A stretch of DNA of 64,000 nt from Myxococcales bacterium (GCA_019637115.1 JAHBWH010000022.1:762-64761), one strand, 5' to 3'. Counted from the first letter of the stretch, positions 1 to 64,000 are shown. Numbers and translations: made by a program. Notes: generated from the sequence alone by a model not told the origin.

Positions 1-875
1 TCGACAGAGCCTCGCGACCTCGAAGGTCTGCGCGACGCCGCCAGTGAACATCGCGTCGGGCTGGAAGATGTCGTAGCAGCCGCGCTCGATCATCATCTTC
101 AGCTCGGGCAGGCCGCCAGTGTGGATCTCGCCGCCCGAGATGGGCACACGGCTGTGCGCGCGCAGCGCGATCTGCGCGTCGTAGTCGTCCATCGCGAGCG
201 GCTCCTCGAGCCAAGCGACGCCCGCGTCCGCGCAGACGTCGGCGAAGCGCTTGGCGCGCGCGAGATCCCAACGGGGCGCGTCCGCGATGACCGCGACGCG
301 CCAGCCTTGGTTGGCGTCGACACCGATCTTCATCTTGTCGCCGATGGCCTGCGCGGTCTCGCGCACCTGCGCGACGTCCAGCGCCTCGTCGAACTCGTGC
401 ACGCGCAGCTTGATCGCGCGGAACCCCTCGTCGTAGCGCGCGAGCGCCTCCTCGACGCGCGCCTCTGGGCGCCGCACCTGGCCAGTCGAGGCGTAGGCGC
501 GGATCCGGCAGTGTCGACCGCCGAGCAGCTCGTAGACGGGTTTGCCCGCGAGCTTGCCCTTGATGTCCCAGAACGCCGGCTCGATCCACCAATGCCGCGC
601 GCCGAGGTAGCCGACCTCGCGGAGGCGCTGCTGCATCGCGTCGATGTCCGTGGGGTCCTCGCCGATGAGGTATGGCGCGAGGACGGTCCCTAGGCCCTGA
701 CGCTCGTGCGCATTGCTTGCCCCGCCGACCACCCCTCGACGCCGTCGTCGGTGATGATTCGGATGAGGTCGAAGCGGTTCTCGCGCTGCGGGAAGCCCGG
801 GATCCAGCTGGGGTAGAACGTATCGGGGAGCGGGATCCGGACGTGGTAGAGTTCGACCCTGCGAATGGTGGTCAT
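1..875 (-). pseudogene. Enolase-superfamily enzyme (mandelate racemase/muconate lactonizing enzyme-like); 3' end lies beyond the window start; apparent frameshift near 720
   Basis: ORF 690-875 (MTTIRRVELYHVRIPLP...DDGVEGWSAG) stops at 690. My translation of the neighbouring minus frame continues HERQGLGTVLAPYLIGEDPTDIDAMQQRL...WDIKGKLAGKPVYELLGG...AIKLRVHEF...IGVDANQGW...WLEEPL...PISGGE, the typical MR/MLE pattern. The frames meet at a C4 run at 720-723. Confidence 0.7.
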
Positions 876-918
876 TCGGAGCTTCTAATACACCTGCGCC
901 CCGAAGTCCGAGCGGGCG

Positions 919-1473
919 TCACCCCGTCGCGCCGCCATGCAGGATGATCAGCGGACGCGCGCGATCGCCTCGGAGACCGACCCTCGGTCGAGCCGAGCTC
1001 CGGAACGCTCCTTTGCTGTCGCTGACGAGCTCGACGGTGCCGGTCACGGTGACGTAGGCGCCGTCGGCGACGCTGCGCTCGAGGAGCTGGAGCTGCGAGG
1101 GCGTGTCCGCGCGTTCGATCCCGAGCGCGCGAAGCGCGTGCGTCATCGCCTCGGGCTCGTGGAGCGTGCGCTCGTCGCCGGCCGGGACGCGGACCACCGA
1201 GTCGGCGAGGTTCAGGAGCACGGTGCTCGCGCCGTCGTCCAAGATCGCGTCGCTCCAACGCTCGACCTGGTAGGCGCGATCGAAGACCGTCAGGACGCGA
1301 CGGCTGAGAAAGCCGCGGCGCGCCACGAACGCGCTGCACGCGACCGAGTAGCCGACGAGCGGCGTCCCCCTCAGCCCGCGAACGGGCTCGACGGCGCGGA
1401 GCCGTCCGACGAGCCGGGCGCGCGTCCCGGAGGGCAGGTCCGCGACGTTCGAGACCGAGGTGAGCGCAGCCAT
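919..1473 (-). CDS. Hypothetical protein (184 aa from the internal ATG MAALTSVSNVADLP...)
   Basis: Minus ORF 919-1653. Its composition is protein-like, unlike the R/A/D/E-rich overlapping plus ORF 937-1668. The start was chosen at ATG 1471-1473. Confidence 0.5.
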   Translation of the reverse strand: MAALTSVSNVADLPSGTRARLVGRLRAVEPVRGLRGTPLVGYSVACSAFVARRGFLSRRVLTVFDRAYQVERWSDAILDDGASTVLLNLADSVVRVPAGDERTLHEPEAMTHALRALGIERADTPSQLQLLERSVADGAYVTVTGTVELVSDSKGAFRSSARPRVGLRGDRARPLIILHGGATG

Positions 1474-1672
1474 GGGGCGCCTGCGTACCACGGTTCGTGG
1501 GCCGCACAGCCCCCCAGGGATGTCGCCCTCCACCCGTGCGGCTTCCAGAGACGTCGATCCCTCGTCGGGCTCGGCGGAGCGTTCGCACGGCGCTCGAGGG
1601 CGAAGATGGGTGACCGCGCGGCTGGCTCGCGCCGACCTTGGCCTCCTCGGCAAGCTCGGTCAGCATGACGGC

Positions 1673-2815
1673 ATGCGAGCGCTGATACGTCGCCATCGAC
1701 TTGTCGTCCGGCGAGAGCTCGTGGCGGCCAGCGTCGGGGCCGCCATGGTCGCGCTCCTCCTTCTCGACGTCCTCCCGAGCGATCCGTTGGGGCTCGGGCG
1801 CTTCACGTGGTTCCCGGTGTTGCTCACCCTCGCCCTCTACGCGCCGCGGGTCGCACGTCGCGCTTCGACCGCGCTCGGCGTGCTCGGCGCAGAGGGCCGC
1901 CACCTCTCGCTCCACACGCCGTTCGGGCGGCGCGACCTCGGCGTCGTCGCTGGTGTGCACGTGTCCGCTGGCGAGCGCGGCGCGAGCCTCCTCTTCAGCA
2001 TGGAGGACGACGCGCTCGTCGCCGCTGAGGTCGATGATGCTGGCGTCGCCCAGGGTTTCGCCGAGGCGATCCGTCGCCGCGGCGCGACGCGCGTCGTCGC
2101 CCTGCCTCGCGCGGGCTTCGTGCGCATGATGACCATCCTGCGCTTCGTCGGCGCGCTCTTCGCGCTCGGCTACTACCTGCACACGGTCCATCACCTGATC
2201 GGAGGCCACAAGGCGTTCTACGGGCTGACGGCCCTCGGCTGCGGGGTGCTGCTGCTGATCGCGCACGTAGTCAGGCACCGCAAGCGCGCGGTCGTCTCAC
2301 AGGCGGGCATCCACCTCGACGGACACCCGCGGCCTTTCGGCGGGGAGACCCGCTTCGTGGCGACACGCGGAGACGTCCTGCTCATCACCGGCCAGGCACG
2401 CGAGCACCTCGACCTCGGAGAGCTCCCCCCCGCGATGCGTCACCACGTGGCCGCACACTTCTCTGCCGCGAGGCGCCCGCTCCCCGAGCCTCAGGAGGTC
2501 GAGCGCGAGCGCGCGGACGCGCTCCTCGCGCGGCTCCACGCCGAGCTCGCAGAGGGGGACGACGCGTATCGAGGGACGCAGGCGGCGGCGCGCTCTCGGA
2601 TCGAGGGGCTCGTCCACGAGGATTCGCGGCCGCTCACGGAACGCGCGCTCGCGCTCCGCGCGTTGCGCGCGAGCGACCCGAGCAGCTGCCCTCCCGCCGC
2701 GCTCCGCGAGGCCGTCGGCGCCGACGTGGTGTTCGTCGAGCGGGTGGCGGGCGCGGCGAGTGATGCCGCCGCGCTCGCGCTCGTCGAGCGACGTCGCCCA
2801 GTCTTCGTCGCGTGA
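1673..2815 (+). CDS. Hypothetical membrane protein (380 aa)
   Basis: Plus ORF 1460-2815, with the start taken at ATG 1673 (MRALIRRHRL...). It has hydrophobic segments (AAMVALLLLDVL, FPVLLTLALYA, MMTILRFVGALFALGYYL, LTALGCGVLLLIAHVV). The overlapping minus ORFs look like antisense shadows. Confidence 0.5.
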   Translation: MRALIRRHRLVVRRELVAASVGAAMVALLLLDVLPSDPLGLGRFTWFPVLLTLALYAPRVARRASTALGVLGAEGRHLSLHTPFGRRDLGVVAGVHVSAGERGASLLFSMEDDALVAAEVDDAGVAQGFAEAIRRRGATRVVALPRAGFVRMMTILRFVGALFALGYYLHTVHHLIGGHKAFYGLTALGCGVLLLIAHVVRHRKRAVVSQAGIHLDGHPRPFGGETRFVATRGDVLLITGQAREHLDLGELPPAMRHHVAAHFSAARRPLPEPQEVERERADALLARLHAELAEGDDAYRGTQAAARSRIEGLVHEDSRPLTERALALRALRASDPSSCPPAALREAVGADVVFVERVAGAASDAAALALVERRRPVFVA

Positions 2816-2970
2816 ACACCCCGACGTCGGGCCCGCTGGTTCGAGCAGCGCTCGAGGAGGCCTCCGCCTCCGACCCGCCTTCCGGGGATTCGGACGAACC
2901 TGAGTCGAGGCGAACCCAGGAGGCAGACCCGGAGGACCCCGGAGGAATCGGGAGGGGGAGGCGGCTCCCG

Positions 2971-3204
2971 GAACGCCCCACAACGCCGATCCGGGACGCC
3001 GATCTGGAACGCCGACCCGCAACGCCGATCCGGGACGCCGATCTGGAACGCCGACCCGGAACGCCGACCCGGAACGCCGATCTGGAACGCCGACCCGGAA
3101 CGCCGACCCGGAACGCCGACCCGGAACGCCGACCCGGAACGCCGACCCGGAGCGCCAACCCGGAACGCCGACCCGGAGCGCCAACCCGCAACGCCGACCC
3201 GGGA
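2971..3204. repeat. Tandem array of a 13-nt unit (consensus CGCCGACCCGGAA), about 17-18 copies
   Basis: Read directly. Units are cgccgatccggga / cgccgatctggaa / cgccgacccgcaa / cgccgacccggaa / cgccaacccggaa. The 13-nt period is not a multiple of 3, so all reading frames rotate through it. The first ~5 units carry GATC. Confidence 0.9.
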
Positions 3205-3239
3205 AACCGAGCCCTGTCGACAATTTCTGTTGACGCTCA

Positions 3240-3254
3240 TGAAAATCAATTTCA
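3240..3254. promoter_or_regulatory. Fur-box-like 15-mer TGAAAATCAATTTCA inside a short low-GC island, with TTGACG at 3230-3235
   Basis: Matches about 11 of 14 specified positions of the 7-1-7 Fur consensus TGATAAT-N-ATTATCA, and TGAAA-N5-TTTCA forms an inverted repeat. It lies 15 nt upstream of ATG 3269 of a cluster containing a TonB-dependent receptor and an HmuY-like gene. Confidence 0.4.
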
Positions 3255-3268
3255 AGTTCATCTTCGCC

Positions 3269-3505
3269 ATGAGCCAACGACGCCGTCCCCTCGCCGAGAG
3301 CGCCTTCTGTCGTGTCGACCGCCACTGCGGCTGCGGTCGTGTGCTCGAGGTGCACCTCGGCGCGCTGACGCTCCGTTTCGACCGCGGAAGTCTCCGGGCG
3401 CTCCAGCGCACGCTGACCGACGCGCTGGAGGCGCTCGACCGCGAGGTCGAGGAGGGCGCGCTCCTGCTCGACGTCCACCACGCGCCGCCTCGCGGCCAGG
3501 CCTGA
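3269..3505 (+). CDS. Small hypothetical protein (78 aa, MSQRRRPLAESAFCRVDRHCGCGRVLEV...)
   Basis: In-frame ATG inside ORF 3230-3505. It lies directly downstream of the low-GC promoter-like island and has a Cys cluster, CRVDRHCGC. Confidence 0.4.
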   Translation: MSQRRRPLAESAFCRVDRHCGCGRVLEVHLGALTLRFDRGSLRALQRTLTDALEALDREVEEGALLLDVHHAPPRGQA

Positions 3506-3521
3506 GCGAGCCGAGGCCACC

Positions 3522-3719
3522 ATGAGCCGCCGTCCGGTGCCGTACGTCGCGCACGCCGACCCCAACGGGGACGTCCGCTGCGAGTGCCATCGGCTCCTCG
3601 TGCGCCGCGTGCCCGAGGGACTCGAGCTCCGCTGTACGCGCTGCAAGCGCGACATCGTCCTGCGTTGGGAGACCATCGCCGCGCTCCGAAGCGAGCCCGT
3701 GGAAGTCGGGAGTCGTTGA
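3522..3719 (+). CDS. Small zinc-ribbon protein resembling the phage Mu Com zinc finger (65 aa)
   Basis: VRCECHRLLVRRVPEGLELRCTRCKRDIVL resembles the Com pattern C-x-C..LL....E(I/L)RCPRCKR. Its TGA stop overlaps a TTG start of the receptor gene (TTGA at 3716-3719). Confidence 0.45.
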   Translation: MSRRPVPYVAHADPNGDVRCECHRLLVRRVPEGLELRCTRCKRDIVLRWETIAALRSEPVEVGSR

Positions 3720-5830
3720 GCGAGCGCGCATTCCTCCTTCACGCCCCCGCCACACGCCCGCTGGTGCTCGCGCTCGCCTTCGCCCTGGTCGTCACCGGGC
3801 GCGCGCCAGCTCAGGCCGACGATGAGCTCGACGCGCTCCTCGACGAGCTCGAGGAGGCGCCACCTCCCCCGCGCGCGGCGCCAGGAGGTCGCGAAGCATC
3901 GGTCGACGCGGCCGACCTCACGCTGCGCGAGGTGGTCGTCACGGGCACCCGCAGGGAGGGCCTGCTCGCCGACACCCCCGTCGCGACCGAGGTCATCTCG
4001 CGCGACGAGATCGAGCGCAGCGGCGCCGAGACGCTCGCCGAGCTGCTCGAGGAGCAACCAGGCATCGACATCTTCGCCAGCGTGCGTGGTCAAGGGCTTC
4101 GCCTGCGCGGGCTCGAGCCCGAGCACACGCTCTTTCTCGTCGACGGCGAGCGCACGATCGGCCGCATGAACGGCGTGCTCGATCTGACGCGCTGGCAGCT
4201 CGACGACGTCGAGCGCGTCGAGATCGTCCGCGGCGCCGCGAGCGCGCTGTGGGGTAGCGACGCGCTCGGTGGCGTCATCAACGTGATCCCTCGAGAGGCC
4301 CGGCGCGGCTGGATGGCGGAGGGGCGCGCGACGTACGGCTATCAGGACCGCCGCCGGAGCAACCCCCGCGCGCGCTTTCAGGGAGGCCCGCGGGTCGACG
4401 ACGATGGCACCACCCTGCCGCGCGACGCGTACGGCGGCACCTACGATCTGACGAGCCGTCTCGGCTGGTCGAACGAGCGTGGCGGCGTCACCGCCTTCCT
4501 GGGCTACCACCGCCTCGACGGCTTCGACCTCGATCCTCGCGACGCGGCGACGACCGGGCCGGCCACCGAGACGTGGAACACGGGCGGCGGCGCGTGGCTT
4601 CGCATCAGGCGAGCGAAGGTGCGGCTCGGCGGCGAGTATCTCATCCGCAACGACGACGCGCAGGAGTCTCGCGGTCGCGTGGTCCTCGACCGGCTCAACC
4701 GCACCGAGCAGGCGCGCATCTCGCTCGCGCCCGAGATCCCCACGCGCAAAGGCATCCTCTCGCTCCGCGGCTCACTCACGATGTTCCGCGACCAGTTCCT
4801 GCGGCAGGTGCGCGGCGGCGAGCAGCTGGCGCCGCCGACCGACACTCGTGAGCGTCTGCTGCAGCTCCAGGCGCGCTACGTCCACGTCGCGTCCGACCGA
4901 AACATCACGACGCTCGGATACGACACCTCGCTCGAGATGCTGCAGACGCCACGCCTCGAGCGCGACGGCGCGCGCGCGCGCGTCGCGCCCTACCTCCAGC
5001 ACGAGTGGACGCCGAGCGAGACGCCCTACCTCTCCATCGTCCCAGGCGTGCGATTCGACGCCGACAGCTGGTTCGGGACGGCGCTCTCGCCGAAGCTCGC
5101 CGTGCGCTTCGACCCGCACGAGAAGCTCGTCTTGCGCACGAGCGGCGGCCGCGGCTTCCGCGCGCCCGACTTCCGCGAGCTGCTGCTCAACTTCAACGAG
5201 AACGCCTCGATCGGCTACGTCGTCGTCGGCAACGCCGACCTGCGGCCAGAGTCGAGCTGGAGCGCGGATCTCGGCGTCGAGGTGCGCGCGCACGCGACGA
5301 CGTGGGTCAGCGTCACGGCCTATTGGAACCGCGTCGCGGACCTGATCACCACCGACCTCGTCGGGGAGGAGGGCGGCGTGCAGACCTTCACCTACGTCAA
5401 CGTCGGCGACGCGCGTACCGCGGGGGTCGAGGCGATGCTCCGGCTTCGGCCCCTCGCCACGCGCCGCGGCCCCCATCGGCTCCACGTCGACCTGGGCTAC
5501 ACCTACCTGCACGCGCGGGACCTCGTGAACCAACGCGACCTCCCCGGACGTGCGCGCCACTGGGGCACGCTCCACGCGCGCTATCGACACGTGAAGGCGG
5601 GCTTCGAGGTGCTCTGGCGCTCCTCCCTCACCGGGCCGCGCTCGTTCACCGGCGGTGACGGCCCCGTGCGCACCGAGAGCACGCTCGCGCTCGACCTCCG
5701 CGTCGAGAAGTCCTTCGCCGACGACCGCTATCGCGTCTTCGTCGGTGCCGACAACGTCCTCAACAACGGCGGCATCTACCTGCCGCTTCGCCCTCGCACG
5801 TTCTGGGGCGGCGTCGCCGCCCGCTACTGA
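3716..5830 (+). CDS. TonB-dependent outer-membrane receptor (possibly heme/hemophore-type)
   Basis: ORF 3584-5830. It has a signal-like LVLALAFALVVTGRAPAQA, a plug region VVVTGTRREGLLADTPVATEVISRDEIERSGAETLAELL...GLRLRGLEPEHTLFLVDGER...VERVEIVRGAASALWGSDALGGVINVI, and a C-terminal aromatic end ...FWGGVAARY. The start is uncertain; TTG 3716 was chosen so the signal peptide is N-terminal. Confidence 0.9.
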   Translation: MSERAFLLHAPATRPLVLALAFALVVTGRAPAQADDELDALLDELEEAPPPPRAAPGGREASVDAADLTLREVVVTGTRREGLLADTPVATEVISRDEIERSGAETLAELLEEQPGIDIFASVRGQGLRLRGLEPEHTLFLVDGERTIGRMNGVLDLTRWQLDDVERVEIVRGAASALWGSDALGGVINVIPREARRGWMAEGRATYGYQDRRRSNPRARFQGGPRVDDDGTTLPRDAYGGTYDLTSRLGWSNERGGVTAFLGYHRLDGFDLDPRDAATTGPATETWNTGGGAWLRIRRAKVRLGGEYLIRNDDAQESRGRVVLDRLNRTEQARISLAPEIPTRKGILSLRGSLTMFRDQFLRQVRGGEQLAPPTDTRERLLQLQARYVHVASDRNITTLGYDTSLEMLQTPRLERDGARARVAPYLQHEWTPSETPYLSIVPGVRFDADSWFGTALSPKLAVRFDPHEKLVLRTSGGRGFRAPDFRELLLNFNENASIGYVVVGNADLRPESSWSADLGVEVRAHATTWVSVTAYWNRVADLITTDLVGEEGGVQTFTYVNVGDARTAGVEAMLRLRPLATRRGPHRLHVDLGYTYLHARDLVNQRDLPGRARHWGTLHARYRHVKAGFEVLWRSSLTGPRSFTGGDGPVRTESTLALDLRVEKSFADDRYRVFVGADNVLNNGGIYLPLRPRTFWGGVAARY

Positions 5831-5916
5831 TGCCACGGAGCGTCGAGCCCCCCCTCGATCGCCGCGTCTCCAACGTCCACTCCGCTCGCCGACGCGCGAC
5901 CACGACTGACACCCTC

Positions 5917-6702
5917 TTGAACGAGCCGTTCTTCCTCTCTCCCAAAAGCTTCCGACTCCTTCTCCTCGTGCTCGTCGGTTGCGCGCCCGCGCTCGGTGGC
6001 GGCCCCGTCGCGGACGCGGGAGCCGACACGCACACACTCGACGCCTCGATGGAGCCGCGGGCTGACGCGGACGTCGACGCCATCGTGGCTGCAGACGTGG
6101 GCGTCGAGGTCGACGCGGACGACGCCGAGCCGCCGCCGCCGGGGAGGGTGCGGCACGTCGAGCTCGGCGGAGGCGCACGCGAGACGCTCGTGGATGCCCG
6201 GTCCACGTCGGTCTGGGTCGCGATCGACCTCGACGCCGCAGGCCGCGAGCTCGACGTCGACGTGCTGGCCGACACCCGCTGGGACGTCGCCCTCCAGCGC
6301 TACCACTTCCGGACGAACGGTGGCGCGGGCGGCCCAGCCGAGGTGCGGGTCACGGCGCTCGACGACGTCCGCTTCGACGACGTCGTCCGCGGCCCACGCG
6401 CGGGGGATGGGGATCCTCACGACGCGCTGGGCTGGCGCCGCGACGAGCCGCCGCGCGAGTCCGACATCCCTGGCGAGGTGCCGATGGGCGACGGCGTGCC
6501 GTGGACGGTGATCTCCAACGAGGAGGACCCTTGGTACCTCTACGACGGCGCCACCCACGCGCTCACGCCCAAGGCGCGTGTCTACTTCGTCGAGAGCACC
6601 GAGGGGCGCCTCTTCGCGCTCGAGGTCGTCGACTATTACTCGCCCACGACGGGCTCCGCCGGCCACCCCGCGTTCCGTTGGAAAGAGCTGACGGACCGAT
6701 GA
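5917..6702 (+). CDS. HmuY-like lipoprotein
   Basis: ORF 5830-6702. It has a lipobox, FRLLLLVLVGC. WDVALQRYHFRTNGGAGGP and the C-terminal YFVESTEGRLFALEVVDYY resemble the HmuY family. It is adjacent to the TonB receptor. The start could be ATG 5830 (TGATG overlap) or TTG 5917. Confidence 0.6.
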   Translation: MNEPFFLSPKSFRLLLLVLVGCAPALGGGPVADAGADTHTLDASMEPRADADVDAIVAADVGVEVDADDAEPPPPGRVRHVELGGGARETLVDARSTSVWVAIDLDAAGRELDVDVLADTRWDVALQRYHFRTNGGAGGPAEVRVTALDDVRFDDVVRGPRAGDGDPHDALGWRRDEPPRESDIPGEVPMGDGVPWTVISNEEDPWYLYDGATHALTPKARVYFVESTEGRLFALEVVDYYSPTTGSAGHPAFRWKELTDR

Positions 6703-7014
6703 GCGCTCAACCGCGTCGTCGTCGTCGTCTCTTCGGAGCCGTCTCGTGGGTCACGCTTCGTTCGGGCGAGGTCAGGCGTGTCGTGCGGTCCGTGCGGTCC
6801 TCGCGACGACGCTCGACTCGTCTCTTCGGAGCCCTCTCGCGGGTCCATCCGCGCATCGTCCGCCCGCCCTTCGACGTGTCCACCGTGCGCCCCCGCCGCT
6901 CGGGCCAGCTCTCGGGCACCAGCGGTCGCAACCTCCTCGCGCAACCCCGTCGTCGCGCTTCGTGAATCAACCCGTGACCGCTCGCGCGGTCTCCCTTCGT
7001 TGGAGCATTTCGTC

Positions 7015-9051
7015 ATGAGAACGTCCGTCTTCCTCTCGCTCTCCTGGGTCGTGGCCTGCGGCGGCGCTTCCGCCACGACCGCACCGACCGTCACACCCCC
7101 CACGTCCCCACAGCACGCCTCGAGGGCCTCCGGCGCGCTCATCGACGCCGCCGCCGTTGCGACCGAAGGCGCCCTCCCCCCCTTGCCGATCGGGCTGACC
7201 AGCTTCGGGCTCGCGAGCGTCGGCGGCGACGTCTACCTCCTCGGTGGCTACCACGGTGAGCCTCACCGCTACGAAGCGGCCGGGCAGTCGAACGTGCTCT
7301 ACGTGCTCCGAGACCGCGCGACTCGCTGGGAGCGGGCCGCGACGATCGACGTCGGGCTGCAGAGCGTCGCGCTCGCGAACGTGGCTGGCGCAGCGCACCG
7401 CGTCGGCGGGATGAAGGTCGAGGGCGGCGTCGGCGGACCTGAAGGGGATGGCACCGGAACCCTCCGCTCGGTGGCCGATCACGCGCGCTTCGACCCTTCG
7501 TCGGGCGCCTGGACCGCGCTGCCCCCGCTGCCCGAGCCGCGCTCGTCGCACGACGCGATCGCGCTCGGAGAGGACCTCTACGTCGTCGGCGGCTGGCGCA
7601 TCGACGGCGCACCGACCGACGGCACCTACGCCTCGACGATGCTGCGCTTCCGCGGCGGCGCGTGGGAGTCGCTGCCGCAGCCCTTTCGCCGTCGCGCGCT
7701 GGGCCTTGCGGCGACGCAGAGGCACCTCGTCGCGGTCGGTGGGCTCTCGCCCGAGGGGGTCTCGCAGGCTGTGAGCGTGTACGACGTCGTGTCCGAGGAG
7801 TGGTCGGAGGGGCCGGCGCTCCCTGGCGACCACACGGGCTTCGGCGTCGCGGTGCTCGGGGTCGGCGAGGACGTGCTCGCTTGTGGTCGGGACGGCGTGA
7901 TCCGTCGGTGGCGCGTCGGCGAGCCTGGGTGGACCGAGGTCTCTCGCCTCGCGTTCCCGCGCTTCTTCCACCGAATGGTACCGGTCGCGGGCGGTGAGAT
8001 CGCGGTCGTCGGCGGCATCGGCAGCATGCACACGCACGGACGCACGCGCGTCGTCGAGCGCCTCGACGCCGGCGGCCGCGCGCCACGCGTCGTCCTGCAC
8101 ACGCTTCCCTGGGACGGCGCGGCGAAGAACCGGCAGGGGATGTTCGTGGTCGGCGACCACCTCTACCTCTTCGGGGGCAACGACTCGCTCGGTCAGCACG
8201 ACTTCGAGGTGGAGCATTTCGTCTCCGAGGGCTGGCGCGTGCACCTCTCGGCGCTGACGCGCGAGCCGCGCGCGCCCTACCCCGTGCGCCGGCAGACGAT
8301 GACGACGCTCGTCCTCCCGGGGGACGAGCCGAGCGCCCTCTTCGTCGCGGGCTTTGGCCACGAGAGCCCGACGGCCACGGGCGAGGAAGAGAGCGTCGCG
8401 GTCACGCATCCCGAGGTCTACTCGTACGACGTCGCGCGCGACCGCTGGTCGCTCCGCGCGTCGCTCCCGGTCCCGCGCTCGCAGACGAGCGTCGCCGTCC
8501 ACGAGGGCACGCTCTTCGTGCTCGGCGGGCTCGACTACGACTCCCGCCGCCCGGAGCACGACCAGTTCCGGCACCTGACGGAGATCGTCTCGCTGGCGCC
8601 GGGGGCGGAGGCGTTCACGACGCTGGACGTCGCGCTCCCTGGGCCGCGACGCGCCTTCGGCGGGGCGACACACGAGGGCGTCTTCTACCTCGTCGGCGGC
8701 ATGCGCGAGGCGTTCACGCTGGTCGACGACTGCGTCGCCTTCGAGCTCGCGACGCGCACGTTCGGGCCGCTCCCGTGCCCGGCGGCGCCTCGGCTGAACC
8801 CGCAGCTCGTTCGTGTCGATGGGAAGCTCGTGCTCGTCGGGGGCACGACGCGTCTCGAAGGCGGCGAGCTCGGCGAGGATCGCTCGATCGAGATCTTCGA
8901 CCCGTCGACGGGGCGCTGGTCGCGCGCGGCCGCCGAGCTGCCCTTCACTCCGAAGCACGCCCAGGCCTTCGCGTGGAATGGGCGCCTGCTCGTCGTCTCC
9001 ACCCACTCCGAGGACGCAGCGCTCCGGCTCGCGCTCCTCGATCTCCACTGA
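7015..9051 (+). CDS. Kelch-repeat (beta-propeller) lipoprotein, 678 aa
   Basis: ORF 6778-9051. ATG 7015 gives MRTSVFLSLSWVVACGG, a lipobox. It has repeated GG..Y..GG / W..LP motifs (VGGDVYLLGGYHG, LGEDLYVVGGWR, VVGDHLYLFGGND, HEGTLFVLGGLD, EGVFYLVGGM, DGKLVLVGG). Confidence 0.8.
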   Translation: MRTSVFLSLSWVVACGGASATTAPTVTPPTSPQHASRASGALIDAAAVATEGALPPLPIGLTSFGLASVGGDVYLLGGYHGEPHRYEAAGQSNVLYVLRDRATRWERAATIDVGLQSVALANVAGAAHRVGGMKVEGGVGGPEGDGTGTLRSVADHARFDPSSGAWTALPPLPEPRSSHDAIALGEDLYVVGGWRIDGAPTDGTYASTMLRFRGGAWESLPQPFRRRALGLAATQRHLVAVGGLSPEGVSQAVSVYDVVSEEWSEGPALPGDHTGFGVAVLGVGEDVLACGRDGVIRRWRVGEPGWTEVSRLAFPRFFHRMVPVAGGEIAVVGGIGSMHTHGRTRVVERLDAGGRAPRVVLHTLPWDGAAKNRQGMFVVGDHLYLFGGNDSLGQHDFEVEHFVSEGWRVHLSALTREPRAPYPVRRQTMTTLVLPGDEPSALFVAGFGHESPTATGEEESVAVTHPEVYSYDVARDRWSLRASLPVPRSQTSVAVHEGTLFVLGGLDYDSRRPEHDQFRHLTEIVSLAPGAEAFTTLDVALPGPRRAFGGATHEGVFYLVGGMREAFTLVDDCVAFELATRTFGPLPCPAAPRLNPQLVRVDGKLVLVGGTTRLEGGELGEDRSIEIFDPSTGRWSRAAAELPFTPKHAQAFAWNGRLLVVSTHSEDAALRLALLDLH

Positions 9052-9059
9052 ACGAATCT

Positions 9060-9090
9060 CCGCGAGCCGCTCTCTTCGGGCGGCTCGCGG
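9060..9090 (+). terminator. Hairpin CCGCGAGCCGC-tctcttcgg-GCGGCTCGCGG, 9 nt after the Kelch gene stop
   Basis: Perfect 11-bp stem read directly. There is no U-tract, which is common at high GC. Confidence 0.5.
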
Positions 9091-9119
9091 ACCCGTCGCC
9101 CAGGCGCCTCGTGCGAGGT

Positions 9120-9198
9120 CATGGGCGGCTCGACCCGAGATGCGCAGCTCCAACCCTTCGCGCTGAGGCGAGGGTGCCTACGGGTCGAGCCGCCCATG
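9120..9198. repeat. Perfect 18-bp inverted repeat (CATGGGCGGCTCGACCCG ... CGGGTCGAGCCGCCCATG) with a 43-nt spacer
   Basis: Read directly. It is intergenic, between the Kelch gene and the next lipoprotein gene. Confidence 0.85.
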
Positions 9199-9316
9199 CC
9201 CTCGCGCGGTCCCGACCGCCCGCACGCCGGCCTGAGCTTCCCGCTCTCGTCCACCTCTGGTCCTCCTCCCGTCCTCCGCGCTCCGCGCGAGCCGAACGCT
9301 CGAAAGACCGCTGCTC

Positions 9317-10717
9317 ATGATGCTTCGATACCAACGCTCGCCTCTGCTCGTCTCTCTGCTCGTCGCCCTCGGTACCGTCGCAGCGCCTGGCTGTGGCGAC
9401 GACGGCTCGTCTCCCGCAGTCGACGCTGGCGCCGACGCCGCACCGCCGACCGACGTGGGCGTCGACGCGGAGGTCCTCGTCGACGGGGGCCCGGACCACA
9501 GCGACGCGGGAGACCGTGACGACGCGATGATCGTGGTCGACGGTGGATCCGATGCAGGCGAGCTCGATCCCACCCGCTGCACGACGACGCTCACGCCAGC
9601 GGAGGGGGGCTCGTTCGTCGAGCTCTGCCGCCCAGCCGCGCCCGTGCGTCACGTGCGCATCGAGGGGCTGCTGGCGCCCGCCGTGCACGCCTCGACGCAG
9701 GTGGTCTTCGGCTTCGAGGCGCCCCCCGCGGGGCCTCAGGTCGATCTCGGCGAGGGACAGCTGCGCGTGCTCTTCTACGGCGGGTCGACGCCAGCTCCGC
9801 CGCCGCAGGCGCAGGTCGGCTTCGCGGGCGCAGGAGCGACGCTCGGAGCGCGCGCGACCTTCTTGCACACCCCGTCGACCGTCTGCTTCGACGTCCAGGA
9901 CGGCGACGCCGAGACGGCGCCCTACGTGGTGCTCTGGCTCGATGGCCACGCGGGAGCGGATTGCCACGACCGCGCGACGCTCACGCTCGAGAGCGTGTAC
10001 GGGCTCGAGCTCGTCTTCGGAGGCGCGACCGGCGCGGTGGACAAGATGCGTCCGGTCTACGCACGGCAGGCGTCGGGCGTCGAGGCGTCCCCGGTGGTCA
10101 CGCTCTTCGACACGCCCGCGCTCGACGTCGAGACCACGGCCGGTGCGCTGGGCTGCGAGACGACGTGGACCGAAGACACCGAGTGGCAGTCGGTCTGCGC
10201 GCCGCGCGCGGGGAGAGCGCGGCACTATCGTCTCGAGGGGATCGAGGCGACGGCCAACAACGCATACTTCTACCTCGTCGTCGGTGAGGAGCCGGCGCCG
10301 GCTGGCAACCCCGCGCAGGGCCAGGGCAAGCTGATCCTGACCGGAGGGCGCTCCGCGTCGGGGCAGTCGTGGACTTGGTTCCGCTTCGACGGGAGCTCGA
10401 CGACTCAGTTTCGCTTCCCGACCCCCGACAGCGACACGCCGCTCTACACCAGCGGACCGACGACGATCTGCCTCGACGTCGACGCAGACCCGGAGGGCGA
10501 CGTCATGCTTCGTTTCTGGGCGACGGGCGCGGGCGGCGCGGACTGCGAGGATCCCGAGACACTCACCTCTGCGACCGCGCTCTACGAGAGCGAGGCCGAC
10601 GCCGAGGCGACGTGGTGGGCGGCGCCGCTCGCCGAAGGCGAGACCTTCGTCAAGGTGAACGACACGGCGGCGCGTCTCGTGCGCGTCTTCGCGTCGGCGC
10701 TCCCGCTCGGCCGCTGA
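9317..10717 (+). CDS. Secreted lipoprotein with an internal two-fold duplication (466 aa)
   Basis: Lipobox LLVALGTVAAPGCG. The two halves share the pattern C...C..(R)H(V/Y)R(I/L)EG...T(V/I)C(F/L)DV...V(L/M)(W/F)...GAGGADC.D..TLT. Confidence 0.75.
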   Translation: MMLRYQRSPLLVSLLVALGTVAAPGCGDDGSSPAVDAGADAAPPTDVGVDAEVLVDGGPDHSDAGDRDDAMIVVDGGSDAGELDPTRCTTTLTPAEGGSFVELCRPAAPVRHVRIEGLLAPAVHASTQVVFGFEAPPAGPQVDLGEGQLRVLFYGGSTPAPPPQAQVGFAGAGATLGARATFLHTPSTVCFDVQDGDAETAPYVVLWLDGHAGADCHDRATLTLESVYGLELVFGGATGAVDKMRPVYARQASGVEASPVVTLFDTPALDVETTAGALGCETTWTEDTEWQSVCAPRAGRARHYRLEGIEATANNAYFYLVVGEEPAPAGNPAQGQGKLILTGGRSASGQSWTWFRFDGSSTTQFRFPTPDSDTPLYTSGPTTICLDVDADPEGDVMLRFWATGAGGADCEDPETLTSATALYESEADAEATWWAAPLAEGETFVKVNDTAARLVRVFASALPLGR

Positions 10718-10730
10718 TCGGTCGTACGCG

Positions 10731-10827
10731 GGACGTGGGTCCACGTCAATGCCGGTGAGCCGTCGGGCTCAACGCGCCGACCGCTCGGCGCAGGTCGCGT
10801 CGTTCTCCCACGTGACGAACGCGGCGA
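10731..10827. repeat. Copy A of a 97-nt dispersed repeat, beginning with the 16-bp palindrome GACGTGGGTCCACGTC
   Basis: Aligns by eye with 19014-19110 with 7 mismatches in 97 nt. On the minus strand it contains the last ~19 codons plus stop of a small ORF (..AAFVTWENDATCAERSAR*). Confidence 0.85.
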
Positions 10828-10902
10828 GAGGGGACGCGCGCGGCGAACGAGCGTTCCAGCGGGTGCGCCCGTCGAGCACGCTCGTGGCCCCCGGTGCGAC
10901 GC

Positions 10903-11369
10903 TCACCGCCAGCCGGGGAGCGGTGCCTTCACCTGATACCGACGCAACACCGCCTCGAGGTCCGTGGCCAGCTCCAGATCTCCGCCGATCCGCATCGCCA
11001 TCAGGATGTTCGCGGTCTGCACCGCCATCTTCAGCAGAGGCGTGCTCCCCACGACCGCGATCGCGTGCTTGAGGTAGCCCGGTGCCCGTCGCTTCATCCG
11101 CTCAAGGTAAGCCTTGCGGGCCTCCGAGTCGTAGCTGCGGAGGCCGCGCCAATCGTGGATGATGATGAGGCCCCCTCGGCCTCGATCTCCCGCGCTCGCC
11201 GTTCGATCACGTGGTCGATCGCGTCGTGCAGCGCGTGGACCGTCTTCAACGTCGCGTGCGCGTCGGCGAGCTGGTTGACGAAGACCGCTGGCGCGGTGAA
11301 CCAAGCAAACCCGAAGCGCGGGTCGTGGAGCTGCTCGGGCCAACGATCGAGGGGTGGATTCGCGCGCAT
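10903..11369 (-). pseudogene. Hypothetical small protein gene with an apparent frameshift at a G5/C5 run (~11173-11177)
   Basis: The N-terminal part is in the frame of ORF 11094-11888 (MRANPPLDRWPEQLHDPRFGFAWFTAPAVFVNQLADAHATLKTVHALHDAIDHVIERRAREIEAEG). The C-terminal part is in the frame of ORF 10903-11460 (GLIIIHDWRGLRSYDSEARKAYLERMKRRAPGYLKHAIAVVGSTPLLKMAVQTANILMAMRIGGDLELATDLEAVLRRYQVK...). Confidence 0.55.
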
Positions 11370-11439
11370 GAGGGGTCGACCGCTCACGGAGCATACCACC
11401 CCCGCGTGCGCGCCACGCCGCCGCGCGCCACGCTGCCGC

Positions 11440-11751
11440 GCGACACCGACGGCGCGACACCGACGGCGCGACACCGACGCCGGTACCGACGCTGCGACAC
11501 CGAGGCTGCGAGCGACGCCGACGCTGCGAGCGACGCCAACGCTGCGAGCGACGCCGCGACGCCGACGCTGCGAGCGACGCCGCGACGCCGACGCTGCGAG
11601 CGACACCGCGACGCTGCGAGCGACGCCGCGACTCCGACGCGCGACACCGACGCGCGACACCGACGCCGCGAGCCGGTGGTGCGTCGGATCAGCGGGGCCG
11701 CTTCGGCTCGACGGCGCCGCTTCGGCTCGACAGCGCCGCTTCGGATCAGCA
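11440..11751. repeat. Composite GC-rich short tandem repeats (gcgacaccgac units, gacgctgcgagcgacgcc units, and 3 x 19-nt g(g/c)cgccgcttcgg(c/a)tc(g/a)(a/g)c)
   Basis: Read directly. It lies between two same-strand genes, and the last units abut the stop codon at 11746-11748. Confidence 0.8.
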
Positions 11752-12324
11752 GAGCCGCGTGAAGCAACCGGTCTGCATGGCGCCCCGCAGGCTGCTCGCG
11801 ATGTCGCTCGCGAGCGGGTCCAGACTCGCGAGGCGGTCAGTCCGGTCGACCCGCACCGCGCGGTGCGCGAACTGGTCGTCCTCGCCACATCCGCTCCAGA
11901 GCGAGTAGCCCCAGCCGTCCGCTTCGCTCCAGAGGTCGACGTAGATGTGTCGGGCCTCGCAGATCACGTGGCTCGCCGGATCCGCGACGCTCGCGTCGTG
12001 CCGCACCTGAGACATCATCGGCGCCGCGTCGCCGCGGAGCGCGAGCGCGAGCTCCTCCGCGAGCGACTCGTAGATGAGCGCGCGCTCGCCAGCGGGGAGC
12101 GACATGCCCACGTCCTTGAACGAGATGAGCGCGAAGGGCGCCTCCACCACCTCGATCAGGAAGGGGGAGTAGACGGGGTCAGGCGTCTCGGGTGCGAGGG
12201 CGACCGGGGCGACTGGGGCGACCGCACTGCTCACACCGCTCGAATGGCTCCCGGCAGAGCTCTCGCGGTCGGCGCCGCACGCGAAGAGAAGGATGACCGG
12301 GAGGAGACGAAGCAGGCGGGCCAT
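11746..12324 (-). CDS. Lipoprotein, hypothetical (192 aa)
   Basis: MARLLRLLPVILLFACG lipobox. It forms the C-terminal part of ORF 11746-13014, with ATG at 12322-12324. Confidence 0.65.
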   Translation of the reverse strand: MARLLRLLPVILLFACGADRESSAGSHSSGVSSAVAPVAPVALAPETPDPVYSPFLIEVVEAPFALISFKDVGMSLPAGERALIYESLAEELALALRGDAAPMMSQVRHDASVADPASHVICEARHIYVDLWSEADGWGYSLWSGCGEDDQFAHRAVRVDRTDRLASLDPLASDIASSLRGAMQTGCFTRLC

Positions 12325-12551
12325 GGGGAGCGTCGCCAGATGATGACAAATCTCAGCCCTATCCGCACGCCCACGGCTTCGATGCCAGCGATCAGCGGGC
12401 GCCGCGCGCACCCCCGCCCCTTTGAGCCAAGCTCGAGCCAGGCGTTCAGCGGGCCGTGCGCGCACCCCCGCCCGCTCAACGGCCGCCCCGAGCTCCCCGC
12501 GATCGGCGATCGGCGGGCACCACGCCCCCCTCTCCCCCTCGAGCGCAGCGA

Positions 12552-13328
12552 TCAGCGCGCCCCGCGCGTCAGCCACTGCCGGGTCATCCAGCCCACGAGG
12601 TGCTGGAGGCTGAAGCACTCTGGCGGGTGCAGCGACTCGGGATCCGCTGGCGCGCGAGCGTCGATCGTCTCGCGCGTCGAGGAGACGCGGATCGGCGTCC
12701 AGGCGGTGTCGTCGATGCGCGCGGCGCGGCAGTTGCCCCGCCGGTGGACGTTCGCCCACCGCTCGTCGAGCTCGCGCAGCTCGCCCCGGCCGAGTGGGCG
12801 CGCCTCGGTGCTCGCCGGGCATGCGGTCTCGGCGCTCGGCACCTCGCAGCCGACGAGCCCGGCGCTCGTGGCCTCGACCCGCAGCCACCGACCGTCGGCG
12901 TCCAAGCGGGCGACGACGACGCGATCGCGGAGCGCGTCGCTCGCCCCTTCGGTCGCGCGGTCGGCGGCGGGCTCGTCGCGCGGCCCGCCGACGTCGTCGC
13001 ACGAGTGCGCGCACTGCCCGGCGACGCAGCGGGGCTCGACCGCGCAGGCGCGTGGCGGCGTCGGAGACGGGATCGCAGGACAGACGACGCCCTCACAGCG
13101 GCGAGCGCGGGTCGCGCGCCGCCACTCGTCGAACGCGCGGCTGACCACCTCGGCGGGCACGCCGGTGTCACAGCAGAGGTCGGGGGAGGTCAGCGGCGCC
13201 GCCACGCAGTCGTCGTCCACGACGCAGCTCGCACGATCGGGCGCGCCAGGTTGTCCTTCCACCGTGGCGCCCTGCCGCGAGCCGGAGCACCCGACGAGGG
13301 TGAGGACGAGGAGCAGGAGCCAACGCAT
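12552..13328 (-). CDS. Cys-rich lipoprotein, hypothetical (258 aa)
   Basis: MRWLLLLVLTLVGCSG lipobox, with ATG at 13326-13328 inside ORF 12552-13511. Confidence 0.65.
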   Translation of the reverse strand: MRWLLLLVLTLVGCSGSRQGATVEGQPGAPDRASCVVDDDCVAAPLTSPDLCCDTGVPAEVVSRAFDEWRRATRARRCEGVVCPAIPSPTPPRACAVEPRCVAGQCAHSCDDVGGPRDEPAADRATEGASDALRDRVVVARLDADGRWLRVEATSAGLVGCEVPSAETACPASTEARPLGRGELRELDERWANVHRRGNCRAARIDDTAWTPIRVSSTRETIDARAPADPESLHPPECFSLQHLVGWMTRQWLTRGAR

Positions 13329-13389
13329 AGGTGAAGCGTAGGCCGCGGAGTCCCGTGCTGTCATCGCTGCGTTGGTGGGGGTGCGGGCC

Positions 13390-14394
13390 TCAGTCTGTGA
13401 AGCGCGCGAAGAAAGCAGCCGCGGCGGCGGTGCCGAAGCTCGGCCACACGTGCCCGCCAGGGTGCTCGCAATAATGGACGGGCGTGCTTTCGACGCAGCC
13501 GTCGTACGCAACGCACGGAGAGGGCTCGACCGCTCCCCTCGTCGCGTCGCAGCCCGCGGCGTCGCGGAAGAAGTCGCGGAACGCGGCGCGGCCGGCGTTC
13601 AGCTCCATCGCGCCGATGGTGATCCACGCCGCAGGCGTGCTGACACACTCACCCTCGCCGAAGTAGCGCACCGAGCCGCCGACCGCGATCGCGCGGATCC
13701 ACTCGCGGCGGCAGGCCAGCAAGCCGGAGAAGGATCCGCCGCCCGAGAAGCCCATCGAGAAGATCGCGTCGTCGTTCACGCAGAGCGATTCGCGCAGCGT
13801 GCTGCGGATGGCGTCGAAGTAGGCGAGCTCGAGCTCCACGCGGGCAGGCCACGTGTCGGCGGGCATGTCGTAGTCGCGCCAGTTGCCGCCGATCGCCTCG
13901 GCGATGACCAAAATCGCGGCGTCGCCGAAGGCCTCTCGCACGTTGCGGTCGCCGCTCGTTCCGTTCCAATACGACGCGCTGCCGCCGTTGCCGTGGAGCG
14001 CGAGCACGACCGGCCACGAACGCTCGCGGGTGTATCCGCTCGGCACGTAGAGCAGGAATCGACGCTCCATCCCGTCGAGCGTGAAGCGGTGCTCGCCGCT
14101 CTCCAGGCCCTCGCCCTCGACGCAGCCGGGGCTACCGATCGGGCCCGCGTCGTGCCCTGCGTCATCACCTGGCTGCGTGGCGTCGCCGCCCGAGTCGCGT
14201 GGCGGGACGAAGGCGTCGAGTCCGTTGGCGTCCTGCGGCGGGAGCCTGGCATCGGTCGAGGCGTCGGGCGCCTCGTCGTCGCCTCCGCAAGCGAGCGCGA
14301 CCAAGAGCGAGAGTGAGAGCGAGCGTGAGAGCAAGAGGGCGCGAGTCGTCACGGGCGACGAGGGTCTCACGCTGGCTGACCACGCGCTACTCAC
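13390..14394 (-). CDS. Secreted alpha/beta-hydrolase, PHB-depolymerase/feruloyl-esterase (LpqC-like) family
   Basis: Lipobox LLVALACGG; RRFLLYVPSGYTRERSWPVVLALHGNGGSASYW; nucleophile-elbow-like FSMGFSGGGSF; C-terminal HYCEHPGGHVWP. Confidence 0.7.
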   Translation of the reverse strand: MSSAWSASVRPSSPVTTRALLLSRSLSLSLLVALACGGDDEAPDASTDARLPPQDANGLDAFVPPRDSGGDATQPGDDAGHDAGPIGSPGCVEGEGLESGEHRFTLDGMERRFLLYVPSGYTRERSWPVVLALHGNGGSASYWNGTSGDRNVREAFGDAAILVIAEAIGGNWRDYDMPADTWPARVELELAYFDAIRSTLRESLCVNDDAIFSMGFSGGGSFSGLLACRREWIRAIAVGGSVRYFGEGECVSTPAAWITIGAMELNAGRAAFRDFFRDAAGCDATRGAVEPSPCVAYDGCVESTPVHYCEHPGGHVWPSFGTAAAAAFFARFTD

Positions 14395-14483
14395 GCGGGG
14401 AACGCTCCGGTTCCGCCCTCGCCACGCCGCTGGCTCCCCACAGCCCGACGCGGGAGCTCCTCATGCCGCCATGCGCGCATGGC

Positions 14484-15497
14484 TCAGCGTCGGCGCGGAG
14501 GCGCCTCCCAAACGGGGAGCAGCGCGCCATCCCGGCCGCGCGTCGCCTCGCGCGCAGCGACGTAGCGCGCGAGGCCGTGCGCGAACGTGGCGAGCGCGAG
14601 GCCCGCGATCACGTCGACAAGCCAATGCCAGCGTAAGAACATGGTCGCGACGATGATGTTCGCGGCGAAGAAGGCGAAGACGGGCCACGCCCGACGGAAG
14701 AGCGGCGTGTGGCGCCAGCGGCGCGCGTGGAGCGCGAAGAGCGTCGGATAGGCGGTGTGCAGCGACGGGAAGATGTCCATCTGGGCGCCTGCGCGTGCGA
14801 CCACCCGCTCGACCTGCGCCCAGAAGAAGCCTCCACGCAGGGGCCCCTCGAAGTCCGTCGCCCCGACGGGGCCGACGCCCGGCACGAAGGTGTAGAGAAC
14901 GTGACCGATCGACGCGACGAGGAGCGCGCCGATCATCAGCTCCGCCATGCGGCGCCCACGGTCGCAGGCCAGCGCCGGCACGATGACGAGCGGCATGAGC
15001 AGGAAGTACGAGAAGTAGAAGAAGGCGAACCACTCGACCACCCAGGGCTCGTTGAAGCGCTCGAACCAGACCGCGGGCGTCACGCCGACCAAGCGCTCGT
15101 CGAGGCGGTGCAGCAGGCCGTCCACGAGCGATGGGTCCAGCGCGGGCAGGAGCACACGCATCTGGAAGTAGCTCGCGACGATCGGCACGAAGAGGCCGAG
15201 CCGGTACACCCACACCCGCGCGTGGCCGGGCCGCAGGAGCTCGCCGCGCGTCAGCACGAGCGCGGTCGCGGTGGTCGCGAGCAGAGCGGCGCTGGCCTGG
15301 GCGGCGAGCGTCGCGTCGGCCGAGGGCGGCGCGAAGCGGAGGCGCGCGAGCATGAAGAAGTGGAAGGCCAGCGCGACGTGGTCCTGGAACGCCAGGTTCA
15401 TTCGGGCCCGCGTCAGCAGCTCGCCGAGGGTGCGCGTAGGCCGGAGGTCGGGGAGGTCCGTGGGCATGCGCTCTTGGCAGAGCACACACCGCGCCAA
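14484..15497 (-). CDS. PAP2-superfamily integral membrane protein
   Basis: Multiple transmembrane segments. FPSLHTAYP ... RWHWLVDVIAG matches the PAP2 C2/C3 motifs (PSxH ... HxxxD). The start is uncertain; the alternative is MPTDLPDL. Confidence 0.7.
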   Translation of the reverse strand: MARCVLCQERMPTDLPDLRPTRTLGELLTRARMNLAFQDHVALAFHFFMLARLRFAPPSADATLAAQASAALLATTATALVLTRGELLRPGHARVWVYRLGLFVPIVASYFQMRVLLPALDPSLVDGLLHRLDERLVGVTPAVWFERFNEPWVVEWFAFFYFSYFLLMPLVIVPALACDRGRRMAELMIGALLVASIGHVLYTFVPGVGPVGATDFEGPLRGGFFWAQVERVVARAGAQMDIFPSLHTAYPTLFALHARRWRHTPLFRRAWPVFAFFAANIIVATMFLRWHWLVDVIAGLALATFAHGLARYVAAREATRGRDGALLPVWEAPPRRR

Positions 15498-15807
15498 ACG
15501 AAATCATTGATGTTTCGCACTCACAAAATACCGGCCGCCCGACCTAATTTTCACACTGATGCTCGTTTGCCACACCTTCCTGGCGGGTCCATCCTGTCGC
15601 GCGCGCGACGCCCCACGCTCGAGGGCGGTCACGAGCTGACCAGGAACTAGGGGGCCCCGCGGGGCTTCACACCCCGTGGGGGAGGGGCTGGCGACCTGGC
15701 GACAGCCCTCATAGGAAGCTGACCCCGCGCCGATGACGCACGTGGCAGCCAGCGGCGGCAGCGCGCGCGGAAGCGGAGCGGAACACGGCGCACTCCAAGC
15801 GCGGCAC

Positions 15808-18589
15808 ATGCCTTGATAGATTCGATTCCTCCGGGCGCGCCACCTGCCGCACCTGCCAGAACAAGATCGCGAAGGGCGAACTGCGCTTCGGCGAGTCCGT
15901 CCCTAGCCAGTTCGCGCCGTCCGGATATGCGACCGAGTGGCATCACCTCGGCTGCGCAGCTCGGTCGAAAGCCGAGCTCGTCCGGCCGCTCGTCGAGTCC
16001 TACGAGGGCGAGATCCCCGACCGGGGCTCGCTCTTCGACGGCGCCGCCGCTGCTGGCCCGAAGGGTGTCCCCGGCGCGCTCCCGACGGCCGACGTCGCGC
16101 CCACCGGACGCGCGAAGTGCCTCGTGTGCGGCGAGCCCATCCCGAAGGGGAGCGTCCGTGTCGCGGTGGAGCGCGAGATCGACACCGGGCACTTCACGAC
16201 GACCGGCGCCGGGTACCTGCACCCGGCCTGCGTCGCGGGTCGGGCCGAGTCGTCGGGCACGCCTCTCGACGAGCTGCTGGCGCAGATCACCCACCACACG
16301 GCGCTCGACGCGCTGCCGCCGCCGCTCGGCGAGGGCCCGGAGATGCCCGAGGCGACGTCGGAGGGCGGCAAGGCCACGAAGGGCGCGAGCGCGAGAGCCG
16401 CGAAGGGCGCGCGACAGGAGACGAGGCCGCGAGCAAGGTTACCAGCTCGAAGGCCGCCGGCTCGAAGGTTGAGCTCCCCCCGTTCGCCGGCCTCGATGGC
16501 GCTGGCCTCGATGGCGCCGGCCTCGATGGCAAGGCGCTGGCGGCGCTCGCGCCGCGAAGCTCGAGAAAGCCTTCGACCCCAACGGCTTCAAGCACGACGA
16601 GCTGCTCGAGAAGGCGAAGATCGACTGGCAGGCTCGCCCTCGTCCGGGGCCGCTCGGGGCAGCCTTTGACGGGCGCCGAGCGCGCGGACGTGCTCGACGA
16701 CTCGCGCGGACGGAGCTCGACGACCACGGGATCCGCTGCACGCGCGTGTGGGTCGTCAAGGACGGCGCGGCCGAGGAGGACTACGAGAACCGCAGCGCGG
16801 CCGATCTTCAGCGGCTCGTCGCGTGCTTTGGCGACGAGGACAATTGGGGCGCAGCCATCGCGAGGCACGTGACCAAGACGGAGTGGCAGACCCTCGAACA
16901 GGCGCTCCCCGGCCTCGTTCGCATGCCGCTCGACGCCACTATGACCCAGGAGATGCTCCGCGCGCGCCGCAACCCGACCTCCGAGCCGGCCGCGCTCTTC
17001 GCGTTGCTCGATCGACGCGAGGACGCCGACGACGCGCTCGTCGAGGCCGCGCGCGCCCTCGAGCCGGACGAGCTCGACGCAAGGCGCTTCCGCGAAGCTC
17101 TCCTCGTCTACGTCCTGGCGCGGAAGGCGGACCGCGGGGAGACGCTCCCCGAGCCCATCGTCGACCAGCTCACGCTCGAGGTGTGCTCATCGAGCGTGCT
17201 CCTGGACACACGGCTCCCACCGCGAGCGCGTGCTCGCGCCCTACCGCGAGCGCATCCGCGCCATCCTCACGGCGCTCGGCCCGGCGCGCGCCCACGCGCT
17301 CGCGCGCCGCGTCGCCGAGAAGCCCAACGACCTCATGCGCGCGATGCCAGCGCTCGCGGTCCACTTCGACGAGGCACTCTTGGCGGAGCTGCTCGAGCGC
17401 GACGTGAACGGCGGTCTCGCGGCGCCGGCGCTCGCTGCCGTCGGCGCGCAGGCGCTCCCTCGGCTCGCGCAGGCGTGGTCGTCCGCCGTCGAGCCGAAGG
17501 TGAAGAGCTCGCGCGGCGCCGCCATCGTGCGGGTGATCGCCGACGGCTCGGGGCCCCTCGCGCTCGAAGATCGACAGGCCGTCCAGCGCCTCGGGGTCGA
17601 TCTGCTCGACCTGCGCGACGGCGAGAGCTACTGGCCCGCGGACCAAACGACCGCCGCGGGCGCCGTGCTGCGACGCCTCGAGGACGAGCCCCGCGCGCGC
17701 CTCCTGCTCGAGGCGCTGCGCGCGGCCAAGCGCCCCGAGCGCGCGTATCGCTTCGTCGGATCGCTGGCCGCGCCCGGCCGGCTCGATGCGACGAAGGTGA
17801 TGCTCGAGCGCGCGAGCACGCTCACGAACGACGACCACTTCGACGCCGGGGTCAGCTCGCCCGGCGAGGACGCGCCGGAGGTCTTCGCGAGGGCCCTGCC
17901 CGAAGGCGGGTCCGCGATGCTCCTGCGGCGCCTCGAAAAAGCGCTCGGACACCACGGCTTCCCGCGCTTCTTGGCGTCGCGCGGCGAGACCAAGAAGACG
18001 TGGCTCGAGGCGCTGCGCGCGATCGCGGCAGAGGCACTGGGCGCGCGCGAGCGCATCTACTTGTTAGAGCCCGAGTGGCGTACAGCCGGCTCGGTGGCGC
18101 AGGGCCCGTCGGGATCGAGGTGCCGAGGCGGTCCGACGGCGATCGTTTCAGCCACGTGCTCACGCTCGATCTCGAGGAGGCGCCCGAGCTCCGCGCGCGC
18201 CTCCCGGAGCCCGCGGCGAGCGCGCGCGCGATCACGCTCTACGTGCCGGATCCACGTGGCGGCGAGGACTACGAGCTGGGCGTGCGCCGACCAGTCACCG
18301 TCGAGACTCCGCCCCTTCTGACGGCGAGCTGCTGCACGTGCTCCCGCTCGACGTCCCCTCGGCGATCTTCGATCAAAGCGCGGCGCGGAAGGACGCCAGC
18401 CTCGGGGAGCTGCGCAAGGCCTTGCTCAACCGGCCTGGATGGGCGCTCGGCGACCCGATGTGGATTCAGGGCGAAGAGGGATGGGGCACGTTCGTGATGC
18501 AGCTCGCGGCGGAGGCGCTCGGCCTGAACCTCGGCGACATGGGGAGCCTCTACGTCTTCGGGGAGGGTGCGCTGATCCAGTGCCATTGA
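15808..18589 (+). pseudogene. Degraded locus: two PARP-type zinc fingers at the 5' end, a helical-repeat middle and a DUF1963/YwqG-like 3' end, spread over all three plus frames (at least 5 frame changes)
   Basis: ATG 15808 is followed by CCT TGA, but the +1 frame reads LDRFDSSGRATCRTCQNKIAKGELRFGE...WHHLGC and a second finger GRAKCLVCGEPIPKGSVRV...YLHPAC. Later segments are KLEKAFDPNGFKHDELLEKAKIDW...VWVVKDGAAEEDYENRSAADLQRLV...(frame of ORF 16746), LAPYRERIRAILTALGPARAHALARRVAEKPNDL...(frame of ORF 17230), YSRLGGAGPVGIEVPRRSDGDRFSHVLTLDLEEAPEL (frame of 16746 again) and SDGELLHVLPLDVP...GDPMWIQGEEGWGTFVMQLAAEALGLNLGDMGSLYVFGEGALIQCH* (frame of ORF 18338). Confidence 0.6.
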
Positions 18590-18719
18590 GCAGTGCCATT
18601 TGCGCAGTGCCATCGAGCGGCGCGGCGCCTCCGACGAGCGCGTCCGACACCGCACGTCAGCGCCCGGCGGTGCGTTCGAGGAGCTCTCGGGCCGCTCGCG
18701 GCTCGGCGTGGTGGCGGGC

Positions 18720-18995
18720 TCAGGGCGCCGGTCGGGGGCCGCGCAGGCGCTTCACGAAGACCTCGTCGACGGGGATGCCCTCCTTCAGATATTGCTCGAC
18801 GTAGCCGCACGCGTTGCAGACGTAGGCCTCGAGCTCGCCAGTCGCGTACGCGCGGACACCGATGCCGCCGAGCACGTCCTCCTTCGAGTAGACGAGCGAT
18901 TGCGGAGCGACCGAGGTGTGATTCCGATCGGCGATCTGCGGGACGTGCAGGATGTCGGTGCACGCACACTTCGGGCAGGTCAGCGTCCGCTTCAT
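18720..18995 (-). CDS. Small zinc-ribbon protein (91 aa)
   Basis: MKRTLTCPKCACTD...YVCNACGYVEQYL has two CxxC pairs. Third codon positions are GC-biased. Confidence 0.55.
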   Translation of the reverse strand: MKRTLTCPKCACTDILHVPQIADRNHTSVAPQSLVYSKEDVLGGIGVRAYATGELEAYVCNACGYVEQYLKEGIPVDEVFVKRLRGPRPAP

Positions 18996-19013
18996 GGCCG
19001 GAATTGGTGCCGT

Positions 19014-19110
19014 GGACGTGGGTCCACGTCAACGCCGGTGAGCCGTCGGGCTCAACGCGCGAACCGCCGGGCGCAGGTCGCGTCGTTTTCCCTCGTGACG
19101 AACGCGGCGA
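19014..19110. repeat. Copy B of the 97-nt dispersed repeat; palindrome GACGTGGGTCCACGTC at 19015-19030
   Basis: See copy A. Here the palindrome lies 20 nt upstream of the ATG (18993-18995) of the zinc-ribbon gene, and the repeat supplies the last ~19 codons of ORF 19052-19300. Confidence 0.85.
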
Positions 19111-19300
19111 CCGCGGGCACCCACCGCGCGTCGCAGCATTCCATCGGGCTCTGGCTTCGGTAGGCGATCAACCAGCACGTATGCGTCGCGCGGTCGACGA
19201 GGTACCGCGCGAAGAAACCCCCGCCGCGGATCTCGACGTTCCCTGCTTCGATGGTGACGATCGGGTTGTCGCGCCCCTCACGCACGGTCCCTGGGGTCAT
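19052..19300 (-). CDS. Hypothetical small protein (82 aa; alternative start at 19321)
   Basis: MTPGTVREGRDNPIVTIEAGNVEIRGGGFFARYLVDRATHTCWLIAYRSQSPMECCDARWVPAVAAFVTRENDATCARRFAR. The C-terminal 19 codons lie in the dispersed repeat. Confidence 0.45.
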   Translation of the reverse strand: MTPGTVREGRDNPIVTIEAGNVEIRGGGFFARYLVDRATHTCWLIAYRSQSPMECCDARWVPAVAAFVTRENDATCARRFAR

Positions 19301-19335
19301 CGTGCAGCGCAGACAGCTCATCGAGTGACGATGCC

Positions 19336-19977
19336 ATGACCGAGCTCCAAACCGAACCACACGTCCAGCAGAGCCCCCGATGGCCGAGCAGCGGTCGCCA
19401 CATCCTCGCCCAATGGGACGACGCGTCCGTCGTCGTGTACCAGGCGTACCGTCCGTCGATCGGGCACTACGCGGCCGCTCACGGCCATTTCGGTGGCCCG
19501 GACTTCTCGTTCGATCGCATGAGCTGGATCAAGCCGGGCTTCCTCTGGATGATGTACCGGTCAGGGTGGGCGCGAAAACCCGGGCAAGAGGTCGTCCTCG
19601 CGATCCGACTGCGACGCGAGGTCTTCGACGGATACCTCTCGCGGGCGGTGCCGTCGTCGTATTGGCCCGAACAGTGGCCGAGCCGCGAGGCGTGGCGAGA
19701 CGCCGTCCGGAGCTCGGACGTACGTCTTCAGTGGGACCCCGACCACGCGCCAGACGGTACGCCGGTCGCCCGTCGCGCCATCCAGCTCGGCCTGCGGGCC
19801 GACGCCCTTCGCGGCTTCGACGGATCCGCGCTGCTCGGTGTCGAAGATGTCACGGCACTCGTCCACGAGCAGCGTGAGCAGGTGGGCACGGCGGCCCTCG
19901 TGACGCCCGCAGAGCGCGTCTACCCCATCGACGATCCCATGACGCGCGCGCGCCTCCGGCTCAACGCGGCGGAGTGA
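19336..19977 (+). CDS. DUF4291-family protein
   Basis: ILAQWDDASVVVYQAYRPSIGHYAAAHGHFGGPDFSFDRMSWIKPGFLWMMYRSGWARKPGQEVVLAIRLRREVFDGYL matches my recollection of the DUF4291 core (VYQAY...RM(T/S)WIKP(S/G)FLWMMYRSGW). Confidence 0.75.
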   Translation: MTELQTEPHVQQSPRWPSSGRHILAQWDDASVVVYQAYRPSIGHYAAAHGHFGGPDFSFDRMSWIKPGFLWMMYRSGWARKPGQEVVLAIRLRREVFDGYLSRAVPSSYWPEQWPSREAWRDAVRSSDVRLQWDPDHAPDGTPVARRAIQLGLRADALRGFDGSALLGVEDVTALVHEQREQVGTAALVTPAERVYPIDDPMTRARLRLNAAE

Positions 19978-19997
19978 GGTCCGACGCGCCGGGTCGT

Positions 19998-20432
19998 TTA
20001 GGGGCAGTCGCGAGGCGTGACGATCATGCCGTCGGGTGGCGCGCCAGCAAAGGTCGGCCGCAGCACCCACTGATCGGTGCCGGGGACGAGGTGGCAGGTC
20101 GCGCACGTAGGCTCGGTCAGACCGAAGCACTCGGCCTGCTCGGGGGTGAGCGGCACCCACTCGTCCAGGATGACGGGCCCCGGCCCCGGTACGTCGTCGA
20201 ACCGTCCAGCATCAAGCCGTCCGGCGTCGAACCGTCCGGCGTCACGTGCGGGACCACCGGCGTCGCGGAGCGCCCCAGCGTCATCGGGAGCGGCGTCGCG
20301 CATGGGCGCGATGGCTCCTCCATCCGTTGATTCCGCGGTCTCGCTGCTGGTGTAGCACCCCAACAAGACCAACCCTACGAGCAGCCCTCGACCCATGACG
20401 AGGGGTACCGCGAGGGTGGTCGTTCGGCTCAT
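19998..20432 (-). CDS. Lipoprotein, hypothetical (144 aa)
   Basis: MSRTTTLAVPLVMGRGLLVGLVLLGC lipobox. It has an internal 15-nt tandem repeat encoding DAGRFDAGRLDAGRFD, and a C-terminal Cys motif CFGLTEPTCATCH. Confidence 0.6.
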   Translation of the reverse strand: MSRTTTLAVPLVMGRGLLVGLVLLGCYTSSETAESTDGGAIAPMRDAAPDDAGALRDAGGPARDAGRFDAGRLDAGRFDDVPGPGPVILDEWVPLTPEQAECFGLTEPTCATCHLVPGTDQWVLRPTFAGAPPDGMIVTPRDCP

Positions 20433-20496
20433 CCGCGACGGTCGAGGCCGCGACGTTGGAGACTCCGGAGGTCGCGACGGCGCTTCCAGGAGCTCT

Positions 20497-21596
20497 TCAC
20501 CAATACGCCTCGCCGACGACTGCCTCGTCCCACACGACACGGGAAGCTCGCTCCGACGACGATGCTGCTGACGAGCGCGCGTTCGACCCGCGCTGAGCAG
20601 GCGAACTATCCGGCGGGCTGAGCTGGGCGAGGGTGTCGTCGAGGAGAGGGCGGTCTTCGTCGCGGAGCGCTGCTGCAAGATAGCGCAGGATCGTGGAGAC
20701 GGCGTCAGCACCGCTGCGCGTGCGGAGGAGCCAGTGCCCCCAACCCGAAGTTCGTTCCGGGTTGCCACGGCCCTCAACGCGGATCTCGCTCGCCGACCTC
20801 CTCGAATAGGCTTTGGCCTGTCCTTCGTCGGCGCGGCAAACGACCTCCACGCCGATCATCCACGGCAACCCGGAACGAACTTCGGGTTGGGGGCACCGTC
20901 AAAGAGATGCGCGACGTGGCGGACCGTGCTCGGGGCGTCGCGGCGGGCGACGCTGCGCAGGGCCCAGAGCGCCAGCGTCCCCGCGGCGGGCAGGCCGCGC
21001 GCGACCAGCGCCGCGGGGGAGAGCGCCGTGAGGTCGTCGAGCAGGTAGCTCGTGCGCGGCGCGCAGCGCGTGAGCGGGCCGAGCGCGTCGAGCGGGCCGT
21101 AGAGCGCGTCGAGATCGAGCGGCGCGTTCCAGGGCCGCTCACCGCAATACACGACGACGGGGATGACGATCGGCAGAGGGCCGGCGTGCTTGCGGCGCGC
21201 GAGCCAGCGCTCGCTCGCGCGCATCTGGTAGCCGAGCACGCGCCACGCCATGTGCGGATGCGGCGTGCTCTGGTGCTCGATGAGGAGCTGGACGAGCGCC
21301 AGTGCGCCGTCGACCTCGATGGAGAAGAGCAGGTCGCTCGCGCTCTGCCGCAACGAAGGGTCGACGAACGCGCCCGACAGGAGCGTCAGCGTCGACCAGT
21401 CGGCGTTGTGCACGAAGGTCGACGGGAGGATGGCGCGCAGGAGGCTGCCGGCGTGGTCGGAGTCGGCGAAGATGCGGCGGAAGAGCCCGTCGTGGGGGTT
21501 GTGCGGGTCGACCGGCGGCTCGGTCGGCACGTCGGCTTCGGGACGCAGCGCGGGGGCGGGAGAGGCGGGCTCGGGCGGCTCGTCGTCGGGCGTCAT
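20497..21596 (-). pseudogene. Rpn-family recombination-promoting nuclease/putative transposase (PD-(D/E)xK, YhgA-like), interrupted by a 163-bp inverted-repeat element
   Basis: ORF 20856-21596: HDGLFRRIFADSDHAGSLLRAILP...SDLLFSIEVDGALALVQLLIEHQSTPHPHMAWRVLGYQM... is the Rpn/Transposase_31 pattern. Its reading frame runs into the right inverted repeat and stops (..HLFDGAPNPKFVPGCRG*). A protein-like continuation (LLRTRSGADAVSTILRYLAAALRDEDRPLLDDTLAQL...) resumes right after the left inverted repeat, in ORF 20497-20868. Confidence 0.65.
20734..20896. mobile_element. MITE-like element with 33-bp perfect terminal inverted repeats (GTGCCCCCAACCCGAAGTTCGTTCCGGGTTGCC / GGCAACCCGGAACGAACTTCGGGTTGGGGGCAC) flanking 97 bp
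   Basis: Inverted repeats at 20734-20766 and 20864-20896 were verified base by base as exact reverse complements. The element lies inside the Rpn-family coding region. I could not identify a clear target-site duplication. Confidence 0.6.
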
Positions 21597-21744
21597 CGGA
21601 CCTCCGGGTGGAGCCGCCTTCTCGACTCGAGCGGTGGTCAGTTGCGTAGGGTCCAGGGGTTGGAGTGCCCGCCCGCCGGACTACTTCTCGCTTCGTGCGA
21701 GGGACAAGGCCCTTCTCGTCGCGTTCGAGGTTCCTCGCTTCGTT

Positions 21745-22020
21745 TCAGAGCCCGAACGGGAACGCGTGGAGCTTGCCCTCCGCCCACGCCAGCGGCGCGA
21801 ACATGAAATCGATTGGCGTGGTCCCCGCACACCCCCAGTAGGACTCCGGCGAGCGCACCAGATCGCAGCCGGTGCACGCGCCACGGTAGTGCACCAGCCG
21901 ATGCGTGGCGCGAGCCCACATGTACGCGCCGCAGTACGAGAGCGCGATGATGAGGCCGAGGGCGATCGCCGCGCGAGCTGCGGCGCCGGAGTCCTTGGCG
22001 GCGGCCGCATGTCCGAGCAT
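21745..22020 (-). CDS. Small membrane protein, hypothetical (91 aa)
   Basis: MLGHAAAAKDSGAAARAAIALGLIIALSYCGAYMW... with ATG at 22018-22020, within ORF 21745-22269. Confidence 0.4.
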   Translation of the reverse strand: MLGHAAAAKDSGAAARAAIALGLIIALSYCGAYMWARATHRLVHYRGACTGCDLVRSPESYWGCAGTTPIDFMFAPLAWAEGKLHAFPFGL

Positions 22021-22283
22021 GGCGACATCGTCCGCTCCCCGAGGGGCGGATCCATGGCGGAGCCGAGGAGAATCGATGACACCGCCGGGCTGGGCCGCCT
22101 TCGCGCGGGGCTGCCACGACGCTCGTGGGCGGGCACCGAGAGCAGGCGAGCCGCGCGGACGATGCACGCGATGCGTGTCGTGGTTTTGACGCTCCAACGG
22201 ATTCCTACACTCGGCCCGTCGCGACCCGCGACCTCGTCTTCCCGACGGCTCTTCTTGTACCGCGCACACGCGCCGGAGACTCC

Positions 22284-22463
22284 ATGGCCAAGCAGCTCAG
22301 CGATTTCGTCCTCGACAAGCGCATCCTCGAGCGAAACCTGAAGAAGGGCCTTCTGACCAAGAAGGACTTCGAGTCCCACGTCTGTGGGCTCCCGGACCGC
22401 GCCGAGCAGGCCGCCTCTGTCCGGGTCGGCCCAGTGGCCGAGGAGGGGGATGCGAATGAGTGA
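22284..22463 (+). CDS. Small basic protein, hypothetical (59 aa)
   Basis: MAKQLSDFVLDKRILERNLKKGLLTKKDFESHVCGLPDRAEQ..., with ATG at 22284 inside ORF 22125-22463. Confidence 0.5.
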   Translation: MAKQLSDFVLDKRILERNLKKGLLTKKDFESHVCGLPDRAEQAASVRVGPVAEEGDANE

Positions 22464-22750
22464 CACGCTCGACGAGGCGGCGCGCCGCCTCGTCGAGCGG
22501 AAGCCGACGAAGCGGAGGGCCGGCAGCCCCAGCCGTCGCCCCCGATTGACTTCGCGACCTTCGCGCTCAGCCTCCGGAGCACCGCGCTCGTTCACCTCGG
22601 CGCGGCCCCGCCCGAGTTCTTCGAGGGGGCGCACCTCCCCCCGTGAGCCTCGAGCTCGCCAAGCAGACGATCGACTTGCTCGCGATGCTGCAGGAGAAGA
22701 CCCACTTCGGCCCGGTACGAGGGACCAACTACAGCCGCGACGATTCGCCG
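22456..22750 (+). pseudogene. DUF1844-family gene relic: at least 2 frameshifts and loss of the 3' end
   Basis: The start MSDTLDEAARRLVERK is in frame 1. The conserved PPIDFATFALSLRSTALVHLGAAP is in frame 2 and ends at TGA 22644-22646 just after a C6 run. The conserved VSLELAKQTIDLLAMLQEKT is in frame 3. After QEKTHF (22708) the sequence stops resembling DUF1844 and runs into a transposase-gene fragment. Confidence 0.55.
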
Positions 22751-22860
22751 GCGTTCCTCGCGCCGCGAGCTCCGGGCGTCGGCGAGAGCTGGCTCTGCTC
22801 GTTGGCAAGGGCGCAACAGAAGACGGGCCTCGCTATCCACGAGGCCGCGCTCGTGTCGCG
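22751..22860 (+). pseudogene. Truncated duplicate of the 5' end of the downstream HUH-transposase-like gene
   Basis: 22751-22860 aligns by eye with 23139-23246 at roughly 80-85% identity (AFLAPRAPGVGESWLCSLARAQQKTGLAIHEAALVS versus AFLAPWDPAVGESWLYSLAWAQQRTGLAIHQTALVA). The copy ends just before the HHH motif. Confidence 0.7.
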
Positions 22861-22954
22861 CCTCCTCGCCCCAGCACCCAATACCCCTACGCCCTCAGTC
22901 GACGTTCATGCCGAAGTGGTACCCCCTCAAGCGGGTGTGGTCGCGCTCCCCCAT

Positions 22955-22994
22955 CTGGCGGCCGCCAGGGATTGGCGGCGGATCCGCCGCCAAT
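22955..22994. repeat. Two adjacent perfect palindromes, CTGGCGGCCGCCAG (14 nt) and ATTGGCGGCGGATCCGCCGCCAAT (24 nt); the second is flanked by direct CCGCCAGGG repeats
   Basis: Read directly. It lies about 110 nt upstream of ATG 23103 of the HUH gene. Confidence 0.85.
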
Positions 22995-23102
22995 CCGCCA
23001 GGGGCATCGCGTCCAAGTGGTCGAGATCATTTGAGCGCGATCCCTGGAACGGAACTTGATTCGTCCGAGGGCGTGCAGCCCCGGCTCGTCACCCCCGGCG
23101 CG

Positions 23103-24488
23103 ATGGTCGCGCTCACGCGGCGCGCGACGCTTCGTCAAGCGTTCCTCGCGCCGTGGGACCCGGCCGTCGGGGAGAGCTGGCTCTACTCGCTCGCGTGGGC
23201 GCAGCAGAGAACGGGACTCGCAATCCACCAGACCGCGCTCGTCGCGAACCACCACCACACCGCCGTCACCCCGACCGACCGCGAGCTCGCCGAGGCCACG
23301 CGCAGCGCGCACCGCGACATGTCGTTCGCCATCAACGAGCTGCTCCTCCGCCACCGCCGCCCCATCGCGCGCGCCGTCTTCGATCCACGCCAGACGAACT
23401 GGACCACGTGCGTCGACGTCGAGGCCGAGATCAAGCGTCTCCTCTACGACGCGCTGAACGTGGTGGCGGCGGGGCTCGTCGAGCGACCCGAGCAGATGCC
23501 GTGGGGCCACTACTTCGGGTTCGAGCAGTGGCTGAAGGGACCCATCACGGTGAAGCGGCCGGAGTTGGAGCACTTCCAATACCGGCCCGAGGAGCTGACG
23601 CTCGAGCTCACGCCACCGGCCAAACTCTACCGGGCGTTCCGGGGCGACGTGCCGAAGCTCGTCGCGTACCTGAGCGAAGAGCTCGAGCATCAGATCGCCG
23701 ACGTCGCGAGCAAGCGCGAAGGCAGGCCTGCCCGTGGCCTCGAAGAGCTGCTGACCATCGACCCATGGAGCAAACCGAAGACGCTCGCGGAGCCGCGCTG
23801 GCGGCGCGTGCCGACGTGGGCCGTCGGCGCGGAGGGCGAGGTGGGCAAGCAGCGGCGCATGCGATCGTCGCTCGAGGTCCAAGCCCATCGCGCCGACAAC
23901 CGCGACCGCGTCCGCCAGCTGAAGGCGGGCGACTACACCAGCCCCGCGCCGCACGCCTCGCTGTGGCTCCGCGTCTTCCACAAGCTCGAGCTCGCCGAGA
24001 CCGGCCCCGACAACCTCCTCTGCACGAGCTACCCCACCCTCGCGCAGGTGAAGGTCGAGCTCGAAGAGGAGCGAGCGCGCGAAGCCAAAGAACAGCGCGC
24101 CGCCGAGCGACGCCGCGCCGAGGCGCGCAGAGCCCATCAGCTCGAGAAGCGCGCCGCCCACCGCGCCAAGCAGCGCGAGGCGAAGCGCGAAGAGCGCCAA
24201 GCCGCGCGGAGCGCGCGAGCCCGAGAGGCCGCCGAGCGCCACGCCGCGCGCCACGAAACCACCCACCGCGGCCCCAAGCCGGTATCGGCCCACCACGCGC
24301 TCGCCCCCGAACCCGAAGTCGACGCTGAAGCGCTCGCGTCGCTCACCCCGAGATCCGACTCTCGACGCGAGCCCGCGGATCCCGAGCCGACCCGCGAGCC
24401 CGACGCATCGCCCACCACCCACGCCGAGGCCGAGGCCGCCACCTCGTCGACCGACCGCGGCCGCCGGAGCGGCGACCCACCCGACTGA
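23103..24488 (+). CDS. HUH-superfamily Y1 (IS200/RAYT-like) tyrosine-transposase-like protein with a long charged/disordered C-terminal tail (461 aa)
   Basis: LAIHQTALVANHHHTAVTP (HUH-type motif), followed about 66 residues later by IKRLLYDALNVVAAGLVERPEQMPWGHY (the Y...N(P/V)V.AGLV pattern of COG1943/REP-associated transposases). The C-terminal ~200 aa are E/R/A-rich (EEERAREAKEQRAAERRRAEARRAHQLEKRAAHRAKQREAKREER...). The start was taken at ATG 23103 within ORF 22908-24488. Confidence 0.6.
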   Translation: MVALTRRATLRQAFLAPWDPAVGESWLYSLAWAQQRTGLAIHQTALVANHHHTAVTPTDRELAEATRSAHRDMSFAINELLLRHRRPIARAVFDPRQTNWTTCVDVEAEIKRLLYDALNVVAAGLVERPEQMPWGHYFGFEQWLKGPITVKRPELEHFQYRPEELTLELTPPAKLYRAFRGDVPKLVAYLSEELEHQIADVASKREGRPARGLEELLTIDPWSKPKTLAEPRWRRVPTWAVGAEGEVGKQRRMRSSLEVQAHRADNRDRVRQLKAGDYTSPAPHASLWLRVFHKLELAETGPDNLLCTSYPTLAQVKVELEEERAREAKEQRAAERRRAEARRAHQLEKRAAHRAKQREAKREERQAARSARAREAAERHAARHETTHRGPKPVSAHHALAPEPEVDAEALASLTPRSDSRREPADPEPTREPDASPTTHAEAEAATSSTDRGRRSGDPPD

Positions 24489-24767
24489 CCGCAGACGCGC
24501 GCCCGCCGCGCTGCCCGGCCCGGCACCAGCCCGAGCCGGGCGTCGCTCCGTCCGTCACCACGGATTCGCGGGCCGCCCTACCCCTCGAGGCCCTCCGACG
24601 ACCCGCCGCGCCCCCGGCGGCCCGCCGGCTTGCCCCCTTCCGCCTGGTACCCGGTACCGACTACTGAGCCTCGGACCGACTACTGAGCCTCTCTCGTGCG
24701 ACTCGGGAGAAGGCACGCAGCGAGAGGAGACGAGGGTACCCCGGTGGGGGGCGCGCGGGGGCGCGAT

Positions 24768-24791
24768 CGTCTACCCCATTTGGGGTAGACG
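24768..24791 (-). terminator. Palindromic hairpin CGTCTACCCCATTTGGGGTAGACG, 17 nt downstream of the stop of the helicase operon
   Basis: 11 complementary base pairs around a TT centre, read directly. It lies just after stop codon 24809-24811 on the minus strand. Confidence 0.5.
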
Positions 24792-24808
24792 AGGCGCGTG
24801 GCGGGGGG

Positions 24809-25897
24809 TCAGCTCAGCACCTCGACGTGGGTCGGCGACTCGAGCACGTGCTTGCGCCCGTAGCGCCGGAGCGTCCCACGCACCGACAGCAGCTGGCGGT
24901 CTCGATGAGCGTCCACGGCTTTGCGGTAGTCGTCCGGACCGAGAGTGCAGCGTGCGCGAACGAGCGCGTCCTCGACCTCGGTCGTGAGCACGATCTCCCC
25001 TTCGAGCTCGTCGTTGGCGTTCTCGATCCCGTGAAGGTCGGAGACCCGCCCGACGAAGCGCATCTCTCGGGCGGCGCTCGGCGGACGAAGCGCGCTCGCC
25101 AGCTCGTCGAAGGAGGCGAAGAGCCCCCGCTCGATACGCACGAGGGCGGGCGGGTCGACGATCGGAACCACCGGCGAGAACGTCGCGCCGATCTCGAGAT
25201 CCGCGCCCTCGTCGGGCGGCAGCATGGTCACGACGGCCTCGGTCAGGTTTGCCGAGATGATGGGCTCCTCCGCGTCCACGACCGCCTTGACGCCGTCCCT
25301 GCGCAGAACGCGGACCGTCTTTGCCAACGAAGACAGCAGCGTCGTCAGAGTCTGTCGTCCGAACTCGGCGCGCTCGGGGTGATCGGGCAAGTCGATGGGG
25401 CAGTGAATCAAGAGGGTGAAGCTGCCGCGCTCCGTGGCGCCCAGACGGCACGCTTGCAGGAGGGCCTGCGGAGCGGTCCGCGACATGCGGGGATGAAACC
25501 GGGTGTTCGGCACTTCGACCTGGTGTGCAGCGGCCAAGAGCGAGCGTTGTGCACCGGTCAGGAAGGTAGCCGCGGCTGACAGATCGATTGTCCCATCCTC
25601 GACCGACTGCCCCGTGCGCCGGAACCGGGCGTGATCGGTCCGAGGGTGCGTCAGGTCCGCCAGCACTCCTTCGACGGGTCGCTGCTCGTGGCGCGCGATG
25701 GTTCGCGCGGCGCGGGCCATGACCTCCGCGTAATCCGAGAGGGTGGGTTCCACGGCGAGGATGACGTCTTCGTCGTCCGCGCGGTACGCGGCGATGTCGT
25801 CGCGCGGGGTCTGGAGTCTTTCCCACCCGCGTGACTCGAGGTACGCGCGGACCGCCGCGAACTCGATTCGTTCCGCCTTCGGCTCCAGGGCGCTCAC
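24809..25897 (-). CDS. Hypothetical protein (362 aa), third gene of the SNF2-helicase operon; no domain recognised
   Basis: The long ORF starts with GTG (25895-25897), 1 nt after the TGA of the upstream gene. Its composition is protein-like (MSALEPKAERIEFAAVRAYLESRGWERLQTPRDD...FVGRVSDLHGIENANDELEGEIVLTTEVEDALVRARCTLGPDDYRKAVDAHRDRQLLSVRGTLRRYGRKHVL). Confidence 0.7.
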   Translation of the reverse strand: MSALEPKAERIEFAAVRAYLESRGWERLQTPRDDIAAYRADDEDVILAVEPTLSDYAEVMARAARTIARHEQRPVEGVLADLTHPRTDHARFRRTGQSVEDGTIDLSAAATFLTGAQRSLLAAAHQVEVPNTRFHPRMSRTAPQALLQACRLGATERGSFTLLIHCPIDLPDHPERAEFGRQTLTTLLSSLAKTVRVLRRDGVKAVVDAEEPIISANLTEAVVTMLPPDEGADLEIGATFSPVVPIVDPPALVRIERGLFASFDELASALRPPSAAREMRFVGRVSDLHGIENANDELEGEIVLTTEVEDALVRARCTLGPDDYRKAVDAHRDRQLLSVRGTLRRYGRKHVLESPTHVEVLS

Positions 25898-25898
25898 G

Positions 25899-26435
25899 TC
25901 AAACTCTCCCTTCGGTTCGGACCTTGTCCATCAGGACCCGCAGCGCGTCCGGGTCGAACACGTTGTTCGGCGGAATCATGACGCGCTCTCTCGTTTCGTT
26001 CTGCATAGCCAGGCCGCGGAGCGAGACCCAGTAGCCACAGCGCCGAAGCACGAGCGCGTCCTGCGAGTGGCCGACCCAAGTCGCTTCGTCCGCCGGGAGC
26101 GTGACCACCACCAGGATCCGCGGGATGTCGGTGTCTTCCGAGAGGTCCTAGAAATTCTTTCGTTTGACGTAGTAATCGAACGGGCTCGGCAAGGGGTCGA
26201 CCACATGCGCCTTCACCTGAACCTTGAGCTCTGCGACGCGAAGCTGCCCTGGCGGCACCTCCTGGAGACGATGCGACAGCATGACGTCCGTGCTGTCTCG
26301 GTCGACGCGGATGAACTCGGTCGCGCATTCGGCCCGCGTCGCGACGGCATAGACGTACGCGAGGGCGAGGTGTTCCTTGATGTCGTTGCCGAAGAGCATG
26401 TCGTTCCGTCGGGTGGCAGCCAGGATCTTAAGCAC
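25899..26435 (-). pseudogene. DUF4365-like (restriction-endonuclease-fold) protein with an in-frame TAG at 26148-26150
   Basis: ORF 26148-26435 (..GNDIKEHLALAYVYAVATRAECATEFIRVDRDSTDVML...LKVQVKAHVVDPLPSPFDYYVKRKNF*) and ORF 25899-26111 are in the same frame. After the TAG the read-through gives DLSEDTDIPRILVVVTLPADEATWVGHSQDALVLRRCGYWVSLRGL...VMIPPNNVFDPDALRVLM, matching my recollection of the DUF4365 layout (D..D...Q(V/L)K ... P.iLvv..lP.d...W...l.lr...YW.sL.g). Confidence 0.6.
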
Positions 26436-26512
26436 AGACGAGGGGTCGGGTCACCGACTGACGCGCCCGCTGCTCCGCGGGACCGGGCTGACCGAAGCCC
26501 AGAAGCGGACGC

Positions 26513-29488
26513 TCACCGCCGACTGACCGCGGCGACCAGCGCGTGCGCCCCCGCCTCGTCGAGCGCCGAGCCGACGAAGAGCGCCGCGAGCCGGAGGTAG
26601 GGGGCGTCGACGGTGCTGAGGCGCTCGGAGACGAGCTCGCGGCCCGCCTCGAGCGCGCGCTCGACCTCGGCGCGCTCGCGGACCAGGCGCGCGGCGAGGT
26701 CTTTGCGGAGGGCGCCCTTCGCGCCGAGCTCGGCCTCGCGGGCCGCGAGCGCCGTGAGGCGCGCGTCGGCCCACGCGCGGAGGCGCTTCTGCGTGCGCTT
26801 GAGCTCGGGCCGGAGCGCGTCGCCGCGTGCGGCGCGGAGCGCGCGGACGTGCGCCTCGGCGTGGGCGATGAAGGGCGCGCGCAGCGGCTCGAGGGCGGCG
26901 GTCGGGAGCGAGGCGCCGTCGTTGTGGAGCTCGGCGTCGAGGCCGATCTGCGACGCGAAGGTCTCGAGCGGTACGAGGTCGATCGCGCCGTCCTCGCGCG
27001 CGATGAGCGCGCTCCAGTCGACGAGGACGGGCTGGCTCGCGCGGTTCGAGAGCACGCCCTGCACGAGCGCTGCGGCGCCGCGCGCGGGCAAGCCGCGGTG
27101 GGCGCGGAGGACGGGCGCCTCGTGGCGCGCGAAGTGCGCGAGCACGCGGTCGTCGATCCACTCGAGCACCGGGTGGAGGGGCCAGAGGAGCTGCCACTCG
27201 GGGAAGCCGCGCGTGCCCGTGGGATCGTCCGCGGACTTCTCGCGCGCGCGGGCGTAGCTGCGCTGGACGACGTCGCGCTGCGCGGTGAGCTTGAAGTGCG
27301 TGGCGCCGCGGGGGCCGCGCAGCTCGGGCGGCAAGAGGCGCAGTCGGCGCTCGAGGTCGTCGGGGGCGGTGAGCACGAGGCCCTCGAGCTCGGGCGCGGG
27401 GTCGACGCGCAGCGCGAGGCCCGCGTCGCGCAGCTCGTGGAGGGCGCTCTCGACGTAGGCGAGGTCGCTCGCGTAGAGCGCCGCGCGCGCCCCCTTCTCC
27501 GGGTGGATGGCCTCGAAGCCGTCGCCCTCGGCGCGGTAGCCGATGTTGGCGTCGGCGAGGACGGCAGCCTCTTCGCCTTCGAGCGGGGCGTCGAGGAGCG
27601 CGAAGAGCGCGTCGAGGCCGGCGGGGCCTTCGTCGAGCGCTTCGCCGACGAGCTCTTCCTCGGCCTCGGCGGAGAAGCAGCGCATCAACCATTGGACGTC
27701 GCCGAGCGCGTCGTGGGCGCGGCGCTCTTTGTCGATGAGCACGTCGAGGACGCGGAGGTCCCCCTGGGCGCCGCGCTCGCCCGTCGGCGTGAAGAGGAGG
27801 TAGTGGACCTCGGGGGCGTGGGTCTGGCCGAAGCGATCGATGCGGCAGTTGCGCTGCTCGAGGGTGATGAGCGACCAGGGGATGTCGTAGTGGACGAGCT
27901 GGTGGCACTCGTGGTGGAGGTTGAGGCCTTCGGCGGCGGCGTCCGAGCCGAGGAGGACACGCAGCGGCGCGTCCTTGGCGCCGAAGCGGCGCGTGACGTC
28001 GCGCTGGTCGACGTCGGAGAGGCCGCCGTGAAAGAGCGCGAGCTCGTCGTCGGCGAAGCCCTCGGCGCGGAGGCGGTCGTGGAGGACCCGCAGCGTCTCG
28101 AGGCGCTCGGCGAAGAGGACGACGCGCGTGGGCGCGCCAGGGGCGACGCCGAGCTCGCCGAGCAGGGCCCAGAGGCGCGGCCATTTGGCCCCCGCAGGGT
28201 CGAGCGGCGCGGCGAGCGCGGCCAAGTGATCGAGCGTGGCGAGGTCGCGCGCGAGCGCGTCGCGCTGCTCGTCGGAGGGGTCGGTCTCGAGGCGCCGAGC
28301 GACGCGGGCCCGGCGGGACGCGAGGGTCTGCGAGAGCGCGGCGGGCGACGAGAGGAGGCTCTTGAGCAGGAGGGTGCGGAAGAGGACCCCTTTGCCGCCG
28401 GGGCGCTGGGCGGCGGGGCGGATCGTCTCGAAGGTGGCCGCGTGGAGCGCGGCGACGAGGGCGTCCTCGGCCTCGCTCGCGCCGACCTCGTAGCGGTGGA
28501 GGCGCCGCTCGCGGAAGCGGTCCTCGCCGAGGGCGACGTCCTTCTTGAAGCGGCGGACGTAGAGGTCGCGGATGTCGTCCTTGGTGTAGCGCTCGGGATC
28601 GGGGAGCGCGGTCGGGTCCAAGAGCTCGATGAGGCTCGCGAAGCTCTCGGCGCGGCCATCGTGCGGGGTGGCGCTCGCGAGGATGAGCGCGTCGGTGGTG
28701 CGCGCGAGCAGGCGCGCGAGCTGCGCGCGCTGGCTGCCGTGCCGGGTCGCGCCGCGGAGGGCGACGTGCTGGCATTCGTCGATGACGACGGCGTCCCAGC
28801 GGCATTGCTCGAGCAGGCGCGCGTATTTCGCGTCGTTCTTGAGCGTGTCAATGGAGACGATGACGCGGTCGTAGTGGTGGAAGGGGTTGGCGCTGGACGG
28901 GAGCTCGCGGGCGATGCGCGTGAGCCCAACGGAGTCGAGGCGGACGAGGGGGATGGTGAAGCGGGCCCAGAGCTCGGTCTGGAACTGCTCGAGGACGCTC
29001 TTGAGCGCGACGACGAGGATGCGGCGCCCGCGCCCGCGCCGGATGAGCTCGGTGAGCAGCACGCCGACCTCGATGGTCTTGCCGAGGCCGACGGCGTCAG
29101 CGAGGAGGATGCGGGGCTGGGTGCGCACGAGAGCCTGCGCGGCGGGGACGAGCTGGTAGTCGCTCGGGTCGATGGCGGCGCGGTGGCCGAGGTGGATGCG
29201 CTCGTCGGTGGGCGGCGTGCGGCGGAGGAGGCTCTCGAGATAGAGGCGCGTGCGGCGGTAGCCGGGGGAAGGGTCGGCGACGAGCGCGGTGTCGCGCGGG
29301 TCGAGGAGGACGGCGCGGTCGAGGCCTGGATGCAGGAAGATGGTCTCGCGATCGCGGACGAAGTCGCTGAGGCCGGTGACGTGGAGCTCGACGTCGCCGT
29401 AGCCGGTGGGCTTGGCGCGGCGGACGAGCCACTCGGCGTCACGGACGAGGACGCGGGCGCCGGGTGGGAAGGTGGTCTCGGTCTGCAT
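26513..29488 (-). CDS. SNF2/RapA(HepA)-like superfamily-2 helicase/translocase, 991 aa
   Basis: N-terminal Tudor-like GARVLVRDAEWLVRRA; motif I LLADAVGLGKTIEVG; motif II VVIDECQHV; ILASATPHDG; helicase-C VLLGSDAAAEGLNLHHECHQLVHYDIPWSLITLEQRNCRIDRFGQ; and a ~400-aa C-terminal extension with WPLHPVLEWIDD (compare RapA WEHPLIRNGLD). Confidence 0.9.
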   Translation of the reverse strand: MQTETTFPPGARVLVRDAEWLVRRAKPTGYGDVELHVTGLSDFVRDRETIFLHPGLDRAVLLDPRDTALVADPSPGYRRTRLYLESLLRRTPPTDERIHLGHRAAIDPSDYQLVPAAQALVRTQPRILLADAVGLGKTIEVGVLLTELIRRGRGRRILVVALKSVLEQFQTELWARFTIPLVRLDSVGLTRIARELPSSANPFHHYDRVIVSIDTLKNDAKYARLLEQCRWDAVVIDECQHVALRGATRHGSQRAQLARLLARTTDALILASATPHDGRAESFASLIELLDPTALPDPERYTKDDIRDLYVRRFKKDVALGEDRFRERRLHRYEVGASEAEDALVAALHAATFETIRPAAQRPGGKGVLFRTLLLKSLLSSPAALSQTLASRRARVARRLETDPSDEQRDALARDLATLDHLAALAAPLDPAGAKWPRLWALLGELGVAPGAPTRVVLFAERLETLRVLHDRLRAEGFADDELALFHGGLSDVDQRDVTRRFGAKDAPLRVLLGSDAAAEGLNLHHECHQLVHYDIPWSLITLEQRNCRIDRFGQTHAPEVHYLLFTPTGERGAQGDLRVLDVLIDKERRAHDALGDVQWLMRCFSAEAEEELVGEALDEGPAGLDALFALLDAPLEGEEAAVLADANIGYRAEGDGFEAIHPEKGARAALYASDLAYVESALHELRDAGLALRVDPAPELEGLVLTAPDDLERRLRLLPPELRGPRGATHFKLTAQRDVVQRSYARAREKSADDPTGTRGFPEWQLLWPLHPVLEWIDDRVLAHFARHEAPVLRAHRGLPARGAAALVQGVLSNRASQPVLVDWSALIAREDGAIDLVPLETFASQIGLDAELHNDGASLPTAALEPLRAPFIAHAEAHVRALRAARGDALRPELKRTQKRLRAWADARLTALAAREAELGAKGALRKDLAARLVRERAEVERALEAGRELVSERLSTVDAPYLRLAALFVGSALDEAGAHALVAAVSRR

Positions 29489-29626
29489 GCTAGTGGTGCT
29501 CGGCGGGTGCTCGAAGGTAGCAGCCTGATGGCGGCAACGATCGGACGAGGCGATGAGAACGACCGTGGGTCCGGACCTTCTGTCTCGAGGGCGCCGCGCG
29601 GCGCGAGCCCGCGCGCTGCGGCGGCG

Positions 29627-30229
29627 TCACTCCGGGGGCGGCGGGGGCTCGCCCGCCTCCTCGAGCGCCTGCTGCAGGTTGTCGCGACGCGTGCGGAGGC
29701 GATCCGCCGTCCGCTCGAGCCATTGCACGCGGGCGGCGTCCCCCGCCTCGCGAGCGACCTCGATCTCCGGGACGATCGAGAGCAAGAGCCGGTTCGCGAT
29801 GTCGAGGCTCTGGACGTTGCGCAAATAAACGCCGCGCGCGCGGGCGGCCTCCTGCTCGGGGGTGAGGACCAGGCGCGGGGGCGGCGCAGCCCTCACCGGC
29901 CCTCCGACGGCCTGGTCGACGGCGGCCCCCTCACGCCCCGGGATCTCGGGGTCGGCCTGCTCGCTTGCCTCGGGTGCGCCGCTGGGCGAGCCCGCGAGCG
30001 CCTCCACCTCGCGCGCGAGCTCGTCGAGACCCGTAGGCACCTCGCCCGCGGCGCCCTCGCCCTCCTCCAGCGCCGGCTCGCGCCAGACGAGGCCCGCGTC
30101 CTCCGGAACGCTCGCGGCGGGCGGCGGCGCGTCATCGGACGGGCGAAGCACGAGCCACACGCCAACCGCGACCAGCGCGAGCACACCGACGTACGCCGCG
30201 ACCTTCACACACGCCGACATGTCACACAC
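29627..30229 (-). CDS. Membrane-anchored hypothetical protein (200 aa) with a Pro/Glu-rich linker and a C-terminal helical region
   Basis: The N-terminal transmembrane segment is VAAYVGVLALVAVGVWLVL. It is on the same strand as, and upstream of, the SNF2 gene, and divergent from the kinase gene with a 52-nt gap. Confidence 0.55.
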   Translation of the reverse strand: MCDMSACVKVAAYVGVLALVAVGVWLVLRPSDDAPPPAASVPEDAGLVWREPALEEGEGAAGEVPTGLDELAREVEALAGSPSGAPEASEQADPEIPGREGAAVDQAVGGPVRAAPPPRLVLTPEQEAARARGVYLRNVQSLDIANRLLLSIVPEIEVAREAGDAARVQWLERTADRLRTRRDNLQQALEEAGEPPPPPE

Positions 30230-30281
30230 GAGCGCGCGCGACCAGCCGTGATTCGGGGCGTGAACGCGGTATGCTCTCCGC

Positions 30282-32078
30282 GTGCTCGATCGGGGTCAGC
30301 GTCGACGGCTCGGCCGATACGAAGTCCTGTTCCGACTCGCCGCGGGCGGTATGGCGGAGGTCTTCGTCGGCCGCCTCGTCGGGGAGGGCGGCTTCATCCG
30401 CTACGTCGCGATCAAGCGGATGCTCCCGCACCTCGCCGAAGACGCGCGCTTCGTCCAGATGTTCCTCGACGAAGGGCGGCTCGCTGGTCACGTGTCGAGC
30501 CCGCACGTCGTCCCCGTCCTGGACGTGGGCCGCGACGACGAGGGCGCGCTCTTCATCGTGATGGAGCTCGTGCGCGGCGTGGCCCTCCATGGGCTGATCG
30601 TCGCCGCCCGCAAGGGGGACGAGCGCCTCGTCCCGCTCGACGTCGCCCTCACGATCCTCTCGGACGCCGCGCGCGGTTTGCACGACGCCCACGAGGCCGT
30701 GACGCCGCTCGGCGAGCCGATGGCCCTCGTGCACCGCGACATCTCGCCACAGAACCTGCTCGTGGGGGTCGACGGGCGCACGCGCATCACGGACTTCGGC
30801 GTCGCGCGGGCGATCCAGCGGAACACCGCGACCGTCGCGGGTGAGCTGAAAGGCAAGCTCGGCTACTTCGCGCCAGAGCAGGCCAAGGGCCAGGTCGACC
30901 GCCGCACGGACGTCTTCGCCCTCGGCATCGTCGCTTGGGAGATGCTCGTCGGTCGACGGCTCTTCGACGGCGATAGCCCGCTCGAGCGCCTCGAGAAGGT
31001 CCAGCGCATGCCGATCCCTTCGGCGCGCTCCCTCCGCCCCGAGATCCCGGCGGAGCTCGACGCGGTCGTCTCGCGTGCCCTGCAGCGCGATCCGTCCGAG
31101 CGTTTCCAGACGGCTGGCGAGCTCGCGGCCGCGCTCCGACAGGCCGGCGTGCGGCCCGCCGACGCCGACGAGGTCGGCGCCTTCGTGCGCGCGACGATCC
31201 CCGACGCCCTCCAGACGCTAGAGGCGCGTCTCGTCCGCGCGGCCCGGGAGGACGCCGAAGGCCCCCGAACCGCAGAGCTCCTCCCCGACGGCGAGCATCG
31301 CACCTCGGTCGAGCACGTGACGCCGCTCGCCGACCACGACCTGCTCGAGGGGACACACGCGCACGACCCGACGCGCGTGCGGACTTCGGTCACGCCCCGG
31401 CTCGACCCCGTGCCGCTGGAGCCCGAGGCCGCGTCCGGCCGAAGAGGTCCCGTCGTCGCCTTGGTCGCCGCCGTCGTGCTCGTCGGCGCGGGTCTCGGCG
31501 GCGCGATGGCGCTGCGGGCGCCCGACGCGCCCGCGACGACGGCGACGGCGCGACCCGCGATGGAAGTCGAGGTGCCCGCGCCGGAGGCGACGCCCGACGC
31601 GCCCGAGCGCTCGGCCGAGGCCTCGTCCGTGACGCCGCCCAGCTCGGACTCGCGGACGACGAGAGCCCGCGGACGTCGAGCCCGCGCCATGGCTGATGGC
31701 GAAGCCGACACGAGCCTCGAGCGCTCTGCCAACGAGGCCGCCCGACCGGCCCAGATCGCCCACCCCGCCACCACGACCCAGACCGGGCAAACCCAGGGCG
31801 GCCAAACCCAGCGCGGCCAAACCCCGGCCGCGCAAACCCAGACCGCGCAAGCCCAGGCCGCCCCGGCCGTTCAGCCCGAGCAAGCCCAGGCCACCCCGAC
31901 TCAGGCTGCCCAGACCCAGGTGAACCGGTCGCAGACCACTGCGCGAGCCTCCGGCACGCCCGCGCCATCGCGCGACACCACCACGCCACCGAACGCGCCC
32001 GCTGCAGCGCCGGCTGCGTCTCCTTCGCGGCCTGGCGCCTTGCGCGGCGTCGACGCCTTCGACCGTGGAGTCCGATGA
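30282..32078 (+). CDS. Ser/Thr protein kinase (Hanks-type) with a Thr/Gln/Ala-rich low-complexity C-terminus
   Basis: GRYEVLFRLAAGGMAEVF..VAIKRM, HRDISPQNLL, ITDFGVARA, GKLGYFAPEQ. It has a GTG start at 30282 and a transmembrane-like segment VVALVAAVVLVGAGLGGAMAL. Confidence 0.9.
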   Translation: MLDRGQRRRLGRYEVLFRLAAGGMAEVFVGRLVGEGGFIRYVAIKRMLPHLAEDARFVQMFLDEGRLAGHVSSPHVVPVLDVGRDDEGALFIVMELVRGVALHGLIVAARKGDERLVPLDVALTILSDAARGLHDAHEAVTPLGEPMALVHRDISPQNLLVGVDGRTRITDFGVARAIQRNTATVAGELKGKLGYFAPEQAKGQVDRRTDVFALGIVAWEMLVGRRLFDGDSPLERLEKVQRMPIPSARSLRPEIPAELDAVVSRALQRDPSERFQTAGELAAALRQAGVRPADADEVGAFVRATIPDALQTLEARLVRAAREDAEGPRTAELLPDGEHRTSVEHVTPLADHDLLEGTHAHDPTRVRTSVTPRLDPVPLEPEAASGRRGPVVALVAAVVLVGAGLGGAMALRAPDAPATTATARPAMEVEVPAPEATPDAPERSAEASSVTPPSSDSRTTRARGRRARAMADGEADTSLERSANEAARPAQIAHPATTTQTGQTQGGQTQRGQTPAAQTQTAQAQAAPAVQPEQAQATPTQAAQTQVNRSQTTARASGTPAPSRDTTTPPNAPAAAPAASPSRPGALRGVDAFDRGVR

Positions 32079-32875
32079 GAGTCGCTGCGAGGTCGCCGTG
32101 GAGTCCGATGAGAGTCGCTGCGACGTCGCGCACGATCTGGGTGGCCCTCGTCACGATCGGCGCGCTCGTCGCGCTGACCGACGTCGCGCGCGCCCAGGAG
32201 CCTGCTCGATGGGCGCGACCCCCGGGAGAGCCGAGCGAGGCCGCCCTCCGAGAGGCGCGCGAGCGGTACGTGGAGGGCACCGACCTGGCGGCGGAAGGAC
32301 GCTGGGCGGACGCGTTGGAGGCGTTCACCGTCGCGTACGAGCGCTCGGGGGTCGCGGCGGCGCTCTTCAACGTCGCCACCACCCTCCGGTCGCTCGGTCG
32401 GCACCGCGACGCGCGCGACGCCTTCGACCAGCTGCTCTCGGGGCACCCCGAGGCCGACCCGGAGATGCGCGCCGACGCGACGCGGCTCCGAACGGAGGTC
32501 GCGGTCCGCGTCGCCCTGGTGCTGATCGGCGGTGTCCCTCGCGAGCCTGGCCTCGAGCTCTGGATCGACGGGGCGCGCCGCGCGCTCGACGACGCGCGCC
32601 CCGTGGTCGCCGAGGTGGATCCCGGCCCTCACGCCCTGCGCCTCGAGCTCGACCGCCACGCGCCGTGGCTCTGGGAGGGGACGCTCGGCGACGGCGAGCG
32701 GCTGGCCCTCGAGGCGGACCTGACGCCGTTGCCCGAGCGCTCGAGCCGTCGTCGCCCGGCGCTCTGGGCGACCCTCGCCGTCCTCGTCGTCGCGGGCCTC
32801 GCCGTCGGCGCATATTTCGTCTTCTTCCACGACCGCGGGCTCGAGCCGCTCTCACCGAACACGATCCGACTCTGA
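32075..32875 (+). CDS. TPR-like/PEGA-like domain membrane protein (266 aa; alternative start at 32108)
   Basis: ATGA overlap with the kinase stop. Signal-like IWVALVTIGALVALTDVARAQ; PGPHALRLELDRHAPW (PEGA-like); C-terminal transmembrane segment LWATLAVLVVAGLAVGAYFVFF. Confidence 0.65.
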   Translation: MRVAARSPWSPMRVAATSRTIWVALVTIGALVALTDVARAQEPARWARPPGEPSEAALREARERYVEGTDLAAEGRWADALEAFTVAYERSGVAAALFNVATTLRSLGRHRDARDAFDQLLSGHPEADPEMRADATRLRTEVAVRVALVLIGGVPREPGLELWIDGARRALDDARPVVAEVDPGPHALRLELDRHAPWLWEGTLGDGERLALEADLTPLPERSSRRRPALWATLAVLVVAGLAVGAYFVFFHDRGLEPLSPNTIRL

Positions 32876-33381
32876 TGCGCGCTCCGTATGCACTCTTGGT
32901 GCTCTCGCTCGCGCTCGGCTGCGGCGACACCAACGCGGTCCTCGAGCTCGAGCTGCGCCTGCCTCCGCAAGCGGACGCCCCCCGCTTCGCCGCCGTCCAA
33001 GCGCGCCGCGCGAGCGTCGGCTTCGACGATCCGTGGGACGGCTCTGGGTTGCTGGCGGCCCCGCTGGGCGCGGAGCCCCGAGAGCTCGCCGTGAGCGTCG
33101 TGAGCGAGTCGAGCTACGACGAGGCGCTCCTCGTCCGGATCCGCTACTGCGCCACCGCGACCTGCGACGCGCTCGGCGACGAGCGCGCGCCCGAATCACG
33201 CCTCGTCATCGAGCGAGCGTTCTACCTCGGCGAGCGGACGCACGCGCGGTGGGAGATCGACGCGCTGCCCACGCAGACGGATCCCGAGCCCGAGCAGCTC
33301 GATCGCTGCGAGGTGCGCGGTTGCCGCGCCGGCGTCGCCGCCTCGTACTGCCGCGCCGATGGCAGCCACTTCTGCGAGTGA
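32875..33381 (+). CDS. Lipoprotein, hypothetical (168 aa)
   Basis: MRAPYALLVLSLALGCG lipobox. TGATG overlap with the upstream gene. Confidence 0.6.
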   Translation: MRAPYALLVLSLALGCGDTNAVLELELRLPPQADAPRFAAVQARRASVGFDDPWDGSGLLAAPLGAEPRELAVSVVSESSYDEALLVRIRYCATATCDALGDERAPESRLVIERAFYLGERTHARWEIDALPTQTDPEPEQLDRCEVRGCRAGVAASYCRADGSHFCE

Positions 33382-33398
33382 CCCGACCAGCGCCCGGC

Positions 33399-35117
33399 TC
33401 AGCAGCTCCCGCCCGCAGGGGAGCAGAAGTTCTGACCGGGGCACGCCCAGCAGAAGAAGCCCGCGCCGCACCCGCCGTTGGCGCAGACGCCCGAGGAGGG
33501 GCACTGGCAGTTGCAGAACGCGGGCGGCGAGTTGACGTTCCAGCACGTCGCCCGCGAGTCGAGGATGGCGCGGCACTGATCGTTCGTGGAGCAGCCGCGG
33601 CAGGCGTGGCCACCCGTGCCCGTCGCGCGGCACGAGAGCGAGCCCGCGCAGCGGACCCGACACGCGCCGCAGTGCGAGTCCGAGGTGAGGGCGACGCAGT
33701 TGTTCGCCCCGCAACAGACGCGCCCGCTCCCGCAGCTGGTCCCATCGGGGGGCGCCGTCCGAGTGCAGCTCCCCGTCTCGGTGGTGTTCCGCGTCCCGCA
33801 CGTCCCGCTGCCGCAGATCCGGTCGGTGCGGGTGCGCGTTCGCGTACCGGACGTCGCGCAGGCGTTGGCGAAGCCTCCGCACGCCGACCAGCTCGAGTAG
33901 GTCGTCGTCCCGCAAGAGACGCCGTTGGTGCTGCGCGTGCAGGCTTCGCTCTCCTGCACGGACGAGAAGGTGCACGCGCCGTCGGTGCACGCGGGGACCA
34001 TCACGGTGCGGGTGCGCGTGCCCGTCTGCGCGCAGGTCGAGGCGTATTGGCAGGTGCCCCACGGCCCCGGCACCGGGTTGCCGCAGTCCGCGGCCGTCGC
34101 GCAAGCCTCGCATACCTCGCGCGCCTCGTTGCAGAAGCGCTCGCACGGGGGCTCCTCGTGGACCGAGCACGTCCCCTCGGCGCAGCGGTCGGCCCCGTTG
34201 CACCAGACGCCGTCGTCGCACGGGGCCTCGTTGGGCTCGTGCACGCACCCCATCCCCTCGTCGCACGAGTCGTCCGTGCAGTCGTTGTTGTCATCGCACT
34301 CGACGGGCGCGCCCTCGCACCGTCCCGCGGCCGTGCAGACGTCCCCCTCCGTGCAGCGCGCGCCGTCGTCGCAGGCGGCGCCGAGGCAGTCGGGGTCCTC
34401 ACAGTCGGTGAGGCCATCGCAGTCGTCGTCGATGCCGTCGTCGCAGCTCACCTCGCGCTCGTCGCACAGCCCGCGCGCGCAGCCAGTGCGGACGTCGCAG
34501 CGCTCCCCCACGCGGCAGCGGTCCGACATCGGCCGGACGAAGCACTCCCGATCCACGCAGACCGGCTCGCCGCAATCGACGGATCGAGGGCAGTCCGCGT
34601 CCACGTCGCAGGCGGGCGGGCCGCACTCCTCGGCGGCCTCGGTGCCGCAGCGCGGCGGCACACAGCGCCCGCTGATGCACTCGGTCGCGTCCGCGTCGTC
34701 ACCGTCGCGCGGGCACACGACGTTCGCGCAGAGAGAGCCGATGAGCACGGTGATGGCGGTGTCCTGCTCGAGCTCGATGCGCGTGCGCCTCGACGCGACC
34801 GTGTCTCGTGTCGCGTCGAGCAAGGTGACGACGACGACACGCGAGCCGGTCGTCAGCCCCGTCAGCTCGGCGACGCGGGCCCCGCGGAGCAGGTCTCCCT
34901 CCGGCAGCGTGTCGACCCGAGCGAGCATCGCGGCCTCGTCCGCGGCGACGTCGAGGAGCTCGACGCGGACCGCGAAGAAGTCCTCGCCCGCCTGGTAGTC
35001 GGTCTTCAGATCGACGCTGAGCTCGATCGGCCCCGAGGCGGCGCAGCCGGCCAGGGCGCACGCGAGGAGGGCTCGGGCGCCGCGAGCTGCGGGGGCGGAG
35101 GTGGAGCTGGCCATCAT
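33399..35117 (-). CDS. Cys-rich repeat lipoprotein (myxobacterial Cys-rich repeat type), 572 aa
   Basis: MMASSTSAPAARGARALLACALAGC lipobox. Repeated CDDG..C(T/N).D.C modules (ACDDGARCTEGDVC, ECDDNNDCTDDSCDEGMGC, PCDDGVWCNGADRC). Confidence 0.75.
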   Translation of the reverse strand: MMASSTSAPAARGARALLACALAGCAASGPIELSVDLKTDYQAGEDFFAVRVELLDVAADEAAMLARVDTLPEGDLLRGARVAELTGLTTGSRVVVVTLLDATRDTVASRRTRIELEQDTAITVLIGSLCANVVCPRDGDDADATECISGRCVPPRCGTEAAEECGPPACDVDADCPRSVDCGEPVCVDRECFVRPMSDRCRVGERCDVRTGCARGLCDEREVSCDDGIDDDCDGLTDCEDPDCLGAACDDGARCTEGDVCTAAGRCEGAPVECDDNNDCTDDSCDEGMGCVHEPNEAPCDDGVWCNGADRCAEGTCSVHEEPPCERFCNEAREVCEACATAADCGNPVPGPWGTCQYASTCAQTGTRTRTVMVPACTDGACTFSSVQESEACTRSTNGVSCGTTTYSSWSACGGFANACATSGTRTRTRTDRICGSGTCGTRNTTETGSCTRTAPPDGTSCGSGRVCCGANNCVALTSDSHCGACRVRCAGSLSCRATGTGGHACRGCSTNDQCRAILDSRATCWNVNSPPAFCNCQCPSSGVCANGGCGAGFFCWACPGQNFCSPAGGSC

Positions 35118-35615
35118 GGGGTACCGATCGTCGTAGCGTTCCGTGTCGCGGCGCGGGCGACAAGCGCGTGTCGGGCGTCGCACCGCATCAAACCCTCGAC
35201 GGGCCGCGAGCGTCCTCGTCGAAACCCTGCTTCCCGACGAAGGGACGTCCAAGGTGCGCCGTGGAGCGTGCCTCGGGGCAGGCGGGCGCTGCGAGGGCCC
35301 ACGGCCCGGCGAAGGGGTCGTTCGACCGGCCGTTACGCAAGCCGCGGGCCAACGCCATCGATCGGGCGCGTCGGGCTCGGACGCGCGCTCGAGGGGGACC
35401 TCGACGATCGGTGGCCCCCGATCGATTCCGAACGATTGACGGGCGAGGCGCCCTTCGGCCGTCACGAATGACCCTCGAGCCGCCTCCGCGCCGAGCGCGA
35501 ACGCCAGTCCGCACCCACGACCCATCGCTCAGAAACGGGACGATCGGACGCTCGCGCGCGCGCCAACGGTGCGCGCCCGTGAACTCTGTGCGGCGCCGTG
35601 CTACCCCGCGGCGCC

Positions 35616-37637
35616 ATGAGCCTCGTCGTCTTCGAGGATGTCTCGCTCCACCTCGGCGGAAAGAAGATCGTCGAGGGCCTCGGCCTGCGCATCGCCGATG
35701 GCGACCGCATTGGCCTGATCGGCCCGAACGGTTCGGGCAAGACCACCCTGCTGCGCCTCCTCGCCGGTCAGACGACCCCCGACGGCGGGTCGATCCTCGT
35801 TCGGAAGGGCGCCCGCATCGGCTACCTGCCCCAGGACGTGAACCTCGAGGGCGGCCGGACGCTGCGGACCTTCGTCCGCGAGAGCGTCCCTGGCCGCGCC
35901 GCGCTCGAGGCCGACCTCGCGGAGGCCGAGGCGACGCTGAACGAGCTGGCCGACGCCCACGACCAGCCCGACTTCGAAGAGCGCATGACCGACGCCGCTG
36001 GTCGCGTCGCCGATCTCCACGAGCGCATGTCGCACTTCGACGCCTACTTCGGCGAGCACGAGGCGCTGCGCATCCTCGCGGGCCTCGGCTTCCGGGACGC
36101 CGACCTCGAGCGCGACCTGAGCGAGTTCAGCGGGGGTTGGAAGATGCGCGCCGTGCTCGGCTCGTTGCTCTTCCAGCGCCCGGACCTGCTCCTCCTCGAC
36201 GAGCCGACCAACCACCTCGACATGCCCAGCGTCGCGTGGCTCTCGGGCTTCTTGCAGCGCTACGACCGCGCGTTCGTGCTCATCAGCCACGACCGCGAGT
36301 TCTTGAACGAGCAGGTCGCGCGCATCGTGAGCTTCGAGGTCGAGGGCGTGCGGCAATACGTCGGCGACTACGAGGCCTACCGCCGGCAGCGCGAGGAGGA
36401 GCGCGTGCTGCTCGAGAACCGCGCGAAGAACCTCAGCCGCGAGAAGGAGCAGATGGAGCGCTTCGTGAAGCGCTTCCGGGCCAAGGCCACGAAGGCCAAG
36501 CAGGTCCAGAGCCGCGTCAAGAAGCTCGAGAAGATGGACGACGTCGAGCTCTTCCAGGACCGCGAGCAGATCCGCTTCCGCTTCCCGCCCGTCGAGCGGG
36601 CCGGCAAGAACGTCATCGAGGTCCACGGCCTGAAGAAGAGCTACGGCGCGCACGAGGTCCTCAAGGGCGTCGACCTCCTCGTGCAGCGCGGCGAGCGCAT
36701 CGCGCTCCTCGGCGTCAACGGCGCCGGCAAGACGACGCTGCTGCGGATCCTCGCGGGCGAGATCGAGCCGAGCGGCGGCGAGTACCGCTTCGGCGCCAAC
36801 ACGCGCGTCGCGTACTACGCGCAGCACCACGCCGAGGTCCTCCGCAAGGAGTGGGACGTCTACACCACCGTGAAGTCGGCGAGCGAGGACGCGACCCACC
36901 AACAGGTCCGCGCCGCGCTCGGAGCGCTGCTCTTCGGGGATCTGGAGATCGAGAAGAAGGTCGGCGTGCTCTCGGGCGGCGAGCGCGCCCGCGTGGCGCT
37001 CGCGTGCATGCTCGTTCGGCCGGGAAACGTCCTGCTGATGGACGAGCCGACGAACCACCTCGACATCGAGTCGAGCGACCGGCTCGCCGACGCGCTCGAC
37101 GGCTTCGACGGCACGCTCCTTTTCGTCAGCCACAACCGCGCGTTCATCCGTCGGCTCGCGACGAGCCTGTGGTTCGTCGAGGACGGCAAGGTCGTCGTCT
37201 ACCCTGGGACGCTCGACGACTACCTCGCGAAGGTGCAGCGCGGTGAGGGCGATCTCGCGAACGCCGTCGACGAGACCGCCGCCGCGAGCAAGAACCTCGC
37301 GCCCGGAAACACCGCGGGCGCCGCGAAGAGCCAGACCGCCCAGGAGCCGCCGCGGGACGACAAGGCCGCGCGACGCGCCGAAGCCGATCGCCGCCGCGAG
37401 CAGCAGAAGAAGCTCCGGCCGCTCCAGCGACGCAGCGAGGAGCTGGAGAAGACCATCGCGCGGCTCGAGCGAGAGCAGGCCGAGCGCGAGGCCCAGATGG
37501 CCGACCCCGGAACCTACGGCGACCCCGACAAGCAGCGCGAGCTCACGGCGGCCTACGCGCGCGCGAAGGTCGAGCTCGAGGTCGCGATGGACACCTGGGC
37601 CGAGGTCCAAGAAGAGCTCGAGGCGCTCACGACCTGA
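35616..37637 (+). CDS. ABC-F family ATPase (Uup/EttA-like; two ABC domains, no transmembrane domain, C-terminal coiled coil)
   Basis: Walker A GPNGSGKTT and GVNGAGKTT; signatures FSGGWKMR and LSGGERAR; Walker B LLLLDEPTNHLD and VLLMDEPTNHLD; linker KAKQVQSRVKKLEKM. Confidence 0.92.
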   Translation: MSLVVFEDVSLHLGGKKIVEGLGLRIADGDRIGLIGPNGSGKTTLLRLLAGQTTPDGGSILVRKGARIGYLPQDVNLEGGRTLRTFVRESVPGRAALEADLAEAEATLNELADAHDQPDFEERMTDAAGRVADLHERMSHFDAYFGEHEALRILAGLGFRDADLERDLSEFSGGWKMRAVLGSLLFQRPDLLLLDEPTNHLDMPSVAWLSGFLQRYDRAFVLISHDREFLNEQVARIVSFEVEGVRQYVGDYEAYRRQREEERVLLENRAKNLSREKEQMERFVKRFRAKATKAKQVQSRVKKLEKMDDVELFQDREQIRFRFPPVERAGKNVIEVHGLKKSYGAHEVLKGVDLLVQRGERIALLGVNGAGKTTLLRILAGEIEPSGGEYRFGANTRVAYYAQHHAEVLRKEWDVYTTVKSASEDATHQQVRAALGALLFGDLEIEKKVGVLSGGERARVALACMLVRPGNVLLMDEPTNHLDIESSDRLADALDGFDGTLLFVSHNRAFIRRLATSLWFVEDGKVVVYPGTLDDYLAKVQRGEGDLANAVDETAAASKNLAPGNTAGAAKSQTAQEPPRDDKAARRAEADRRREQQKKLRPLQRRSEELEKTIARLEREQAEREAQMADPGTYGDPDKQRELTAAYARAKVELEVAMDTWAEVQEELEALTT

Positions 37638-37679
37638 TCGGCGGCTCGCCGCCCTGCAGGGCAGCTGCGAGATCCGCTC

Positions 37680-38228
37680 TCAGCTCTCGGTCAGACAGGT
37701 CCAGCGGACCTCGAGGTCCTCGTCGGTCGCCGTCGCGACGCCCGATCGCCGGTCCGCGTTCCACGTCGCGATGGCAGGGAACTGCGTGAAGTTCGACTCG
37801 CCGACCCGTTGGAGCGTGATCGTCGCAGGCGCCTCGACGTCGGGGGTGAGCGTGATGGTCATCAGGGGCTGCTCGAGCCGAGCCCGAAACAGCTCCCCCG
37901 AACGGGCAGAGTCCTCTGCGAGGAAGAAGTCGGCGATCCCGGCGCTGGCGGCTGGAGGGGTCGTCGTGCAGCTGAAGACGCCCTCCGGCTCGGCACCACC
38001 TCGCCCAGCGAGGATCGACTCGGAGAGCTCGAGCGTCTCGGTCGAGCCATCTCGGGTGACCTCGAACCGCACCCCGACGATCGTCGTCGACGGTGGCGGC
38101 ATAGTGGCAGCGTCGGCGCCCGTCCCTCCGTCGGTCGGAGCCACGGTGTCATCGTCGCCGCAGCCGGCAGCTCCCGCGAGCACTCCCACGAAAAGATACA
38201 TGGACCATGAGAAGCGTTTCGTGCGCAT
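37680..38228 (-). CDS. Lipoprotein, hypothetical (182 aa)
   Basis: MRTKRFSWSMYLFVGVLAGAAGCG lipobox, with ATG at 38226-38228 in ORF 37680-38603. Confidence 0.6.
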   Translation of the reverse strand: MRTKRFSWSMYLFVGVLAGAAGCGDDDTVAPTDGGTGADAATMPPPSTTIVGVRFEVTRDGSTETLELSESILAGRGGAEPEGVFSCTTTPPAASAGIADFFLAEDSARSGELFRARLEQPLMTITLTPDVEAPATITLQRVGESNFTQFPAIATWNADRRSGVATATDEDLEVRWTCLTES

Positions 38229-38370
38229 GTAGGACCCCTCACTCCTAAACGTTGGACGCAAAGTGTTGTGGCCAGGAGTCGATCCCGTCAACGGATTATC
38301 TCGTTCGCATCGACGGGCGCCGTAACTCGGCGTCTCCACACCGTCGGTTGCGGACACCATTGAACGGCGA

Positions 38371-38390
38371 CGTCGCCCCATGGGGCGACG
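38371..38390 (-). terminator. 20-nt perfect palindrome CGTCGCCCCATGGGGCGACG, 13 nt after the stop of the upstream minus-strand gene
   Basis: Read directly. It is similar in style (CCCCAT..GGGG core) to the hairpin at 24768-24791. Confidence 0.45.
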
Positions 38391-38403
38391 GGGGGCGCTG
38401 TAC

Positions 38404-39030
38404 TCAGCCTGTGTTGGCCGCGCTCGCCCCCCAGGCGAGCCGATAGGTCGTCCGCGACGGCTGCAGCGCGGCCAGCGTGAGCTCGGACCCCGGCTCCGTC
38501 GAGAGGCTCGCGAGCGCAGCGAAGACTCCGACGAACGCCTCCGCCAGCAGCGGCGTGAGGAGTCCTGGTGGGTGCCGGAGCACGAGCTCGAGCGAGACGT
38601 CACCCGTGGCGCTCGCCTCGAGCTCGAGGCCGCGATGAAACCCGGTCCAGCGCAGGTGCGCGGTCTTCAAGATCGTGGAGGGCGAGAGCATCGACAGCAA
38701 CTGTCGATAGAGCGGGCTCTGCGCTAGCGCGCTCGATTGCTCGAAGAAGAACGTCTGCAGCCCGCGTCCGTCGAGCCCGTGGTGGTCGGCGAGCGCGAGC
38801 GCGGCGGCGAGGTGGTGAACCTCGGGAATCCAGACGTTCGCGGGTGGAGGGTCGAGCAGCAACGACGCGATCGCCGGGGGCAGGCCGACGGGATCGCGTG
38901 GCGCCGGGCAGACCTCGACCATGAAACGAACGAGCGACGCCTTCGCCTCATAGGCAGGAAACGCCTGGAGCCCGCCAGGCAGCGACCCGAGGTACTCGTC
39001 GACGCGCGGATAACCCCTCACGAGAGACAC
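38404..39030 (-). CDS. Hypothetical protein (~208 aa; start uncertain, GTG at 39030 or 39021)
   Basis: This is the C-terminal part of ORF 38404-39570. Third-codon-position GC bias is strong from ..RGYPRVDEYLGSLPGGLQAFPAYEAKASLVRFMVEV... to the end. Confidence 0.5.
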   Translation of the reverse strand: MSLVRGYPRVDEYLGSLPGGLQAFPAYEAKASLVRFMVEVCPAPRDPVGLPPAIASLLLDPPPANVWIPEVHHLAAALALADHHGLDGRGLQTFFFEQSSALAQSPLYRQLLSMLSPSTILKTAHLRWTGFHRGLELEASATGDVSLELVLRHPPGLLTPLLAEAFVGVFAALASLSTEPGSELTLAALQPSRTTYRLAWGASAANTG

Positions 39031-39243
39031 GATACGAAAGTGAGCCGATTCTCGCCTCCCCCATATGGGGGAGAAGATGCACTTTCCCGGGACCACGTGG
39101 CGTACCGCCTCGGAGCGGAAGGTGACCGGGCCGCCTCGCTTCCGTCTCCGCTTCCTTCCGTCTCCGCTTCCTTCCGTCTCCGCGGGAGCTCGGCCGAACG
39201 TCGGGTTGGGGGGGCTCGCTTCGCCTGCTAGGCGATCCGGTCG

Positions 39244-40143
39244 ATGGACGACCCCTCCGACCTGCTCGCCGCCGCGAAACGACCCGCCGAGCCCCTCCCT
39301 CGCCGCGCGGTGCACCCACGCGTCCTGCAGCTCCCTCTGGGACCTGGCGAGCTCGCGTGGACGCTGCTCGTCTGGGACGATCCGGGCGGCGCGCCCGCGC
39401 TGCACGCGGCGCTCCGGCCGCTCGTCGAGGCGACGCTCTCGGCCGAGCTGAGCGAGCCCTACGGCCTCCCCGACGAGACCACCCCAGTCGCCCTGCGCTT
39501 GCTCGCGTTCGCCGACGTACCGGGCTTCGAGCAGGCCGTGCGCGCCTTCGGCCTCGAAGCAGCGCCCCACGACGAGGCCTTCGAGGAGGCCCTACGCAAC
39601 GCGCGCGGCGAGGCGGGGCGCGTCGGGCGCGAGCCACCCGACGAGCCGACGAGCCGGTGGGAGGTGCGCCTGCGGACCCCGGCGGGCACGCGCGAGCTCG
39701 AGGACGCGCTCCGCCAGACGGTCGGCGAGGAAGCCTTCGGCGCGCGCCCCGGCGCCCTCTTCGCGGCCCTCAACCAGGTGCTCCACGCGCGCGGGGAGAC
39801 GCCGCTGCCGCCGCGCCTGTCGAGCCTGGACGCGCTCGAGGCGCGCCTCGGCACGCAGGAGACGGGCGTGGTCCGGTGGATCCCGCCGCGGCTCTTCCAG
39901 GCGCTCTGCGACGCCGTCGCGGTCGTCGCAACGAAGGAGCTCGGCCGAGAGGTGCAGTGGGCGCCGAGCGAGATCGAGGACGACGGCCTCGCGCGCCCGC
40001 CGCTCGTGCGCGTCGCGGGCCCGCGCGGCGCGTGGATGCACCTGCCGCTCGGGCAGCACCTGCTGCGCTGGTGCGTGATGCCGCGCCACCGCGGCGAAGA
40101 GGTCCCGCCCCTCTCGGCATGGCTCCGCGACGAGCTCGCGTAG
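39244..40143 (+). CDS. Hypothetical protein (299 aa)
   Basis: ATG ORF with protein-like composition. No motif recognised. Confidence 0.55.
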   Translation: MDDPSDLLAAAKRPAEPLPRRAVHPRVLQLPLGPGELAWTLLVWDDPGGAPALHAALRPLVEATLSAELSEPYGLPDETTPVALRLLAFADVPGFEQAVRAFGLEAAPHDEAFEEALRNARGEAGRVGREPPDEPTSRWEVRLRTPAGTRELEDALRQTVGEEAFGARPGALFAALNQVLHARGETPLPPRLSSLDALEARLGTQETGVVRWIPPRLFQALCDAVAVVATKELGREVQWAPSEIEDDGLARPPLVRVAGPRGAWMHLPLGQHLLRWCVMPRHRGEEVPPLSAWLRDELA

Positions 40144-40154
40144 TCCCAAGCCCG

Positions 40155-40543
<389 letters not shown>

Positions 40544-41458
40544 CTACCGGCCGAGGACCCGACGGTAGGCGCCGTCGTCCACGCCGTTGTGGGCCCAATA
40601 GTCCGTGAGCACCGCGTGCGTACGGCGCGCGACGGTCGTCGGGCCGTCCCCTCGCTCCTCCCACCCCTCGATCACGTAGGGAAACGCCGCGTGATGGTCG
40701 ACGCGGACCTCGCGCGGGAGCTCCGCGTAGCGGATGACGAGCGTGCGACGCGCGCCGGTGCCCTCGATCTCCACCGTGGCGTCGTAGGCCGCGAGCGGGC
40801 GATGGGCGAAGCGCAGGAAGTGCATCGCGGGGATGAGCCGCGTCGCCCCGCGCGGGATCGCGTCCGGGCCACGCCGCAGCGCCACGAGCAGCTCGTCCTC
40901 GGTCCAGGCGTCCTCGAGCGAGAGGTCCTGGTCCCCCTCGGCCTCGAAGTAGCTGTGCAGACGCGCGCGGATTCCATCCTCGCGGCGGTTCAGCTGCGCA
41001 TACGCGACGCCGCACCACTCGACCACGCTCGCCGCGAGCTTGAGCGCGCGCCCGCCCTCCGCAGGCGCGAAGGTGCTGGTCATCACGGTGTAGGGGTAGA
41101 TGCCCGTGTCGAACTGCCGGTGCGCGTTGAGCTTGAGCACGCTGATCGCGTCGTCGGGGCGCGGGCCGAGCTCGTGCTTCACCTGCGGCCCGGGGAGGAA
41201 GTCCTCGGTCACGAAGATGAGCACCGCCTCTCCCTCGTGGAGCTCGCCGTAGCGCGACTGCGAGAGCTCGTAGCGGCTGAGCTCGGCGAGACCTTGGTAC
41301 CAGTAGCGCTCGAAGCTCGGGTGCTCGCGCGCGAAGGACTCGGGGCTCGGCAAGGCGAGCGCCACCTCGTCCCCCGACGAGGCCGAAGGGCTTTCGCCGC
41401 GATCGCCGCCGCATCGCGTGAGGGTCGAGCAGAGCACGAGGGCGAGGAGCACGCGCAT
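40544..41458 (-). CDS. Lipoprotein, hypothetical (304 aa)
   Basis: MRVLLALVLCSTLTRCGG lipobox, with ATG at 41456-41458 in ORF 40544-41548. Confidence 0.7.
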   Translation of the reverse strand: MRVLLALVLCSTLTRCGGDRGESPSASSGDEVALALPSPESFAREHPSFERYWYQGLAELSRYELSQSRYGELHEGEAVLIFVTEDFLPGPQVKHELGPRPDDAISVLKLNAHRQFDTGIYPYTVMTSTFAPAEGGRALKLAASVVEWCGVAYAQLNRREDGIRARLHSYFEAEGDQDLSLEDAWTEDELLVALRRGPDAIPRGATRLIPAMHFLRFAHRPLAAYDATVEIEGTGARRTLVIRYAELPREVRVDHHAAFPYVIEGWEERGDGPTTVARRTHAVLTDYWAHNGVDDGAYRRVLGR

Positions 41459-41596
41459 GCACACTTCATGGCGCCACGAGGCACTCGTGGCCAGCATCGA
41501 CGAGAACGGCGGCGGGCGGTGGCGGGCGACGCCAGCTCGAGAGGCCACGAGGAGGGACCGCTCGAACCACGCTCACGGGGCTGCTAAGCAGGCCCG

Positions 41597-42652
41597 ATGC
41601 GTCGCGCGCTCTTGCTCGTCCCGCCCACGCTGCTCGCGCTGCTCTTCGGGTGCGGCTCGCGGACCGGCCTCGAGATCGCGAGCGCGCCGTGGGACGCCGA
41701 CGTCCCCGACCTCGGTCCCGCCCCCGAGTGTCGCCGCGACGCCGACTGCGACGACGGCATCCCATGCACGCGCGACGCCTGCGAGGGTGGCGCCTGCGTC
41801 GTCGTCACTCTCGACGAGGCCTGCGACGACGGACGCTTCTGCAACGGCGCCGAGCGGTGCGTCGCCGGGCTCGGCTGCGCGCCCGGCACGCCGCCGCCCT
41901 GCTCGGACGGCGTCTCATGCACCCGCGACGCCTGCGACGCCGCGCTCGACGAGTGCGTCTCCACCCCGGACGACGCGCTCTGCACGTTGAGCCAGCGCTG
42001 CGACGCCACCGTGGGCTGCCTCACCCGCGCGATCGCGAGCTGGGGCGGCCGGATCATCGACGTCGACCTGCCCTCGGGGACCTCACGCGTCCGCTTCACC
42101 ACCCCGGGGCGCGACCTCACCGACGTGGCGCTGCATCCCGACGGCACCCTCTACGGCCTGACCGTCGAGGATATCGTCGAGCTCGACCCAGTGACGCGTG
42201 GACGCCGCGTCGTCGCGTCGCTCGCGTCGCTCGGCGTGCGCCTCGACGGACTCGACGTGAGCCCGGACGGCGCGCTCTACGCCAGCGGCGGCGACGGCGT
42301 GTTCCGCGTCGATCGCGCGACCGGTACGGCGCGGCGCGAGGCGACCCTGCCGAGCGGCTGGGTCTCGGCGGGCGACCTCTCGTTCTTTGAGGGGCGCGCC
42401 TTCATCGCGATCGCGCGCAACGCGACGCGCTCGGCACCGAGCTCGCTCGCGGAGCTCGATCTGATCCGCGGGACCGCGCGCGTGCTCGGCCCGACGGGCT
42501 ACGCGTGCGTGTGGGGCCTCGCCGAGGTCGAGGGCGCGCTCTACGGCTTGACCTGCCAGGGGAACGTCCTTCGCCTCGATCTCGAGAGCGGCGCGGGCAC
42601 GCTCCTCGCGCAGCCGCCGGGTTACCAGTTCTGGGGCGCCTCCTCCCGGTGA
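41597..42652 (+). CDS. Lipoprotein with N-terminal Cys-rich repeats and a C-terminal beta-propeller-like region (351 aa)
   Basis: LLALLFGCGS lipobox. CDDGIPCTRDACEGGAC, CDDGRFCNGAERC and CSDGVSCTRDAC repeats. Confidence 0.75.
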   Translation: MRRALLLVPPTLLALLFGCGSRTGLEIASAPWDADVPDLGPAPECRRDADCDDGIPCTRDACEGGACVVVTLDEACDDGRFCNGAERCVAGLGCAPGTPPPCSDGVSCTRDACDAALDECVSTPDDALCTLSQRCDATVGCLTRAIASWGGRIIDVDLPSGTSRVRFTTPGRDLTDVALHPDGTLYGLTVEDIVELDPVTRGRRVVASLASLGVRLDGLDVSPDGALYASGGDGVFRVDRATGTARREATLPSGWVSAGDLSFFEGRAFIAIARNATRSAPSSLAELDLIRGTARVLGPTGYACVWGLAEVEGALYGLTCQGNVLRLDLESGAGTLLAQPPGYQFWGASSR

Positions 42653-42678
42653 CGCGCGCTCCGTGGCACCCTCGACGG

Positions 42679-43002
42679 ATGTCGTCCGACCGCCACCGCC
42701 CGCCGCTGCGCCTCCTCCGAGGCGCGCGCGTATCGCGCGACGAGCCACTCGGCGCGAGCGAGGACGTACGCGAAGCGCCCGACCCGCGCCTCGATGGGCT
42801 CCCGGACGTCCGCGACGGCTTGACGCGCGCCGAGCGTGTCGTGCTCTGGCAGCTCCACGAGCTGCAGAAGGAGCGCGGCGATCGCAACGTCCCAACCGCG
42901 ATGCTCTACGGCCGCGTCGTCGAGCACGTCGACATGAGCGTCGACCAGCTGACGCGCATCCTGCAGCGGATGATGGGCAAGCTGCCGACCGGCGGCGGCT
43001 GA
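42679..43002 (+). CDS. Small hypothetical protein (107 aa)
   Basis: ATG 42679 in ORF 42505-43002. Third-position GC bias is strong through LTRAERVVLWQLHELQKERGDRNVPTAMLYGRVVEHVDMSVDQLTRILQRMMG. Confidence 0.45.
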   Translation: MSSDRHRPPLRLLRGARVSRDEPLGASEDVREAPDPRLDGLPDVRDGLTRAERVVLWQLHELQKERGDRNVPTAMLYGRVVEHVDMSVDQLTRILQRMMGKLPTGGG

Positions 43003-43063
43003 GCAGCCCAGCCGGCGGTCCGGGCTCCTCCACGGCCCGAAGGTCGCCTACGTTCTGCCGACG

Positions 43064-44236
43064 GTGAAGCTCGAGCCGAAGCTCCGCGAGGGCTTCTACA
43101 TGGGCCTGTCGAACGCGATCCTCTGGCCGCTCTTGCACGGCTTCGCGACGACGATCGCCGTCGCCGACGCTCCCTGGGACGACTACGTCAAGGCCAACGA
43201 GCGCTTCGCGAAGGCGACGCTCGAGAGCAGCCGCCCCCGCGACCTCGTGTGGATCCAGGACTACCACCTGATGATCGTGCCTGGCCTGCTCCGCAAGGCA
43301 CGCCGTCGGCAACGCATCGGCTGGTTCTGCCACGTGCCGTGGCCGCCTCCCTCGACCTTCGGCATTCTCCCGTGGCGCGAGGCGATCTTGGAGGGGTTGT
43401 TGGGCGCGGACGTGCTCGGCTTCCACACCGAGGAGTACGTCACGGCGTTCCTCGAGTGCGCGCAGACGTACGGCCCCTACGAGGTCGACCTGGACGCGCG
43501 CACCGTCCGCGTTGGCGCACGCACCGTGCGGGTGATCGCCGCGCCGATCGGGATCGCCACGACGGCGCTCGACGCGCTCGCGCGCAGCGAAGAGGTCGAG
43601 GACGAGCTGGTCCGGCTGCGCGCCAAGACCGGGGGACGGCGCATCCTGCTCGGCGTCGATCGGCTCGACTACACCAAAGGAATCATCGAGCGCATGCGCG
43701 CCTTCGATCGCTTCCTCGCGAAGGACAAGAGCGCGCGAGAGCGTGTCCTCTTCGTCCAGATCATGGTCCCGAGCCGCACGGACGTGCAGGCCTACGCCGA
43801 GCTCAAGGACGAGATCGATCGGCTCGTCGGCGACATCAACGGCCGCTACGCGACGACGGGGATCGTTCCGCTCCAATACTTCTATCGGAACTTCAACCAG
43901 CGCCGCCTGCTGGCCCACTACCGCGCCGCCGACGTGGCCGTCGTCACGCCGCTGCGCGACGGCATGAACCTCGTCGCCCACGAATACGTGGCGAGCCGCA
44001 TCCACGAGAACGGCGTGCTGGTGCTCAGCGAGTTCGCCGGGGCGGCGGCGTTCTTCGACGGTCACCCGCTCCTCGTGAACCCCTACGACGTCGACGGAAT
44101 CGCCACCGCGCTCGAGAAGGCCCTCGCCATGCCGGCCACCGAGGCGTCGGCGCGCATGCGCTCTCTCCGCGAGATCGTCCGAGGCTTGGACGTGCAGCGC
44201 TGGGCGGACGGCTTCCTCGAGGCGCTCGAGAGCTGA
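43064..44236 (+). CDS. Trehalose-6-phosphate synthase (GT20), lacking about 60-65 N-terminal residues relative to canonical OtsA
   Basis: [76 protein letters not shown] and NPYD are all GT20 motifs. A GTG start at 43064 is the first possible start after the in-frame TGA at 42971. Confidence 0.85.
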
Positions 44237-44238
44237 GG

Positions 44239-44988
44239 ATGGACCTCTCCGCCCTCCCCCGCCCGCTGCTCGTCGCCCTCGACGTCGACGGCACGCTCGC
44301 GCCGATCGTCGACGATCCCGCGACCGCCCGGATCCCCGACGAGACCCGACGTATCCTGCGACGCCTCGCGCGCCGCGACGACCTCGTCGTCGCGCTCGTC
44401 ACTGGGCGCGACCTCCGAATGCTCGAGCGCATGGCTGGGCGCATGCCCGGGATGTGGCGCGCGGTCGAGCACGGCGCGCGCGTGATCGCCCCCGGAGAAC
44501 GCGCCCACGCGCGGCCCCTCACGGCAGACGAGCGCGCACGGCTCGACGCCTTCGCGAGCTTCGTGCGAGAGAGCCCCGGGCGCCTCGAGCGAAAGCCACG
44601 CGCGGTCGCGCTGCACGTTCGCGGGCTCGACGAGCCCACACAATCCGAATGGCTCGCGCGCGGCGCCGCGCGCGCCAGCGCCCTCGGCCTCGCGCCGCGG
44701 CTCGGGCGCGCGGTCCTGGAGGCCGAGCTCGGGGCCCCAGACGGTGCAGACGGCGTCGCTGGCGTCGCCGACAAGGGCCGCGCGCTCGCGGTCATCCACG
44801 CACGCACGGGCGCTCGCGCGGTCTTCTTCGCCGGCGACGACCTGACGGATCTTCCAGCGATCACGTACGCGCAGAAGCACGGCGTCGGAGCGTTCGTCGA
44901 GAGCCCCGAGCGCACGCCCCCGACGGGCGTCCCCACGCTCGCCTCACCTGCCGCGCTCGGCGACCTGCTCGCCACCCTCTCCGCCTGA
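44239..44988 (+). CDS. otsB: Trehalose-6-phosphate phosphatase (HAD family)
   Basis: LLVALDVDGTLAPIV (DxDGT motif), VTGR, and FFAGDDLTDLPA (the GDD.TD motif). It lies 3 nt downstream of otsA. Confidence 0.8.
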   Translation: MDLSALPRPLLVALDVDGTLAPIVDDPATARIPDETRRILRRLARRDDLVVALVTGRDLRMLERMAGRMPGMWRAVEHGARVIAPGERAHARPLTADERARLDAFASFVRESPGRLERKPRAVALHVRGLDEPTQSEWLARGAARASALGLAPRLGRAVLEAELGAPDGADGVAGVADKGRALAVIHARTGARAVFFAGDDLTDLPAITYAQKHGVGAFVESPERTPPTGVPTLASPAALGDLLATLSA

Positions 44989-45029
44989 GCGCGCCTCACT
45001 CCTTCACTCCCGCGGCGTTCGCGGGCGCA

Positions 45030-45533
45030 TCACCCCCACGGGCTCGCGGCGGCGGGCGGTCCAGCCACGGCGGTAGCTGCCTTCGAGTGTCCCGCATACC
45101 CCTCGAGCTGCTCGACGTTCTCGATGTCGTTGGTCATCTTCACGTATTTGCCGCTCTTCAAGCGGATGTCGACGATGGTGTGCTCCCCCTTCAGGTGCAT
45201 CGAACGACCGCTGCGGTAACGGGTCACCTCCACGTTGTCGATCTCGTCGTAGCGCACCACGACGTCAGCCCGGAGCAGGCGCTTCCACTCGAAGCCCTCG
45301 GTGTGGATGACCAAGGTCTGCTTCCAGCGCGTGAAGAACCAGAAGAGGACACTGCCCAGGACTGGCAGGGCGATCACGAAATAGAGGATCTCGTCCATGT
45401 TCCCCGCGACGATCGCCTTGCCCGCACCGACGATGCTGGCGACGAACATGATCCCCACGACGTACCAACCGAGGCCCCCGGCCGCGAGACGCCCGTGGTG
45501 CTCGCTGATGACCTGTCCGAGTTGCTTGTCCAT
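45030..45533 (-). CDS. Membrane protein with a C-terminal PH-like (bPH/YdbT-like) region, hypothetical (167 aa)
   Basis: Two transmembrane segments (GLGWYVVGIMFVASIVGAG, ILYFVIALPVLGSVLFWFF), then VIHTEGFEWKRLLRADVVVRYDEIDNVEV. ATG at 45531-45533. Confidence 0.55.
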   Translation of the reverse strand: MDKQLGQVISEHHGRLAAGGLGWYVVGIMFVASIVGAGKAIVAGNMDEILYFVIALPVLGSVLFWFFTRWKQTLVIHTEGFEWKRLLRADVVVRYDEIDNVEVTRYRSGRSMHLKGEHTIVDIRLKSGKYVKMTNDIENVEQLEGYAGHSKAATAVAGPPAAASPWG

Positions 45534-45534
45534 C

Positions 45535-46314
45535 TCAACCTTCCTGTAACGCGACCAAGAGAACGTAACCGAGGGACGAGAGCAAGATGGCTCCGCCCAT
45601 ACCCACGGCGAAGCCGAGGTATGACATCCGCAACATTCGCTGTTGGGCGAGGTCGAGCCTGGCCGCGACGCCCGCGGCGCGGGCCCGATGTACTTCGAGC
45701 TCGCGGGCGAGATCCTCTGCGCGCCGAGTTGCGATCTGAGCCGTAACCAGGTTGGGAGCGCTGCAGTAGCGGCAAGGAACGAATGCGCCAGAGGGCCCTG
45801 CCGGGAGGTCGCCGCCGCACACGCGGCACCGCATCCGAGCGCCTGATCGGCTCGGTGGAAAGGCCAAGAACGCAGGTCGCATCTCCCGCCGATAACCGAT
45901 GAGGCCGAGGAGCGACCCACCGAAAACCGCGGCCATGACGCTGAAGGAGATGAGCGGCCCGAGGCTGGAGGTGAGCACGCGGCTAGCATCGAACGGCCCC
46001 TCGAAGGCAGCAGGCAGCTGCACGAGGCAGGAGAGCGCGCACACGATCACGACCATGGGAAGCGCGACGAACTTGTATTGCTCGATCGCGGTCGCTATGG
46101 CGACGGCGGCTGCCTCGGAGTTCTGCTGCGACCAACGAAGCTGCGCGAGGCGCCGGCGCAACGAGAGCACCCGCTCGCCTTGGTCGGCGGGCAGAGTCTC
46201 CGTGTCGCCACAGAACCCGCAGCGCATCCGTACCTCGTTGTAGAGATCCGCTGAATTGGCTTCCTCCATGGCCGCGCCGCAGCGACGGCACGGGACGGGT
46301 ACCCCCTGCTCCAT
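45535..46314 (-). CDS. Membrane protein with two zinc-ribbon motifs, hypothetical (259 aa)
   Basis: CRRCGA...CGFCG near the N-terminus, CRVCGG...CRYCS in the middle, and transmembrane segments in between. It lies 1 nt upstream of the next gene. Confidence 0.6.
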   Translation of the reverse strand: MEQGVPVPCRRCGAAMEEANSADLYNEVRMRCGFCGDTETLPADQGERVLSLRRRLAQLRWSQQNSEAAAVAIATAIEQYKFVALPMVVIVCALSCLVQLPAAFEGPFDASRVLTSSLGPLISFSVMAAVFGGSLLGLIGYRREMRPAFLAFPPSRSGARMRCRVCGGDLPAGPSGAFVPCRYCSAPNLVTAQIATRRAEDLARELEVHRARAAGVAARLDLAQQRMLRMSYLGFAVGMGGAILLSSLGYVLLVALQEG

Positions 46315-46322
46315 CTAGCCGC

Positions 46323-47030
46323 TCAGGCGGCGCCGTGCGCGGCAGCCGCCTGCTCGATGTTCTTGGCCATCGCGTCCAGGATGAACTGGATCTGATCGGC
46401 GATGCCCACGTAGGTCGCGGTCATCTTGGTGCAGTGAAACATCAACTTGTCGCCCTCTCCGTGGATGTGCACCCAGCCCCACCCGATGACACCGCGGAGG
46501 GGCTCCGTGATGACCGGTGCCATGCGCGGATCGGCGGTCTTGAGGACCAAGAACCCATCCAGGGCCGGATCCCCGAAGGGCGTCGGAGGCGCGCTGAGCT
46601 TGGGCTTCAACTCACTCGCGAAGTACTTGGGATCCTTGAGGACGACCTCGAACGCCGGGAAAGGACTACGTACCTGCACCGCCACGTGAGCGGTGAGCCA
46701 CGAGGTGATCGTGTTGCTGGTGAGCCCGTGATCGACCTTGACCCGCTCGTAGTACTCCACCTCGGTGAAGCGGCCGCCGGGTGCCCCCTCGAGGCGCACG
46801 TGGACCTCGGGCATCTCCCCTCCGACCGTCGTATTGAGGGCACGCGCGAACATGAGGTTGGTCATTGGGTCGCCCTGAACCACCTCGAGGCCCATTCGCT
46901 GCGCGAGCTCGCCAGCGCGCGCGTTGGCGTTGTTCGCTTCAGCGGCGGCCATCCGCTTCTTGTTGAAGAAGTAGAAGAAGGCCACGAGGCCAAACGCGAG
47001 GGGAATCATGACGAGCGGCAGAATGGGCAT
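46323..47030 (-). CDS. Membrane-anchored hypothetical protein (235 aa)
   Basis: MPILPLVMIPLAFGLVAFFYFF transmembrane segment, with ATG at 47028-47030 in ORF 46323-47102. Confidence 0.6.
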   Translation of the reverse strand: MPILPLVMIPLAFGLVAFFYFFNKKRMAAAEANNANARAGELAQRMGLEVVQGDPMTNLMFARALNTTVGGEMPEVHVRLEGAPGGRFTEVEYYERVKVDHGLTSNTITSWLTAHVAVQVRSPFPAFEVVLKDPKYFASELKPKLSAPPTPFGDPALDGFLVLKTADPRMAPVITEPLRGVIGWGWVHIHGEGDKLMFHCTKMTATYVGIADQIQFILDAMAKNIEQAAAAHGAA

Positions 47031-47633
47031 GATCGGGAGATAGCACGGTCGATCGTCTCGGCGGAAGCCCAGATCGGCAGCACCTGGAGTCCCGTGACAC
47101 ATCCGTAGGACATGCGAGCCTTGGCAACGGAGGCAATGGCGCAGAGACCGCTGGCGACACTCGATTCAAGCACCGATAATCGTTCGTGATCAGAGGTCAC
47201 GCCCGCGCTTTTACGGCATACCAAGCGAAACAGATTCGCAAAAATTGCGTTGATGTACGCGAGGAGCTTCTCGACGCGAATCTCGGGATCATCCCCCGCG
47301 AGGGACGTTCCATCACGACGGCGGTCGACGCCTCGCGCCGACACCAGAGGGTCGCGCTATCCGGCTCTCCGTGGGGCTTGCCATCATCGATGTTCGGCGC
47401 AGCGACCCTCCCACGATCGCGGCGTCCGGATCGCTGAAGCTCATCTGCGGCGGCGCCCTCGATCTCGGCGCCACGTCTGCCCGCGTTTCGCCTCCGCACC
47501 GCGTCTTGACCGTGTTTCGCTCCGCCCCGGGGTGAAACGCAAGAGCGACGTGGGCGACGCGCGGCGGCTGCGCCACGTGGCTCCACTTCCTGAGACGGGA
47601 GCGACGCAGCTCGTCGCTCTGCTCGACGGAAAG

Positions 47634-47663
47634 CAGCAGGGCGGCCCGAAGGCCGCCCTGCTG
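47634..47663 (-). terminator. Strong hairpin CAGCAGGGCGGCC-cgaa-GGCCGCCCTGCTG, 24 nt downstream of the sucA stop
   Basis: Perfect 13-bp stem and 4-nt loop, read directly. Confidence 0.7.
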
Positions 47664-47686
47664 AGACAGTCTGGCCGACGAGTCCG

Positions 47687-50590
47687 TCAGCCCAGGGCTT
47701 CGTCGAGCAGGCGGCTCTGCTCGAGCCGGTGCGCCGCGTTCGAGCCGGTCGCCGGGCTCGCGCTCTCGGCGCGCGAGACGCAGCGCAGGTCGCGCTTGCC
47801 GAAGAGGTCGGCGCCGCGCGCGCGCATGTAGAACCACGCGCCCATGTTCCAGGGCTCCTCTTGGACCCAGAAGAGCTCGGCTTTCTTCGGGAAGGGCTCG
47901 AGCGCCGCCTGCACGTCCTCCGCGCGGAGCGGGTAGAGCTGCTCGATGCGCACGATCGCGATGTCCGTGATGCCGCGCTTCTCGCGCTCCTCGAGCAGGT
48001 CGAAGTAGACCTTGCCCGAGCAGAAGAGCACGCGTCGGACGCTCTTCTCCGCGATCTCGGGGCTCGTGTCCGGGATGACCCGCTGGAACTTCCCGGTCGC
48101 GAGGTCGTCGAGCGTCGAGACCGCGCGCCGATGACGGAGCAGGCTCTTCGGCGTCATCACGACGAGCGGCTTGCGCCAGGGCCGGACCACCTGCCGCCGG
48201 AGACAGTGGAAAATTTGCGCCGGCGTCGTGAGGTTGACGACCTGCATGTTGTCCTCGGCGCAGAGGCCGAGGAAGCGCTCGAGGCGCGCCGAGCTGTGCT
48301 CGGGCCCCATACCCTCGAAGGCGTGCGGCAAGAGCAGGACGAGCCCGCTGAGCCGATGCCATTTGTCCTCCGACGACGAGATGAACTGGTCGATGATGAC
48401 CTGCGCCCCGTTCACGAAGTCGCCGAACTGCGCCTCCCACATCACGAGCGCGTCGGGGCTGTCGAGCGAGTAGCCCCACTCGAAGCCGAGCACGCCCGCC
48501 TCGCTGAGCGGGCTGTCGTAGATCTCGAGCCGCCCCTGATCGTCGGTGAGGTGCCCGAGCCGGGTGAAGCGGCGGCCGGTGTTCACGTCGTAGATGACGG
48601 CGTGGCGGTGGCTGAAGGTGCCGCGGCGGACGTCCTGGCCGGTCAGGCGCATCTGCACGCCGTCGGCGAGCAGCGAGGCCATCGCGAGGTTCTCCGCCGT
48701 ACCCCAGTCGACGTCGACGCCGGTCTCGAGGATCTGGCGCTGCTTGTCGAGCAGGAAGCGCCGAAGCCGGCTGTGCGGGGTGAACCACTCGGGCGTGACG
48801 GTCAGGCGATCGAGCAGCATCGTCAGCCGCTTCATCGGCACCGCCGTCTCGACCTCCGGGACGTCGCGGTCACTCCCGCCGACGTAGCCCTCCCAGAGCC
48901 CCTTCATCGACACCGGCAAGAGCGCGTAGTCGCCCGTGCGCGACTCGTCGAGCGCCGCCTCGAGGTCGGCGTGGCGGCGCTTCTCGATCTCCTGCGCGTC
49001 CGCGCGATCGATCGCGCCGAGCTCGACGAGGTGATCGATGTAGATCTCCCGGACGGTCTTCTTCTTGTCGATCGCGGCGTACATCAGCGGCTGCGTGAAG
49101 CGCGGCTCGTCGCCCTCGTTGTGGCCGTATTTGCGGTAGCAGTAGAGGTCGATGACCACGTCGCGGTGGAAGCGCTGCCGGTACTCGACGGCGAGCTGCA
49201 CCACCTGGGCGACGGCCTCGGGGTCCTCCCCGTTCACGTGGAAGACCGGGCACCGGAGCATGCGCGTGATGTCCGTGCAGTAGCGCGTGCTCCGCGAGTC
49301 CTCCGGGTTCGTCGTGAAGCCGACCTGGTTGTTGATGACGACGTGGATCGTGCCGCCGGTGGCGTAGGCCGTGACCTCGCTCAGGTTCAGCGTCTCCGCG
49401 ACGATGCCCTGCCCCACGAAGGCGGCGTCGCCGTGGATGAGCAGCGGGAGCACGTGCGTGCGCTCGACGTCACCACGCCGGTCCTGCTTGGCGCGCACGC
49501 GGCCCTCGACGACCGGGTTCACGAACTCGAGGTGGCTCGGGTTGAAGGTGAGCGTGATGTGGACGTTGTGCCCGGCCGAGGTGGTGCGATCGATCGAGTA
49601 CCCGAGGTGGTACTTCACGTCGCCGCCGCCGAGGTGCAGCTCGGGGTTGTCGTCGTCGAAGCCCGCGAAGATGTCGCGGACGTTCATCTCCATGATGTTG
49701 ACCATCACGTTGAGGCGGCCGCGGTGCGCCATGCCGAGGACGATCTCATCCACGCCGAGCTCGGCCGAGCGCTCGACGAGCAGGTCGAGCATCGGGATGA
49801 CGCTCTCGCCGCCCTCCACGCTGAAGCGCTTCGCGCCGATGAACTTCGTATGCAGGAACTGCTCGAAGATCTCCGCGTCGGTCAGCTTCGTGAGGATGCG
49901 GAGCTGCTCGTCGCGGCTGAGCTCGATGCGGTTCTTCGTCGACTCCATGCGCGACTGGAGCCACGTCCGCGCCTCGCGGTCCTCGAGGAAGGTGAACTCG
50001 ACGCCGATGGTCCGCGTGTAGGTCTGCGCGAGCCGGTCGAGGATCTCGCGCAGGGTTGCGGTCGACGGGCCCGCGAGGTCGCCCGTCGAGAAGACCGTCT
50101 CCGGGTCGACCGACGCCAGGCCGTAGCGCTCGAGGAAGAGCTCGTCGGCGTCGGGGCGAGGCTGGAGCTGGAGCGGATCGAGGTCCGCGTAGAGGTGGCC
50201 TCGGACGCGGTAGGCGTTGGTGAGCGCCGCGACGCGCGCCTGAAGCTCGGTCGCGGTCATCACCTCAGCCGAGGGAGGGAACGCCGTCGTCCGCGGCGCC
50301 CCCCGGCGCTCGACGAAGGGCACGTCCTCGGCGGTCGGTGGGAGCTTGTAGACCCCCGAGAGCTCGCTCGGGATCGGCGCGCTGGCGGGGACCTTCCCGT
50401 TGCCACCGTTCGTCGGGGCGTGCTCGACGGGCGCCGGCACGACCCCCGCCGAGGTCAGCTGCGGGAGGTCGGCGGGAGCGAGGCCTTCGAAGAAGCGCCG
50501 CCACGACTCGTCGACCGAGTGAGGGTTACCAGCCCAGCGGAGGAACATCTCCTCCACGAGCCCCTGATTCACACCGAAGTCTTGGGACAT
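47687..50590 (-). CDS. sucA: 2-oxoglutarate dehydrogenase E1 component
   Basis: 967 aa. Typical OGDH E1 sequence (FLRWAGNPHSVDESW, RVRGHLYADLDPL, AKRFSVEGGES, LGMAHRGRLNV, HGDAAFVGQG, GGTIHVVINNQVGFTT, HNEGDEP, QFGDF.NGAQ, LLLPHAFEGMGPEHSSAR). Confidence 0.95.
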   Translation of the reverse strand: MSQDFGVNQGLVEEMFLRWAGNPHSVDESWRRFFEGLAPADLPQLTSAGVVPAPVEHAPTNGGNGKVPASAPIPSELSGVYKLPPTAEDVPFVERRGAPRTTAFPPSAEVMTATELQARVAALTNAYRVRGHLYADLDPLQLQPRPDADELFLERYGLASVDPETVFSTGDLAGPSTATLREILDRLAQTYTRTIGVEFTFLEDREARTWLQSRMESTKNRIELSRDEQLRILTKLTDAEIFEQFLHTKFIGAKRFSVEGGESVIPMLDLLVERSAELGVDEIVLGMAHRGRLNVMVNIMEMNVRDIFAGFDDDNPELHLGGGDVKYHLGYSIDRTTSAGHNVHITLTFNPSHLEFVNPVVEGRVRAKQDRRGDVERTHVLPLLIHGDAAFVGQGIVAETLNLSEVTAYATGGTIHVVINNQVGFTTNPEDSRSTRYCTDITRMLRCPVFHVNGEDPEAVAQVVQLAVEYRQRFHRDVVIDLYCYRKYGHNEGDEPRFTQPLMYAAIDKKKTVREIYIDHLVELGAIDRADAQEIEKRRHADLEAALDESRTGDYALLPVSMKGLWEGYVGGSDRDVPEVETAVPMKRLTMLLDRLTVTPEWFTPHSRLRRFLLDKQRQILETGVDVDWGTAENLAMASLLADGVQMRLTGQDVRRGTFSHRHAVIYDVNTGRRFTRLGHLTDDQGRLEIYDSPLSEAGVLGFEWGYSLDSPDALVMWEAQFGDFVNGAQVIIDQFISSSEDKWHRLSGLVLLLPHAFEGMGPEHSSARLERFLGLCAEDNMQVVNLTTPAQIFHCLRRQVVRPWRKPLVVMTPKSLLRHRRAVSTLDDLATGKFQRVIPDTSPEIAEKSVRRVLFCSGKVYFDLLEEREKRGITDIAIVRIEQLYPLRAEDVQAALEPFPKKAELFWVQEEPWNMGAWFYMRARGADLFGKRDLRCVSRAESASPATGSNAAHRLEQSRLLDEALG

Positions 50591-50925
50591 GAGGTACGCA
50601 GTGGGGGTTGCGCCGTGTCGGCGGACGCTACGTGAGCGACAAGCGGGCGACGCGAGGGTCCTCGCGCCGGGGCCGCTAGGTTACCTCATGGTGGGCGGCG
50701 CGCAGCCGGAAGCGTCACCGTGGGGCACGCCCGCGAGCCGATTCTCGGCTTCGTTTCTTTTGAGGGCCCCCGCATGGGGCGTCGAGCCACGGGGCTTCCT
50801 CCGAGACCCCGGGACCCGGCCCGATTGCGGGACCCATGGAGCGAGCCGATGGCGCCGAATCCGCACCCGCGCCCGAGCACCAGGCACGCTGATGCCGCTC
50901 ATGCCGCGGCGGCCAGCGCCCCGAG

Positions 50926-52587
<1,662 letters not shown>

Positions 52588-52738
52588 GCGCGCGAGTATG
52601 AGCACGGACTCGCGCGCAGGTCGACCGTGAGAAGACCCACCCAATGATGACTCATTCGAGAGTCACCATCGGGTGACAGGGTGGGCAAAATGGACCGCGC
52701 AACATTCGCGTGACAGGTGGCCGAACGGCGACCCCCGA

Positions 52739-56893
<4,155 letters not shown>

Positions 56894-57005
56894 GACGCCT
56901 TCACCAATGACCCCGAGCGCGGGGTCTCAAAACATTGGAATGGAAAACCGAGGGATGGGAGGGCCGACGCCGCGGCGCGAGGACGATCCCCGCGCCGCGC
57001 GCGAC

Positions 57006-61148
<4,143 letters not shown>

Positions 61149-61272
61149 GTGGTGGGGTCCTAGCAGGGAGAGGGGGTCGCGGAAGTCGCGGGTAGGCGAA
61201 GTGAAGCTTTGGATGGAGGTGCCGGGGCCGAAGCCCCAGCGGGGTCGCCGGCCAGGCCGACGGAAGCACGTC

Positions 61273-61300
61273 GAGGGGCACCGGCTTTGCCGGGCCCCTC
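61273..61300 (-). terminator. Imperfect hairpin (GAGGGGCACCGGC-ttt-GCCGGGCCCCTC) in the rplL-rpoB spacer; candidate attenuator
   Basis: Read directly. An attenuator/partial terminator between rplL and rpoB is well known in other bacteria. Confidence 0.4.
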
Positions 61301-61449
61301 AGCGTGTCAGGTCCAGTGCGTGATGCGCTTCCATCCGGAGCGCGTGGAGGGCGCCCCCCATCGCGGCGCAGAAGCTAGCGCCAAAGCGCGCGGCGTCCAA
61401 CTGAACGACGCATTCACGATGGGGGTCGGTACGCAAGGACCGTTTGGGC

Positions 61450-61833
61450 TCACTTGATGGTGACCTTGGCGCCCGCTTCCTCGAGCTTCTTCTTGATGTC
61501 CTCGGCCTCGGCCTTCGGGATGCCCTCCTTGACGAGCTTGGGGGCTTCCTCGACGAGCTTCTTCGCCTCGGCGAGGCCGAGGCTGGTCAGCTCGCGCACG
61601 ACCTTGATGACCTTGATCTTCTGCGCGCCGCCGTCGCTGAGCTCGACGTCGAACTCGGTCTTCTCTTCCTCGGGCGCGGCAGCCGCGCCGGCGGGGGCAG
61701 CCGCAACGGCCACGGCCGCGGGGGCTGCGCTGACGCCCCACTTCTCCTCGAGCGCCTTCACGAGGTTCGCCACGTCCATGACGGTCCAGGTGCTGAGCTC
61801 GTCGACCATCTGCTCGATGTTCATGTTCGCCAT
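61450..61833 (-). CDS. rplL: 50S ribosomal protein L7/L12
   Basis: 127 aa: [37 protein letters not shown]...[46 protein letters not shown]. Confidence 0.97.
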
Positions 61834-61947
61834 CTGAAATTCTCCGGATACGGGCCGCAGGATGGTGTTTCGAAGGTGCCGATCGCTGCGGGAAGTTGGT
61901 TGGGGTTGATGAATGAAAGTTCGGATTGGGTGCGGGCGAGCGGGAGC

Positions 61948-62517
61948 TCAGCCCTCTTCCTGCTTGCGCTTGAACGCGTCGAGGACGTAGGCGAGGTTCT
62001 GACCCGGCGCCGCGAGCTGGGCGACGAGGTTCTGGGCGGGCGCGAGGAGGGTCGCGAGGAGCTGGGCGCGGATCTCGTCCTTGCCCGGCATCGAGGCCAA
62101 GGTGGTCTCCACCTCGGCGCCATCGAGGACGTTCGAGTCGAGGAGCGCCGCCTTCGGCAACAGCTTCTCGGGCTCGTCCTTCTTCGCGAGGACGTCCTTC
62201 TTGTCCTTGCGGAAGTCCCGGATGACCTTCGCGGCCTGCGAGGGATCCTCGAAGGACCACGCCACGCCCGTCATGCCCGCGAGGGACTTGTCGAGCTTCG
62301 CGTTGCCCTCGAGCGGGGTACCCTCGAGCGCCTTGCGGATCAGGTTGTTCTTGATGACGCGGTACTCGATGCCAGCCTTGCGGAACGCAACGCGGAGCTC
62401 CGAGATGGTCGCGACGTCGACGCCACGGAAATCGAGGAAGACCGTGGAGACGGCTTTCTCGAACGACTCGCGGATCGACAGGACCTGCGCCTTCTTCTGT
62501 TCGGGGTTCAACGGCAT
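61948..62517 (-). CDS. rplJ: 50S ribosomal protein L10
   Basis: 189 aa: VFLDFRGVDVATISELRVAFRKAGIEYRVIKNNLIRKAL. It sits between rplA and rplL. Confidence 0.95.
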   Translation of the reverse strand: MPLNPEQKKAQVLSIRESFEKAVSTVFLDFRGVDVATISELRVAFRKAGIEYRVIKNNLIRKALEGTPLEGNAKLDKSLAGMTGVAWSFEDPSQAAKVIRDFRKDKKDVLAKKDEPEKLLPKAALLDSNVLDGAEVETTLASMPGKDEIRAQLLATLLAPAQNLVAQLAAPGQNLAYVLDAFKRKQEEG

Positions 62518-62518
62518 G

Positions 62519-63229
62519 TCAGGCCTCCGCTCCCGACTGGAAGGAGCTCGGGTCGATGCGGACGCCCGGACCCATGGTCGAGCTGAGCGTGATGCTCCGG
62601 AGATAGGTCCCCTTCGCAGCCGCCGGCTTCAACCTGACGAGCGTGTCGACGAGCATCTTCACGTTCTCGAGGAGCTTGTCCTCGGAGAACGAGGCCTTGC
62701 CCACGGGCACGTGGACGATGGCGCCCTTCCGCTCGACGCGGAACTCGACCTTACCCGCCTTCGCTTCGCTGACCGCCTTCTTCACGTCGAAGGTCACGGT
62801 GCCGACCTTGGGGTTCGGCATCAATCCGCGCGGCCCGAGCACCTTACCGAGCCGTCCCACGAGACCCATCATGTCGGGCGTCGCGATGACGGTGTCGAAC
62901 TCGAGCCAACCTTCGTCGTTGATCTTCGCGAAGTACTCGTCCCCGCCTGCGTAGTCGGCGCCCGCATCGGTTGCCTCGGCGATCTTCTCGCCTCGAGCAA
63001 ACACTAGGACTCGCTTGGTCGAGCCAGTCCCATGCGGGAGGACACAAGCACCACGAACCTGCTGATCCGCTTGTTTCGGATCGATGCCGAGGCGAACGGC
63101 GACGTCGACGGTCTCGTCGAAGCGCGCGAACGAGCACTCCTTGACGAGCGAGCACGCTTCGGTGAGCGTGTACCGATGACCACGCTGGACCTTTTCGATG
63201 GCGGTCCTACGCCTTTTACCGGTGTTCAT
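62519..63229 (-). CDS. rplA: 50S ribosomal protein L1
   Basis: 236 aa: [24 protein letters not shown]...[37 protein letters not shown]. Confidence 0.96.
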
Positions 63230-63379
63230 TCATCCTCCTTCGACTCGCTGTAACTCGGCTCTCGCCTCGCCCAGCGCGTCTCCCACCTGAGATCCTGGGT
63301 GGTGCAGGCAGCACCGGACCATTCCGGTGCGTCACTTCGTTGGGGAGCACCTCGGAGCGTCGTGCTCCGAGCGTCGTGC

Positions 63380-63802
<423 letters not shown>

Positions 63803-63905
63803 GACTTCCGACCGCTACTTGCGAGAGCTCGTGGCGTGCGAGCGAGCTGAGAGGAGCGCCTACCGCATGCCGTTGCGGTGGGCCGTGGTTCGAGAGGCTT
63901 GGAGC

Positions 63906-64000
63906 TCAGACGGTCTTCTCGACCTGTCCGTATTCGAGCTCCACCGGGGTCGCTCGACCGAAGATGCTGATGAGGACCTTGACCTTGTGCTTGTCCGGGT
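63906..64000 (-). CDS. nusG: Transcription antiterminator NusG, C-terminal KOW end only (partial at window edge)
   Basis: My translation of the minus strand gives [30 protein letters not shown], the typical NusG C-terminus. It is in the conserved position upstream of rplK. Confidence 0.8.

Follow-up and report, generated by a model that had tools for sequence, protein, structure and literature searches.

PDC-M02 is a two-gene candidate system that was found by "guilt-by-embedding" (Payne et al. 2024, bioRxiv 10.1101/2024.01.29.577857), where it appears as the two-family cassette CAS_00021, FAM_01850>>FAM_00842, beside the number 894, apparently the count of its instances. The PDC cassettes are defined by their nesting inside DISARM, BREX and restriction-modification (RM) loci, and this embedding was read as the co-localisation of independent systems (Payne et al.). 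A literature search for papers naming PDC-M02 found none. The DUF4365 domain is known from SPARDA (short pAgo plus DUF4365/DREN-APAZ) as an activated, indiscriminate DNase effector, with a D...QxK restriction fold and a QxK active site.

We analysed a 64,000-nucleotide stretch of Myxococcales DNA (the window), in which a preliminary description had singled out an SNF2 helicase gene, a DUF4365-type nuclease gene and a gene for a 362-aa protein without a nameable domain, as a compact operon that fits no named system. At the coordinates given there, we confirmed all three genes on the minus strand together with the in-frame TAG, the 1-nt spacing and the hairpin at the end, and the genes are indeed of defence type. 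However, two of the genes match the PADLOC models PDC-M02A and PDC-M02B, and in the other loci compared the three are not found together. The trio is therefore very probably not one system; we read it as two adjacent but distinct modules of defence type, of which one is broken and the other has lost its partner genes. The features are as follows.

20856-21680, minus strand: YhgA/Rpn-like Transposase_31 gene (Pfam, 9.2e-39)
22908-24488, plus strand: gene convergent with M02B; encodes a rare protein of 526 aa with no domain match
24767-24792, minus strand: stable hairpin with an 11-bp stem and a 4-nt loop, lacking a U-tract, 16 nt past the M02B stop
24809-25897, minus strand: PDC-M02B, intact 362-aa partner with GTG start, predicted C-terminal OB fold (~aa 275-361) and conserved G-x-T-E-R-G-S-F
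25899-26435, minus strand: PDC-M02A, DUF4365 (DREN-type PD-(D/E)xK) nuclease pseudogene (Pfam, PADLOC)
25904-25913, minus strand: Shine-Dalgarno-like GAAGGGAGAG before the M02B GTG, within the end of the DUF4365 gene
26148-26150, minus strand: in-frame TAG; N-F-stop-D-L in the window, where homologues have N or D in a conserved N-Y-N-D-L
26513-29488, minus strand: intact 991-aa SNF2 helicase, RapA-like in architecture and DrmD-like in its core only; orphan

The three genes are real, by their Pfam and PADLOC E-values (1e-13 to 1e-105) and their coding-type GC by codon position; an overlapping 1433-aa plus-strand ORF was rejected as a high-GC shadow. The main value of the analysis is one of annotation, as a seemingly new three-gene system becomes a catalogued two-gene candidate and an unrelated orphan helicase.

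The nuclease (Pfam DUF4365, 3.6e-16) was matched by the PDC-M02A model PDLC04278 at 1.7e-44, with residues 16-176 aligned to profile positions 5-165 of 167 when the stop codon of the translation was masked as X, and all 25 PADLOC models listed for it were PDC-M02A or PDC-M02B. The 362-aa protein, for which Pfam and NCBIfam searches gave no match, was matched by the PDC-M02B model PDLC04323 at 4.8e-105 (residues 8-361, profile 10-372 of 374), and the best 25 of its 36 PADLOC matches were again all PDC-M02A or PDC-M02B. Both models of the system are thus represented, and the two genes are adjacent on the same strand, in the order A then B, 1 nt apart. By these sequence matches, the DUF4365 and 362-aa genes correspond to the catalogued candidate anti-phage pair PDC-M02, with full-length matches to A and B, and they share with its other instances the order, the strand and the tight coupling; the window differs in the nonsense codon of gene A, and PDC-M02 is itself a bioinformatic candidate. 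The GTG of the 362-aa gene is preceded by the Shine-Dalgarno sequence GAAGGGAG, and such a site falls within the 3' end of the DUF4365 gene, which suggests translational coupling of A and B.

Homologues of M02B formed 5643 representative clusters at E <= 1e-3. We compared a modest sample of 21 other non-redundant M02B loci, obtained from pattern searches and including plasmids and the Leptospira phage LE1. Their recurring partner was DUF4365, with its gene immediately before M02B and either abutting or overlapping it in L001, L009, L012, L024, L026 and L027, on three annotated plasmids, which represent three phyla, and on LE1, whose protein Q6NE06 matches M02B over its full length (E = 6e-20). 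M02B was present on 10 plasmids, and the pair was found in an Entomospira p28 island. PDC-M02 is a widespread, mobile two-gene unit, consisting of the DUF4365 nuclease A and a translationally coupled ~370-aa partner B, and its presence on plasmids and on the Leptospira plasmid-prophage LE1 may be of use for its testing. None of the 21 loci carried a helicase of the window's family.

The description of the DUF4365 protein as a restriction-fold effector with a nonsense codon was borne out. The TAG at 26148-26150 cuts the nuclease off after ~83 residues, so the window does not hold the two intact genes expected of a functional PDC-M02 and the cassette is most likely dead in this genome. The QxK catalytic motif (VQVK), comparable to Q62/K64 of TmuRE (PMC10810196), is kept upstream of the stop. 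Judging from the N-termini of homologues, with which it agrees, the ATG at 26397-26399 is more likely the true start than the one called earlier, giving a gap to the helicase of 113 nt instead of 78 nt. In the window's 166-178-aa protein, Pfam shows the DUF4365 domain only. As a new detail, about 7 of 17 loci with an intact M02B (the window, L006, L007, L008, L002, L025 and L010) have a lost or broken nuclease. Such recurrent inactivation beside a persisting B suggests a cost or toxicity of the nuclease.

The AF2 model of M02B (pLDDT 93.7) predicts a C-terminal OB fold, also a new detail, for which Foldseek returned SSB, RPA, Stn1 and PriB, each a weak match (E 1e-3 to 1e-1); no known structural relative of the N-terminal 270 aa was found. 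The confident model with its OB fold suggests a role in nucleic-acid sensing. B may act as a sensor or regulator in complex with nuclease A, and would use the C-terminal OB fold to bind nucleic acid, with ssDNA or replication intermediates as the probable ligands. On infection, B would license nuclease A to degrade DNA, leading to abortive infection. By analogy with SPARDA, which has the same DUF4365 PD-(D/E)xK domain with its QxK motif, the M02 nuclease is probably also licensed and non-specific. However, the window pair does not classify as SPARDA, as it is without APAZ or Argonaute and its nuclease is paired with an unrelated OB-fold protein; Foldseek against the PDB gave no Argonaute match for M02B, and Pfam no Piwi or MID domain.

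It is conceivable, though unlikely, that the pair serves mainly as a toxin-antitoxin or addiction module, stabilising mobile elements in place of a dedicated anti-phage role, with DUF4365 as the toxin and M02B as its neutraliser. The translational coupling, the occurrence on plasmids and a plasmid-prophage, and the repeated nuclease loss beside an intact partner, which is the pattern of toxins and orphan antitoxins, are consistent with this, whereas B, a ~370-aa protein carrying an OB fold, does not resemble the typical small antitoxins, and the surroundings of the pair, among them the Entomospira p28 island and DISARM loci, are those of defence genes. The toxin-antitoxin and defence readings are also compatible, since many abortive-infection systems are toxin-antitoxin-like.

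The preferred reading, that PDC-M02 is an independent cassette that embeds in other defence loci, also has to be weighed against its neighbours. M02 is flanked by DrmMI (E = 0 and 5e-290) on one side and DrmA (3.5e-277) on the other in L002, L008 and L009, and it lies next to methyltransferase genes of Type IIG or Type II in L012, next to MmeI in LE1, and beside a DrmD-like helicase in the window. These neighbours could mean that M02 is a functional accessory, for example a back-up nuclease arm, of DISARM-like or Type IIG helicase-methyltransferase systems, with cooperation in place of embedding. We consider this improbable, as many M02 pairs stand alone without any DISARM- or Type IIG-type neighbour (L001, L024, L026, L032 and L034), four of the DISARM-embedded loci come from one lineage, and embedding denotes co-localised independent systems according to Payne et al. 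Quite improbable is a bolder version, in which PDC-M02 would be a nuclease arm plugging into helicase-methyltransferase immunity: the OB protein would sense ssDNA generated by SNF2 or DrmA translocases on unmethylated invader DNA and unleash DUF4365, and the window would be a relic of a hybrid between a RapA-like helicase and PDC-M02, in which the cassette replaced the methyltransferase or restriction subunit.

We also classified the helicase, which carries the Pfam domains SNF2-rel_dom and Helicase_C and the motifs GLGKT, DECQH and SATP. Its core matches the PADLOC models of DrmD best (1.4e-96) and also matches HmaA (4.6e-58), while no PADLOC model, including those of DrmD, matches the first 101 aa or the last 412 aa. 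In NCBIfam, it stays below the equivalog level for both DrmD (DISARM_DrmD; 327 bits, cut-off 610) and RapA (NF003426; 149 bits, cut-off 576). The HmaA match is partial, and no Hma methylase or ATPase is present in the window, although Hma loci and the loci of the helicase family both carry embedded cassettes. HamA/HamB and Hna models are absent among the best 25 of the 39 PADLOC matches for the helicase. On these matches, the locus does not classify as Hachiman (HamA (DUF1837) plus HamB), as the single helicase-nuclease Hna or as Hma.

Full-length homologues of the helicase number in the thousands, and the ~400-aa C-terminal extension is no peculiarity of this gene but occurs, conserved and RapA-like, throughout the family. 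We sampled nine non-redundant homologue loci from pattern searches. An orthologous 1400-1580-aa Eco57I/MmeI-type methyltransferase/restriction protein lies downstream of the helicase in seven of them (L003, L004, L005, L017, L019, L021 and L031), and the contig ends in the other two; the pairwise identity of these methyltransferases is 44-53%. In a layout like that of DISARM, they are sometimes followed by DrmA/B-like, AAA_5 or other genes, and L021 has an added DEAD + DUF1998 (DrmA/B-like) gene. The family resembles DISARM class 1 in the helicase core, in the Eco57I-family methyltransferase that follows and, in L021, in the DEAD + DUF1998 gene, but the methyltransferase fits PADLOC Type IIG (1e-216) better than DrmMI (1e-57). 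In L019 and L020, the helicase and the methyltransferase are 7 kb apart, with toxin-antitoxin genes among those embedded between them. The family also occurs with a ~120-aa domain or partner, usually upstream, and in some loci with a dynamin-like GTPase and a DEAD helicase. Neither DUF4365 nor M02B was found in any of the nine loci.

In the window itself, no remnants of the helicase's partner genes were found anywhere in the 64 kb. There is no DrmMI, DrmA, DrmB or DrmC, and tblastn gave no trace of DrmMI/Type IIG methyltransferases or DrmA/B-like proteins, so the locus does not qualify as DISARM class 1; PADLOC searches of the neighbouring ORFs gave no matches. Without the methyltransferase and the ~120-aa partner that is usually found upstream, the helicase is an orphan, probably the leftover of a different helicase-methylase defence module. 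Its dN/dS is ~0.38 relative to L003, and the intact helicase may still do something alone. This family of RapA-like SNF2 helicases with a giant Eco57I-type methyltransferase is common in Myxococcota and is arguably the less-charted object.

Alternatively, the helicase could be a vertically inherited housekeeping RapA, engaged in RNA polymerase recycling and merely located beside an inserted cassette. Among solved structures, E. coli RapA (HepA), which is of similar overall length, matches the SNF2 core best (2e-30; the PDB sequence match spans aa 103-566 only) and is the single Foldseek match for the C-terminal model (8spg, E = 6e-6), some sources name the homologues RapA, and the GC3 of the helicase (0.96) is typical of the host genome. 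This is nevertheless very improbable in view of the low NCBIfam score, the consistent coupling of the homologues to restriction-modification-type partners, including the giant methyltransferase, their variable defence-type contexts with embedded toxin-antitoxin modules, and the absence of any synteny between the window and the 77%-identical homologue in L003.

The helicase also differs from the pair in base composition, with a GC content of 74.4% and the GC3 given above, against 62.6% and 68.6% (GC3 0.82 and 0.84) for the two PDC-M02 genes. The idea that all three genes form one system, in which the translocase recruits or activates the nuclease via an adaptor, draws on the common strand, the tight spacing, the lack of a detected terminator between helicase and nuclease and a design logic like that of Hachiman and DISARM, but it is extremely improbable given the mutual absence from the 21 and nine loci, the definition of PDC-M02 as a two-gene cassette, the helicase's own conserved partners and this sharp difference in GC and GC3.

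For the two modules proposed here, the adjacency fits the habit of PDC cassettes inside DISARM and RM loci, and is not regarded as chance because PDC cassettes nest in DISARM, BREX and RM loci and M02 lies beside DrmMI/DrmA or MmeI-type genes elsewhere. Embedding of this kind, followed by decay, yields spurious operon-like trios, of which the window is a worked example. We looked for insertion scars or direct repeats flanking the M02 cassette and found none, so its history of insertion and deletion is one that we infer. Since no terminator-like structure was found between the helicase and the DUF4365 gene (fold z = +0.7), the three genes may be co-transcribed, and some functional link between the helicase and the pair may exist within this genome.

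Finally, mobile-element genes do flank the unit, with corrections to two of the neighbours. The gene taken as HUH-transposase-like (20856-21680) belongs to Transposase_31 and not to HUH, and no flanking ORF tested gave a match to DUF1844, a broken gene of which had been reported alongside. The 526-aa protein has seven homologues, one of which is named 'putative transposase'. The hairpin at 24767-24792 is probably the end of the transcription unit; the 63-nt fold at this site has z = -5.4, and none of 200 shuffles folded as well.

The minus-strand SNF2 helicase, DUF4365 nuclease and 362-aa protein of the window had been described preliminarily as one compact operon, not assignable to any named system. 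The genes and their layout were confirmed, with Pfam domains and SF2 motifs found as follows, together with the associated signals:

26513-29488, minus strand, SNF2 helicase of 991 aa, with SF2 motifs GLGKT, DECQH and SATP and the Pfam domains SNF2-rel_dom and Helicase_C
25899-26435, minus strand, DUF4365 gene (M02A), Pfam DUF4365 at 3.6e-16, interrupted by an in-frame TAG at 26148-26150
preceding the M02B GTG, minus strand, Shine-Dalgarno sequence GAAGGGAG
24809-25897, minus strand, gene of the 362-aa protein (M02B), without Pfam or NCBIfam match
24767-24792, palindrome/hairpin, stability against shuffled sequence z = -5.4

The claimed 1-nt gap between M02A and M02B, the terminal palindrome and the nonsense codon in the nuclease gene are all present. 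As the M02A start, ATG 26397-26399 matches the N-termini of homologues better than GTG 26435, and a folding test found no significant structure in the spacer between the helicase and DUF4365 genes. Since the GC content of the window is ~72%, spurious long ORFs are frequent; a 1433-aa ORF overlapping the helicase (26543-30844, plus strand) was rejected as a GC shadow with a low-complexity translation.

The proteins were then compared with PADLOC-DB. The DUF4365 protein matched PDC-M02A at 1.7e-44 and the 362-aa protein matched PDC-M02B over its full length at 4.8e-105, which assigns two of the three genes to a named system. This match, together with the absence of co-occurrence in 21 M02B loci and nine helicase loci, contradicts the reading of the trio as one novel system. 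What the locus contains is a decayed instance of the candidate system PDC-M02 beside an orphan DrmD/RapA-like helicase, and its value lies mostly in what was noted along the way about PDC-M02 and about the uncharted module to which the helicase family belongs.

The PDC set of Payne et al. (bioRxiv 10.1101/2024.01.29.577857) comprises 145 untested "phage defence candidates", recognised as cassettes nested within BREX, DISARM and type I RM loci. In the supplement of that work, PDC-M02 is the two-family cassette FAM_01850>>FAM_00842, alongside the number 894, apparently an instance count (bioRxiv 10.1101/2024.01.29.577857). Our literature search found no paper naming PDC-M02. A profile search recovered 5643 representative clusters of the M02B family at E <= 1e-3, nearly all of 360-400 aa, and comparison of the M02A and M02B sequences with the PDB yielded no meaningful match.

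We investigated the genomic context of M02B in 21 non-redundant loci, drawn from metagenomic contigs, MAGs of Planctomycetota, Armatimonadota, Chloroflexota, Bacillota and a deltaproteobacterium, annotated plasmids of Phaeobacter, Entomospira and Pusillibacter, and the Leptospira plasmid-prophage LE1; a search with a 5-sequence alignment returned only 11 loci from genomes and 6 from metagenomes. In ~14 of the 21 loci, M02B directly follows a DUF4365 gene (10 intact, 1 cut by the contig end and 3 broken), the two genes abutting or overlapping. A helicase of the window's family was found in none of the 21 loci; L013 carries only a generic SNF2-like gene, 33% identical in the core and ~8 kb away. 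Conversely, neither DUF4365 nor M02B was found in any of nine non-redundant loci sampled for the helicase, and the three genes thus do not co-occur elsewhere in these samples.

An intact M02B accompanied by a broken or absent gene A was observed in about 7 of 17 non-redundant loci, the window counted, in a sample that is small and consists partly of MAGs. Besides the window with its TAG, the loci in which the DUF4365 gene is broken or missing are:

L006 6192-6761 (identical to L023 9382-9951), gene A with two in-frame stops
L014 8972-9568, gene A broken or missing
L007 9716-11110, internal deletion, with 52 N-terminal residues of gene A fused to M02B
L008 9106-9957, at most a ~20-aa C-terminal DUF4365 remnant of gene A, seen by eye and below profile detection
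L002, L025 and L010, upstream of M02B, no gene A detectable

Where the lesions could be placed, they lie at differing positions, and the events are therefore independent. This recurrent loss or breakage while M02B remains intact suggests that nuclease A is costly or toxic. A 283-aa ORF at L008 and a 293-aa ORF at L007, considered as alternative partners upstream of M02B, were rejected as junk frames.

Several M02 cassettes lie within or beside other defence genes. At L002, L008 and L009, members of one related DISARM lineage that probably includes L025, the cassette is located between bona fide DrmMI (E = 0, 5e-290) and DrmA (3.5e-277), and at L012 its neighbours are methyltransferase genes of Type IIG or Type II. 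At L035 (LE1, BX571876; 38735-43418, minus strand), the intact pair LE1-0038 (DUF4365) and LE1-0037 (M02B) lies directly downstream of the complete MmeI-type Type IIG RM gene LE1-0039; this instance was found by structure search alone, having been missed by sequence-level BLAST. At L009 (833-4954, 8852-9179 and 11381-15048), an Isosphaeraceae MAG, the DISARM genes flanking M02 look degraded, with DrmMI and DrmA split into several frames; a second copy of the C-terminal ~110 codons of DrmMI is present just upstream of M02A, and M02B has a frameshift close to the 3' end.

Full-length homologues of the helicase number in the thousands, with identities of 47-77%, and many are from Myxococcota. The core of the helicase resembles the DrmD, HmaA and BrxH models of PADLOC. 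Its scores are under the NCBIfam cut-offs for both DrmD (327 bits versus 610) and RapA (149 bits versus 576), and no PADLOC model matched its N-terminal 101 aa or C-terminal 412 aa. The C-terminal region is conserved throughout the family, and its model, of moderate confidence (pLDDT 73.9), gave E. coli RapA as the single significant PDB match (8spg, E = 6e-6, 387 columns). The ~400-aa "extension" noted previously therefore belongs to a family-wide RapA-like architecture. The helicase gene is intact, and its dN/dS of ~0.38 against the homologue of L003 is uninformative, because the extreme GC3 of 0.96 depresses dS. In the 66%-identical homologue P0008 (877 aa; L029 6903-9536), the sequence is wholly divergent past ~residue 700, which may reflect a frameshift and another decaying copy.

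Wherever sequence was available (L003, L004, L005, L017, L021 and L031), the gene immediately downstream of the helicase encodes an orthologous Eco57I/MmeI-type protein of 1400-1584 aa. These partners are 44-53% identical to one another and are called Type IIG REase-MTase by PADLOC (about 1e-216 to 1e-228), with weaker matches to DrmMI. The next gene encodes a DrmA/B-like protein with DEAD, Helicase_C and DUF1998 domains at L021, and an AAA_5 protein at L017. Upstream of the helicase, 7 loci have a conserved ~120-aa domain, which is encoded by a gene of its own or forms the C-terminus of a ~1000-aa protein. None of these partners (methyltransferase, DrmA/B-like gene, ~120-aa domain and ~1000-aa protein) left a remnant in the window that tblastn could detect, even at E <= 1, and none of the genes that flank the 77%-identical homologue at L003 is present.

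A conserved helicase-family module was observed on Myxococcota-type contigs (L004 1924-13075, L029 301-9536, L005 6751-17149 and L030 406-6485), in the order dynamin-like GTPase (~820 aa), DEAD/ResIII helicase (~770 aa), ~1000-aa protein, RapA-like SNF2 protein and Eco57I-type methyltransferase (1400-1580 aa). The ~1000-aa protein carries RNA_pol_A_CTD and Sigma70_r4 domains, and its C-terminal ~120 aa also occur as a free-standing gene; PADLOC gave no match for the protein of L004 and only a marginal MzaA match (1.4e-4) for that of L005. This module is apparently undescribed and possibly of greater novelty than the original three-gene finding. At L019 (12798-20025) and L020 (2854-10081), ~7 kb of cargo separates the SNF2 gene from the Eco57I/MmeI-type gene, with, among other genes, a TacA-type toxin-antitoxin pair, a Tricorn/PD40-like protein and, at L020, an RHH-PIN pair, of which L019 has the RHH gene only; these loci provide a clear example of "embedding" within the helicase-methyltransferase family.

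The composition of the window genes also differs, with GC contents of 74.4% (GC3 0.96) for the helicase, 62.6% (GC3 0.82) for the DUF4365 gene and 68.6% (GC3 0.84) for M02B, and this gap is consistent with separate histories of the helicase and the pair. The simplest reading of their adjacency is that the M02 cassette may have landed in a helicase-methyltransferase locus or replaced part of one, the remainder of which would then have been lost. No tRNA genes, flanking direct repeats or other insertion scars were found around the cassette, and, with no scars at the junctions, we infer this insertion-loss history rather than observe it.

For M02B, a confident AF2 model (pLDDT 93.7, pTM 0.82) revealed an OB-fold topology of beta1-beta2-beta3-alpha-beta4-beta5 in the last ~90 residues, a region that matched SSB, RPA, Stn1 and PriB domains in a structure search (E 1e-3 to 1e-1, target TM-score 0.45-0.66). 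A conserved GxTERGSF motif lies within the first ~270 residues, for which structure and PDB sequence searches gave no solved relative. The DUF4365 domain of SPARDA acts as a non-specific DNase once activated by target recognition, with Q62 and K64 as the active-site residues of TmuRE (PMC10810196). The window protein retains the D...VQVK motif, but its TAG takes away the C-terminal half. In our proposed mechanism, M02B would bind nuclease A and a nucleic-acid cue, and so bound would license the nuclease to degrade DNA, so that the pair would work by abortive infection or in a toxin-antitoxin-like manner. Beyond Argonaute systems, a defence effector with DUF4365 has a further precedent in "Divona", a validated integron-cassette defence gene in which an N-terminal DUF4365/Mrr-like nuclease is fused to a crr6 domain (bioRxiv 10.1101/2024.07.02.601686).

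Genes of mobile-element type flank the locus: one is YhgA-like, and the other encodes a rare protein of 526 aa. A PADLOC scan of 12 further window ORFs gave no other defence gene, and the window is not a multi-system defence island; the rest is ordinary chromosome, encoding for example an ABC-F protein, 2-oxoglutarate dehydrogenase E1 and acyl-CoA dehydrogenase. The neighbour taken for an HUH-transposase-like gene is Transposase_31, of the YhgA/Rpn type, and no DUF1844 match was found in the flanks. The 526-aa protein has no Pfam or PADLOC match; 7 distant homologues are known, among which one bears the name "putative transposase". A 115-nt direct repeat of 80% identity (22751-22865 and 23139-23253; spacing 388 nt, not a multiple of 3) lies at and upstream of the start of this ORF (22908-24488). 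Around the 3' end of the YhgA-like gene, two 33-nt arms (20734-20766 and 20864-20896) form a perfect inverted repeat with 97 nt between them, possibly a MITE-like or REP-like element or a mobile-element terminus.

Directly upstream of the helicase, an ORF at 29627-30295 (minus strand, 200-222 aa) has a predicted membrane-spanning stretch and proline-/alanine-rich low complexity; it is without family matches and unrelated to the ~120-aa domain preceding the helicase elsewhere. Within 45000-49000, the GC content falls to ~65% at ~45-47 kb, with low-GC3 ORFs including one for a DUF6585-like protein. At the right end (52739-61298), the minus strand carries ORFs of 1395 and 1430 aa, which, judged by size only, may be rpoC and rpoB.
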